From: an uncultured Flavobacteriales bacterium | Lineage (GTDB): Bacteria; Bacteroidota; Bacteroidia; Flavobacteriales_D; SKUL01 | Direction: 5' to 3' | NCBI GenBank assembly: GCA_937911795.1 | Contig: CALDPJ010000025.1 | Coordinates: 1 to 36,414 of the forward strand | Length of the DNA stretch: 36,414 nucleotides | In this document: piece after piece, positions 1 to 36,414 of the stretch | Layout: each line of letters opens with the position of its first letter | How positions within the stretch are numbered: the stretch's first letter is position 1 | Program-made: the position numbers and the translations under genes | The notes under the pieces: model-generated | Seen by the model: only the letters and a program-made list of their open reading frames with translations | Told to the model about the DNA's origin: nothing | The model's database searches: none

Positions 1-96
1 TTCATTTTATTGTCAGTATTATTTATTTTCCAATCGGACTATTGTCGAAATCCAAGTTTCCCTATTTGAGGGGCCTTGAATTTCGTGCCGTGTTGT

Positions 97-1035
97 CTAA
101 AGATTTTTTGTTTTTACCATTTGTGCCATCAATTCAGCCTCTGTAACAACCTTGTCATTGGCATAGGCCTTGCCGCTCATGTGGACAATACCTCGGCGGA
201 TGGGAGACATAAGCTCCAGTTTAAAGATCAAAGTGTCTCCCGGAAGCACCTGTTGTTTAAATTTGACATTGTTTATCTTCATAAAAAATGTGAGATAGTT
301 TTCTGGGTCTGGCACGGTACTTAAAGCCAAAATCCCACCTGTTTGCGCCATGGCCTCCACTATTAGAACCCCTGGCATTACTGGGGCTCCAGGAAAATGG
401 CCGACGAAAAAAGGCTCATTCATGGTAACGTTTTTAAGACCCATTACATAGTCATCTCCCAATTCCATGATCTTGTCCACCCACTTAGGATCGCCATTCA
501 AGCCACCCAAAGCAGAACCTTGAACTACAGGAATGTTGTCGCCATCGAAATCGTAGAAGCTTAATAGATCTCTGATCTCCATCTCAACAAGCTCAAGAAG
601 TTCAGGATCATCTACCAAGTCAACTTTGTTCATGAATACTACTAGGGCAGGAACACCTACCTGACGAGCCAACAATATGTGCTCTCTTGTTTGAGGCATA
701 GGGCCGTCAGTCGCAGCTACCACCAAGATAGCACCGTCCATTTGAGCAGCACCTGTTACCATGTTCTTTACATAGTCGGCGTGACCAGGACAGTCTACGT
801 GTGCATAGTGTCTCTTTTCTGTAGTATACTCTACGTGTGAAGTATTGATGGTGATACCTCTTTCTTTTTCTTCCGGCGCATTGTCGATAGAGTCAAAGCT
901 GCGCGTTTCAGAAAGACCAAGACCAGCCAATACAGTAGTAATTGCAGCTGTCAATGTGGTTTTTCCATGATCCACGTGACCGATAGTACCGATATTCACG
1001 TGGGGTTTGGAACGATCATAAGTTTCTTTAGCCAT
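97..1035 (-). CDS. tuf: Chimeric ORF: elongation factor Tu GTPase domain (aa 1-~192) fused in frame to the C-terminal ~120 aa of 3-hydroxyacyl-ACP dehydratase FabZ
   Basis: The N-terminus [28 protein letters not shown]...DCPGHADY...NKVDL is an unmistakable EF-Tu G domain. From aa ~193 the sequence [42 protein letters not shown]... is the FabZ hot-dog fold with the catalytic GHFPG/EAMAQ motifs. EF-Tu domains II and III are absent. ATG at 1035. Confidence 0.85.
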
Positions 1036-1100
1036 AGTTCCTCAGTTGTTTAATTGTTCGTGTATTTGTTGTTATCTAAAGTTAATAGTTCCTATTCAAG

Positions 1101-1172
1101 AGCCAATGAGGGGAATTGAACCCCTGACCTCTTCCTTACCAAGGAAGCGCTCTACCCCTGAGCTACATCGGC
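1101..1172 (-). tRNA. tRNA-Thr (anticodon GGT)
   Basis: The reverse complement GCCGATGTAGCTCAGGGGTAGAGCGCTTCCTTGGTAAGGAAG...GGTTCAATTCCCCTCATTGGCT folds as a cloverleaf by hand. The anticodon loop is TTGGTAA. It lies immediately upstream of tuf, as thrT does in the classic thrU-tyrU-glyT-thrT-tufB cluster. Confidence 0.9.
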
Positions 1173-1181
1173 TTTTCAATG

Positions 1182-1254
1182 AGCGGGAGACGAGATTCGA
1201 ACTCGCGACCCTCAGCTTGGAAGGCTGATGCTCTACCAACTGAGCTACTCCCGC
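1182..1254 (-). tRNA. tRNA-Gly (anticodon TCC)
   Basis: The reverse complement GCGGGAGTAGCTCAGTTGGTAGAGCATCAGCCTTCCAAGCTGAGGGTCGCGAGTTCGAATCTCGTCTCCCGCT has anticodon loop CTTCCAA. Confidence 0.9.
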
Positions 1255-1261
1255 TAATAAA

Positions 1262-1279
1262 CTTTGACTCACGTCAAAG
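1262..1279 (-). other. 7-bp hairpin in the tRNA-Tyr/tRNA-Gly spacer (possible processing or attenuation structure)
   Basis: CTTTGAC-tcac-GTCAAAG is a perfect inverted repeat inside the 46-nt inter-tRNA spacer. Confidence 0.3.
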
Positions 1280-1300
1280 CTTCAATATAAAAAGACCGTG

Positions 1301-1382
1301 TGGGGAGAGCAGGATTCGAACCTGCGAAGTCGAAGACAACAGATTTACAGTCTGCCCCAGTTGGCCGCTTTGGTATCTCCCC
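1301..1382 (-). tRNA. tRNA-Tyr (anticodon GTA), long variable arm
   Basis: The reverse complement GGGGAGATACCAAAGCGGCCAACTGGGGCAGACTGTAAATCTGTTGTCTTCGACTTCGCAGGTTCGAATCCTGCTCTCCCCA has anticodon loop CTGTAAA and a class II variable arm. Confidence 0.9.
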
Positions 1383-1404
1383 TCGTTTTTTCAATGCTTC
1401 AATG

Positions 1405-1478
1405 AGCCGGCAGAGGGACTCGAACCCACGACCTGCTGATTACAAATCAGCTGCTCTAGCCAACTGAGCTATGCCGGC
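1405..1478 (-). tRNA. tRNA-Thr (anticodon TGT)
   Basis: The reverse complement GCCGGCATAGCTCAGTTGGCTAGAGCAGCTGATTTGTAATCAGCAGGTCGTGGGTTCGAGTCCCTCTGCCGGCT has anticodon loop TTTGTAA. Confidence 0.9.
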
Positions 1479-1513
1479 ATTAAAGCCTATTAAAGTATTT
1501 TCAAGAACGCTAC

Positions 1514-1550
1514 AAACAAAAAATGCAGACCTCTCCTTAAAAAGGTCTGC
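1514..1550 (-). terminator. Rho-independent terminator downstream of hpf
   Basis: On the minus strand the stem GCAGACC...GGTCTGC (1525-1531 / 1544-1550) is followed by ATTTTTTGTTTG. Confidence 0.6.
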
Positions 1551-1557
1551 AAATGTA
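1550..1557 (-). promoter_or_regulatory. Bacteroidota sigma-A type -7 box (TACATTTG) for the tRNA-tuf operon
   Basis: A perfect TAnnTTTG octamer on the minus strand lies ~72 nt upstream of the first tRNA. The same 11-mer, TACATTTGCAG, occurs upstream of rpsU. Confidence 0.4.
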
Positions 1558-1655
1558 TGAAAGATTTAGCGCTACACAAAAAATATCTAAGAGTATTTTT
1601 ATCTATAGCTGCTGATGGTTTAAAAAAAGTGTTGTTTTAGTGTTTGAAGCGGGAT

Positions 1656-1964
1656 TCAGGAGGCCAGTCTGACCTTTCTTTTGCCTTTTGATTTCATCAA
1701 TTGTCGACGAAGCGCTTCGACAGATTCGTCAATTCCTTCTTCAAAAGACTTGCATTGCCGTTTGGCGAATAATTCCTTTCCCGGAATATGAATCCGGATT
1801 TCAGAAACTTTGTTCTTGGTGTCTTCAGATTTTTCGAGTTTCAAAATAACCTCTCCTGTAATGATGTGATCGAAAAACTGCTCTAACTTGTCAACTTTTT
1901 CCTGTACAAATGAAATGAGTTTCTGATCAGCTTTGAATTGAATGGAATGAACATTTAATTGCAT
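1656..1964 (-). CDS. hpf: Ribosome hibernation promoting factor / RaiA family (short form)
   Basis: The 102-aa product MQLNVHSIQFKADQKLISFVQEKVDKL...IHIPGKELFAKRQCKSFEEGIDESVEALRRQL fits the sigma-54 modulation/S30EA family pattern. ATG start. Confidence 0.8.
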   Translation of the reverse strand: MQLNVHSIQFKADQKLISFVQEKVDKLEQFFDHIITGEVILKLEKSEDTKNKVSEIRIHIPGKELFAKRQCKSFEEGIDESVEALRRQLMKSKGKRKVRLAS

Positions 1965-1990
1965 GTCGATAAGATTTTTGAGTTTATAAT

Positions 1991-2875
1991 TTATCCCTTT
2001 GGATGCGCCTTTTTATGCACATCCTTTAATTGAGCAATCGAATTGTGTGTGTAAAGTTGAGTCGCGGCAAGACTCGAGTGTCCCAGAAGTTCCTTGATAG
2101 CACCGAGGTCTGCTCCTTTATTCAACATATGGGTGGCGAAGGTGTGTCTCAAGACATGTGGACTTTTCTTCTTCAGCGTAGTAACAAGACCAAGGTAGCG
2201 ATTCACGATTCTATAAACAAGTTTTTCGTACAATTTAACACCGTCTGATTTTACGATTAAGAAGTCGTTTTGGTTCGCAAAATTCTGCTCTGTTTTTAAC
2301 GCGACGTAGTCTTTTAGTATTTCACCCAAAACCGGACTAATCGGAATGATACGCTCCTTGTTTCTTTTGCCCAGCACCTTAATCTGGTTTTGCTCCAAAT
2401 CCACATTTGAAGTGCGGAGGTTGATCAGTTCCGACAGTCGGATACCCGTATTGTACAGCAGTTCGATAATCAATCCATCACGCTGTCCTTCGAAATCGGA
2501 TTCGAACATATCCGGCGAAAAAAGTGCGTCCATACTTTTTTCTTCAACAAATACCGGAAGTCTTTTTCCGCCTTTCGGGGCCACCACCTTAATCATAGGA
2601 TTGGCGGAAATAACAGCACTGCGCTTGAGAAATTTAAAATAGGCCTTAAGACAGGAAATTTTTCTGTTGACGGTGTGATTGCTCAGCCCCTGTTCAATCA
2701 GCCAGACAATCCAGGAACGGATGTGAATGTGACCAATTTGATCGGGTTTAACGATTTCATATTGGTCGGAGCAATAGTTCAGAAATTGTTTCAGATCATT
2801 CCGGTAGGCCTGCACCGTATGAACGGAATACCGCTTTTCGTACTGGATGTATTCGATGAACGATTTTTCAGGCAT
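1991..2875 (-). CDS. Tyrosine recombinase, XerC/XerD-like (phage integrase family)
   Basis: The 294-aa product has an N-terminal SAM-like domain and a C-terminal catalytic region with RLSEL, HVLRHTFATH and LGHSSLAATQLYTH. Its position between rpsU and hpf-tRNA-tuf is conserved in Bacteroidota. Confidence 0.85.
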   Translation of the reverse strand: MPEKSFIEYIQYEKRYSVHTVQAYRNDLKQFLNYCSDQYEIVKPDQIGHIHIRSWIVWLIEQGLSNHTVNRKISCLKAYFKFLKRSAVISANPMIKVVAPKGGKRLPVFVEEKSMDALFSPDMFESDFEGQRDGLIIELLYNTGIRLSELINLRTSNVDLEQNQIKVLGKRNKERIIPISPVLGEILKDYVALKTEQNFANQNDFLIVKSDGVKLYEKLVYRIVNRYLGLVTTLKKKSPHVLRHTFATHMLNKGADLGAIKELLGHSSLAATQLYTHNSIAQLKDVHKKAHPKG

Positions 2876-2911
2876 AAAAAAAGGGGATGAAAACCAATGT
2901 TTCCATCCCCC
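2876..2911 (-). terminator. Rho-independent terminator downstream of rpsU
   Basis: On the minus strand the stem GGGGATG...CATCCCC is followed by a T7 run that ends directly at the xer ATG (2875). Confidence 0.55.
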
Positions 2912-2942
2912 GAATATGGGAAGAATATTTTTAAATTCCGGA

Positions 2943-3134
2943 TTATTCGCTTTCGCGACGCATTTTACCTGTGTAACGCGCTTTCAATAATTGCTTTCGT
3001 TCCTCCACCGACTTTTTGGTGAAGTGCTGACGCGCACGCAACTGGCGCATGGTGCCGGTACGTTCAAATTTCTTTTTAAAACGTTTGAGAGCACGCTCAA
3101 TATTTTCTCCTTCTTTAACAGGAATGATCAACAT
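2943..3134 (-). CDS. rpsU: 30S ribosomal protein S21
   Basis: MLIIPVKEGENIERALKRFKKKFERTGTMRQLRARQHFTKKSVEERK is the S21 family. I chose the ATG at 3134 rather than the ORF-track start at 3170, because a -7 promoter box lies at 3160-3167. Confidence 0.9.
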   Translation of the reverse strand: MLIIPVKEGENIERALKRFKKKFERTGTMRQLRARQHFTKKSVEERKQLLKARYTGKMRRESE

Positions 3135-3159
3135 GTGACTTTCTTTTTTAATTGGCCTG

Positions 3160-3167
3160 CAAATGTA
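3160..3167 (-). promoter_or_regulatory. Sigma-A type -7 box (TACATTTG) for rpsU
   Basis: A perfect TAnnTTTG octamer lies 26 nt upstream of the rpsU ATG. Confidence 0.45.
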
Positions 3168-3205
3168 CAAACTTATTCGTCTATTCCAAGAGCAAATATC
3201 ACTTT

Positions 3206-3739
3206 TTAATATTTCACAAGACTATGAACTGCAGCCTGATTTTTAGAAAGCTTCTCCTGCCCTTTCAGAAATCCGAGTTCCACCAAAAATGAATAGGCCG
3301 CTACCTTTCCGCCCTGCTTTTTCACGAGACCGGCCGCGGCACCGGCTGTTCCACCGGTGGCAAGCAGGTCATCGTGTATCAGTACGCGCATATTTTTTTT
3401 AACCGCATCGCTGTGCATCTCGACCACCGCACTACCATACTCTAAATCATAAGAATGGGAAACCGTGTGGAACGGCAGTTTGCCCTGTTTACGTACCGGA
3501 ATAAATGGAACATCCAATGCCATTGCCAGCGGAAATCCGAAAAAGAAACCGCGGCTTTCTACACCGGCTACAGCGTCTACGCCAAGTGACCTGTATTCGT
3601 CGGCCATAAATTGAACAATGTCCGAACACAATTGAGCATCGAGCAGAATGGGTGTAATGTCCTTAAAAATGATTCCTTCTTTGGGGAAATCGCGCACATC
3701 GCGAATGGCTTTGCGAATGCGCTCTTCAAGTTTAGTCAT
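3206..3739 (-). CDS. apt: Adenine phosphoribosyltransferase
   Basis: The 177-aa product contains FKDITPILLD, GVESRGFFFG and the PRPP-binding motif VLIHDDLLATGGTA. Confidence 0.9.
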   Translation of the reverse strand: MTKLEERIRKAIRDVRDFPKEGIIFKDITPILLDAQLCSDIVQFMADEYRSLGVDAVAGVESRGFFFGFPLAMALDVPFIPVRKQGKLPFHTVSHSYDLEYGSAVVEMHSDAVKKNMRVLIHDDLLATGGTAGAAAGLVKKQGGKVAAYSFLVELGFLKGQEKLSKNQAAVHSLVKY

Positions 3740-4673
3740 GAATGACGAGGTAGGGTTTTATCCGGTTATAAATCGAATCGTTCATCAAATGCGAGCGGCG
3801 AATATCTTCAATTTTTTGATAGGCTCCATGAGATTCTCTCATCCGGATAATTGAATTGGCCAGGCTATAGGGGAAATACGGATGCTTTCTCAGCTCATCG
3901 AGAGTGATCTGGTTCAGATTAATTTTTTTGACCAGCCCAGGATCAAGTGTAAAGTGCGGAGCAATTTTATCCAGATGTTCGGCATCAAGATTATAAATCT
4001 CCAGGAGTTGTTCCATATTTAGATAGCCACCCAACGCCTCCCGATGTTCTACAATCTTCCGCGCAAAATAAGATCCTATTCCAAAAATTTGTTTCAGATC
4101 GTTCGTGTCGGCAGTATTTAGCTCAACAATGATATTGCGCTTATACGAATTCGAAGATTTCCGAGCTGACGTATCTCTATCACGGCTGTATGCTTCCTTA
4201 TAGAATGAGGTTGCTTCCGGTTTGTTTGCCGGAATTTTGATAAAGGGTTCTACTTGCTGAAAATCGCCTTCGCTCAATGAATAAATGCGGGACAAATCAG
4301 ATGGCCTCTTGAACTGTCCACCACTTTCACGATAACGAACAATGTTTGCCGCAACTTTAGCAGGAAGTCCCAGAATCTCAAACGAGTCTTTAGAAAGAGT
4401 ATTCGGATCAAAGTGAAATAGATTCCAGGATCGATCTGTTTCGGATATCACTGTTTCTCCTTCCCCCAAATCCAGAGCAGCCAATTCGCGGGATTCGTAA
4501 TACGCGGCAACGGCTTTCTCGAATGCAACATCATCTTCGACCGAGACCGGCATACGCGAATAGATGTACAACCCGGCAATCCAGCAAAGAATGATCAGAC
4601 TCAACACGAGAATTCCTTTCTTTTCGCTGGGAAAATACTCGAAGTAATCGCGAATGAATTTTTTGTAATTCAT
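3732..4673 (-). CDS. ComEA-like helix-hairpin-helix DNA-binding protein with N-terminal membrane anchor
   Basis: There is an N-terminal TM helix (GILVLSLIILCWIAGLYIY). Two HhH-type segments follow (LNTADTNDLKQIFGIGSYFARKIVEHRE and LNQITLDELRKHPYF...ANSIIRMRE). The ORF overlaps the apt start by 8 nt. Confidence 0.65.
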   Translation of the reverse strand: MNYKKFIRDYFEYFPSEKKGILVLSLIILCWIAGLYIYSRMPVSVEDDVAFEKAVAAYYESRELAALDLGEGETVISETDRSWNLFHFDPNTLSKDSFEILGLPAKVAANIVRYRESGGQFKRPSDLSRIYSLSEGDFQQVEPFIKIPANKPEATSFYKEAYSRDRDTSARKSSNSYKRNIIVELNTADTNDLKQIFGIGSYFARKIVEHREALGGYLNMEQLLEIYNLDAEHLDKIAPHFTLDPGLVKKINLNQITLDELRKHPYFPYSLANSIIRMRESHGAYQKIEDIRRSHLMNDSIYNRIKPYLVIHD

Positions 4674-4685
4674 GGTAAGTCATTC

Positions 4686-6476
4686 TCATAGAAACCTGCG
4701 AATTTCTCCGGACTTGATTCGCTTCATGTAATCCACCAGATCGAGACGCACTTCTCCAACCAGAATCAATAATCCAAATATATTCGGAAACGCCATTCCC
4801 AAAATCATCAGGTCAGAAAAATCGAGCACCGCACCGAGACTGGTAGAAGCCCCTATTACGATAAATATCAGGAAAATAAATTTATAAATGTTGCACTTGA
4901 GCTTGCTGTGACCGAACAGATAAGACCAGGCTTTCAGTCCGTAGTAGGACCATGAAACCATCGTACTGAATGCAAATAACAAAATGGCCAGAAGCAATAC
5001 CCAATCGAACCATCCGAAAATACTGCTGAATGCTGCAGAGGTCAGCTGCGATCCCTCAAGTCCCTGATTATCCATGGCATAACCTGTAAATATCAGAACA
5101 AGAGCAGTCATTGTACAAACCACAACGGTGTCGATAAATGGCTCAAGCAGCGCAACGATTCCTTCACTTATTGGTTCGTCGGTTTTAGAGGCCGAGTGTG
5201 CGATAGAGGCCGATCCTACTCCGGCTTCATTCGAAAAAGCAGCCCGTTGAAATCCGACAATTAATACGCCGATAAATCCTCCCTTCAGTGCATCGGAGGT
5301 GAAAGCACCATTGAAAATGAGTCCGAATGCTTCTGCCGTATGAGAGATATTGAAGAAAATTATAATGAGGGCGACCGTCACATAAATGCCCACCATAAAA
5401 GGAACGATCTTATCCGTTACGCGGGCAATACTTTTAATTCCGCCGATGATTACAAGACCGACGAGAACAGCCATAATCAATCCGAATAAAGCGCGGTTCT
5501 CAAGGAAAAACGGAACCTTACCTGCCATCTGCGCCCAGGCCTGATTGGCCTGAAACATATTTCCTCCACCGAATGAACCTCCGATACACAAAACAGCAAA
5601 TACCGCAGCCAGCACTTTACCCAAACCCGTCATTCCACGCAAAGCCAATGCCCGGCTGAGGTAGTACATTGGACCCCCACTCACTTCGCCATCACTGTTG
5701 ATGAAACGATATTTCACCCCCAATGTACACTCGGTGAATTTACTGGCCATTCCGAGCAATCCGGCACAAATCATCCAGAAAGTTGCCCCCGGTCCTCCCA
5801 GCGAAATGGCAATTGCAACACCAGCTATATTTCCCAGACCAACAGTAGCCGAAAGAGCAGTTGTCAACGCCTGAAAATGCGAAACCTCTCCTTTGTTATT
5901 AGGATCGTCATACTTTCCCCGAAGCAGCTCAATTGCATGTCTGATTCCGCGGAAATTGATAAAGCGCATTTTAATCGTGAAAAAAATCGCGCCGAAAACA
6001 AGCCATACAACTATAAATGGTATGGGCTGTTCGCGAGGATCGCCGTTTGGATGCAACACCGGATTTCCATTGTTATCGCGCACCACCGGATCATACATAC
6101 CGATAAACTCAAAGGGATCCCAGAAAAGAACCGAAGCAATTCCATTTACAATTGGAATAAAAGTGGAATTCAGATGTTCTTCTATCGATTTTCCATCAAC
6201 AACTCCCGAGAGAATAATTTCATTTCCATCGCCATCTGTCACGGCAACATTAAACGGCCGATTTTCAGTCAGTCCATAACATTCTTCAGAATCCAGTGGA
6301 GTTTGTTTGTCATGCCATTTATATGTGAAAGGACCATCCCCTTCTTCTATAACAACCCGTGCTATTCCGTCATTAATTTCTTTGGTAGGATTGTTGACCT
6401 CCAGGCGAGCCTGAAATTGTGCCGTCGCATTTATAACCAGAAACAGAAATAAAGGAAGGAGAAGAAATTGCTTCAT
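4686..6476 (-). CDS. Alanine/glycine:cation symporter (AGCS) family transporter with an N-terminal signal peptide and SprB-repeat-like extension
   Basis: The core matches the AGCS pattern: [37 protein letters not shown] and [22 protein letters not shown]. The first ~100 aa are extra (see findings). Confidence 0.85.
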
Positions 6477-6637
6477 GAAAATTTATTTGGTTGCAGCAAA
6501 AATGCAAAAAATGATGGGTTAAACAATTTAATGCACATTCTGACACCAATAGACGATCGCACCGGTTTGAAACCAGTGGTTGACGTACGGTAGTTCAGTA
6601 TTGGGAAATCAGGAAAGCAGGAAAGCAAGGACGAAAA

Positions 6638-6862
6638 TCAGAAGTCCCAGACCGATTTCCGCTTTTTGAATTTGAAATATTCTTTATGCTCGAGCAGAAA
6701 AGCCATAGCCATGTAGATAATCAACGGCGAACCGAGCGTTAAAAACGAGGCGTAAATGAAGAATAACCGGATATCACTGGTGCGAATGCCCAGTTTATTG
6801 CCCCACCACGCACATACTCCAAAGGAGTTCTTCTCAAAAAAGGCTTTGATGTTATTAATCAT
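6638..6862 (-). CDS. PspC domain-containing small membrane protein
   Basis: The 74-aa product contains the PspC-like segment FGVCAWWGNKLGIRTSDIRLFFI followed by a TM helix. Confidence 0.6.
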   Translation of the reverse strand: MINNIKAFFEKNSFGVCAWWGNKLGIRTSDIRLFFIYASFLTLGSPLIIYMAMAFLLEHKEYFKFKKRKSVWDF

Positions 6863-8144
6863 TGGATACAGTTTTCAGGAGTTGGTTTCCGACGGCACAA
6901 TTTAAACATTTCTTTTTATCGCAATACTGTGCCTTCAGCTCCAATAACGCCTGTGATCTGCCAGCGTTGCCTGCTATCAATTGAATTTCACCGAGTTTTT
7001 TTATGACAGAATTATTTTCCGCAGGCAGCAGTTCGGTGATTTGCAGTGCTTTTTCGAGGTGAACCGGACTATCGACGTGCTTGCTGTACGCAAATAAAAA
7101 AGGCACAACGGTATTGATCAGAATATTTTCACGAGACGATGCTCCAAGATTTTTATCGGTTTTTCTGAAACTTTTTTTGTCGAAGTGATGATGGTCACTC
7201 CAGTATCCGGAGGCGCTGACATTAAAATCTTCGAGCAACTTCTTTACATCAGGTTGATCTACAATTGAATGAAATAAGCCTTTCGACTGATGTAGCAGCA
7301 CAGCAAACTGGGCAATTCGTACCGTCGGAAAATTAGGAGGCCGCATTCTTCCGAATTTCCAGCTCATTGGGTTCAGCGGAATCAGCCGGTGTTTCTTGCG
7401 AAGGAATGCGTATTCGTTCTGAAGCTTTTGTGGATGGTCATCCTGATACTGCGCATCGAGTAATCCCGCCTGTCCAAACAACAAGGCTTCGAGCATAAAC
7501 AAACTGGGTTGATATTTTGAAATGAGCTGAACCGGAATACTGCGGGCAAGCATCTCCATCGGTGGAGAATTCGTTTTAAACCCAAAGTTCAGTGCCAGTT
7601 GCTCGAATAACGTTTGTTGCCAATCACCGGTATTTCTCTTCAACCGATTCAATACCTCCTGCGATTTCCTTTCGAGCCGTTCAATCAACAGGCGCTCCAG
7701 CCAGTTCGACACCAGCAACTCGTCCACTTCACGAATACTGTTCTCACACGGAATATATTGTTTGCTTTCTATAAACGAAGTATATAAATCGAGCTGCTTT
7801 CTCGAAATTCTACCGGCCAGTTCGAGAACCGGAATATCGTCTCCGGCGGAATCTTTACTTGATTCGGCGGCATAATATACCACGTGAAGAACTACATTTT
7901 TATACGCCTGATCGTGCTGGTGACCATGCCGTTCCCAGTCCTTTTCATGCACGTGAATTTCTACATTTCCGGCCCAGGTAGTATCGGCTATGATAACCTG
8001 TGCGTTAAAAAAATCCGGTCCAGAATGGTGATTGTGCTGACCGGCGTTGATCACCTGCACTGATTTGCCATCGGTGGTGGTTAGGTCGCGTTGATTGAAC
8101 AGACCGTACTTCCAGATATGGTGTAAAAACTCCTCCTTCAACAT
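6855..8144 (-). CDS. DUF2851 family protein
   Basis: The 429-aa product has the His-rich N-terminus typical of DUF2851 proteins of Bacteroidota (HHIWKYGLF...GQHNHHSGPDFFNA...VEIHVHEKDWERHGH). It ends with a CxxC. Confidence 0.65.
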   Translation of the reverse strand: MLKEEFLHHIWKYGLFNQRDLTTTDGKSVQVINAGQHNHHSGPDFFNAQVIIADTTWAGNVEIHVHEKDWERHGHQHDQAYKNVVLHVVYYAAESSKDSAGDDIPVLELAGRISRKQLDLYTSFIESKQYIPCENSIREVDELLVSNWLERLLIERLERKSQEVLNRLKRNTGDWQQTLFEQLALNFGFKTNSPPMEMLARSIPVQLISKYQPSLFMLEALLFGQAGLLDAQYQDDHPQKLQNEYAFLRKKHRLIPLNPMSWKFGRMRPPNFPTVRIAQFAVLLHQSKGLFHSIVDQPDVKKLLEDFNVSASGYWSDHHHFDKKSFRKTDKNLGASSRENILINTVVPFLFAYSKHVDSPVHLEKALQITELLPAENNSVIKKLGEIQLIAGNAGRSQALLELKAQYCDKKKCLNCAVGNQLLKTVSND

Positions 8145-8166
8145 ACTGCCGGAATTATGAAGTTCC

Positions 8167-8988
8167 TCAGAGCACGTGATGCTCCTTCAGCAGTTGTTCC
8201 ATTTCAAGTTGAACAGCTTCACATGCTGAAACGACTGCTTCTTCAAAATTAGCAGAATTATCGGCATAAATAACTGATCTCGATAAGTTAACAAGAAGTC
8301 CACAGTTTTTTGTCATGGCATTGCGCGCCACTTCCTTCAAATCGCCGCCCTGCGCACCGACTCCCGGAACGAGAAAAAAATGTTCAGGCGCAAGATCCCG
8401 AACCTTTCTGATGTGATCACCGGCAGTTGCTCCCACAACCAACATCATTTGTCCCGGATCTCCCCATTGAATTGCCGTCTGCACTACTTTCTGATACAAT
8501 GGCATTCCCTGCCCGAGGGGTTGCATCTGAAAATCAGAACTTCCGGAATTGGACGTTACGGCCAACAGGATAACCCATTTATCTTTCCATTCCAAAAAGG
8601 GATTGACGGAGTCACTTCCCATATAAGGCGCCACCGTCACGGCGTCAGCGTGCAAGGTGTCGAAGAAGGCGCGGGCGTATTGAGCGGAGGTATTACCAAT
8701 GTCACCGCGTTTAGCATCTGCAATCTTCAATATATTATCCGGCATGTATGCGAAAGTATCTTCGAGGGTCTTCCACCCGCGGGAGCCATACTTTTCATAA
8801 AATGCCGTGTTCGGTTTATAGGCAACGCAGTACTTTGAGGTAAGGTCGATGATAACTTTATTGAATTCGAGCACCGGGTTATCGTACTCCAGAAATTTTT
8901 TGGGAATCCGGTCGACATCGGTATCCAGGCCTACGCATAAAAAGCTGCGTTTCCGTTTAATTTCTGCAATGAGTGTTTGTCTGTTCAT
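8167..8988 (-). CDS. pyrF: Orotidine 5'-phosphate decarboxylase (type 2)
   Basis: Contains CVGLDTD, KIADAKRGDIGNTS and FFLVPGVGAQGGD. I prefer the ATG at 8988 to the TTG at 8994 used by the ORF track. Confidence 0.85.
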   Translation of the reverse strand: MNRQTLIAEIKRKRSFLCVGLDTDVDRIPKKFLEYDNPVLEFNKVIIDLTSKYCVAYKPNTAFYEKYGSRGWKTLEDTFAYMPDNILKIADAKRGDIGNTSAQYARAFFDTLHADAVTVAPYMGSDSVNPFLEWKDKWVILLAVTSNSGSSDFQMQPLGQGMPLYQKVVQTAIQWGDPGQMMLVVGATAGDHIRKVRDLAPEHFFLVPGVGAQGGDLKEVARNAMTKNCGLLVNLSRSVIYADNSANFEEAVVSACEAVQLEMEQLLKEHHVL

Positions 8989-8990
8989 CC

Positions 8991-10076
8991 TCAACTTTGC
9001 GTTCCGGCTTTTAGTTTTTCTGCGTTCTCAGCCAGTTTGAGCGATTCAATTAATTCACCAACATCTCCGTTCAGCACGTCCGGAAGGTTGTACAAAGTGA
9101 GGTTGATGCGGTGATCCGTTACCCTTCCCTGGGGATAGTTGTAGGTGCGGATTTTTGCCGACCGGTCTCCGGAAGAAACCATTGTTTTCCGCAGTTCGGC
9201 ATCGGCAGCGAGTTTCTTCTGAAGCTCCATTTCATATATTCTGGAACGCAGAACAGACAACGCTTTGTCGTAATTCTTGAGCTTCGACTTTTGATCTTGA
9301 CACTGCGCCACAATTCCGGTGGGTAAGTGTGTCAAACGTATGGCCGAGTAGGTGGTATTTACGGATTGCCCGCCCGGACCGGAAGAACAATAAGAATCTA
9401 CCCGCAAATCGGATTCCTTCACCTCCACGTCAAACTCCTCAGCCTCGGGAAGCACCATTACGGTTGCAGCCGAAGTATGCACCCGCCCTTGCGTTTCGGT
9501 TTGAGGTACGCGTTGGACACGGTGGACACCAGCTTCGTACTTGAGCGTTCCATACACTTCATTGCCGGATACATTGAAGATGATTTCTTTATATCCTCCG
9601 GAAGTTCCGTGATTGGCATCCACGAGTTCAATGGTCCAGCCCTTTTGATCGCAGTATCGGGTGTACATCCGGTAAAGATCACCCGCAAAAATACTGGCCT
9701 CGTCTCCACCGGTTCCCGCACGAATCTCCAGAATGGCATTTTTGGTATCGGTAGGATCTTTGGGGATAAGCAGCATTTTTACCTTCTCTTCCATCGCTTC
9801 CTGCTCCTGCTCCAGCTCTGACAATTCTGCCTTTGCCATTTCGCGGAATTCTTCATCCTTCTCTTCCTTCACAATTTGCCGCGAGGAATCGATATTATCA
9901 AGAATATTCTTATACTCAATATACGCTTCTTCTATTTCTTCGAGGCTTTTGTACTCCTTCGAAAACTGAGTATATTTTTTCTGATCTGAAATGACATCCG
10001 GATCCACGATGAGTTTGGCCACTTCGTTGCGGCGTTCAACAATAAAACCCAGTTTGTTTAATAACTCTCTGCTCAT
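8991..10076 (-). CDS. prfA: Peptide chain release factor 1
   Basis: It has the GGQ motif ([12 protein letters not shown]) and a PxT-type tripeptide ([14 protein letters not shown]), which indicates RF1 rather than RF2. Length 361 aa. Confidence 0.9.
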
Positions 10077-10079
10077 GGA

Positions 10080-11249
10080 TCAACGGTAATTGAATGTTCC
10101 GTACTCGCTTTTAATGGTTACTTCGCGTTGGCTGCTTTTTTCAACCCGTCCGATAATCCGGGCATCAACGCCAAACGATTTTGAAATTTCGATCATTTTT
10201 GCGGCAGAAACTTCATCGGTATAAATTTCCATCCGGTGCCCCATGTTGAATACGGTATACATCTCCTGCCAATCGGTTTTGGATTCGGATTGAATGAGTT
10301 CAAACAATGGAGGAACCGGAAACAAATTGTCTTTGATTACATGAAGGTCGTCAATAAAATGAAGCACCTTGGTTTGTGCACCACCACTGCAATGCACCAT
10401 TCCTTTCACCTTTGAACGCATTGTGTTTAAAATTTCCCGGATGATGGGAGCGTATGTGCGGGTTGGTGACAGAACGAGCTTTCCGATATCAACAGGAAGA
10501 TTATCCAGTTGTTCGGTCAGGGAGCGGGAACCGCTGTACACAAGATCTGAGGGAATCGCTGCATCGAATGATTCGGGATACTTCTCTGCGAGTATTCGTT
10601 CAAACACATCGTGCCGGGCCGAAGTAAGTCCGTTGGATCCCATTCCTCCGTTGTAAACATTCTCGTATTTCGCCTGACCGAAAGAAGCAAAGCCAACTAC
10701 CACATCTCCTTCGGAAATATGTGAATTGTCGATTACTTCGTCTCTTCTCATGCGGCAAACCACCGTAGAATCCACAATGATGGTGCGGACAAGATCTCCA
10801 ACGTCGGCCGTTTCTCCACCGGTGAGATAGATTCCGATGCCATGTTCGCGCAATTCTGAAAGAAGCACTTCGGTGCTGTTGATGATTTCGGAAATTACTT
10901 CACCGGGTATTAAATTCTTATTGCGACCAATGGTAGATGACAACATAATATTATCAACGGCCCCCACACAGAGCAGATCATCGAGATTCATGACGAGTGC
11001 ATCTTGTGCAATTCCTTTCCAAACCGAAAGATCGCCGGTTTCTTTCCAGTACATATAGGCCAGGGAGCTTTTGGTTCCTGCTCCGTCGGCGTGCATTACC
11101 ACGCAGTACTCAGGGTCATTGCCCAAATGATCGGGTAAAATTTTGCAAAATGCTTTCGGAAAAAGGCCTTTATCAATGTGTGCAATGGCCGCGTGAACGT
11201 CTTCTTTGGCGTGCGATACTCCTCTGCTCTGGTACCTTGACGAGCTCAT
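10080..11249 (-). CDS. purM: Phosphoribosylformylglycinamidine cyclo-ligase (AIR synthase)
   Basis: The 389-aa product shows PurM/AIR-synthase family motifs (HADGAGTKS, DLLCVGA). This is the long Bacteroidota-type form. Confidence 0.8.
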   Translation of the reverse strand: MSSSRYQSRGVSHAKEDVHAAIAHIDKGLFPKAFCKILPDHLGNDPEYCVVMHADGAGTKSSLAYMYWKETGDLSVWKGIAQDALVMNLDDLLCVGAVDNIMLSSTIGRNKNLIPGEVISEIINSTEVLLSELREHGIGIYLTGGETADVGDLVRTIIVDSTVVCRMRRDEVIDNSHISEGDVVVGFASFGQAKYENVYNGGMGSNGLTSARHDVFERILAEKYPESFDAAIPSDLVYSGSRSLTEQLDNLPVDIGKLVLSPTRTYAPIIREILNTMRSKVKGMVHCSGGAQTKVLHFIDDLHVIKDNLFPVPPLFELIQSESKTDWQEMYTVFNMGHRMEIYTDEVSAAKMIEISKSFGVDARIIGRVEKSSQREVTIKSEYGTFNYR

Positions 11250-11327
11250 AGCGTTGATGGTTCTATAAAATGGAAAAGCATTTCAGCTTTACAGCCAAAA
11301 CGCTTTTTCACTCCAATAAATATGTTG

Positions 11328-13337
11328 TTAATTAGGTTCGTCTACTTTATCGACCGGAATGTAGTCAAAACTCAGTACTGCGAAGGTTGTCCGTCTGTTT
11401 TTCTGATGTGCTGCTTCTTTTTCCGCATCGGTTTTCATAGCGTTGATCTGGCTGTCGGTAATTCGAAGCTTCGATTCTCCGTAACCCCGGGCTACCATTC
11501 TTTCGGCAGGAATTCCTTTTGAAATCAGATAATTGACGCATGCCTGGGCACGTCTTTGAGAAAGGTCGAGGTTGTATTTATCTCCTCCGCGCGAATCCGT
11601 ATGCGCCTGTAGTTCGACGATAATTGTCGGGTTATCAACCAGTGTCTGATAGAGGAAATCCAGGGAGTCTTCTGAATTTACTTCTTCGTTTACCTGTAAC
11701 TCCGCCCGGTCATACGCATAACGAACTTCAGGAAATTCAATTTCGTCGGGTTTAGCAACATAGGTAATGAAGAATTCCTTTACGAATGTGGTAGATTCGG
11801 TTACTCCAACAGTGCTGATCTGATCTTTGGCAACCAGGTAATCCTGTTTGCTGACTTCCATAGAATAGGTCACTTCAGGCTTGATGTACCGGTCAGTTCC
11901 GGTTTCCTCGAAGTTGAATCCTCCGTTATTGTCTGTGCTTGCTTCGAATGATGCTCCGTCGGATCCTACCACTTTCACAGTAGCTTCGGGAATTGGAACC
12001 ATGGTTTCTTTATCATAAACATTTCCTTGCAAAGCAAAAACCAGTGGTGGCATTTTGAAACTCCAGATGTTTTCCTGCCCTGTTCCTCCGGCACGACCAG
12101 ATGTGAAAAAACCCTGATCTTCTTCACCATTGTATATAATTCCGTAATCGTGATTTACCGAATTCAACGGAGCTTTCAGATTCTGAACATTCCCCCATTT
12201 CATGTCTTCGGTTTTCTCAGCTACGAACATGTCGAGCCCACCCATACCGGGATGCCCATCAGATGCAAAATAAAGATTTCCGTTATCATGCAGAAAGGGG
12301 AACATTTCGTCATCGGCGGTATTAATTTCCGGACCAAGGTTTTGGGGAGCAGACCATTTTTTAGCTCTGCTGTCGTATGTTGTCAGCCATAGGTCACGGC
12401 CTCCCTGCCCCCCGGGGATATCACCGGCAAAAATCATCATCGATTCCTTATCATCAATTGCGGGATGTCCTACCGTAAAAACCTCTTTGCCTTCTTTAGG
12501 TTTGAGTTCGATCAGTTCCGGTTCGCCCCAGTTCTGACCAACTTTTCGCGCTGTATAAATGTCGCAGCCAAGGCTTTTGTCTTTCTCGCTCTGGCAGCGT
12601 GTAAAGTACATTTGGTTGCGCTTACCATTTAACACAGCAGCTCCTTCGTTGTGCTGGGTGTTGATGGTATTGTTCAGCGGATAGGGTTCACTCCATTTTC
12701 CTTTTTTATCGCGCTGAGAAAAATAGATATCTGAATAGTTTTGGCCTGTTCTTTCGTCAATTTGAGCACCTGCAGAACCCGGTCTGGACGACGTAAAAAA
12801 GATCATATCATTTCGCTTATCTGCCCAGGTTGGAGAAAAGTCGAAATATTGAGAATTGATCTGGACTTCGGGTTCGATCAGGTAGCGCTCCGGATTATCC
12901 ATCCATTCCTGCGCCATTTCACATTCTGCAATGGCCTGATCCACTTCCCGGGCATTGGTGGTATTCTCTTTATACTTGTTGTAATAAGTAATAGCTTCTG
13001 CGAAATTCCCTTGTTTGCGCTCAGATTCTGCTATCCAAAAATAAGCCATTGGATTGTCGTGCCTGGCTTTGAGCGCCTTGTTGTACCAAACGGCAGCTTG
13101 TTCTGTATCGAGCACCAGCCGATAACTTTCGGCTATTTGATACAGCAATCTTCCTTTTTCGGCCAGTTCTTTTTCTTTGGCATATGCTTTTTTATAGAGA
13201 TCTATGGCTTCATAATACCCTTCGTTCTCAAACATATTTTCTGCCTCTTTAATGAAGCGATCGGCGCCCTGGGCTTGTACGGTGCTATATGCAGCTATCA
13301 AGACAAGGCTCAGGAGAAGAGATTTCAAATATTTCAT
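11328..13337 (-). CDS. OmpA-family outer-membrane/peptidoglycan-associated protein with TPR and TolB-like beta-propeller regions
   Basis: It starts with a signal peptide (AAYSTVQAQ). TPR-like repeats and WD40-like/TolB-type repeats follow, then a C-terminal OmpA_C domain (ELQAHTDSRGGDKYNLDLSQRRAQACVNYL). Confidence 0.8.
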   Translation of the reverse strand: MKYLKSLLLSLVLIAAYSTVQAQGADRFIKEAENMFENEGYYEAIDLYKKAYAKEKELAEKGRLLYQIAESYRLVLDTEQAAVWYNKALKARHDNPMAYFWIAESERKQGNFAEAITYYNKYKENTTNAREVDQAIAECEMAQEWMDNPERYLIEPEVQINSQYFDFSPTWADKRNDMIFFTSSRPGSAGAQIDERTGQNYSDIYFSQRDKKGKWSEPYPLNNTINTQHNEGAAVLNGKRNQMYFTRCQSEKDKSLGCDIYTARKVGQNWGEPELIELKPKEGKEVFTVGHPAIDDKESMMIFAGDIPGGQGGRDLWLTTYDSRAKKWSAPQNLGPEINTADDEMFPFLHDNGNLYFASDGHPGMGGLDMFVAEKTEDMKWGNVQNLKAPLNSVNHDYGIIYNGEEDQGFFTSGRAGGTGQENIWSFKMPPLVFALQGNVYDKETMVPIPEATVKVVGSDGASFEASTDNNGGFNFEETGTDRYIKPEVTYSMEVSKQDYLVAKDQISTVGVTESTTFVKEFFITYVAKPDEIEFPEVRYAYDRAELQVNEEVNSEDSLDFLYQTLVDNPTIIVELQAHTDSRGGDKYNLDLSQRRAQACVNYLISKGIPAERMVARGYGESKLRITDSQINAMKTDAEKEAAHQKNRRTTFAVLSFDYIPVDKVDEPN

Positions 13338-13374
13338 TCGATTTGGTTTTACCTGAACTTAAACAATCAAGTCC

Positions 13375-13382
13375 CAAAAATA
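13375..13382 (-). promoter_or_regulatory. Sigma-A type -7 box (TATTTTTG) for the OmpA-family gene
   Basis: A perfect TAnnTTTG octamer lies 38 nt upstream of the ATG at 13337. Confidence 0.4.
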
Positions 13383-13463
13383 ACTAAATATCTTTCAGTT
13401 TTGCAAACAACTCAATCTAAACACAGGTTACGACGGAAGAAGCTGCTGTCACTACTATCATTA

Positions 13464-15653
13464 TTACTTTGTGAAAAGCAATTCTCTCAGTTTTGGCATC
13501 GGCCACAACTCGTCATCAATCAGTAACTCCAGCTTGTCAGAATGATATTTTATCCGGGCCAGATATGGGTTGACTTTATCACAATACGCAAATGCCTTTT
13601 CTTTGACATCGCTCATTTTATTGGCTTTGCGTCGCTCATCGATCATCTCATCGGTTAAAGTTTTAATCTGTTCCACGTGATGAGAGATATCCATTATTAG
13701 CTTGAGCTGAGTGGAACAGGCTTTATCGGCGGGTGCTTTTGGAAGTATCGAGCGCAATCCCTGAACGTTAGAAATGAGAATATTCTGATAGGTAAACGCC
13801 GTAGGTATAATATGATTCTGGGCCAGATCGCCCACCACACGCGATTCAATCTGAACCCGCATAGCATAATTCTCCAGCTCGATATCGATTCGTGCATCCA
13901 TTTCTCTTTCGGAAAGAACATCCATTTCAGAGAAAAGCTTCTTCACTTCCGGCCGCTCGAGGATTTCGATCGCCCGCGGCGTATCTTTCAAATTACTGAG
14001 TCCTCTTTTTGCCGCCTCTTTCACCCACTCCTCGCCGTATCCGTTTCCTTCGAATCGAATGGCTTTGCTCTCTTTGATACATTTCTGAAGTTCTTTCAGA
14101 ATAGCTTCATCCTTATTCACCCCAGCCTTCAGTCTCTTGTCAACTGCTTCCTTAAACAAAATCAATTGTTTGGAAACAATGGTATTCAGTGCCATCATCG
14201 CCGAGCCGCAATTTGCCGAAGAGCCCACAGCGCGGAATTCGAATTTATTTCCTGTAAACGCAAATGGAGATGTCCTGTTGCGGTCGGTGTTGTCGATCAA
14301 CAATTGTGGAATCTTTCCAATATTGAGTTTCAATCCGGTTTTATCCTCGGGGGTCATTTTACCGGCTTTGATATTCTTTTCCAGATCATCGAGAATTCCT
14401 GACAACTGAGATCCGATAAACACCGAAATTATTGCCGGCGGCGCTTCGTTGGCACCCAGGCGCAGATCGTTACCCGCCGATGCAATGCTCGCACGAAGAA
14501 TATCGGAGTTGTCGTGGATGGCTTTGATGGTATTGATCAAAAAAGTCAGAAACCGCAGGTTTGATTTAGGATTTTTCCCCGGACTCAGCAAGTTGACGCC
14601 TGTATTGGTGGACAAGGACCAGTTGTTGTGCTTTCCGGAACCGTTTAAACCGGCAAAAGGTTTTTCATGAAGCAACACACGGAAATGATGTTTACGCGCT
14701 GTTTTTTCGAGGACGTCCATCAACAACAGGTTGTGGTCATTCGCAAGGTTGGCTTCCTCGAATTTGGGAGCCACCTCATATTGATTGGGTGCAACTTCAT
14801 TGTGTCGGGTGGTGACGGGAATTCCGAGTTGAAGGCATTCGATCTCGTAATCGCGCATAAAAGCCATTGCGCGCTCGGGTATGGATCCAAAATAATGATC
14901 ATCGAGTTGCTGACCTTTGGCAGGATTGTGTCCGAATAATGCTCTTCCTGTCAATACGAGATCGGGGCGGGCATTGTAGAGGGCCATATCCACCAGAAAA
15001 TACTCCTGTTCCCAACCGAGGGTTGTATTAACCTTTGTAATATTCTTATCAAAATACTGGCAAACCCCGACTGCTGCTTTATCCATGGCATGCAATGCAC
15101 GCAGCAATGGCATTTTAAAATCGAGCGCATCACCGGTGTAGGACAAAAAGATGGTGGGCACACAAAGTGTTTTACCAATAATAAAAGCCGGTGATGTAGG
15201 ATCCCAGGCGGTATAACCCCGCGCTTCGAACGTGTTGCGCAAACCACCGCTCGGAAAGGAAGAAGCATCCGGCTCCTGCTGAACCAACATACTGCCATCG
15301 AATCTTTCAATTCCGCGACCTTCATCTATACTGTCAAAAAATGCGTCGTGCTTTTCTGCGGTTGCTCCGGTCAGCGGTTGAAACCAGTGCGTGTAATGGG
15401 TCGCGCCACGATTGATTGCCCAGTCTTTCATGGCAGAGGCCACCTGATCGGCTATTTGACGTTCGATACGCTCTCCTTTAAACATAGCGTCCATAACACT
15501 TTTATATGCTTCAGGAGTGAGGTGTTCGCGCATCGCATCGCCGTTGAATGCTTTTTCTCCGAAATATTGTGAGACACGAACTGCGGGTGCTTCGGGTTGT
15601 TTGGGTACCCGGTGAAGTACATCTTCCAGCGCTTTGAATCGTAAGGTTGCCAT
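13464..15653 (-). CDS. glnN: Glutamine synthetase type III
   Basis: The ~729-aa product matches the GSIII pattern (HYTHWFQPLTGATAEKHDAF, TTRHNEVAPNQYEVAP, HEKPFAGLNGSGKHNNWS). I chose the ATG at 15653 because the ORF-track TTG at 15677 lies inside a -7 box. Confidence 0.9.
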   Translation of the reverse strand: MATLRFKALEDVLHRVPKQPEAPAVRVSQYFGEKAFNGDAMREHLTPEAYKSVMDAMFKGERIERQIADQVASAMKDWAINRGATHYTHWFQPLTGATAEKHDAFFDSIDEGRGIERFDGSMLVQQEPDASSFPSGGLRNTFEARGYTAWDPTSPAFIIGKTLCVPTIFLSYTGDALDFKMPLLRALHAMDKAAVGVCQYFDKNITKVNTTLGWEQEYFLVDMALYNARPDLVLTGRALFGHNPAKGQQLDDHYFGSIPERAMAFMRDYEIECLQLGIPVTTRHNEVAPNQYEVAPKFEEANLANDHNLLLMDVLEKTARKHHFRVLLHEKPFAGLNGSGKHNNWSLSTNTGVNLLSPGKNPKSNLRFLTFLINTIKAIHDNSDILRASIASAGNDLRLGANEAPPAIISVFIGSQLSGILDDLEKNIKAGKMTPEDKTGLKLNIGKIPQLLIDNTDRNRTSPFAFTGNKFEFRAVGSSANCGSAMMALNTIVSKQLILFKEAVDKRLKAGVNKDEAILKELQKCIKESKAIRFEGNGYGEEWVKEAAKRGLSNLKDTPRAIEILERPEVKKLFSEMDVLSEREMDARIDIELENYAMRVQIESRVVGDLAQNHIIPTAFTYQNILISNVQGLRSILPKAPADKACSTQLKLIMDISHHVEQIKTLTDEMIDERRKANKMSDVKEKAFAYCDKVNPYLARIKYHSDKLELLIDDELWPMPKLRELLFTK

Positions 15654-15674
15654 AGGTGGTTTTGTTATTTCCAC

Positions 15675-15682
15675 CAAAAGTA
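15675..15682 (-). promoter_or_regulatory. Sigma-A type -7 box (TACTTTTG) for glnN
   Basis: A perfect TAnnTTTG octamer lies 22 nt upstream of the ATG at 15653. Confidence 0.45.
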
Positions 15683-15762
15683 ATTCAAAATTTAGGGGGT
15701 ATATTTAAAAATAACATCTTTTTTTCAACATCACCCCTATTCCGCATGGGGGTAAATTCGTT

Positions 15763-16716
15763 TTATGCCGCTTTTAACACGAAAAAGATGTAGAGGCAAT
15801 AAATAGTCAAGAGAATTACTCCTTCAAACCGGTAAATTTTCTTTCCGAGGATCAGAAATGGCAGAAGTAACAATGCCACACCCAGCATCCAAAGCATGTC
15901 GGAGGAAAGCACTTCGGCACCCACAGGGATATTCGTTACAGTGGCAGTGACACCAAGAATGGACAAAATGTTGAAGGAATTGGAACCAATAAGATTTCCG
16001 ATGGATATATCGCTTTGGCGTTTTATTGCTGCAATTACTGAAGTAGCCAATTCGGGAACAGAGGTACCGAATGCGACAACGGTTACTGAAATCACGTGTT
16101 CACTCACTCCAAACATTCGCGACATTGCAATCGCGCCGTCTAAAAACCATTGTGCGCCCACCATGAGTGCAATGGTACCGGCCAGGATCATTACTACAAG
16201 CTTCCATGATGCAATATTTTTTGCCGGTGCAAGATCTTCAATTTCTCCGGACAGCTGCATGTCCTTTTTGGTTTGTTTGCGTGACTGGAGTATTGAATAT
16301 GAGATATAAAGGATAAATATCACCAGCATTAAAATGCCTTCATACCGCTCCAGCAAACCGTCAAAAGCCATTAGGTAAAACAACAGGGAAGCGGCCATCA
16401 TCACCGGCCAGTCTAATCGTAGGGTTCCTCTCTCCAGCTTCAGCGGATAAATAATTGCAACCAAACCCAGCACCAGTGCAATGTTTGCGATATTACTGCC
16501 CACGACATTTCCTATAGCAATTGCAGGGTGCCCGTCTAAAGCGGCCTTCAAACTCACCAGAAGTTCCGGTGCCGAGGTTCCTATGGAAACGATTGTAACG
16601 CCGACAACGAGCTTCGATATTTTCAATTTCAGAGCCAGACCAACGGCTCCGCGCACCAGGACTTCACCCCCTGCCAACAGCAACGCCAATCCAATAAAAA
16701 ACAGTAAATATATCAT
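15763..16716 (-). CDS. Calcium/sodium antiporter (CaCA family, YrbG-like)
   Basis: The 317-aa polytopic product has two alpha-repeats: GTSAPELLVSL...GNVVGSNIANI and GTSVPELATSV...GNLIGSNSFNI. Confidence 0.85.
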   Translation of the reverse strand: MIYLLFFIGLALLLAGGEVLVRGAVGLALKLKISKLVVGVTIVSIGTSAPELLVSLKAALDGHPAIAIGNVVGSNIANIALVLGLVAIIYPLKLERGTLRLDWPVMMAASLLFYLMAFDGLLERYEGILMLVIFILYISYSILQSRKQTKKDMQLSGEIEDLAPAKNIASWKLVVMILAGTIALMVGAQWFLDGAIAMSRMFGVSEHVISVTVVAFGTSVPELATSVIAAIKRQSDISIGNLIGSNSFNILSILGVTATVTNIPVGAEVLSSDMLWMLGVALLLLPFLILGKKIYRFEGVILLTIYCLYIFFVLKAA

Positions 16717-16725
16717 CCGGACAGG

Positions 16726-16959
16726 TTAAGACTCAAGATTGTCTTTTATATCCTTACGCTGCTTTTTGACCTCATCCTGGAGCTCCTGGGTGGAACTCAA
16801 AATATCGCGCTGGATATCCTGGGTGGCATCGCGAAATTGCCGGATTCCTTTACCCATGGTTCGGGCAACATTTGGGATGCCCTTTTTGCCAAAAAACATC
16901 ACGGCAACCAACATGATTACGACCAATTCCCCACCGCTGATATTAAAAAATAGTAACAC
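16726..16959 (-). CDS. tatA: Twin-arginine translocase subunit TatA/E
   Basis: The 77-aa product has an N-terminal TM helix followed by FGKKGIPNVARTMGKGIRQFRDA, the TatA hinge and amphipathic helix. The start is GTG. Confidence 0.75.
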   Translation of the reverse strand: MLLFFNISGGELVVIMLVAVMFFGKKGIPNVARTMGKGIRQFRDATQDIQRDILSSTQELQDEVKKQRKDIKDNLES

Positions 16960-16980
16960 CTGATTTTCGATATTTGATCA

Positions 16981-16988
16981 CAAAAGTA
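16981..16988 (-). promoter_or_regulatory. Sigma-A type -7 box (TACTTTTG) for tatA and the CaCA gene
   Basis: A perfect TAnnTTTG octamer lies 22 nt upstream of the GTG at 16959. It merges with the T-run of the secDF terminator. Confidence 0.4.
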
Positions 16989-17018
16989 AAAAAAGCCTTC
17001 CGCAAAGTGCGAAAGGCT
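16987..17018 (-). terminator. Rho-independent terminator downstream of secDF
   Basis: An 11-bp stem with one mismatch (AGCCTTTCGCA-ctt-TGCGGAAGGCT on the minus strand) is followed by TTTTTTT. Confidence 0.6.
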
Positions 17019-17044
17019 TCTCTGAAGTTTTATTGAAAGAATCT

Positions 17045-20000
17045 TTATTTTTTCAATTCCGGTGTTTTCTTCTTCCATAACTCATATACCAAAGGTGTGG
17101 CAACACAAATGGAAGAGTATGTACCAACAACGACACCGATCATCAAAGCAAAAATAAATCCGCGAATAGAAGTCCCACCGAAGATGAACATCGCAAGTAG
17201 AACGACAAAAGTTGTAAGCGATGTATTAATTGTTCGGCTTAGTGTAGCGTTAACTGCCCGGTTGAAAACCCTGCCTGGTTCATCTTTAGGGTGTTCGTAC
17301 AATTCCTCCCGGATTCGGTCAAAAACCACCACTGTATCATTAATGGTATAACCGACCACCGTAAGAATCGCTGCTATAAATGCCTGATCCACTTCCAGTG
17401 AAAAAGGTAAAACACCATAGAATAATGAAAACAAACCAAGGACGATGATAACGTCATGAAACATGGCAACAACCGCCCCGGTTCCGAATTGCCATTTCTT
17501 AAATCGGAAAACGATGTACATGAAAATAATGAGAAGAGAGAAAACCACCGCAAGTGTTGACGATTTTTGGAAGTCATCAGATATGGTTGGATCTACTTTT
17601 CGACTCCCGATCAGCTGAAAATCCTGCCCTGTCTTTTCCAGTCCGGCAAACAATGCGGCTTCCGCTCGCTCATCTGCATCCTCTCCCTCAGCATCTACCA
17701 GATACTTGGTTGTAATTTTTACCTGATTCGCGGTTCCGATGGTTTTCACTTCGGGAGTCATTTTTACTCCATCTTCAACGAATTCGTCCGTTAAGTAAGC
17801 CTTAATTTCTTCTATGTCCTGTGCTTCAGCAAATTTAACATCATAGGTCCGTCCTCCAACAAAGTCTACTCCGAAATCCAGTGATCGGAAACTCAACGAT
17901 CCGATGCTCACCAATACCAAAATACCAGAAATCGCATAAAATATTTTTCGATTACCAATGAAATTATAATTGGTATTGCGGAACCAGTCTGTGGCTTTAC
18001 TTACAAATGAAATATTTCCTTTCCCGGCCAATCGTGAGGTAAAAATCAAACGGGTAATGAAAATAGCGGAGAAAAGTGAAGTCATGATACCTATGATTAA
18101 AGTGGTCGCAAAACCTTTTATCGGACCAGAACCGAGCACCAATAATACTATGGCAGTCAGTAAGGTCGTAATGTTGGCATCGATAATCGCAGAATAAGCC
18201 TTTGCGTAACCTTCTTTAAGAGCTGCCTTCAATCCTTTTCCTTTTCTCAATTCTTCACGGACTCGCTCAAAGATGAGTACATTGGCATCCACTGCCATAC
18301 TAATTGTCAAAATGATACCCGCAATTCCGGGTAGTGTAAGTGAAGCCTGAAGGGAAGCCAGGGCTCCGACCAGGAAGAAAAGATTTGCAAGAAGCGCAAT
18401 GTTCGCCACCAGACCGGCTCCACGGTAATAAAATACCATGTATAGCATCACAAATAGAATCGCTATGCCAAAAGACATCAAACCAGAATCAATATTCTCC
18501 TGACCGAGAGTCGGCCCCACCACAACTTCATCCACTATATCTGCAGGTGCAGGGAGCGCTCCGGCTTTGAGCAGATTGGCAAGGTCATCGGCTTCTTTAA
18601 TCTGCTCCATTTTTGACCCCTGACCCATGCTAATGCTTGACCGTCCACTAGGAATTTCTCCCTGAACTACAGGAGCTGAATACACATAATTATCAAGTAC
18701 AATGGCAACGCATCTCTTCGGAGATTGACCTGACGCTGCAGCAGTCATTTCTTTCCAGATTTTGGCTCCTTCGGGATTCATCTGCATCATCACCTGAACC
18801 TGCCCTGTGGGATCAAAATCCTGTGATGCATCTACAATGACAGAACCATCTAAGGGAGCGGTACGATCACGCGTATCCACTTTTATGGCATACAATGGAA
18901 TTAAACCTCCAATCCGCGGATCGGGCTGAGCAGACCAGAGCAATCTCAAATCCCGCGGCAGCATTTCCTGCGCAATACGATGCTGTAGCATTTGGTTCAA
19001 ATCTGCCGTATCCGTAGGTGCTGCATATCCTACTACCGGACCTTGAGACAACTGATTGTCGAAAACATTTGGAGAAAGGATTGAGAATATTGGAAACCGC
19101 TTTCTGCGTTCTTCTTCATCCATTTCGTCTGCTTCTGTTGGAGCGGCCAGCGTATCGCTATCATCGCTCAATCGGGAAAGCAAGTCTTCTTCTGTTTCAG
19201 CAGTGTCGATCATCGTAGTGTCTACTGCTTCGGCAAGATCGTTTTCTGTTTCGTCAACTACCACTTCGGCAGAAGTAGTATCTACCCCTGTTTCCGAAAG
19301 TTCGGAATGCAGATCCGGATACAATTCCAGACTGAGGGCATTATTGACCTGTTCCAGAACAGGATAAATTTCTGAATTTTCGTAAGTATTCCAGAACTCA
19401 AGGTTTGCAGTGCTCTTCAGCACCTTTCTTACCCGTTCTTTGTCTTTTACTCCGGGCAGTTCAATTACAATTCGTCCTGAAATTTGTTGCTTTTGAATGT
19501 TGGGTTGAGATACTCCGAATTTATCAATCCGTGTACGCAGAATTTTCTCGGTATTGTCAACCGCAGTTTCTGCTTCTGCCTGCAGGATTCTGACTATTTC
19601 AGCATTGTCTGCCTCCCTTGGAAAACGTTCACGATTTTCGCGGCTGTGAAATACGGCTGCCATTTTTTTATCCGGAGAATTCTGCTGCCACGCGCGCGCA
19701 AACAGTGATACAAAGTCGTCCTGTGAATTTTTCTGCATTTCGCGCGCATCGCTGATCGCCTTGCGAAAATCCGGATCATTGCTATTTCCACTGAGGCCGA
19801 TTACAAGTTCAGGAATAGAAACTTCGAGAATTACACTCATACCACCTTTAAGGTCGAGTCCCATGTTAATCTCTTTGTCTTTGGCTTCGGAGTACGTGAA
19901 TCCCAACACCGGATAAATCTCTTCTTCTGAATTATTTCTCAGAAATTGTTCGGTGAATTCTTCGCGCAATTCACCTTGTTCGGTGATTCCTATTTCACCG

Positions 20001-20149
20001 CGTACAGCCAATACAGAATCCAACTTTTGCTCTGCGTAATCTTCTGCTCTTTGCTCAAAACCAGAGGTGAAAAACGAAAATGAGATTTGGTAAAGACTCG
20101 CTATGGTAAGCAGTATGGTAAATATCCAAATCGCTCCTTTATTCTGCAT
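17045..20149 (-). CDS. secDF: Protein translocase subunit SecDF (fused)
   Basis: The 1034-aa product has a SecD periplasmic domain and SecD/SecF TM bundles. It also has an acidic low-complexity insert. Confidence 0.9.
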   Translation of the reverse strand: MQNKGAIWIFTILLTIASLYQISFSFFTSGFEQRAEDYAEQKLDSVLAVRGEIGITEQGELREEFTEQFLRNNSEEEIYPVLGFTYSEAKDKEINMGLDLKGGMSVILEVSIPELVIGLSGNSNDPDFRKAISDAREMQKNSQDDFVSLFARAWQQNSPDKKMAAVFHSRENRERFPREADNAEIVRILQAEAETAVDNTEKILRTRIDKFGVSQPNIQKQQISGRIVIELPGVKDKERVRKVLKSTANLEFWNTYENSEIYPVLEQVNNALSLELYPDLHSELSETGVDTTSAEVVVDETENDLAEAVDTTMIDTAETEEDLLSRLSDDSDTLAAPTEADEMDEEERRKRFPIFSILSPNVFDNQLSQGPVVGYAAPTDTADLNQMLQHRIAQEMLPRDLRLLWSAQPDPRIGGLIPLYAIKVDTRDRTAPLDGSVIVDASQDFDPTGQVQVMMQMNPEGAKIWKEMTAAASGQSPKRCVAIVLDNYVYSAPVVQGEIPSGRSSISMGQGSKMEQIKEADDLANLLKAGALPAPADIVDEVVVGPTLGQENIDSGLMSFGIAILFVMLYMVFYYRGAGLVANIALLANLFFLVGALASLQASLTLPGIAGIILTISMAVDANVLIFERVREELRKGKGLKAALKEGYAKAYSAIIDANITTLLTAIVLLVLGSGPIKGFATTLIIGIMTSLFSAIFITRLIFTSRLAGKGNISFVSKATDWFRNTNYNFIGNRKIFYAISGILVLVSIGSLSFRSLDFGVDFVGGRTYDVKFAEAQDIEEIKAYLTDEFVEDGVKMTPEVKTIGTANQVKITTKYLVDAEGEDADERAEAALFAGLEKTGQDFQLIGSRKVDPTISDDFQKSSTLAVVFSLLIIFMYIVFRFKKWQFGTGAVVAMFHDVIIVLGLFSLFYGVLPFSLEVDQAFIAAILTVVGYTINDTVVVFDRIREELYEHPKDEPGRVFNRAVNATLSRTINTSLTTFVVLLAMFIFGGTSIRGFIFALMIGVVVGTYSSICVATPLVYELWKKKTPELKK

Positions 20150-20185
20150 TTAACTGAGTTTATGTACGTACTAATTAGGAAGGCG

Positions 20186-20193
20186 CAAATATA
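20186..20193 (-). promoter_or_regulatory. Sigma-A type -7 box (TATATTTG) for secDF
   Basis: A perfect TAnnTTTG octamer lies 37 nt upstream of the ATG at 20149. Confidence 0.4.
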
Positions 20194-20280
20194 GATTTTT
20201 ATGAACATAAATACCAATGGTACCAAAACAAGCAAATTTACTTGTCTGACGAAAGAGACCCATCGTCCTGAAAACTCTAA

Positions 20281-20288
20281 TAGCTTTG
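20281..20288 (+). promoter_or_regulatory. Sigma-A type -7 box (TAGCTTTG) for the FG-GAP cargo gene
   Basis: A perfect TAnnTTTG octamer lies 33 nt upstream of the ATG at 20321. This argues against the ORF-track start at 20201. Confidence 0.4.
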
Positions 20289-20320
20289 GAATGTCTACCT
20301 TTAACCACTTATATATGGTC

Positions 20321-22624
20321 ATGAAATTTCCGATTCCTTTTCTGTTGGTGTTTCTGTTAAACACCCCGATTCTCCTCGCTCAGTTTTATGCAACACACAG
20401 CAATGACATTCCGGTTTATCATAATGGCAGTGCAATGGCCAACCCATGGGCCGGAGGAATCAATGCCGGCCAGATTTCTACGATTGATGTCAATCAGGAT
20501 GGTTTGGAGGATGTATTCATATTCGACCGGGCCGGCAACAAACCGATGATTTTTCTGAACAACAACAGCAACGATCCCAATTCTTTTGAATACAGTTTTG
20601 AATACAGTCAGCAGTTTCCGTCGATGCGAAACTGGGCGCTGTTGCGCGATTTTAATTGTGACGGCAAAAAAGACATTTTCACCTATAATGGAATCGGTGG
20701 ATTCAGGATTTACGAGAACATTTCTGCCACCGGTGCTGAATTGGAATTCACGGAAATCGAAAGCAATCTACAGTCGCTGTACAATTTCCCCTCCTCCTCC
20801 TATTACTCCAATATTTTCATCAGTTCGGTGGATATTCCGGCGGTGGATGATCTGGATGGCGACGGCGATCTCGATATAATTGTCTACTCCGTATCGGGCG
20901 TGCTGGTAGAGTATCACAAAAATTTTTCGGTAGAAGAAACCGGATCCTGTGATTCATTGATGTTTGTCCTCGGAAACCGATGCTACGGATTCTTTTCTGA
21001 AAGCGCCTTCGATAATTCGATCTCACTGCACGATGAAGCCATGCACAACGCATTGTGTCCGACGGGTTACAATGTCGCCGACCCCACTCCCATCATTGAG
21101 CGGCCGGATGATATAGAATACATTGAAACTACCACAGGCCCCAGACATTCAGGAACCACCATTCTGACAATTGAAATGACCCAGCAGTTGCCGAAGGAAA
21201 TTGTCCTGGGCGATATCAGTCATTATAATTTAACCGCCCTTACCAATTCGAGTACTGCTGAAGGAATGGATACAATAATTGCTTTCGATCCTGCATTTCC
21301 TTCGAACCACACCAATTCCGAGGCTGTTGATTTAATTGCTTTTCCAGCCTCCTATTACGAAGACATGAACAACGATGGAATCCGCGATTTAATTGTCAGC
21401 CCAAATAACGAATGGGCTTCGGAGAACACATCCAGTGTGTGGTATTATCAAAACCAAGGTTTAGACGATCAACCGGATTTTGTGTTGCAGCAAAAAGATC
21501 TTTTTCAACAGGAAATGATCGATGTTGGTGAAGGAGCAACGGCTTTTTTTATGGATTACAATGCAGACGGACTGCAGGATCTCATCGTCGGCAACAAAGG
21601 ATACTTCGTCAGTCCGGGTGTATATGAATCGAAGCTCGCTTTGTATGAAAATACCGGCTCGGCACAGAACCCGGAATTTACTTTTATTACAGATGATTTC
21701 GCAGATCTGGCGGCATTGAATCTCGGCCAGGCACTGCATCCCGCTTTCGGCGACATCGATAATGACGGAGATACAGATATGTTAATAGGAACATCATCGG
21801 GTAGGATTTACCGCTTCAACAATATCGCCGGACCGGGAAGTGAGGTGAGCTTTGTTCCTGCCGAAGATTCCATTCTGAAGGATGTGGATGGAAACGAAGT
21901 GGATCCCGGGCAATTCTCTACTCCGCAACTTATTGACCTTAACGGTAATGGATTATTGGATCTGGTAATGGGAGAGCGGAATGGAAAAATTCATCTTTAC
22001 GAAAACGTCGGAACAGCAGAGAACCCGTCTTTTGAACTGACCAATGATTTTCTCGGTAATGTTGAAACTGCAGAAGGTTTTTCAACCACAGGCTATAGCG
22101 TTATTCAGTTTTTCGATATGGATGGAGAGCGATATTTGATGACTGGTGCCGAATCGGGCAAAATACGATTGTACAGCAACATCACCAACAATCTTGATGG
22201 AGCTTTTAACCTGGAAGAAAACGAATTGTTCGGGCTGCGCAACGGCATCCGGAGTACGGTGGTCGTAACCGACATTAACAATGATGAGTTTCCGGATCTG
22301 TTCACCGGAAATTTTAGTGGAGGATTATTGTTTTTTAAGGGGGGCGAACCGACAGCAGTCGAATCGTATTTCAGTTCCGAGCCCACTTTTAATGTTTTCC
22401 CGAATCCTGCTGCTTCAGATATATCCGTATCAGTAAACCAAAAGATTTCAGGCAAAAAATACAGGCTCATTCTGTATAATGCTTTGGGAAAAATTATTCT
22501 CGAAAAAACTTTAGACGGCTCCACGAATAATATTGCTGTGGATCATCTTTCAGCAGGCATTTATATGGTACAACTGAAGGATGATGAAATACCGCTTGGA
22601 ATAAGACGGCTTGTGATTCGATAA
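20321..22624 (+). CDS. FG-GAP/VCBS repeat protein with T9SS type A C-terminal sorting domain
   Basis: Signal peptide MKFPIPFLLVFLLNTPILLAQ. Repeated FG-GAP-like calcium-binding motifs follow (DVNQDGLEDVF, DLDGDGDLDII, DMNNDGIRDLI, DYNADGLQDLI, DIDNDGDTDML, DLNGNGLLDLV, DINNDEFPDLF). The C-terminus FNVFPNPAASDISV...AGIYMVQLKDD...RLVIR is the Por_Secre_tail pattern. Confidence 0.8.
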   Translation: MKFPIPFLLVFLLNTPILLAQFYATHSNDIPVYHNGSAMANPWAGGINAGQISTIDVNQDGLEDVFIFDRAGNKPMIFLNNNSNDPNSFEYSFEYSQQFPSMRNWALLRDFNCDGKKDIFTYNGIGGFRIYENISATGAELEFTEIESNLQSLYNFPSSSYYSNIFISSVDIPAVDDLDGDGDLDIIVYSVSGVLVEYHKNFSVEETGSCDSLMFVLGNRCYGFFSESAFDNSISLHDEAMHNALCPTGYNVADPTPIIERPDDIEYIETTTGPRHSGTTILTIEMTQQLPKEIVLGDISHYNLTALTNSSTAEGMDTIIAFDPAFPSNHTNSEAVDLIAFPASYYEDMNNDGIRDLIVSPNNEWASENTSSVWYYQNQGLDDQPDFVLQQKDLFQQEMIDVGEGATAFFMDYNADGLQDLIVGNKGYFVSPGVYESKLALYENTGSAQNPEFTFITDDFADLAALNLGQALHPAFGDIDNDGDTDMLIGTSSGRIYRFNNIAGPGSEVSFVPAEDSILKDVDGNEVDPGQFSTPQLIDLNGNGLLDLVMGERNGKIHLYENVGTAENPSFELTNDFLGNVETAEGFSTTGYSVIQFFDMDGERYLMTGAESGKIRLYSNITNNLDGAFNLEENELFGLRNGIRSTVVVTDINNDEFPDLFTGNFSGGLLFFKGGEPTAVESYFSSEPTFNVFPNPAASDISVSVNQKISGKKYRLILYNALGKIILEKTLDGSTNNIAVDHLSAGIYMVQLKDDEIPLGIRRLVIR

Positions 22625-22654
22625 AAAAAGCCACTTCGTTCGGAAGTGGCTTTC
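22622..22654. terminator. Bidirectional rho-independent terminator between the convergent FG-GAP gene and mdh
   Basis: The stem AGCCACTTC-gttcg-GAAGTGGCT has an A-run on the left and TTT on the right. Confidence 0.65.
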
Positions 22655-22675
22655 AACATTCAGATTCAGCAAAAA

Positions 22676-23614
22676 TCAGCTGATCAATTCCATTTTATCA
22701 AGCGCATCCATTACTTCTTTAACCGACTGTGCAGAGTTGTGCAGCAATTCCTGTTCCTCGTGGTTCAGGTCAAGCTCAATGATTTGTTCGATACCATTTC
22801 TGCCAAGTTTCACGGGCACGCCGAGATAAATATCGCTCAGGCCATATTCACCCTGCAGCCATGCGCAAACCGGAAAAATCCGTTTCTGATCGCGGACAAT
22901 GGCCTCGACCATTTGCGCTGCAGCAGCTCCCGGTGCGTACCATGCCGAAGTTCCCAGTAAATTAACAATCTCCCCTCCACCTTTTTTCGTGCGATCAACA
23001 ATGGCGTCAAGAGTAGGTTTGTCGATCAGTTCGGTAACCGGAATTCCACCCACGGTTGTATATCGCGGAAGCGGAACCATTGTATCTCCATGGCCACCCA
23101 TCAATACTGCCTGAATATCTTTTGGAGATACATCCAGTGCCAGTGCCAGGAAGGATCGGTACCGGGCAGTATCAAGAATTCCGGCCATACCGAACACGCG
23201 GCTCGAATCAACCTTTGCGGTGAGATAGGCCGCATAGGTCATGACATCTAAAGGATTTGAAACCACAATGATCTTGGCATCCGGTGAATGTTCAATAACT
23301 TTCTCGGTTACCATTTTAACAATCGCCGCATTTGTAGCAATCAAATCATCGCGGCTCATACCCGGCTTTCGCGGCAAACCGCTGGTAATTACCACCACAT
23401 CAGAACCTGCTGTTCTACCATAATCGTTGGTTACTCCTGTAGTTCGTGTGTCGTATTGATTGATAGGTGCCGTTTCCCAGATGTCCAACGCCTTACCTTC
23501 GGCAAATCCTTCTTTGATATCCAGTAATACTACCTCATTGGCCAGTTCTTTATGGGCTATAACATTGGCACAGGTTGCGCCAACATTTCCGGCTCCTACA
23601 ACGGTAATTTTCAT
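22676..23614 (-). CDS. mdh: Malate dehydrogenase (LDH-like, NAD-dependent)
   Basis: MKITVVGAGNVGATCA is the Rossmann motif, with GLPRKPGMSRDDL and MGGHGDTMVP further on. I chose the ATG at 23614. The ORF-track 5' extension overlaps promoter elements. Confidence 0.9.
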   Translation of the reverse strand: MKITVVGAGNVGATCANVIAHKELANEVVLLDIKEGFAEGKALDIWETAPINQYDTRTTGVTNDYGRTAGSDVVVITSGLPRKPGMSRDDLIATNAAIVKMVTEKVIEHSPDAKIIVVSNPLDVMTYAAYLTAKVDSSRVFGMAGILDTARYRSFLALALDVSPKDIQAVLMGGHGDTMVPLPRYTTVGGIPVTELIDKPTLDAIVDRTKKGGGEIVNLLGTSAWYAPGAAAAQMVEAIVRDQKRIFPVCAWLQGEYGLSDIYLGVPVKLGRNGIEQIIELDLNHEEQELLHNSAQSVKEVMDALDKMELIS

Positions 23615-23655
23615 GATGATTGCGATTTTTAAGATTGTTGCTTTAAATTGTGCAA

Positions 23656-23663
23656 CAAAAATA
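23656..23663 (-). promoter_or_regulatory. Sigma-A type -7 box (TATTTTTG) for mdh
   Basis: A perfect TAnnTTTG octamer lies 42 nt upstream of the mdh ATG. It is overlapped by a 7-bp inverted repeat, TTGTTGC-N10-GCAACAA (23635-23658). Confidence 0.4.
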
Positions 23664-23793
23664 ACAGTTAAAAACAATATGAGCCATCAGAAACAAAGCA
23701 GCGCTACGGCTTTATTTCGTTATGAGACAGCACGAATCTTATTAAAATACAGTACACATACAAATAAAATGCGACCCGTGAACATTTAATGAA

Positions 23794-23801
23794 TATTTTT
23801 G
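23794..23801 (+). promoter_or_regulatory. Sigma-A type -7 box (TATTTTTG) upstream of the ECF sigma gene
   Basis: A perfect TAnnTTTG octamer lies 35 nt upstream of the ATG at 23836. It directly abuts the ECF-like -35 element. Confidence 0.35.
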
Positions 23802-23804
23802 GTG

Positions 23805-23829
23805 GCAACCAACTCAGCAATTTCGCGTC
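23805..23829 (+). promoter_or_regulatory. ECF-type promoter GCAAC-N16-CGTC (putative autoregulatory promoter of the sigma/anti-sigma operon)
   Basis: GCAAC is at 23805-23809, followed by a 16-nt spacer and CGTC at 23826-23829. The same architecture occurs at 25819-25843 and 30716-30740. The -10 element ends 6 nt before the ATG. Confidence 0.5.
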
Positions 23830-23835
23830 TTTCGG

Positions 23836-24450
23836 ATGCAGGATAAAGAAAACATAGAACTACAAAAACTACAGAATCTTGTAAAAGGCTGTATTCAAGA
23901 TGACAGAAAATGTCAGCGCCTTTTATATGAAATGTTCTACGGAAAGATGATGGGTGTTTGCTTGCGGTACGCAAACGATGCTGATCAGGCGAAGGACATT
24001 CTGCAGGATGGATTCATTAAAGTATTTCGCAATCTTGAGCGATATAATTTTAGCGGATCTTTTGAAGGGTGGATCCGAAGAATAATGGTCAATACGGCCA
24101 TTGATTATTTTAGGAAACACCGTAGTTCGCACGTTCTTTTATTACGGGATGAACAAGCTATTGAAGAATTTGAAGAAGATTCTGAAGAAGCCGAATTTGA
24201 ATTGAATCCGATTGATGAGCCGGAGTTTACCATGGAGGATGTAATTGCAGCCATGCAACAACTTTCACCGGCTTATCGGGCAGTATTTAACCTATTTGTG
24301 ATGGAAAACAGATCGCATCAGGATATTGCCGAGGAACTCAATATCAGCGTTGGCACCTCCAAATCCAATTTCTCAAAAGCAAAAGCGAACATCCGTAAAA
24401 TGCTGTTAAACAAAACAATAAGCAAAACTAACGCAACCGATAAGAAATGA
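23836..24450 (+). CDS. ECF (sigma-70 family group 4) RNA polymerase sigma factor
   Basis: The 204-aa product has region 2 (DADQAKDILQDGFIKVFRNLERYNFSGSFEGWIRRIMVNTAIDYFRK) and region 4 (LSPAYRAVFNLFVMENRSHQDIAEELNISVGTSKSNFSKAKANIRKML). Confidence 0.9.
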   Translation: MQDKENIELQKLQNLVKGCIQDDRKCQRLLYEMFYGKMMGVCLRYANDADQAKDILQDGFIKVFRNLERYNFSGSFEGWIRRIMVNTAIDYFRKHRSSHVLLLRDEQAIEEFEEDSEEAEFELNPIDEPEFTMEDVIAAMQQLSPAYRAVFNLFVMENRSHQDIAEELNISVGTSKSNFSKAKANIRKMLLNKTISKTNATDKK

Positions 24451-25691
24451 GTGACAACCAACAACAATTCGAGGACCTGATCCGGCGAACGCTTGAGGAT
24501 TTCGAGGTTGATTTCAATCCGTGTCATTGGCAGGAAATGGAATCCCGGCTCAACCTGCTCGGTCAGGGCGTTGCGGTTTCTATGAACACCTTTTACGGAG
24601 CCTTTGTTGCCGCCGGAATTTTTATGGCCGGCCTTATTTATTTCGGACTACCAGATGATCATACAGGTGGTTTTGCTGAGCAAGAACAAATTACAGAATT
24701 ACAAGCTCCGGGTAATCCAACCGGCTCTGAAACAATAGTTGCAGGTGATTCACCTGAAAAGGAAACGGTAAGTACAGATACATTTATCATGGATGTACCA
24801 CATAATTCCATCGAGAAATTTGTAGAATCACCAGGTATTTCGAATAGCGTTGATACGGATAACGAAAAGGCAAATTCCGAAAGCCCAAAAGTTGAATACG
24901 GAGAGATGACGGTCAAAAAAATCAGGTCCAGTGTTTCTCAAGGCTGTGAAGGAGCGCCGATCACGTTCTCGACTTCTGGCAGTGAATCTGAAGGAAATTT
25001 CCTATGGAACTTTGGCGATGGCTATTTCTCCAACAACCAGAACCCTGTTCACGTCTTTGATGCACCAGGCATTTTTGATGTTTCTTTGCTGGTTACCCCA
25101 CTAACAGGTGGAAAACTCACCCCGATGACGATCGAAGATCAGATAAAAATCAATCCACGACCCAAAGCTTCCTTTGACTACACGTATAAACAGAATCCTC
25201 TCGATATACCCCAGGTCAAGTTTGAGAGTCACTCCAAAAACGTAGATCAGGTAATGTGGGTGGTTAATGGGGAAGTATTCTCTGAGGAAAACGCACCGGT
25301 TCAGAATTTCACCAAAAAAGGAACCTACGATGTACAACTGGTGGCCATCAATGAATACGGTTGTGCAGATACCACCAGCAGAAAAGTGACCATTAAAGAA
25401 GATTACAACCTGTTGTCACCGTCATCCTTTTCGCCGGACGGAGACCACCGCGAAGACACGTTTATACCGGGAGCTCTCAAATTGATAGAAGGAACTTTCG
25501 TGATGCGTGTAATGGATCCGAGTACTAATATGGTAATTTTCGAAACGACAGAAGCAAACAAACCCTGGGACGGTACGATTGCCGGTACCACGGTAAAAGC
25601 TTCGGCAGGAGATTATCAATGGGAAGCGACGATAGAATATACCAACGGAAGAACCGATCATTTTACCGGGCAGATTAATCTCACCAAATAA
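24447..25691 (+). CDS. Putative membrane-anchored anti-sigma factor with two PKD-like domains and a degenerate T9SS type B (CHU_C-like) C-terminal domain
   Basis: An ATGA start/stop overlap couples it to the sigma gene. It has a ~46-aa cytoplasmic N-terminus and one TM helix (FYGAFVAAGIFMAGLIYFGL). A low-complexity linker follows, then the PKD motif FLWNFGDGYFSNNQNPVHVFDAPGIFDVSL and a second Ig/PKD-like module. The C-terminal tail PSSFSPDGDHREDTFIP...WDGT... parallels the CTDs of both adhesins. Confidence 0.6.
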   Translation: MSDNQQQFEDLIRRTLEDFEVDFNPCHWQEMESRLNLLGQGVAVSMNTFYGAFVAAGIFMAGLIYFGLPDDHTGGFAEQEQITELQAPGNPTGSETIVAGDSPEKETVSTDTFIMDVPHNSIEKFVESPGISNSVDTDNEKANSESPKVEYGEMTVKKIRSSVSQGCEGAPITFSTSGSESEGNFLWNFGDGYFSNNQNPVHVFDAPGIFDVSLLVTPLTGGKLTPMTIEDQIKINPRPKASFDYTYKQNPLDIPQVKFESHSKNVDQVMWVVNGEVFSEENAPVQNFTKKGTYDVQLVAINEYGCADTTSRKVTIKEDYNLLSPSSFSPDGDHREDTFIPGALKLIEGTFVMRVMDPSTNMVIFETTEANKPWDGTIAGTTVKASAGDYQWEATIEYTNGRTDHFTGQINLTK

Positions 25692-25718
25692 TATTAACCC
25701 TTACTGAGTAAACATCGA

Positions 25719-25752
25719 AAGGCGCTCTACAAGGAGCGCTTTTCTTTTTTTT
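25719..25752 (+). terminator. Rho-independent terminator of the sigma/anti-sigma operon
   Basis: The stem GCGCTC-tacaag-GAGCGC (25722-25739) is followed by TTTTCTTTTTTTTG. Confidence 0.7.
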
Positions 25753-25818
25753 GTCTAATTGAATTCCTTTGAAATAACACTTCTCGCTAATGGATTCTTG
25801 TTGCTCACCTTCAAATGT

Positions 25819-25843
25819 GCAACCACTGCTCAGGATTTCCGTC
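25819..25843 (+). promoter_or_regulatory. ECF-type promoter GCAAC-N16-CGTC upstream of adhesin 1
   Basis: GCAAC is at 25819-25823, followed by a 16-nt spacer and CGTC at 25840-25843. The spacer also shares CTCAG and ATTTC with the sigma-gene promoter. Confidence 0.5.
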
Positions 25844-25875
25844 AACTGAAACAACAGGAAAACGCTAACTTTACA

Positions 25876-25900
25876 GGAACTTTAATTCACCTGTTCCGTA
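25876..25900 (+). promoter_or_regulatory. Second ECF-like element GGAAC-N16-CGTA, proximal to adhesin 1
   Basis: GGAAC is at 25876-25880, followed by a 16-nt spacer and CGTA at 25897-25900, 25 nt before the GTG start. TAACTTTA precedes it. Confidence 0.3.
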
Positions 25901-25924
25901 GACAGTTCCACTTAAACACCAACA

Positions 25925-28900
25925 GTGATTCGATTCATATTACTTTTCGTAATTCTCACCTTTTATTCTGGCAATATTCTGTCGGCACAATGTGCCCAGG
26001 GATCCTATACCTTGAATCCGCCACCGGTAAACGGACAATATGAATCGGGGCAAACAGTTCAAATATGTCTGCAATTTAATTATTCACAAACCAGCGTAGA
26101 CTGGGTACATGGAATCGTACCGATTATTCCTGAAGGTTGGGATGTATCGTCTATAAATGTTACACCGCCACCTTCTTGCAGCGGCAGTGGGACATGGGGT
26201 TGGTATCAAAGTGTAACCAGCTCAGCAAATGGAAACACTTATGGGCCGGGATTATTTTACGACCAATATAATGATGGTAATCCTGGAAATAACTTTGGTG
26301 ATAACCTATCGTATTGCGGTTACAATTTATCCTTTTGCATGACAATAACTACCGCCGACTGCAACGGTGATGACCTGGATGGTGCCAATCTGAATCTTCA
26401 GTTTCAAATTTTGGGCGATAATTTTTCTGGTAGCTGGGGTTCTGGCGGAAACAGTTGTCCCCCTGGTCAAAATACCATAATGCCGGGCCCTGGCCAGAAT
26501 ACTACCCTTAGCTGTTGCTCGGGAGAAGAGGCTTTCCTGGAAATTTGCAGTTCATCTCCCAATCAAATTTTATTCAACTCTTTTTCATCATCTCCGGCCG
26601 GAGGTACCTGGACCAATCCATCGGGAGGTGCATTCAACGGAACATTTATTCCCGGCACCAGCCCGGATGGCATCTATTCGTATAGTTTTGACGACGGTGA
26701 TTGCGCTGCGGTATCCACGGTAGAAGTCACTACCATTCCTGAACCCGATGCAGGAACCGGTGAAAACATTACCATATGCGAAGGTGCCGATGCTTTCAAT
26801 TTGGGAGATCAAATAATCGGCGGCGATGCGGGCGGCACATGGACCGGACCGGGAAATATTCCTGTTTCTGATGTATTCACTCCGGGAGTCTCAGCACCGG
26901 GGTTATACACCTATACTGTAGGAGACGGTATTGATTGTCCAACCAGTCAGACGGTAGTGAACATTAGTGTTGAACCGAATCCGTTCGCAGGAGACGATGG
27001 TTCGCTCACGGTTTGCGAAAGCGACCCGCAGATCAATCTGTTCAATTTCCTGATGAACGGACCCGAAAGTGGTGGTACCTGGACCGATCCATCCGGCGGA
27101 TCACACGACGGATTATTGTCGCCGTCAACCGATGAACCCGGAAACTACACTTATTCTATCGGAGATCCTCCATGCAGCTCATCGGCCACCGTTTCGGTTA
27201 CCATTGTTGAACTTCCTTATGCCGGTCAGGACATTTCAATATCGCTTTGTCCGGATGACGCGCCGGTAGATTTGTTCAATGTAATTCCTGGCGCCAACGC
27301 CGGCGGATTTTGGGCTGATCCGGATAACGCCGGCTTTAGCGGAATATTTTCGCCTGGATCAGATCAACCCGGAGATTATGTTTATCAGATCGGTGGAGCA
27401 GCCTGCAACGACGTAGCCGTTGTTACCGTTGTAATTCCCGATCTGCCAACCGGATTCATCAGCGCAGATGCTACCTATTGTGAAGGCAGCAATTTCCCGA
27501 TCACATTTAATCTCACCGGAAACGGACCCTTTGATATTGAGTACGGCATCAACGGAAATGATTATACTTTAAATGGTATTTCTGACGGACATTCTGAAAT
27601 GGTCAGTTCAACCGGTGATGCAGAAATTGAATTGATTTCCATCACCGGTTCAGATCCCGGAGCCTGCCCGAACAGCGGAAACACAATTGAGGTAGAAATG
27701 ATCCCTACTCCGTCAGCGCAGATCGTCGGTGGTGGAGGTATCTGTGAGGGTGCCGATGGAACCTTGACTTTTGAATTGACCGGAAGTGGTCCATTCGACA
27801 TTGTTTATACCGATGGATCTCAGAATTTTTCACTAAACGGAATTTCTAACGGTCACGTGGAAACCGTGAATCCTACCGAAAACCCCACCTATACGCTTAT
27901 TAGTGTGGCCGACAATTCTCTTTCCTCCTGTGATGGCAACGTCAGCGGGAGTGCAAGCTTTGCGGTAAACGAAGCGCCAGCCGGTAGCATTTCGGGAAGT
28001 GCCAATATTTGTATTGGAGAATCCACAGAATTAACTTTTGAACTGGAAGGCACCGGTCCGTTTGATGTTGTGTACACCGACGGAGCCAATAACTTCAGTT
28101 TGACGGGAATCAACGATGGACACACCATTTCAGTTTCCCCTCAGTTTCTGTCATTTTATGAGCTGGTATCGGTCACCAGCCAGGGAAATCCAAACTGTCC
28201 GGGCATTACGAGCGGAAATGTAATAATTACGGTTTCTGTGCCTCCGGTGTACTACAACCTAAATGTTACCTGCAACAATGTGAATGAAGCCTATACGGTT
28301 TCCTTTCACATCAACGGTGGAGACCCCGGCAGCTATCAGGTCGAAGGAGATTCCGGTGAAATAACCGGCAATGTATTTACGAGCGATGAAATTCCGAGTG
28401 GCAGCTCCTACACCTTTCTTCTGGATGATGGAAATGGTTGCGGACCTGTAGAGATTTCGGGAGATCACACCTGTGATTGCACTACAAGTGCCGGCACCAT
28501 GCAGGTGGAAGATTTGGTAGTGTGTTCATCAGAACTGGCCATTGCAACCCACAATAACGATGAAATTCTTGACCCCAATGATATATTGGTGTTTCTGCTC
28601 ACTGATTCACCATATTACTCGACAAGCACCATATTTATTGAAAATGATGAGCCGGAGTTCGAATTCCAGGATGATTTATTGGAGCTAAACACAACTTATT
28701 ATATTACAGGAGTTGCCAGTAATGACGCTGGAGGAACCTATGAGATTGGAGACCCATGCTGGTCTGTCACTTCCCAGGCAACTGTTACGTTTATTGAAAG
28801 TCCCACAGCCGGAATTTCCGGTTCTGGTGCAATTTGTCCGGGTGAAGTCGCAAGTCTTGACATCGCACTAAACGGATCAGCGCCCTGGACCGTGGAATAT

Positions 28901-30628
28901 GCAGTGGATGGAATTTCAACCGGCAATTTTATTTCCAACAACAACAATTATACGCTCGACGTCGACCAGGGCGGAAGCTATACATTACTGAATGTCACCG
29001 ATGCCTTATGCGCCGGAACAACGTCCGGTGAAGTAGTTGTAACAGAATTTGAAGTACCGACAGCAACGATATCCGGTGGAGGAAATATATGTGCCGGCAG
29101 CGGTGACGGACCGGAAGTGACGCTCACCGGCTCTGCACCATGGACGATCACATACACGGTTGATGGACAAAATCCGGAAACCATTATCATCAATAATTCT
29201 CCCCACACTATTGAAGCAACAACGTCGGGTAACTATGTAATTACCGGGGTAAGTGACAACAATTGCACAGGCGAAGGATTGGGAACAGCTGCGGTGACTA
29301 TCGTCGAACCTCCTACTGCCGGAGTAAGTGGTGGTGGTCAGATTTGCGACGGTGACACCGGTGAAATCACCTTCAACGGAACCGGAAACGGAGACGTTCA
29401 GATAATGTACGCCATAAATGGAGTTACGGAAGGCACCGTAAATCTTATCAATGGATCTGCAACACTCCAAACCAGCGAACCCGGCACCTACAGCATTGTA
29501 CAGGTTGAAGATGATTTCTGTAGCGGTAGCGGTAATGGCACTACGGCAGAACTCATCGTAAATCCTATTCCTACTGCGGACATAAATCTTAATCCTTCGA
29601 CATTATGCGAAGGAGATTCGGCTTTGCTTAGTATCACCTTCACCGGCAACGGGCCCTTCGGTGTAGTGTACAGCATTGGTGGAGAAATGATCATTGCAGA
29701 CAACACTTCCAATATTCATCAATATGTTTTCCCGGAAAACGGACAGGAATTTGCGTTGATTTCGGTATCCGACAATTCTAATCCTTCCTGCGGACAAAAC
29801 CTGGTCGAATCGGTAACAGCTCAGGTATTGATTACTCCCGAAGCTCCGGTTCTCACCGATATTTTCCGTTGCAACAACGACACCTTCCCTCAAATTGGTG
29901 TAGAACCATTGCCGAACCTTAATTATTCGTGGTCTCCCCAGGCGGGCTTGAGCAATCCGAATATTTCCAATCCTGTATTAAACCTGGAAAACAACACGGA
30001 TCAGGAACAAACTTATACCTTTATCCTGACTGCTCATAACGGGATCTGCGGTGTACAGAGCAGTATGGAAGTGACCATCAATCCCGGACCTCAGGTGGAC
30101 TTTAGTTATAATCCGAAACCTGTTTCAACCGAAGCGACTACTGTAAATTTCCTGAACCACACGCCGGGCATCAACGATTATGAGTGGTTGGTAAATGAAA
30201 TCAGTGTTTCTACGAACACCAATATACACTATACTTTTCCCGATGGTATTGAGGGGAATTATAATGTTACATTGATTGCAACTGATACTGAAACCGGCTG
30301 CACCAACCAGCACGCACAACTTGTGGAAGTAAAGGGTGAGCTGATGGTTTACGTACCCAATGCCTTCACTCCCGATGGTGACGGGATCAATGAATTGTTT
30401 GGCCCCGTGGTTAGAAACCATCTGGAGGGTCAATATGATTTTTCAATTTTCAACCGGCAAGGGGAACTCGTATTCAATTCCAGTTCTCCAGATTTGAAAT
30501 GGGATGGCAGCGAATCTGGTCAGGATTATTTTGCGAAGGATGGTGTTTATATCTGGCTGTTGAAAATCGGAGACATCTACAGCTCCGAAATCAGGGAATA
30601 TCAAGGAACTGTGACAATTGTGCGGTAA
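25925..30628 (+). CDS. Giant modular cell-surface protein (1567 aa) with T9SS type B sorting domain (gliding-motility-associated C-terminal domain)
   Basis: GTG start and signal peptide MIRFILLFVILTFYSGNILSAQ. A Cys-rich N-terminal domain is followed by 4 + 7 Ig-like repeat modules and a PKD-like module. The C-terminus LMVYVPNAFTPDGDGINELF...LKWDGSESGQ...VYIWLLK is the CHU_C / type B CTD pattern. Confidence 0.85.
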   Translation: MIRFILLFVILTFYSGNILSAQCAQGSYTLNPPPVNGQYESGQTVQICLQFNYSQTSVDWVHGIVPIIPEGWDVSSINVTPPPSCSGSGTWGWYQSVTSSANGNTYGPGLFYDQYNDGNPGNNFGDNLSYCGYNLSFCMTITTADCNGDDLDGANLNLQFQILGDNFSGSWGSGGNSCPPGQNTIMPGPGQNTTLSCCSGEEAFLEICSSSPNQILFNSFSSSPAGGTWTNPSGGAFNGTFIPGTSPDGIYSYSFDDGDCAAVSTVEVTTIPEPDAGTGENITICEGADAFNLGDQIIGGDAGGTWTGPGNIPVSDVFTPGVSAPGLYTYTVGDGIDCPTSQTVVNISVEPNPFAGDDGSLTVCESDPQINLFNFLMNGPESGGTWTDPSGGSHDGLLSPSTDEPGNYTYSIGDPPCSSSATVSVTIVELPYAGQDISISLCPDDAPVDLFNVIPGANAGGFWADPDNAGFSGIFSPGSDQPGDYVYQIGGAACNDVAVVTVVIPDLPTGFISADATYCEGSNFPITFNLTGNGPFDIEYGINGNDYTLNGISDGHSEMVSSTGDAEIELISITGSDPGACPNSGNTIEVEMIPTPSAQIVGGGGICEGADGTLTFELTGSGPFDIVYTDGSQNFSLNGISNGHVETVNPTENPTYTLISVADNSLSSCDGNVSGSASFAVNEAPAGSISGSANICIGESTELTFELEGTGPFDVVYTDGANNFSLTGINDGHTISVSPQFLSFYELVSVTSQGNPNCPGITSGNVIITVSVPPVYYNLNVTCNNVNEAYTVSFHINGGDPGSYQVEGDSGEITGNVFTSDEIPSGSSYTFLLDDGNGCGPVEISGDHTCDCTTSAGTMQVEDLVVCSSELAIATHNNDEILDPNDILVFLLTDSPYYSTSTIFIENDEPEFEFQDDLLELNTTYYITGVASNDAGGTYEIGDPCWSVTSQATVTFIESPTAGISGSGAICPGEVASLDIALNGSAPWTVEYAVDGISTGNFISNNNNYTLDVDQGGSYTLLNVTDALCAGTTSGEVVVTEFEVPTATISGGGNICAGSGDGPEVTLTGSAPWTITYTVDGQNPETIIINNSPHTIEATTSGNYVITGVSDNNCTGEGLGTAAVTIVEPPTAGVSGGGQICDGDTGEITFNGTGNGDVQIMYAINGVTEGTVNLINGSATLQTSEPGTYSIVQVEDDFCSGSGNGTTAELIVNPIPTADINLNPSTLCEGDSALLSITFTGNGPFGVVYSIGGEMIIADNTSNIHQYVFPENGQEFALISVSDNSNPSCGQNLVESVTAQVLITPEAPVLTDIFRCNNDTFPQIGVEPLPNLNYSWSPQAGLSNPNISNPVLNLENNTDQEQTYTFILTAHNGICGVQSSMEVTINPGPQVDFSYNPKPVSTEATTVNFLNHTPGINDYEWLVNEISVSTNTNIHYTFPDGIEGNYNVTLIATDTETGCTNQHAQLVEVKGELMVYVPNAFTPDGDGINELFGPVVRNHLEGQYDFSIFNRQGELVFNSSSPDLKWDGSESGQDYFAKDGVYIWLLKIGDIYSSEIREYQGTVTIVR
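26510..27439 (+). repeat. Four tandem ~77-aa coding repeats (GGTWT-type Ig-like modules) inside adhesin 1
   Basis: The repeated pattern is P-x-(D/F)AG-x-(D/N)-x5-C-...-GG(T/F)W(T/A)-x-P-...-F(T/I/S)PG-...-G-x-Y-x-Y-...-C. The DNA copies are diverged, with short shared stretches such as GGTACCTGGACCnATCCATC. Confidence 0.75.
27446..28240 (+). repeat. Three tandem ~88-aa coding repeats (ICxG...LTFxLTGxGPFD(I/V)xY-type modules) inside adhesin 1
   Basis: The modules start at PTGFISADATYCEG, PTPSAQIVGGGGICEG and APAGSISGSANICIG. Each contains G(N/S/T)GPFD(I/V)xY and NG(I)xDGH. Confidence 0.75.
28799..29833 (+). repeat. Four further tandem ~86-aa repeats of the same module family, separated from the first three by a unique ~185-aa insert
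   Basis: The modules start at SPTAGISGSGAICPG, VPTATISGGGNICAG, PPTAGVSGGGQICDG and PIPTADINLNPSTLCEG. They carry the GSAPWT(V/I)xY / GNGPFGVVY cores. Confidence 0.75.
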
Positions 30629-30705
30629 CGCGCTTTCCGGCGTTTAGCATTCACATAATTCGCCGTTCCAGTAGATCGTGCAATTCTACAGTTGAGAATT
30701 ACCTT

Positions 30706-30713
30706 TATCTTTG
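30706..30713 (+). promoter_or_regulatory. Sigma-A type -7 box (TATCTTTG) upstream of the small ORF / adhesin 2 unit
   Basis: A perfect TAnnTTTG octamer lies 54 nt upstream of the ATG at 30767. It abuts the ECF-like -35 element. Confidence 0.35.
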
Positions 30714-30715
30714 GG

Positions 30716-30740
30716 GCAACATTAAATTTATATCGCCGTC
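30716..30740 (+). promoter_or_regulatory. ECF-type promoter GCAAC-N16-CGTC upstream of the small ORF / adhesin 2 unit
   Basis: GCAAC is at 30716-30720, followed by a 16-nt spacer and CGTC at 30737-30740, 27 nt before the ATG at 30767. Confidence 0.5.
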
Positions 30741-30766
30741 ATAATAAGGTAATCAAAGAATAAAAA

Positions 30767-31186
30767 ATGCACGTTTTACTCAAACTTCTACTATCACTGT
30801 TTCTCAGTTTTTCTTTCTGTCCATTACTAAACGCTCAGGATGCGCTGATTGATAGATTCGGTTCAGAGGCCATCAATTCCATTCAGGGCACAGAAAAGTT
30901 GGCCATTCTGGAATTCCAGAATTTGCATGGTTATGCGGTGCAGGATCTGAATGGCCTAAAGGATATCTCTGAATATCCGGATGCACTCGAAATTCAGGCC
31001 GTCAACGGAAATGGACCATTGCTAAGCGAAACCTCACTAACATCAGGCAATTTTGAGCTTTTCTCTTATTCTTTTCCTGTAAGTGGAACTAAAAACAATT
31101 ATTACCGAATTGGTAATACGGGGAGGTTGCTGATAATCTACAGCACAAATAATGTTAGAAAATTATATAATCAACAGGATAATTAA
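30767..31186 (+). CDS. Small secreted hypothetical protein (139 aa)
   Basis: It has the signal peptide MHVLLKLLLSLFLSFSFCPLLNAQ and no recognisable family motifs. The gap to adhesin 2 is 51 nt with no terminator, so the two are probably co-transcribed. Confidence 0.55.
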   Translation: MHVLLKLLLSLFLSFSFCPLLNAQDALIDRFGSEAINSIQGTEKLAILEFQNLHGYAVQDLNGLKDISEYPDALEIQAVNGNGPLLSETSLTSGNFELFSYSFPVSGTKNNYYRIGNTGRLLIIYSTNNVRKLYNQQDN

Positions 31187-31237
31187 CGATAAAACAATGG
31201 ATAATTACATCTTTTGCTCTAACTCACACTCTGGTAA

Positions 31238-34200
31238 ATGAAAAAATCCACTCTAGTTCATATCGCTTTTATCTTTATTGCGCTATTTATTTTTACACCA
31301 ATCTTTGGTCAACAACAGATAAATATGCAGACCGGATATTTTGAACAATGTTCCGGCGGCTTCCTCGATAGCGGTGGCGGTGGCGGTGCATATCAGAATA
31401 ATGAAAATTTTACGCTAACAATCTGCCCTGATAATCCCGGGGATGTAATTGGTATTGATTTTCTCACATTCACCCTTGATCCAACAAATACGGCATCCGG
31501 CAATAACAATAATCAGGATCGGTTGATAATTTATGACGGTAATAGTACAGCAGCGGCATCGATGGGTACGTTCACCGGAAATTCACTGCAAGGAATATTT
31601 GTTTCTGCATCGCCACTTAATACTTCCGGCTGTTTAACAATACGATTTATTTCAAATGATGTAGGCACGGGTAACTGGGCTGGAACAATTACTTGTGAAA
31701 CCCCGTGCGACCGACCAACAGCAGTTGGGACAGACAACGCTCCGGCTAATCGCCGTATTTGCATTGGAGAAGAAGTAACTTTCGACGGATCCGGCTCAAC
31801 AGCTGCGCCTGGATTTAACATTGACACCTATTTGTGGGATTTTGGTGATGGTACCACTGCCGACTCTCCGGTGGTCACACATTCCTGGAATGAACCCGGG
31901 GAATATCTGGTAGAATTGTATCTGGTAGATGACAACGGGTGTTCCAGTACGAATCAAATTAGTTTGCAAATAATGGTAGAGACGCTTCCTGACTGGGATC
32001 CGTTTGTAGGAGACGAAACTATATGTTTAGGCCAGACCATTAATTGGGACATAGATCCGAACGAATTTGAGGTAACCTGGATTGGGGCTGAACCGACTGT
32101 ATCTGTTTCGATAGAAGATGGTCTGGCTGACGTTGTGGGGCAATGCTATGAATTTCCTTTGGTGATTAGTGGTTTTGGTCCGGGTCAGACGCTTGATGAT
32201 GTATACTCCCTGCTGTCCATAGATCTGGGAATATATCATACTTTTCTGTTTGATCTTCTCATTCAGATCACCTGCCCATCCGGGCAAACGGTAGTTTTGC
32301 ATCAGCAAATGCAGCAGCCCAATGGCCCGGATGTGTGGGCGAACGGAACAGATTTTGGGATGCCCGGAAACATGGAATGCTGGAATTACAGTTGGACACC
32401 TCAAGCCACACAAACCATTTCCCAAATTGCGACACAGGCTGGAAATGATCCTTTGCCAGTGGATGACTATATGGCACTGCAACCATTATCGGATTTGGTA
32501 GGATGCGATCTGAACGGAACATGGACCATTAGTGTTTGTGATCTCTGGGGCGGTGATTCAGGCTACCTGTGCGACTGGGGATTGTCCATAGATCCTTCAA
32601 TTATCCCAGATGTAACTGAATTCACAACAACTATTGGACAAGAAAGTGACAGTTCTTATTGGGCGGGACCTTCATTTGGAGAAGTCTCGGCAGATGGAAA
32701 TTCAATCTCGATTGTACCCGACGCAGTTGGAGAATTTGAATTTACCTACACCATTATAAACAATCATGGCTGTACACACGACTCTACCGTAACAATTACT
32801 GTAGTCCCTGGTCCCGAAGCAGATGCCGGTGACGATCTCGTTATTTGCGAAGACTCGCTTCAACTAAATGGGTCGGTGGCAGGAACTCCTCCTCCACCAC
32901 CAAATTGCGAGTATGTTTTGGATATGGTTGATACATTCGGTGATGGATGGAATGGGTTTTCTGTTACTATTATTCAGGATGGTATTGTTGTCGGTACCTA
33001 TACCATTCCTTCTGGAGGGACATTAAATACTGTATCAATTCCTCTGAATCATGGCTCGGACATACAAATAAATACGAGCAGCGGCAACTGGGATAGTGAA
33101 GTCGCTTATTATTTGTACAACCCTGCCGGGGAGGAAGTTTTTTCTGACGAAGGCACGAATACTTCAGGTACACCGATTCAGATCGGCAACAACATATGGA
33201 GCGGAGTAGTCGATTGTCAGCCTGGAACTCCGGATTATGTTTTTGAATGGAGTCCGGTAGATGGGTTGTCAGATCCGAATATCCAGAACCCGATGGTGAT
33301 GGTAAACCAGAATACGACTTATACAATGACTGTCTGGATTGACGGTTCCCCAGAATGTGCAACCACTGACGAAGTGGAGGTTACCATTCCACCCGAAGCC
33401 GATCCGGGCCAGGATAACGAACTCACGCTGTGCTACAATTCGCCTACATTTAACCTACTGGACTCTCTTCTCGGTAATCCAACGGATGCCGGAGAATGGA
33501 CCGACGAGGGCGGCAATGTAGTGGGATCAACCTTTTCTCCTGCTGACCATGCTGACGGCGGCACCTTCTCTTTTACTTATACCGTGACGTTTGGCCCTTG
33601 CGTAAAATCTGCAGAACTCATTATCACAGTCCTGGAAGCGGGCCATGAAGATTGTTGTCAGACTTCCGCGGATGCTGGTCCCGATGGTATTGCCTGTGAC
33701 CTCAATTGGGAACTCAGCGCCGGTCCTGTAGTTGGAACCGGATCCTGGAGCGGACCTCCGGAGGTGACATTCGACAACATCAACGACCCAAATACAACGG
33801 TAACGGCTCAATCTCCGGGAGGAGTTATTGAATTGTTCTGGACCGATTCCAACGGTCTGCTTTGTGAGGAAACAGATATGGTGCAGGTTGTGTTTATGGA
33901 TCCTGTTGAAGTCGAATTCCTGACTATTCCAGCAACATGTCCGGACACCTGTGATGCTATCGTGATGGCTCAACCCTCCGGCGGACTTGGTGAATTCACT
34001 TATAACTGGAATGCCGGACTGGCAGGCGCTACACCCGACGAAAGAATTTCCCTGTGTCCCGGAGAAGTAACTGTTGAAATCGAAGATGAATACGGATGTC
34101 AGACATCTCTTGCCACACAGGTTACTGAATCGCCTGCTCCGGCTATCAATGCGATTAATGTAACGGATGTATCCTGCAATGGGATGTGCGATGGAAGCAT

Positions 34201-34918
34201 TGTTATCTCAGCACCCGATGCCGTGAGCTATAGTTTTGACGCAGGAAATACATTCGGTACCAGCCATATGCTCGACAGTCTTTGTGCCGGTTCTTTCGGT
34301 ATCGAAATTCGAAATGAATTAAACTGCCCGAATTTCCAAACGGTAACGGTGACTGAACCGCCAAAACTCAAGGCTGAATTCAGTATGAACCCCTCACCTG
34401 TTGACTGGACCAATACCACTGTTCAGTTCAACAACTTGTCTTACCCCGGTCCTTTTACCAGCACTTACTGGGTTTTTGACACGTTGAATTTTCTGGGAAC
34501 ATCCACTGAACAACAACCTTCTTTTACATTTCCAAATACCGACGCAGGAATTTACCCGGTGTCGTTGTGTGTGGAGAATGAAGCCGGTTGTACAGCCTGT
34601 ACTTCCTATGATCTGGTCGTTAATAAAACACTCTCGCTGTTTGTTCCGAATAGTTTTACCCCCAACGAAGATGGTATCAATGACCTGTTTAAAGCATACC
34701 TGAGTACAGAGCATTACAGCAACTACCGCATGCGCATATTTAACCGTTATGGAGAGCTGGTGTATGAGTCAAATGATCCGGAAGTTGGCTGGAACGGCGG
34801 AGAAGATTCCGGCACCTATTATGCCCGCGACGAAGTTTATGTAGTTGAGATTCAAGTGACGGATGATATTACTAATGAAGTTATTGAACACACCGGCCAC
34901 TTAACAATACTTCGATAA
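31238..34918 (+). CDS. Giant modular cell-surface protein (1226 aa): CUB-like + PKD + proprotein-convertase P-domain + GDGWNG module + SprB repeats + T9SS type B sorting domain
   Basis: Signal peptide, then a CUB-like pattern (CSGGF...TLTICPDNPGDVIGIDFLTF...DRLIIYDG...GTFTG...TIRFISND...GNWAGTITC). PKD motif: YLWDFGDGTTADSPVVTHSWNEPGEYLVEL. P-domain: IYHTFLFDLLIQITCPSGQTVVLH...LNGTWTISVCDLWGGDSGYLCDWGLSI. SprB-like repeats: CPDTCDAIV...GEFTYNWN and CNGMCDGSI. CTD: LSLFVPNSFTPNEDGINDLF...VGWNGGEDSG. Confidence 0.85.
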   Translation: MKKSTLVHIAFIFIALFIFTPIFGQQQINMQTGYFEQCSGGFLDSGGGGGAYQNNENFTLTICPDNPGDVIGIDFLTFTLDPTNTASGNNNNQDRLIIYDGNSTAAASMGTFTGNSLQGIFVSASPLNTSGCLTIRFISNDVGTGNWAGTITCETPCDRPTAVGTDNAPANRRICIGEEVTFDGSGSTAAPGFNIDTYLWDFGDGTTADSPVVTHSWNEPGEYLVELYLVDDNGCSSTNQISLQIMVETLPDWDPFVGDETICLGQTINWDIDPNEFEVTWIGAEPTVSVSIEDGLADVVGQCYEFPLVISGFGPGQTLDDVYSLLSIDLGIYHTFLFDLLIQITCPSGQTVVLHQQMQQPNGPDVWANGTDFGMPGNMECWNYSWTPQATQTISQIATQAGNDPLPVDDYMALQPLSDLVGCDLNGTWTISVCDLWGGDSGYLCDWGLSIDPSIIPDVTEFTTTIGQESDSSYWAGPSFGEVSADGNSISIVPDAVGEFEFTYTIINNHGCTHDSTVTITVVPGPEADAGDDLVICEDSLQLNGSVAGTPPPPPNCEYVLDMVDTFGDGWNGFSVTIIQDGIVVGTYTIPSGGTLNTVSIPLNHGSDIQINTSSGNWDSEVAYYLYNPAGEEVFSDEGTNTSGTPIQIGNNIWSGVVDCQPGTPDYVFEWSPVDGLSDPNIQNPMVMVNQNTTYTMTVWIDGSPECATTDEVEVTIPPEADPGQDNELTLCYNSPTFNLLDSLLGNPTDAGEWTDEGGNVVGSTFSPADHADGGTFSFTYTVTFGPCVKSAELIITVLEAGHEDCCQTSADAGPDGIACDLNWELSAGPVVGTGSWSGPPEVTFDNINDPNTTVTAQSPGGVIELFWTDSNGLLCEETDMVQVVFMDPVEVEFLTIPATCPDTCDAIVMAQPSGGLGEFTYNWNAGLAGATPDERISLCPGEVTVEIEDEYGCQTSLATQVTESPAPAINAINVTDVSCNGMCDGSIVISAPDAVSYSFDAGNTFGTSHMLDSLCAGSFGIEIRNELNCPNFQTVTVTEPPKLKAEFSMNPSPVDWTNTTVQFNNLSYPGPFTSTYWVFDTLNFLGTSTEQQPSFTFPNTDAGIYPVSLCVENEAGCTACTSYDLVVNKTLSLFVPNSFTPNEDGINDLFKAYLSTEHYSNYRMRIFNRYGELVYESNDPEVGWNGGEDSGTYYARDEVYVVEIQVTDDITNEVIEHTGHLTILR

Positions 34919-34946
34919 ATTTTAAAGAATCAGGATAATTTCAGAA

Positions 34947-34976
34947 TAAAAAAAGGGCGCAAATTGCGCCCTTTTT
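34947..34976. terminator. Bidirectional rho-independent terminator between the convergent adhesin 2 and gyrB
   Basis: AAAAAAA-GGGCGCA-aat-TGCGCCC-TTTTTT is a perfect 7-bp GC-rich stem flanked by A and T runs. Confidence 0.8.
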
Positions 34977-34999
34977 TGTTGAATATTCTTCTGATTTAA

Positions 35000-36414
<1,415 letters not shown>

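Follow-up and report, generated by a model that had tools for sequence, protein, structure and literature searches.

The question raised by this locus is whether a single open reading frame that couples the GTPase (G) domain of elongation factor Tu (EF-Tu, encoded by tuf) to the hot-dog dehydratase FabZ is a gene of a flavobacterial genome or a product of its assembly. The window, meaning the whole stretch of 36,414 nt that was analysed, is an entire contig (C25), the largest in a fragmented metagenome-assembled genome (MAG; G000) of 434 contigs and 3.18 Mb (N50 9.5 kb, completeness 91.8%, contamination 4.7%) that serves as a species representative. The frame occupies positions 97–1035 on the reverse strand, inside the last 1035 nt of the contig, and encodes 312 aa. 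An earlier note had described an in-frame union of the two domains across a peptide plausible for both, VDKIMEL, and had set a k-mer-level misjoin against microhomology-mediated recombination; all tests run here favour the misjoin. Judged from its sequence, the frame is very probably (probability about 0.93) an in silico chimera at the end of a metagenome-assembled contig and not a gene. It consists of three segments with different affinities, the words at its junctions are shared between the adjoining parents, and native copies are present elsewhere in the MAG. The last ~880 nt of the contig are almost certainly made up of pieces from other bacteria, with three organisms and two junctions in all.

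Both halves of the frame are readily recognised by Pfam, with GTP_EFTU (PF00009) at aa 10–182 (E 7e-63) and the FabA-like hot-dog domain (PF07977) at aa 193–301 (E 6e-29), so that the in-frame EF-Tu–FabZ reading frame noted earlier is present. A position check likewise placed VDKIMEL at aa 186–192 (nt 460–480), the DNA that could derive from either parent amounting to 22 nt. No Pfam match to EF-Tu domains II (PF03144) and III (PF03143) or to LpxC (PF03331) was found in the 312-aa frame. Its closest EF-Tu matches, at 95% identity, are all 395 aa in length and all have domains II and III. The hot-dog match spans profile positions 23–138 of 138, leaving ~22 N-terminal positions absent, and the hot-dog N-terminal strand that precedes LVDKIMEL is replaced by EF-Tu sequence.

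Like the Bacteroidota tuf locus (tRNA-Thr/Tyr/Gly/Thr–tuf–tRNA-Trp–secE–nusG), the contig has the tRNA cluster, the 5′ untranslated region (UTR), the start codon and a complete G domain; unlike Bacteroidota EF-Tu, its reading frame is without domains II and III, which lie on another contig (C349), and another lineage supplied roughly two thirds of the G domain. The native tuf 5′ UTR (89% identical to that of the same-genus genome G001) and the cluster of tRNA-Thr(GGU), tRNA-Gly(UCC), tRNA-Tyr(GUA) and tRNA-Thr(UGU) occupy positions 1036–1478 on the reverse strand, ARAGORN locating the tRNAs upstream of tuf at 1100–1478. The native 5′ end of tuf (about codons 1–50) follows at 886–1035, also on the reverse strand, and is marked by G001-like informative sites. 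In sliding-window comparison of DNA identity, the 5′ UTR and first 75 nt of tuf are 89–95% identical to G001 and 52–84% to the tuf homologue L011, the values for the first 75 nt being 95% versus 84%. Affinity is different at 482–852 (reverse strand, about codons 62–185), where the tuf sequence is foreign, resembles that of L011 and L013 and points to a Cytophagales-like donor. Here, 60-nt windows are 90–98% identical to the tuf of L011 and L013 (P0002) and merely 60–88% to G001, to a second same-genus genome (G004) and to the tuf on C349 of the same MAG. Over 482–809, overall identity is 95% to L011 tuf versus 72–78% to G001, G004 and C349, and the tuf of the L011 lineage is itself only 73% identical to that of this genus.

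The breakpoint was located by a maximum chi-square test with 10000 permutations, using sites at which G001 and L011 differ. The sequence is G001-like at 45 of the 52 informative sites 5′ of the breakpoint and L011-like at 91 of the 94 sites 3′ of it, with a maximum chi-square of 105 between window positions 883 and 880, a value that none of the 10000 permutations reached. The zone of this first junction (853–885, reverse strand) holds a conserved 20-nt word, GAAGAAAAAGAAAGAGGTAT (853–872), which the window, G001 and L011 have in identical form and which lies at or adjoins the switch. On these affinities, the EF-Tu part of the frame is a mosaic of two lineages. Only one junction had been described previously; the one at 460–481 stands, while a second switch point within the EF-Tu part, at ~853–885, had been missed. 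The earlier placement of the start of the foreign part at ~460 has to be corrected to ~880, most of the supposed EF-Tu G domain being from a third organism.

The second junction is the 22-nt word GGTGGACAAGATCATGGAATTG (460–481, reverse strand), which encodes xVDKIMEL, is common to the tuf and fabZ parents and coincides with a switch in identity: matches to the tuf homologues L010, L011 and L013 stop at this word, and identity to the lpxC-fabZ locus L009 starts abruptly there. This locus, in GCA_964463595.1 (G031:C12), has a normal arrangement (lpxD–lpxC/fabZ–lpxA–efp) and encodes an intact 468-aa LpxC-FabZ (P0121) that is 100% identical over 127 residues, with frame residues 186–312 as the query. 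Window positions 1–481 share 98% DNA identity with L009, a match that covers the fabZ stop, the spacer of 91 nt and the beginning of lpxA. On the reverse strand, this stretch comprises the foreign 3′ part of lpxC-fabZ at 97–459 (FabZ hot-dog, aa 193–312; ~98% DNA identity) and a foreign, colinear tail at 1–96, formed by the fabZ–lpxA spacer and the first 5 nt of lpxA (ATGAA; ~98%). The remaining ~13 kb of L009 are only 64–73% identical to this MAG and are colinear with its contig C268, so the 481-nt tail belongs to a different organism. The sequence to the left of ~460, previously attributed to a different locus should the join be an artefact, is thus foreign indeed, although its source is a different genome and not merely a different locus.

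The FabZ part is correspondingly distant from the lpxC-fabZ of the MAG itself on C268, with just 64% amino acid and 67% nucleotide identity. The nearest named relative of the fabZ donor is Aequorivita ciconiae (95% amino acid identity), and the nearest named relatives of the two donors differ in order (Cytophagales-type EF-Tu versus Aequorivita-type LpxC-FabZ). GCA_964463595.1 itself has no tuf anywhere in the genome. The locus resembles Bacteroidota LpxC-FabZ (lpxD–lpxC/fabZ–lpxA) in that its C-terminal 120–127 aa are identical to P0121 and the spacer and lpxA start are colinear, and departs from it in that LpxC, the upstream lpxD and the first ~22 hot-dog profile positions are absent, the copy of the MAG being on C268. 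The neighbours upstream of the FabZ part are instead tuf and tRNAs, while downstream only the spacer and the lpxA start match L009.

The word at the second junction occurs naturally in intact genes of both kinds. GGTGGACAAGATCATGGAATTG is found exactly in the intact lpxC-fabZ of L009 and also in the intact tuf of a Cyclobacteriaceae MAG (L014, JBPRGG010000099.1, 6207–6230), where it lies inside TGGGTGGACAAGATCATGGAATTG, followed by ATGGATGCT, and VDKIMEL is encoded by the same codons in this tuf and in the lpxC-fabZ of the Aequorivita-like MAG. Since the peptide encoded by a shared word, and its frame, are identical in the two parents of that join, the reading frame is kept across both joins; being preserved automatically, the open frame is no evidence for a real fusion. 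A length of 20–22 nt corresponds to the smallest k of common metagenome assemblers. The parent proxies are only 95% (tuf) and 98% (fabZ) identical to the window, and the crossovers are to be read as zones, not single bases.

Native counterparts of both genes were retrieved from the MAG, as the earlier note had anticipated for a misjoin. Contig C268 carries a complete 467-aa LpxC-FabZ between lpxD and lpxA, which is the sole LpxC of the bin by tblastn. For tuf, the expectation was borne out in part: the 3′ part with secE–nusG is present on C349, but it begins at codon 77, on the contig end. C349 (1–959) continues from there into domains II and III, the only set of these domains in the bin (tblastn), and the gene order after tuf is (secE)–nusG–rplKAJL–rpoBC. 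The tuf of C349 shares 84% identity with both G001 and G004, the figure for G001 versus G004 being 83%, and only 74% with L011. G004:C40 and G001:C38 are colinear with the body of C25 (70–73% identity); in G004, an intact tuf and tRNA-Trp come after this tRNA cluster, with the same downstream synteny. C349 is likely the true neighbour of C25, and in the simplest reconstruction native C25 (to ~885) and C349 adjoin with ~70 nt of highly conserved tuf between them. The reciprocal product, LpxC joined to EF-Tu, was absent from the bin by tblastn, which fits a misjoin.

Comparison with relatives and public data gave no second instance of the fusion. In 30 of 30 related genomes tuf and fabZ are located apart from each other, by megabases where the genome is complete, so that the synteny check proposed earlier shows the two genes kept far apart, and the EF-Tu–FabZ fusion is absent from these 30 relatives. 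In a set of 5.8 billion protein clusters, the cluster of the chimeric protein has a single member, from one contig (C25), and the combination of PF00009 with PF07977 had no other case among the protein-cluster matches listed. Exact-pattern scans of JGI metagenome contigs returned neither the junction pattern (tuf side plus shared core) nor a donor-specific 38-mer of tuf.

Foreign tails are not confined to C25. The MAG has a mean GC content of 45.9% (SD 4.1), and 400-nt windows with at least 58% GC account for 33 of 868 terminal windows versus 0 of 3835 internal ones (Fisher p 4e-25). At least 33 (about 33–43) of the 434 contigs, ~8%, carry foreign tails, almost exclusively at contig ends, and such tails in MAG G000 are systematic. 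The high-GC tails have 58–77% GC and are 0.2–2 kb long (e.g. C402:19650–21537, C106:1–610, C208:1–820, C58:1–480 and C60:3075–4025), that of C402 being MetE-like with 73% GC and extending up to 2 kb. Hybrid reading frames were observed on C164, C208, C106 and C58, joining LysR-like sequence to YchF on C208 and unidentified sequence to citrate synthase on C106. On C164 (1–1788), a second in-frame hybrid ending in FabZ was found, in which high-GC (55–70%) PriA/PqiA-like sequence gives way, at the conserved GHFPGxPVMPGV motif, to the C-terminus of a Bacteroidota FabZ, with lpxA coming next. As GC content reveals high-GC donors only and the GC content of the C25 tail is ordinary, foreign tails are probably more numerous than this count. 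GC composition was also considered as evidence for the C25 tail itself and was dropped, as the tail (42–46%) is not separated from the contig body (44.9%).

A putative sequence of events can be proposed from these affinities. The native order would be tRNA cluster, tuf, tRNA-Trp, secE and nusG, and C25 would depart from it at about codon 50 of tuf. The path would switch at the 20-nt tuf-conserved word GAAGAAAAAGAAAGAGGTAT into the tuf of a co-occurring Cytophagales-like bacterium and, after ~370 nt, switch again at the 22-nt word GGTGGACAAGATCATGGAATTG, where tuf and lpxC-fabZ both encode VDKIMEL. It would then run through the fabZ–lpxA region of an Aequorivita-like flavobacterium and stop after 481 nt, with the rest of the native tuf left on C349. 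That the frame is an artefact of one kind or another is, from its sequence, highly probable. We infer that the joins date from assembly, in a de Bruijn graph of short k (about 21) or during contig extension, and not from the library, and such an origin is probable if the frame is an artefact. Template switching during PCR or other amplification could also have joined conserved stretches, the assembler then being faithful to chimeric reads. The joins at 20–22 nt microhomologies are as expected for this process, and rare chimeric molecules extending contig tips would suit the foreign tails at many contig ends, but such molecules are normally removed as low-coverage tips. Three serial segments joined at words of about k = 21, together with tails as long as 2 kb (C402), exceed typical short-read inserts, and the serial pattern is better suited to graph traversal or contig extension; an origin in the library is therefore unlikely.

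Two observations sit less easily with an assembly chimera, namely that the frame is intact over both joins, as it would be in a real fusion, and that the GC content of the tail is no different from that of the contig body. A real fusion would have arisen by microhomology-mediated recombination or horizontal transfer between the tuf G domain and a foreign fabZ fragment, yielding a GTPase–hot-dog protein. In keeping with this, the 312-aa frame is open, begins at a normal start downstream of native tRNAs and runs to a normal FabZ stop, and microhomology of the kind seen at the junction is a substrate of illegitimate recombination. Such an origin would, however, call for recombination twice in succession, each time with a different foreign donor, in a span of 400 nt and exactly where the contig ends, and the donor identities of 95–98% would imply an extremely recent event. 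It is further opposed by the native 3′ part of tuf, which lies on a contig end and overlaps the foreign stretch, by the intact lpxC-fabZ of the MAG, by the uniqueness of the protein among the 5.8 billion clusters, by the failure to find the junction in JGI metagenome contigs and by the similar foreign tails on ~8% of the MAG's contigs. In addition, the FabZ part is without its N-terminal ~22 profile positions, and an EF-Tu protein that lacks domains II and III is unable to bind aminoacyl-tRNA. We regard a real fusion as very improbable, and the same holds for its most specific form, a recent fusion of the tuf G domain with fabZ that would accompany intact copies of the two essential genes and tether a GTPase to a hot-dog dehydratase fold. 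A mixed origin, in which C25 and C349 stem from two organisms of the same genus in the bin, the C25 tuf is a natural inter-lineage recombinant and the fabZ join alone is artefactual, would draw on the 4.7% contamination estimate of the bin and on the proneness of tuf to gene conversion and recombination. It is nevertheless very unlikely, as the donor-like segment matches, at 95%, a lineage with only 73% tuf identity to the genus, the switch falls on a conserved 20-mer less than 400 nt from a demonstrably artificial join, and the bin holds a single set of EF-Tu domains II and III.

An assembly chimera of this kind has precedents. According to published benchmarks, most near-complete MEGAHIT MAGs contain interspecies chimeric contigs, which originate at repeats and conserved regions (bioRxiv 10.64898/2026.10.15.759294). 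As in those described previously, foreign and native sequence is joined in one contig at a conserved stretch (bioRxiv 10.64898/2026.10.15.759294; metaMIC, PMC9661791), and the chimera escapes marker-based scoring of completeness (91.8%) and contamination (4.7%). The foreign part of C25 differs from these interspecies chimeric contigs in being short (880 nt), of two donors and a contig-end tail, and both of its joins are in frame, producing a plausible-looking fusion. The biological significance of the fusion is essentially nil, and it should not be used for annotation, in counts of new domain architectures or in EF-Tu or FabZ phylogenies. Its relevance is to data quality: a species-representative MAG carries short foreign tails, some of them forming in-frame hybrid reading frames at conserved motifs, which marker-based quality control does not see. 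Odd fusions within ~2 kb of contig ends in MAG G000 are accordingly suspect, and an in-frame join across a shared peptide may stem from a misjoin at a shared word and not only from recombination.

At its other end (window 35000–36412, reverse strand), C25 terminates within gyrB, which is also highly conserved, and nothing in that region pointed to a foreign tail. In related MAGs tuf is a recurring contig break, the contig G001:C11 ending ~68 nt upstream of tuf and G004:C40 starting directly after tuf, in tRNA-Trp.

Follow-up and report, generated by a model that had tools for sequence, protein, structure and literature searches.

The region from 23794 to 34918 of the 36,414-nt window (the whole stretch of DNA analysed) appears, at a rough probability of 70%, to encode a signalling module in which an ECF sigma factor and a putative anti-sigma partner act by the mechanism proposed below on their own operon and on local targets, two units for giant T9SS surface proteins. 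The gene calls of the preliminary description (sigma factor, membrane partner, two CHU_C adhesins and a small ORF, all on the + strand) were upheld. The 204-aa ECF sigma factor (23836–24450) matches Pfam Sigma70_r2 (3.4e-17) and Sigma70_r4_2 (5.7e-14) as well as TIGR02937 (97 bits), with B. subtilis SigW as its nearest solved relative, and its stop codon overlaps (ATGA) the start of the gene for the putative anti-sigma factor (24447–25691; 414 aa). Adhesin 1 (25925–30628; 1567 aa), with orthologues in related loci L165, L168 and L081, carries Ig-like (POM152-type) repeats (Ig-like_POM152, 1.2e-45) and a type-B T9SS sorting domain that scores 47.6 bits in the Pfam CHU_C model, whose cutoff is 27. 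It is followed by a small secreted ORF with an N-terminal hydrophobic signal (30767–31186; 139 aa), which had no Pfam or NCBIfam match and whose homologues occupy the equivalent place in L165 and L168 and also in L021, and by adhesin 2 (31238–34918; 1226 aa), with PKD, proprotein-convertase P-domain and CHU_C type-B sorting domain; CHU_C scores 55.2 bits there, and TIGR04131 reaches 49.1 bits, above its cutoff of 35.

A pattern search of the window confirmed by exact match, all on the + strand, the three GCAAC-N16-CGTC sites reported earlier: site 1 (23805–23829), site 2 (25819–25843) and site 3 (30716–30740), lying 6 nt from the ATG at 23836, 81 nt from the GTG at 25925 and 26 nt from the ATG at 30767 respectively. 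Their occurrence had been judged unlikely by chance, and the numbers agree: the pattern has four matches in the window against 0.21 expected, a count reached in none of 100 shuffles. The fourth exact copy (21464–21488, −), absent from the preliminary description, runs antisense within an FG-GAP/Por_Secre_tail gene and is probably a chance match, since it reads cTGCAACA...CGTCTA, departing from the extended consensus described below at both of the positions where sites 2 and 3 deviate, and scores under 7 bits. Those scores come from a position weight matrix built on 108 independent sigma-upstream sites from other genomes, which on both strands of the window gave exactly four matches of at least 7 bits: site 1 (24.9 bits), site 2 (12.8), site 3 (14.9) and a site at 6972 (−; 16.3). 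Three of these four are thus the reported sites, on the coding strand and in consecutive intergenic regions. At a threshold of 12.5 bits, picked post hoc with the data already seen, first-order Markov simulations predict 0.40 matches in the window, and from this background rate the chance of matches in both specific upstream regions of sites 2 and 3 (234 and 139 nt) is ~1e-6, making it very unlikely on sequence grounds that these two arose by chance. The remaining strong match (AGGCAACG-N15-CGTTAT; 6944–6972, −) falls within the 3′ end of a DUF2851 gene, ~80 nt 5′ of a small PspC-like ORF (6862–6638, −; 74 aa; its PspC match is weak, at 23.1 bits where the cutoff is 25), and is possibly an extra regulon member or else a chance match.

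Comparative analysis of 164 related loci (sigma identity 43–100%) showed that 121 carry CAAC-N16-CGT just 5′ of the sigma gene, with an unconserved spacer, and yielded the predicted promoter consensus [A/T]GGCAACC-N15-CGT[C/T][T/A]. Among the 108 sites, CAAC is preceded by G in all, that G by another in 100 and CAAC followed by C in 99, while CGT[C/T] is followed by T or A, never C or G; these near-invariant flanking positions are ones that the search pattern did not impose. Site 1 (TGGCAACC-N15-CGTCTT; 23803–23831, +) is almost certainly the predicted autoregulatory promoter of the sigma factor, and the family-wide occurrence of its motif bears out the earlier expectation of ECF-type promoters with sigma autoregulation. 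Because its −10 element ends so close to the start codon, the sigma operon mRNA is probably leaderless. Directly adjoining site 1 is a sigma-A-type −7 box, TATTTTTG (23794–23801, +), of the TAnnTTTG type, whose consensus spans −12 to −5 (PMC9723704). Read from the sequence and conserved in the close relatives L081, L082, L084 and L085, which carry either TATTTTTG or TAAATTTG, it is probably a basal promoter.

Sites 2 (GTGCAACC-N15-CGTCAA; 25817–25845, +) and 3 (GGGCAACA-N15-CGTCAT; 30714–30742, +) are candidate ECF promoters for adhesin 1 and for the small-ORF/adhesin-2 unit respectively. The view that the same promoter precedes all units was too simple, since each breaks one near-invariant position, site 2 reading TGCAACC where the family has GG and site 3 reading GGCAACA where it has C, and both score about half as high as site 1. 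These departures would fit a reading in which only site 1 works, sites 2 and 3 being look-alikes or decaying remnants, and the adhesins are expressed from sigma-A promoters or by read-through. A further sigma-A-type −7 box, TATCTTTG (30706–30713, +), does adjoin site 3, and L165 and L168 share it with the window unchanged; moreover, site 2 is identical in L084 but absent from close relatives L081, L167 and L164, and its −10 element is broken (CGAA) in L166. In L082, a tandem of ACAACC-N15-CGTCTT and GCAACC-N15-CGTAAA lies before the first giant gene. The orthologous five-gene clusters L165 and L168, whose spacers have diverged, bear on both sides of the question. The invariant G of GCAAC is replaced by A at site 2 in both and at site 3 in L168, and fixed-spacer matrix scores are low there (3.3–9.1 bits). 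Nonetheless, the cores stay in position: ACAACT-N15-CGTCAA occupies the site 2 position in both, with unrelated spacers, and at site 3 the three clusters agree in CAAC, in CGTCAT and in the distance to the ATG but differ in the spacer. Two further observations argue against inactive sites 2 and 3, in addition to their low joint chance. A terminator-like hairpin 3′ of the putative anti-sigma gene (25717–25744, +; 12-bp stem with 6 GC pairs, then a T-run, TTTTTTTTGT) separates adhesin 1 from the sigma operon, and no TAnnTTTG box is visible in the adhesin 1 upstream region, so that adhesin 1 needs a promoter of its own; and, as described next, the motif is enriched family-wide at the post-operon position. 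We thus regard site 1 as sole functional promoter as rather unlikely. Because sites 1 and 3 directly adjoin conserved TAnnTTTG boxes, dual promoters are likely there, rather than ECF-only control.

Across ~2 Mb of family loci, 11 of the 24 non-autoregulatory matches of at least 12.5 bits lie on the + strand 1.2–2.7 kb past the sigma start, an interval that corresponds roughly to the end of the partner gene. Near-perfect sites (25.5–26.1 bits) precede PorP/SprF in L036, L043, L105, L116 and L152, and in L038 and L007 non-autoregulatory sites precede CHU_C/SprB adhesins. With a flexible spacer and a threshold of at least 9 bits, sites precede 8 of 12 downstream PorP/SprF genes (Fisher p = 6e-11) and 7 of 32 giant type-B CTD cargo genes (p = 9e-6), compared with 24 of 1146 others, linking the motif family-wide to both gene types; no PorP/SprF gene occurs within the 36-kb window. 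Of the 32 adhesin genes that follow family sigma factors, the remaining 25 lack an ECF site of their own, a further point for inactive sites 2 and 3; they may be co-transcribed or outside the control of this sigma altogether. Among 51 informative loci whose partner bears a CTD, only 18 have a type-B CTD cargo gene downstream. This count, the loss of site 2 in some close relatives and the strong site 17 kb away at 6972 (−), in a view of 36 kb of the genome, all weaken the claim of a self-contained regulon.

Sites 2 and 3 could also be genuine ECF promoters read by another sigma factor encoded in this genome, one whose AAC/CGT specificity overlaps, in which case there would be no single regulon. 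The average Bacteroidota genome encodes ~22 ECF sigma factors (PMC7826278). Many ECF sigma factors of this phylum have AAC/CGT-type motifs, which leaves room for cross-recognition; in F. psychrophilum, for instance, the SM6 promoters (such as GTAAC-N16-CGTA and ACAAC-N16-CGTT) were not assignable to one ECF (PMC9723704). Moreover, sites 2 and 3 share CGTCA[A/T], unlike the CGTCTT of site 1. Against this, their extended −35 element, (G/T)GCAAC(C/A), agrees with the family-specific GGCAACC at six of seven positions, and a second site, often a perfect copy of the autoregulatory one, directly follows the operon of the same sigma in several independent lineages. Adhesin-2-type genes are also syntenic with the sigma/anti-sigma pair: full-length homologues (37–38% identical) follow it in L016, L006, L014 and L021, and adhesin-2-like genes adjoin it even in distant genomes. 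Recognition by a different ECF is therefore highly improbable, and the sites would be read by the sigma factor encoded beside them. Uniting the sigma factor and two adhesin units in one module, as first proposed, is supported by motif recurrence, synteny and the L165 and L168 clusters, and tempered by the weaker sites and likely dual promoters.

What sets the locus apart most, and was missed in the preliminary description, is a type-B sorting domain on the putative anti-sigma factor. This protein comprises a conserved cytoplasmic N-terminus of ~45 aa, a TM helix (~50–68), a disordered tether of ~90 residues (67–156), two PKD domains and a C-terminal T9SS type-B CTD-like domain (~320–414). Pfam PKD_4 was matched and TIGR04131 reached 2.5e-4 and 21.1 bits, under the cutoff of 35; the window's own partner had no Pfam CHU_C match at E<0.01, yet its C-terminal 95 aa align with adhesin CTDs and its orthologues in L106 (43.4 bits) and L007 (45.2 bits) lie above the CHU_C cutoff. 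An AlphaFold2 model consists of the tether and three beta-sandwich domains, with pLDDT mostly 80–93 in the PKD and CTD regions. Of 158 loci, 86 pair the sigma with a CTD-bearing PKD partner. Public databases name partner homologues "PKD repeat protein" or "gliding motility-associated-like protein".

These names, the cargo-like PKD and CTD layout and the lack of any anti-sigma domain in a Pfam search would accord with a conventional type-B T9SS cargo or surface protein that happens to share its transcript with an orphan sigma, its hydrophobic segment being a signal sequence. That segment, however, begins at about residue 50 behind the ~45-aa conserved helical N-terminus, whereas adhesin signal peptides are ~20 aa. 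Furthermore, short partners without a CTD in PorP/SprF loci begin with the same N-terminal motif (FE..IK..LE.[FY]E.P[FY]N...W..ME..L) and TM helix as long ones; the N-terminus thus co-varies with the sigma and not with the periplasmic domain. Together with the start/stop overlap of sigma and partner genes, widespread in the family, this makes an ordinary cargo protein quite improbable and points to an anti-sigma role. We found no description of a sigma factor with a T9SS-sorting-domain membrane partner, the nearest analogue being PorA-PorXY-SigP.

Taken together, the comparative data suggest that the sigma factor would recognise [A/T]GGCAACC-N15-CGT[C/T][T/A] promoters, the perfect copy at 23803–23831 driving positive autoregulation of its operon, probably as a leaderless mRNA, and the weaker copies at 25817–25845 and 30714–30742 driving the two units for giant type-B T9SS surface proteins, with sigma-A −7 boxes beside sites 1 and 3 providing basal (housekeeping) expression. 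The co-translated 414-aa partner would keep the sigma at the inner membrane via its short conserved cytoplasmic N-terminus and expose to the periplasm the flexible tether, PKD domains and sorting domain. PorP-like proteins are bound by type-B CTD proteins (PMC9143113), and as to the signal, we favour the guess that the sorting domain on its tether might report on the T9SS type-B pathway, through a PorP/SprF-like receptor or the translocon. If the sorting domain does report on secretion, cargo synthesis would be tuned to secretion capacity.

Domain matches and ORF coordinates bore out the gene calls of a preliminary description for the five-gene cluster, whose members all lie on the forward strand. 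A 204-aa ECF sigma factor (23836–24450, Sigma70_r2 and Sigma70_r4_2) is followed by a 414-aa membrane protein, its putative anti-sigma partner (24447–25691), whose ATG overlaps the sigma stop codon (ATGA), and then by adhesin 1 (25925–30628, 1567 aa, with Ig-like repeats and a CHU_C domain), a secreted 139-aa ORF whose family is not known (30767–31186) and adhesin 2 (31238–34918, 1226 aa, with PKD, P-domain and CHU_C domains); a strong terminator-like hairpin (25717–25744, +) separates the sigma operon from adhesin 1. Profile searches identified only sigma-2 (residues 30–96) and sigma-4 (134–184) domains in the sigma factor, and its TIGR02937 score of 97 bits (cutoff 42.9) places it among the ECF (group IV) sigma-70 factors, with no specific NCBIfam equivalog matching at cutoff (sigma_PG0214, 68.7 bits against 130). 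The sigma family is very large in Bacteroidota, with at least 7872 proteins at E ≤ 1e-10 among 8000 candidates scored. Both adhesins carry type-B T9SS sorting domains above curated thresholds, with CHU_C scores of 47.6 bits (cutoff 27) in adhesin 1 and 55.2 bits in adhesin 2, the latter also scoring 49.1 bits for TIGR04131 (cutoff 35). The gene order glnIII, Na-Ca exchanger, tatA, secDF, FG-GAP gene, mdh and sigma is kept in all close relatives (L081, L082, L164–L170).

The motif GCAAC-N16-CGTC occurs on the forward strand at 23805–23829, 25819–25843 and 30716–30740, exactly as first reported, with CGTC, the -10-like element, ending 6, 81 and 26 nt from the start codons of the sigma gene, adhesin 1 and the small ORF (sites 1, 2 and 3 respectively). 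Whereas 0.21 matches to this pattern are expected per window, four were observed, a number reached by none of 100 dinucleotide-preserving shuffles. We then compared loci with a homologous sigma gene, 80 of them from species-representative genomes, 80 from metagenomes and several, found by exact-protein look-up, from closer relatives. CAAC-N16-CGT lies just 5' of the sigma gene in 121 of 164 loci, and the exact nine-base pattern of the preliminary description in about 37 of the first 80 genome loci. The consensus from 108 non-identical sites is [A/T]GGCAACC-N15-CGT[C/T][T/A][T/A]. At positions not forced by the search pattern, CAAC is preceded by G in 108 of 108 sites, with another G before it in 100, and is followed by C in 99; C and G never occur after CGT[C/T], where the base is always T or A, and the 15-nt spacer is without conservation. 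Near-invariant ends around an unconserved spacer form the phylogenetic footprint expected for a bipartite sigma-binding site, and it agrees with the architecture known for ECF factors; of the solved relatives of the sigma factor, B. subtilis SigW is the closest.

Scored with a position weight matrix built from these sites in other genomes only, site 1 (23803, +; TGGCAACC...CGTCTT) reaches 24.9 bits and is, on this comparative pattern, the conserved autoregulatory ECF promoter of the sigma operon. Its -10 element (23826–23838 region) lies 6 nt from the sigma ATG, and the distance is 4–6 nt in L081, L082, L084 and L085, so that the sigma/anti-sigma mRNA of the window and its close relatives is probably leaderless; leaders in more distant relatives are up to ~140 nt long. 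Sites 2 (25817, +; GTGCAACC...CGTCAA; 12.8 bits) and 3 (30714, +; GGGCAACA...CGTCAT; 14.9 bits) are good but not perfect matches, each broken at one nearly invariant position, and the earlier wording that "the same promoter" precedes all three units was therefore too strong. Only four matches of at least 7 bits occur on the two strands of the window, these three and one at 6972 (-). First-order Markov simulations give 0.40 expected matches per window at ≥12.5 bits, a threshold chosen post hoc, and from this rate the chance of a match in both upstream regions (234 + 139 nt) is ~1e-6. The fourth exact GCAAC-N16-CGTC, at 21464–21488 (-) and absent from the preliminary description, reads cTGCAACA...CGTCTA and was rejected as a promoter; we take it as a chance occurrence, given that it shows the deviations of sites 2 and 3 together, stays under 7 bits and runs antisense within the FG-GAP/Por_Secre_tail gene. 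The product of this gene (20201–22624, +) has 807 aa, FG-GAP repeats and, as its type-A T9SS sorting domain, Por_Secre_tail.

Boxes of the form TAnnTTTG, the Bacteroidota sigma-A -7 element (PMC9723704), abut sites 1 and 3 (23794–23801 and 30706–30713 respectively) and are conserved, with none seen before adhesin 1. The sigma and small-ORF/adhesin-2 units thus probably have tandem basal and inducible promoters. As an Rfam scan of 23000–35200 found no RNA family, the 81-nt leader of adhesin 1 appears to contain no known riboswitch or leader.

The same five-gene cluster is present on two metagenomic contigs, L165 and L168, as sigma, partner, a ~1550-aa Ig/CHU_C protein, a 141-aa ORF and a ~1220-aa PKD/P-domain/CHU_C protein. 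Their partners are ~52% identical to that of the window, and the L165 sigma 67–70%. At site 3 all three sequences share TATCTTTG, CAAC and CGTCAT, at the same distance from the ATG, and differ in the spacer. Site 2 was compared by direct reading of the sequences, MAFFT having misplaced that of the window: both contigs have ACAACT-N15-CGTCAA with unrelated spacers, CAAC and CGTCAA being kept and the otherwise invariant G replaced by A. L084 (99% identical) retains site 2 exactly. In L082 (sigma 68% identical), where different giant surface proteins lie downstream, the first of their genes is preceded at 12100–12160 by tandem ACAACC-N15-CGTCTT and GCAACC-N15-CGTAAA. The protein behind these tandem sites, in the place of adhesin 1, is a 940-aa CUB/Choice_anch_L/Calx-beta surface protein. 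Conservation in orthologous clusters, put forward earlier as a check, was thus found in part: the cores of sites 2 and 3 are kept in L165 and L168, but no site is recognisable before the first adhesin in L081 and L167 (both 78% identical) or in L164 (77%), and that in L166 (GCAACC-N15-CGAA) has a broken -10 element. Overall, support is good at site 1, and moderately good at sites 2 and 3, for the proposal that the sigma factor regulates its own operon and drives the two type-B cargo units next to it.

The cluster had also been called self-contained, which overstates the case. The match at 6944–6972 (-; AGGCAACG...CGTTAT, N15 spacer, 16.3 bits), in the 3' end of a DUF2851 gene, lies ~80 nt upstream of an uncalled 74-aa ORF (6862–6638, -) with a weak PspC match (23.1 bits, cutoff 25), and may be an extra regulon member or due to chance. 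Moreover, the window covers only 36 kb of the genome and our loci at most 10 kb on either side in relatives, and a type-B CTD (C-terminal T9SS sorting domain) protein lies downstream in only 18 of the 51 informative loci with a CTD-bearing partner. Elsewhere in the window, a 669-aa PorE-like protein (11328–13337, -) has TPR, WD40-like (PD40), CarboxypepD_reg and OmpA domains, the same four that are described for the T9SS component PorE. In P. gingivalis, PorE is found complexed with PorP and with a type-B CTD protein. No ECF motif was found upstream of the PorE-like gene, and no PorP/SprF gene was matched beside the adhesins or among the other window ORFs. Two further genes are an odd fusion of an EF-Tu-type GTP-binding domain (residues 9–181) to a FabA-like dehydratase domain (192–300) at 97–1035 (-), which may be a true chimera or have arisen from a frameshift or an assembly join, and a XerC/D-like tyrosine recombinase (Phage_integrase with an N-terminal SAM-like domain; 1991–2875, -) amid housekeeping genes.

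Across ~2 Mb from 154 non-redundant loci, 113 matches at ≥12.5 bits were autoregulatory and only 24 were not; 11 of the 24 lie on the sigma strand 1.2–2.7 kb after the sigma start, around the end of the partner gene. Near-perfect second sites (25.5–26.1 bits) precede PorP/SprF-family genes in L036 (position 2921), L043 (11311), L105 (8610), L116 (11528) and L152 (11207), and L037, L121 and L137 also have one before such a gene, with a spacer one base shorter; second sites precede CHU_C/SprB/PKD adhesin genes in L038 and L007. Because the fixed-spacer matrix missed PorP sites (spacer one base shorter) and adhesin sites (one base longer), the search was re-run with the spacer varying by one base. 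At ≥9 bits, sites then preceded 8 of 12 downstream PorP/SprF genes and 7 of 32 downstream giant type-B CTD genes, compared to 24 of 1146 other genes (Fisher p = 6e-11 and 9e-6 respectively). A sister branch of the sigma family has a short partner (220–330 aa, no CTD) and then a GGCAACC-N14/15-CGTCT[T/A] promoter directly before a PorP/SprF-family gene.

In many loci with an adhesin after the sigma/partner pair, the gap is -3 to ~100 nt and there is no separate site, which suggests that adhesin genes close behind the partner gene are co-transcribed from the autoregulated promoter. Full-length homologues of adhesin 2 (37–38% identical, ~1230 aa) directly follow the pair in L016, L006, L014 and L021. 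This synteny, together with the family-wide recurrence of the motif, points to an old link between the sigma factor and type-B T9SS, of which the window arrangement, with its terminator and internal ECF promoters, would be one variant.

We then examined the partner, which we take to be an anti-sigma factor because its gene is coupled to the sigma gene and the two proteins are conserved together. Its N-terminal ~45 residues carry the motif FE..IK..LE.[FY]E.P[FY]N...W..ME..L, followed by a transmembrane helix, and this motif heads both the short partners of the PorP/SprF loci (220–330 aa) and the long ones (400–470 aa); residues 1–70 gave no Pfam or NCBIfam match, known anti-sigma families (ZAS/RsiW/RskA/FecR-type) included. 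At the other end, the last 95 residues align with the adhesin type-B CTDs (P..F[ST]P[DN]GDG.ND.F, W[DN]G and G.[IV].[LI].R; BLASTP E = 5e-5 against the adhesin-2 CTD). The window partner itself is under curated thresholds, with 21.1 bits for TIGR04131 (cutoff 35) and no Pfam CHU_C match, but orthologues exceed the Pfam CHU_C cutoff (L106, 43.4; L007, 45.2; L082, 27.1 bits), and 86 of 158 non-redundant loci have a partner with a CTD. An AlphaFold2 model (33 homologues) predicts N-terminal helices, with the hydrophobic segment at residues 50–68, and, at pLDDT mostly 80–93, two PKD domains and a C-terminal beta-sandwich. Between the helix and the first PKD domain, residues 67–156 (24645–24914) are poorly conserved and predicted to be disordered (pLDDT ~30); these ~90 residues, by rough estimate long enough to span the periplasm, could be a tether across it or a site of regulated proteolysis. 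A Foldseek search of the model against the PDB returned only generic tandem Ig/PKD adhesins (GhpA, SiiE), with nothing specific for the CTD or N-terminus, and a PDB sequence search matched only the PKD domains. Public names of CTD-bearing partners are "PKD repeat protein", "PKD domain-containing protein" and "gliding motility-associated-like protein", never anti-sigma factor.

Mechanistically, the cluster reads as a classical autoregulated ECF sigma/anti-sigma module. Like B. subtilis SigW-RsiW and E. coli RpoE-RseA, it has a two-domain sigma factor (sigma-2 and sigma-4), a single-pass membrane partner in the same transcript, and an AAC -35 and CGT -10 with a 16-nt spacer (as counted in the preliminary description), a copy of which precedes its own operon. 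It differs in that the cytoplasmic domain of the partner is only ~45 aa and of no anti-sigma Pfam family, the periplasmic sensor is PKD-PKD-T9SS type-B CTD, and the local targets are type-B cargo or PorP/SprF genes instead of genes for envelope repair. P. gingivalis PorA-PorXY-SigP likewise ties an ECF sigma factor to T9SS and employs a T9SS CTD, here only proposed, as periplasmic signalling element, PorA being active though tethered to the inner membrane (PMC12152298, PMC7712824, PMC4800418). However, SigP (ECF228) works without an anti-sigma factor, its stability depending on the response regulator PorX (PMC7826278), and it targets T9SS machinery genes through a proposed motif unrelated to that of the window; here, by contrast, the CTD forms part of the membrane partner of the sigma factor itself, and the cluster contains no two-component system. 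Compared by description rather than sequence, a SigP system was rejected for the window sigma factor, which has a co-translated membrane partner and no PorX/PorY-type genes, no histidine kinase or response regulator being found in the cluster or the other scanned window ORFs.

The F. psychrophilum SM6 promoters, in a flavobacterium, have experimentally mapped starts and the same geometry, xxAAC-N16-CGT; under their control are an ECF/anti-sigma operon and the T9SS genes gldN and porU (PMC9723704). Their examples nevertheless have GTAAC or ACAAC with CGTA or CGTT, as opposed to GGCAACC...CGTC, the SM6-associated pair THC0290_1774/1773 is much smaller (~169 and ~149 aa), and the targets are machinery components, not type-B cargo. 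With SprB/SprF pairs the cluster shares the CHU_C/TIGR04131 sorting domains of adhesins 1 and 2 and, in the sister branch, an ECF promoter driving a PorP/SprF gene, but no such gene adjoins the window adhesins, and the sprB operon of F. psychrophilum has a sigma-54 and an SM5 promoter, not one for an ECF sigma factor (PMC9723704).

Our comparisons thus place a family-specific ECF promoter before the sigma operon and weaker, positionally conserved copies before both cargo units. We propose that the sigma factor encoded in the cluster would read all three sites and be sequestered by the short cytoplasmic domain of the partner. More speculatively, the state of type-B T9SS secretion may be sensed through the tethered sorting domain. 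There is precedent in P. gingivalis, where periplasmic binding of the PorA CTD to the sensor kinase PorY switches on PorXY-SigP, also when PorA is held at the inner membrane (PMC7712824; PMC12152298), and type-B CTD proteins bind PorP-like proteins (PMC9143113). The partner would by analogy be a secretion-coupled anti-sigma factor, its tether letting the CTD reach the outer-membrane PorP/SprF-translocon, and T9SS engagement, competition with cargo, or proteolytic release and export of the PKD-CTD part would set sigma activity; we put this tentative proposal at roughly three chances in ten. A full-text search of open-access papers and bioRxiv agreed with the initial impression that no ECF regulon of this composition has been described: it returned no paper in which an anti-sigma factor bears a T9SS sorting domain, and none in which type-B cargo or PorP/SprF genes make up the regulon of an ECF factor. 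Judged from sequence, it is this CTD-bearing, putative anti-sigma factor that is the unusual part and most worth experimental follow-up.

To our knowledge, control of T9SS cargo expression is poorly understood outside P. gingivalis, especially for the type-B pathway of gliding adhesins such as SprB. The locus and its family offer a defined promoter consensus, a cognate sigma factor and a membrane partner with a T9SS sorting signal as its sensor end, and hence a testable route by which secretion capacity may be coupled to synthesis of giant adhesins or PorP/SprF receptors. If the secretion-coupled proposal is true, the partner would be a one-protein equivalent of PorA-PorY-PorX-SigP that matches type-B cargo or PorP/SprF receptor synthesis to T9SS capacity. 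Judged by the CTD-bearing partners in our loci, such a system would be widespread among Flavobacteriales and related Bacteroidota, where annotation currently misses it. Many entries named "PKD repeat protein" or "gliding motility-associated protein" would be re-annotated as anti-sigma factors.

Follow-up and report, generated by a model that had tools for sequence, protein, structure and literature searches.

What kind of regulator results when a putative anti-sigma factor ends in what looks like a secretion signal? This question is raised by a gene (hereafter gene X, encoding protein X) located directly behind an ECF sigma factor gene in a 36,414-nucleotide stretch of DNA from an uncultured Flavobacteriales bacterium, the whole of which is referred to below as the window. 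The first-pass annotation of this locus had described X as an inner-membrane anti-sigma factor built like a cargo of the type B T9SS. Based on a comparative analysis of homologues, gene neighborhoods and a structural model, we propose, with moderate confidence, that X acts as a Reo/Dma1-type (ECF21) anti-sigma factor whose C-terminal domain (CTD) would dock to the type B T9SS and whose sigma factor would drive adhesin genes. The Dma kind of anti-sigma factor is already known; new here is the joining of a Dma-like head, transmembrane (TM) helix and spacer to a PKD-PKD-CTD end, and a search of the available literature turned up no anti-sigma factor that bears a T9SS CTD or is fused to PorP/SprF.

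The features of the window are collected in Table 1. The sigma ORF (23836-24450) ends in ...AAG AAA TGA and the ATG of gene X lies at 24447, which yields the ATGA overlap by which the two genes had been described as translationally coupled. Both downstream adhesins begin with ordinary signal peptides, and adhesin 2 represents the conserved partner of the sigma-X pair family-wide, the same architecture being found 3' of X in metagenome loci.

Table 1. Features of the sigma-X locus and of its putative regulon in the window
Feature	Position	Strand	Basis or remark
ECF-type promoter-like motif GCAACC-N15-CGTC	23805..23829	+	Motif scan; ends 7 nt before sigma ATG
ECF sigma factor gene, 204 aa, Das1/ECF21-like clade (putative)	23836..24450	+	Pfam/TIGR matches, Das1 similarity
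Gene X, 414-aa single-pass anti-sigma factor (very probable), ATGA overlap with sigma gene	24447..25691	+	ORFs, family alignment, AF2 model
X aa 1-46, cytoplasmic two-helix head, motif FExLIRxxLExFEVxYNPxHWxEMExRL	24447..24584	+	Probable homologue of the Dma1/Reo sigma-binding N-terminus
X aa 45-68, single Gly/Ala-rich transmembrane helix	24579..24650	+	AF2 helix 45-67, conserved in family alignment
X aa 69-160, disordered acidic Ser/Thr/Glu-rich spacer	24651..24926	+	pLDDT about 30, composition
X aa 161-317, two PKD domains	24927..25397	+	PKD_4 match and AF2 model
X aa 318-414, divergent type B T9SS CTD-like beta-sandwich	25398..25688	+	Profile comparisons
Intrinsic-terminator-like hairpin and T-run closing the sigma-X operon	25717..25754	+	12-pair stem, 6 GC pairs, tail TTTTTTTT
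Second motif copy GCAACC-N15-CGTC, upstream of adhesin 1	25819..25843	+	Motif scan; equivalent site before L001 adhesin
Adhesin 1, 1567 aa: signal peptide, Ig-like repeats, type B CTD; putative regulon member	25925..30628	+	CHU_C 47.6 bits
Third motif copy GCAACA-N15-CGTC, upstream of 139-aa ORF and adhesin 2	30716..30740	+	Motif scan
Small secreted protein, 139 aa, signal peptide	30767..31186	+	Kept upstream of P-domain adhesin
Adhesin 2, 1226 aa: signal peptide, PKD, P_proprotein, type B CTD	31238..34918	+	CHU_C 55 bits, TIGR04131 49 bits

The upstream partner is an ECF sigma factor, as had been supposed, by its matches to Sigma70_r2 (62.5 bits), r4_2 (51.9 bits) and TIGR02937 (97 bits). It shares 35% identity (E 2.8e-37) with Das1 of Bacteroides thetaiotaomicron (vs. 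24% for an unrelated ECF sigma factor) and 48-52% identity with the sigma factors paired with Dma-like and PorP-fused proteins, and it is assigned here to the ECF21 type via this similarity to Das1 rather than via an ECF-group HMM. The Reo/Dma1-Das1 (ECF21) system has been characterized experimentally in B. fragilis and B. thetaiotaomicron, and residues 1-40 of Dma1 were found to bind and pull down the Das1 sigma factor (PMC10927553); the known pairs include Dma1/BT_4721 with Das1/BT_4720 in B. thetaiotaomicron and Reo-EcfO in B. fragilis (PMC10927553, PMC13088901).

The head of X carries the same kind of N-terminus. A profile seeded with X residues 1-70, and broadened with a set that was itself picked with the 25-residue head motif, matched the Dma1 N-terminus in the same register at 24.5 bits (shuffle maximum 10.1, n=3000), while the motif alone (Dma1 residues 1-40) scored 12.9 bits, a value reached by 1 of 5000 shuffles, and a search with Dma1 residues 1-45 recovered 67 real members of the set and 0 reversed decoys. 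The narrow family HMM gave only 2.6 bits against Dma1, and the link needed the broadened profile together with the shuffle and decoy controls. Homology of the 25-residue motif to Dma1 appears, in statistical terms, moderate; judged from the sequence, the head is a Reo/Dma1-type sigma-binding region, by which X itself would bind its sigma factor. Overall, this head homology, the Das1-like sigma factor and the linkage to it make X very probably an anti-sigma factor, in agreement with the first-pass annotation. Its statement that the anti-sigma class is uncharacterized does not hold, as both the head and the sigma factor match an experimentally studied system (PMC10927553). The HxxxCxxC zinc motif and the FecR domain, which had been reported missing, are indeed both absent from X (the head contains a single Cys), and a Pfam search of X residues 1-81 returned no match even at E up to 10, and ZAS, FecR or any other Pfam family was rejected for the head.

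The remaining parts of X follow the topology deduced earlier, namely a cytoplasmic segment of about 46 residues, one TM helix, an acidic linker and two PKD modules. The AF2 model places helices at residues 3-17 and 25-40 and a hydrophobic helix at 45-67, followed by disorder from 67 to 156 (pLDDT about 30) and, in the distal part, by two beta-sandwich domains and a C-terminal beta-sandwich (pLDDT about 90). PKD_4 matched X at 62 bits in two stretches. The spacer (E 13%, T 10%, S 10%; net charge -12) is 92-115 aa long in 22 of 22 aligned homologues, and its sequence is not conserved.

These traits are shared with the Dma family. Its members, likewise confined to Bacteroidota, share an operon with a sigma factor of the ECF21 type; their short cytoplasmic N-terminus binds the sigma factor and contains a motif homologous to that of X, and it is followed by a single TM helix and by a long periplasmic spacer that is intrinsically disordered. 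The difference lies at the far end: Dma proteins terminate in an 8-stranded outer-membrane beta-barrel (OMP_b-brl_2) and therefore span both membranes themselves, whereas X terminates in PKD-PKD-CTD, with no OMP_b-brl match in a domain search. Lacking the C-terminal barrel, X is a relative of the Dma family rather than a member in the strict sense. The known Dma regulons cover vesiculation, polysaccharide utilization loci and oxidative stress, and T9SS adhesins are not among these. Within the best 100 representatives of proteins with the same head, OMP_b-brl_2 (the Dma type) is present in 29, PKD/CHU_C in 17-26 and PorP_SprF in 2, the latter being fusions of an X-type head with scores of 70.7 and 84.7 bits; the head motif occurs in 1-8 tandem copies among these sibling proteins, and every sibling context checked has its own ECF sigma gene upstream. 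The gene after the PorP-fused sibling encodes a 215-aa lipoprotein whose type B CTD is canonical. The CTD of X shows no special likeness to that of the small lipoprotein of PorP-fused operons, whose CTDs are canonical. Some X homologues carry the annotation "gliding motility-associated-like protein".

The gene order around X is highly persistent. A sigma gene is located directly 5' of X in 5 of 5 homologue contexts read and in 59 of 62 metagenome loci (intergenic distance -31 to +32 nt). The complete genes 3' of X in the metagenome loci encode nearly always type B adhesins of about 1,200 aa: the next gene is an adhesin with a type B CTD in 29 of 41 loci, 10-11 others are at a contig end, and 1 is a clear exception; in locus L005 no adhesin follows X. 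A PorP/SprF gene was found neither in the window (domain search and a home-made PorP HMM of limited sensitivity) nor near X in the 62 metagenome loci (phmmer seeds, also of limited sensitivity), a negative that is weak because neither tool is very sensitive. In one lineage (L006), the only one with such an adjacency, a PorP_SprF gene lies directly 3' of a distant X.

Type B CTDs bind cognate PorP/SprF proteins, as in the substrate-shuttle pairs SprB-SprF, Fjoh_3952-Fjoh_3951 and PG1035-PorP (PMC9143113, PMC12618676), while orphan CTDs relying on a distant shuttle are also known, and each of the five type B motifs A-E is required for secretion of the SprB CTD (PMC12618676). The C-terminal stretch of about 95 aa of X matches TIGR04131 at 21.1 bits (cut-off 35; E 2.5e-4; profile positions 4-81 of 85) and CHU_C (PF13585) at 20.4 bits (cut-off 27). 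Nevertheless, CHU_C matches are obtained for 16 of 22 family members (best E 2.8e-9), the family CTD profile, compared by hhalign with one built from nine bona fide type B CTDs, reaches a probability of 99.5% (E 1.3e-22, 89 columns), the X CTD of the window scores 42.2 bits against the latter profile, and BLASTP aligns it with the CTDs of the two downstream adhesins at 29% identity over 72 aa (E 3e-10) and 24% over 95 aa. We conclude from these profile comparisons that the X CTD is probably a true homologue of type B CTDs, as the first reading had it, even though the window protein alone stays under the curated cut-offs, and that it belongs to a divergent subfamily. Indeed, F.P..DG, W.G, Y.W and G..L are kept in X CTDs (the W.G, Y.W and G..L positions across 81 X sequences), RWG (motif B of canonical type B CTDs) is absent and FTPNGDGxND is weakened, with motif A lost in one clade (P0037-P0040). 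The X CTDs have diverged more rapidly than those of the adhesins (mean pairwise score 150 vs. 205), and no locus-specific co-variation was detected between the X CTD and the CTD of the neighboring adhesin (86.4 vs. 84.5, permutation p = 0.22). Foldseek searches against the PDB with the full X model and with the CTD alone returned only generic tandem-Ig/beta-sandwich matches; in a PDB sequence search the GhpA sequence was the only one with a type B CTD, and the X CTD profile gave nothing meaningful. Compared with type B T9SS substrates, X shares the C-terminal beta-sandwich homologous to CHU_C/TIGR04131, the PKD/Ig domains preceding it and, as a neighbor, the type B adhesin genes (with a PorP/SprF gene 3' in one lineage), but differs in its degenerate motifs A and B and sub-threshold scores, in having no cognate PorP/SprF gene in the window and in starting with an N-in TM anchor and a cytoplasmic head instead of a Sec signal peptide.

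A putative link between the sigma factor and the adhesins is a promoter-like motif, GCAAC-N16-CGTC, which occurs 4 times in the window (0.61 expected; none of 100 shuffles yields as many). In flavobacteria, ECF promoters are typified by a CGT -10 box (PMC9723704). The motif is found at the same place, before the sigma gene, in L001, L003, L005, L007, L016 and L017 and in 34 of 52 testable metagenome loci; elsewhere in about 1 Mb it matches only 4 times. As its first copy in the window ends so close to the sigma ATG, the sigma transcript is probably leaderless and the promoter probably autoregulatory. In distant family members, the exact motif precedes the adhesin in only 3 of 50 cases; there the adhesin gene lies close behind X (median gap 107 nt) and is probably co-transcribed with it. 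The common motif and the conserved sigma-X-adhesin order thus place the neighboring type B adhesins plausibly in the sigma regulon.

Overall, the architecture of X suggests that the expression of adhesin genes is wired to the secretion machinery. In the mechanism that we favor, the two-helix cytoplasmic head would hold the co-translated ECF sigma factor at the inner membrane, and the single TM helix with the length-constrained disordered spacer of about 100 aa would carry PKD-PKD-CTD across the periplasm. X would reach the outer membrane most likely indirectly, unlike the barrel-inserted Dma proteins, by docking of its CTD on the type B branch of T9SS, that is, on a PorP/SprF-type shuttle barrel or on the translocon. 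Loss or alteration of this docking would be followed by regulated proteolysis of the kind proposed for the Dma family (PMC10927553, PMC13088901). The sigma factor thus freed would transcribe its own operon from the near-leaderless GCAAC-N16-CGTC promoter as well as the adjacent type B CTD adhesin genes. A bolder generalization, which we regard as possible but doubtful, is that X-type proteins, once they have engaged the secretion machinery, have turned a T9SS sorting domain into a secretion-dependent trans-envelope tether to the outer membrane or surface, whose integrity or tension would control the adhesin-driving ECF sigma factor, and that together with the barrel- and PorP/SprF-fused siblings they form a Bacteroidota-wide superfamily of anti-sigma factors spanning the envelope, in which the outer-membrane end can be exchanged and the sigma-binding motif is present in 1-8 tandem copies. 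Such tension would arise when the T9SS is active, when a shuttle is loaded or when the mini-adhesin end touches a surface.

Two alternatives bear directly on the role of the CTD. The model of the first-pass annotation, a sharper form of the docking mechanism, holds that T9SS accepts the CTD as a substrate and that the attempted translocation of the inner-membrane-anchored X pulls on it or leads to its cleavage, freeing the sigma factor, so that adhesin transcription reports secretion capacity. It would account well for the homology of the CTD to type B signals, the miniature adhesin-like PKD-PKD-CTD end, the constrained spacer length, the genetic coupling to type B adhesins and the sigma-type promoter motif on the adhesin units, and it is consistent with the persistence of CTD signaling by inner-membrane-tethered PorA. 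Nevertheless, we consider it unlikely, given the degenerate secretion motifs (RWG absent, motif A lost in one clade) and the faster evolution of X CTDs, which do not track the neighboring adhesin, as well as the jamming of the translocon expected from a stalled substrate; besides, the plain OMP-barrel siblings show that the head-TM-spacer module works without a secretion step. According to the second alternative, the distal end is a periplasmic beta-sandwich, acquired from an adhesin by domain shuffling, that senses a protease or a ligand of the periplasm or envelope, with no contact to PorP/SprF or the translocon. Such a sensor would explain the sub-threshold scores, the lost signature motifs, the absence of PorP/SprF from the window and nearly all related loci and the generic Foldseek matches, yet appears improbable in view of the W.G, Y.W and G..L positions kept across 81 X sequences, the persistent linkage to type B adhesins, the PorP/SprF gene directly 3' of X in L006 and the fact that every sibling architecture joins the head to an outer-membrane module (OMP or PorP/SprF barrel).

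The reading of X as an ordinary secreted cargo, in which the hydrophobic stretch would act as a long signal peptide or cleaved signal anchor, X would be exported and released and the sigma adjacency would be incidental, is highly improbable: the C-terminal half does resemble a small T9SS substrate, and the gliding-motility annotation of some homologues would fit, but the 46 residues before the TM helix are acidic (net charge -6), helical, conserved down to 23% overall identity and homologous to a sigma-binding region found in tandem in siblings, no AxA-type signal peptidase site follows the helix when the sequence is read directly, the sigma gene is nearly always adjacent (59 of 62 loci) and the adhesins next door have normal signal peptides. 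The four properties just given for residues 1-46 led us to reject the signal peptide that had been named at the outset as a possible alternative, and X is not a normal cargo, as had been argued from its membrane anchor, because its N-terminus is a conserved cytoplasmic module.

The docking mechanism has partial counterparts in known systems. In FecA-FecR-FecI, an outer-membrane event is relayed to a single-pass inner-membrane anti-sigma factor and further to an ECF sigma factor, with the periplasmic end of the FecR-type anti-sigma factor contacting an outer-membrane barrel. X would relay an outer-membrane event in the same way, but it has no FecR domain and no TonB-dependent transducer, its sigma factor belongs to a different ECF group, and its predicted partner is a T9SS shuttle or translocon. 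For T9SS of environmental Bacteroidota, we know of no transcriptional feedback beyond PorXY-SigP/PorA in Porphyromonas. In that system of P. gingivalis, the PorA CTD binds the histidine kinase PorY, and the sigma factor is reached via a two-component system (PMC7712824, PMC12152298). Common to both is a periplasmic T9SS CTD used as a regulatory signal ending in an ECF sigma factor; PorA, however, is a normal secreted cargo, whose inner-membrane-tethered form still signals, whereas in X the CTD belongs to the anti-sigma polypeptide itself. Should X couple an ECF sigma factor to the type B branch, it would provide a direct and genetically simple way of matching the output of adhesins and gliding proteins to secretion or surface status. 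It would also widen the Dma class, with head, TM helix and spacer as a portable cassette on three outer-membrane ends (plain barrel, PorP/SprF barrel and type B CTD), and make the question of Dma sensing and signaling testable from a new angle, with ready reporters at hand in the conserved sigma-X-adhesin cassette and in the predicted promoter motif.

A minor observation concerns the 139-aa secreted protein encoded between the two adhesins. A family search gave no match for it, and counterparts are present in L001 (141 aa) and in L010 and L011 (139 aa).

The best-supported reading of X, the 414-aa putative anti-sigma factor encoded next to an ECF sigma gene (see the table), is that of a Dma-like anti-sigma factor, and the protein is best filed among the Dma-type anti-sigma factors, with a different C-terminal end: four of the five defining features of the Dma family are found in X, whereas the fifth, a C-terminal barrel, is absent. 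An AlphaFold2 model built from 22 homologues places two short helices (aa 3-17 and 25-40) in the N-terminal head (aa 1-46), followed by a single hydrophobic helix (aa 45-67), a disordered spacer (aa 67-156, pLDDT about 30) of acidic composition with abundant Ser, Thr and Glu, and three beta-sandwiches, two of them PKD domains and the last one C-terminal (pLDDT about 90). Together with the reading of the ORF, this model bears out the anatomy given in the first-pass annotation (gene overlap, head, TM helix, linker, PKD modules); likewise, motif inspection and a Pfam scan found neither a zinc-binding anti-sigma (ZAS) motif nor a FecR domain, as had been stated. Structure searches with the model returned no informative match. 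Among homologues with a name, the nearest belong to Cryomorphaceae and Flavobacteriales MAGs.

The same annotation regarded the anti-sigma class as uncharacterised; this does not hold, as the class is already represented by Dma1/Reo (PMC10927553). According to that paper, Dma1 (BT_4721) of B. thetaiotaomicron has a cytoplasmic N-terminus joined by a TM helix to a long disordered stretch, and ends in an OMP_b-brl_2 barrel. A fragment of residues 1-40 pulls down Das1, an ECF21 sigma, and the B. fragilis orthologue Reo sequesters EcfO likewise. The head of X carries the motif FExLIRxxLExFEVxYNPxHWxEMExRL and is kept down to 23% overall identity; a profile of head plus TM helix matched 1115 proteins at E up to 1e-3 (1.84 billion representative proteins searched). 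A Pfam scan of the best 100 of these 1115 matches revealed an OMP_b-brl_2 outer-membrane beta-barrel end in 29 proteins, which corresponds to the published Dma architecture, PKD and CHU_C ends in 26 and 17, respectively, and a full PorP_SprF domain in two (70.7 and 84.7 bits, cut-off 22.3).

A head profile seeded with X(1-70) and then broadened with representative matches that had themselves been picked by the head (four Dma1-like intermediates excluded) scored the Dma1 N-terminus at 24.5 bits, in register, vs. at most 10.1 among 3000 shuffles. The motif alone gave 12.9 bits on Dma1 1-40 (reached by 1/5000 shuffles), and a Dma1(1-45) query retrieved 67 members of the set and 0 reversed decoys. 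The head thus appears homologous to the sigma-binding N-terminus of Dma1, with statistical support that is only moderate because the head is short; the case is strengthened by the position of the motif, the TM helix after it, the sigma clade and the gene order. Indeed, the window sigma shares 35% identity (E 2.8e-37) with Das1, 48-52% with sigmas paired with Dma-like and PorP-fused proteins, and only 24% with an unrelated ECF in the B. thetaiotaomicron dma1 locus, which was located via a published cloning primer. By similarity to Das1, rather than by group HMMs, it would be ECF21-like.

The ~30-residue head motif occurs in 1 to 8 tandem copies in the relatives (1 copy in 89 proteins, 2 in 24, 3 in 28, 4 in 21, 5 in 15 and 6-8 in 9), always N-terminal to the TM helix. 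About half of the relatives have 2-8 of them (P0055-P0203, e.g., P0086, P0165, P0131, P0055; L008 829-3003), and one such multi-motif molecule might hold several sigma molecules; the accessible parts of the Dma papers (PMC10927553, PMC13088901) hold no mention of tandem head motifs that we could find. P0108 (221 aa) reads as the C-terminal portion of an ECF sigma continued by an X-like head with its TM helix; this is explained either by a natural fusion of sigma and anti-sigma, as in Dma3 of B. thetaiotaomicron, or by a metagenome-contig frameshift.

Gene order is conserved. X is immediately preceded by a sigma gene in 5/5 homologue contexts read, representing three different neighbourhoods, and an ECF sigma also directly precedes a seven-repeat barrel type, the PorP/SprF-fused type and a two-repeat X type. 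A head-bearing ORF is present in 62 of 80 metagenome loci, with the CTD (C-terminal domain) in 59 of those 62, and in 59/62 an ECF sigma ORF precedes X, its end lying at -31 to +32 nt from the start of X. One of the three loci lacking a sigma offers just 152 nt ahead of X; L050 and L078, the remaining two, have room upstream and no sigma ORF detected by HMM, and could be real exceptions or ORF-calling/frame errors. The next same-strand gene after X encodes a type B CTD protein of ~1,100-1,500 aa in 29 of 41 loci, the others being cut at a contig edge with the C-terminus unseen (ten or eleven) or split by an apparent frameshift (one), with L055 as the only clear exception. This partner carries PKD, P_proprotein and CHU_C domains, as does adhesin 2 of the window. 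In the window lineage, a further giant adhesin (Ig-like) and a secreted 139-aa protein separate X from the partner. In one homologue locus (L005), X has no adjoining adhesin. The 139-aa protein keeps its place immediately before the PKD/P-domain/CHU_C adhesin, with counterparts in L001 (141 aa) and L010/L011 (139 aa). L001, L003 and L005 share with the window a syntenic block of the FG-GAP gene, mdh, sigma and X.

The first-pass view of the X C-terminus as a type B T9SS CTD holds at the family level, while the window protein alone falls below both cut-offs (TIGR04131, 21.1 bits vs. 35; CHU_C, 20.4 vs. 27) with matches spanning the full models. CHU_C is matched by 16/22 homologues (best E 2.8e-9), and a family profile of the last ~97 residues matched one built from nine bona fide type B CTDs, both downstream window adhesins included, with a probability of 99.5% (E 1.3e-22); the X CTD itself scored 42.2 bits against the latter. 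At the family level, sequence homology to type B CTDs is therefore clear. A comparison of 81 X-type sequences shows that F.P..DG, W.G, Y.W and G..L are retained, RWG is absent, FTPNGDGxND is weakened and an X-specific element, F-M-P-x-A-L, is present; one clade (P0037-P0040) has wholly lost motif A. By these motifs, the X CTD is a distinct subfamily of type B CTD homologues. Since secretion of a SprB-CTD fusion requires each of five conserved motifs (Paillat et al., PMC12618676), the X CTD may no longer be a competent secretion signal. X shares CTD homology with type B substrates but lacks their signal peptide, and its likeness to them is equivocal as regards the motifs and a cognate shuttle gene. 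It is very unlikely to be an ordinary secreted cargo.

As a Dma-like factor, X would have its CTD dock on a PorP/SprF-type partner or the translocon, and would thereby reach the outer membrane as a two-part assembly, in contrast to the one-piece Dma1. The spacer may serve as a ruler bridging the periplasm, for which a constant length (92-115 residues) despite freely drifting sequence is expected, and signal-dependent proteolysis, as proposed for Dma1, would free the sigma. Sigma binding by X, the docking and the nature and sign of the signal are what we infer here. PorP/SprF proteins are outer-membrane shuttles or anchors binding type B CTDs (PMC9143113, PMC12618676), and the head-TM-spacer cassette is joined in X siblings to a plain outer-membrane barrel or a PorP/SprF barrel. 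Docking is suggested, in Rosetta-stone style, by these PorP-fused siblings, by the translationally coupled ~215-aa lipoprotein of their operon, which has a canonical type B CTD, and by L006, where a PorP/SprF gene directly follows a distant X. The first-pass annotation had proposed a sharper and still possible version of this reading, a cargo-mimic or pulling sensor; against a strict mimic, the motifs are degenerate, X CTDs diverge faster than adhesin CTDs and the two show no locus-specific co-variation (86.4 vs. 84.5, p = 0.22). A periplasmic sensor independent of T9SS is possible, in line with a search of weak sensitivity that found no PorP/SprF gene in the window and none in nearly all of the related loci.

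The PorP-fused operon comprises three conserved genes, for an ECF sigma, a protein with 4-5 head motifs, TM helix, disordered spacer and full PorP/SprF barrel, and the lipoprotein (L016 7426-10528, L017 7426-10576; P0056 and P0057 contexts). Fusion of an anti-sigma factor with such a T9SS shuttle barrel seems not to have been described so far. A literature search, sparse for subscription journals, found no paper on an anti-sigma factor that carries a T9SS CTD or is fused to PorP/SprF.

A candidate promoter motif, GCAAC-N16-CGTC, has four matches in the window vs. 0.61 expected (four reached in 0/100 shuffles), the fourth probably due to chance. Six further loci, PorP-fused operons among them, also have it just upstream of the start of sigma, and it occurs in 34/52 testable metagenome loci, with only four further matches in about 1 Mb; a CGT -10 box is the accepted ECF signature, flavobacteria included (PMC9723704). 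In the window, X is followed by a strong terminator-like hairpin, which fits adhesins carrying their own motif copies. In most of the distant relatives, the short gap between X and the adhesin (median 107 nt) and the lack of a separate motif indicate that the two are probably co-transcribed. In several lineages, only 4-7 nt separate the end of the -10-like CGTC from the start codon of sigma (window 23805-23836; L001 9387-9418; L003 9376-9405), implying leaderless or near-leaderless sigma mRNAs. Several automatic sigma gene calls begin too early or too late.

Table. Coordinates of genes and motif copies in the window
Feature	Position	Strand	Description
GTP-binding/FabA-like ORF	97-1035	-	312 aa, near edge; EF-Tu-type GTP-binding (10-182), FabA-like dehydratase (193-301)
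XerC/D-type tyrosine recombinase	1991-2875	-	Phage_integrase and SAM-like N-terminal domains
TPR/OmpA protein	11328-13337	-	669 aa; TPR, CarboxypepD_reg-like, OmpA
FG-GAP repeat protein	20201-22624	+	type A T9SS CTD (Por_Secre_tail)
GCAAC-N16-CGTC copy 4	21464-21488	-	antisense within FG-GAP gene
GCAAC-N16-CGTC copy 1	23805-23829	+	intergenic; end 7 nt before sigma ATG
ECF sigma ORF	23836-24450	+	Sigma70_r2, r4_2; TIGR02937 97 bits
X ORF	24447-25691	+	414 aa; start ATG overlaps sigma TGA (ATGA)
GCAAC-N16-CGTC copy 2	25819-25843	+	intergenic; upstream of adhesin 1
Adhesin 1	25925-30628	+
GCAAC-N16-CGTC copy 3	30716-30740	+	intergenic; upstream of 139-aa ORF and adhesin 2
139-aa protein	30767-31186	+	signal peptide, no family match; directly upstream of adhesin 2
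Adhesin 2	31238-34918	+	PKD, P_proprotein, CHU_C

Elsewhere in the window, the TPR/OmpA protein is reminiscent of the T9SS component PorE, and the recombinase is ordinary-looking. The odd combination in the GTP-binding/FabA-like reading frame may stem from faulty joining of the ORF or from faulty assembly.
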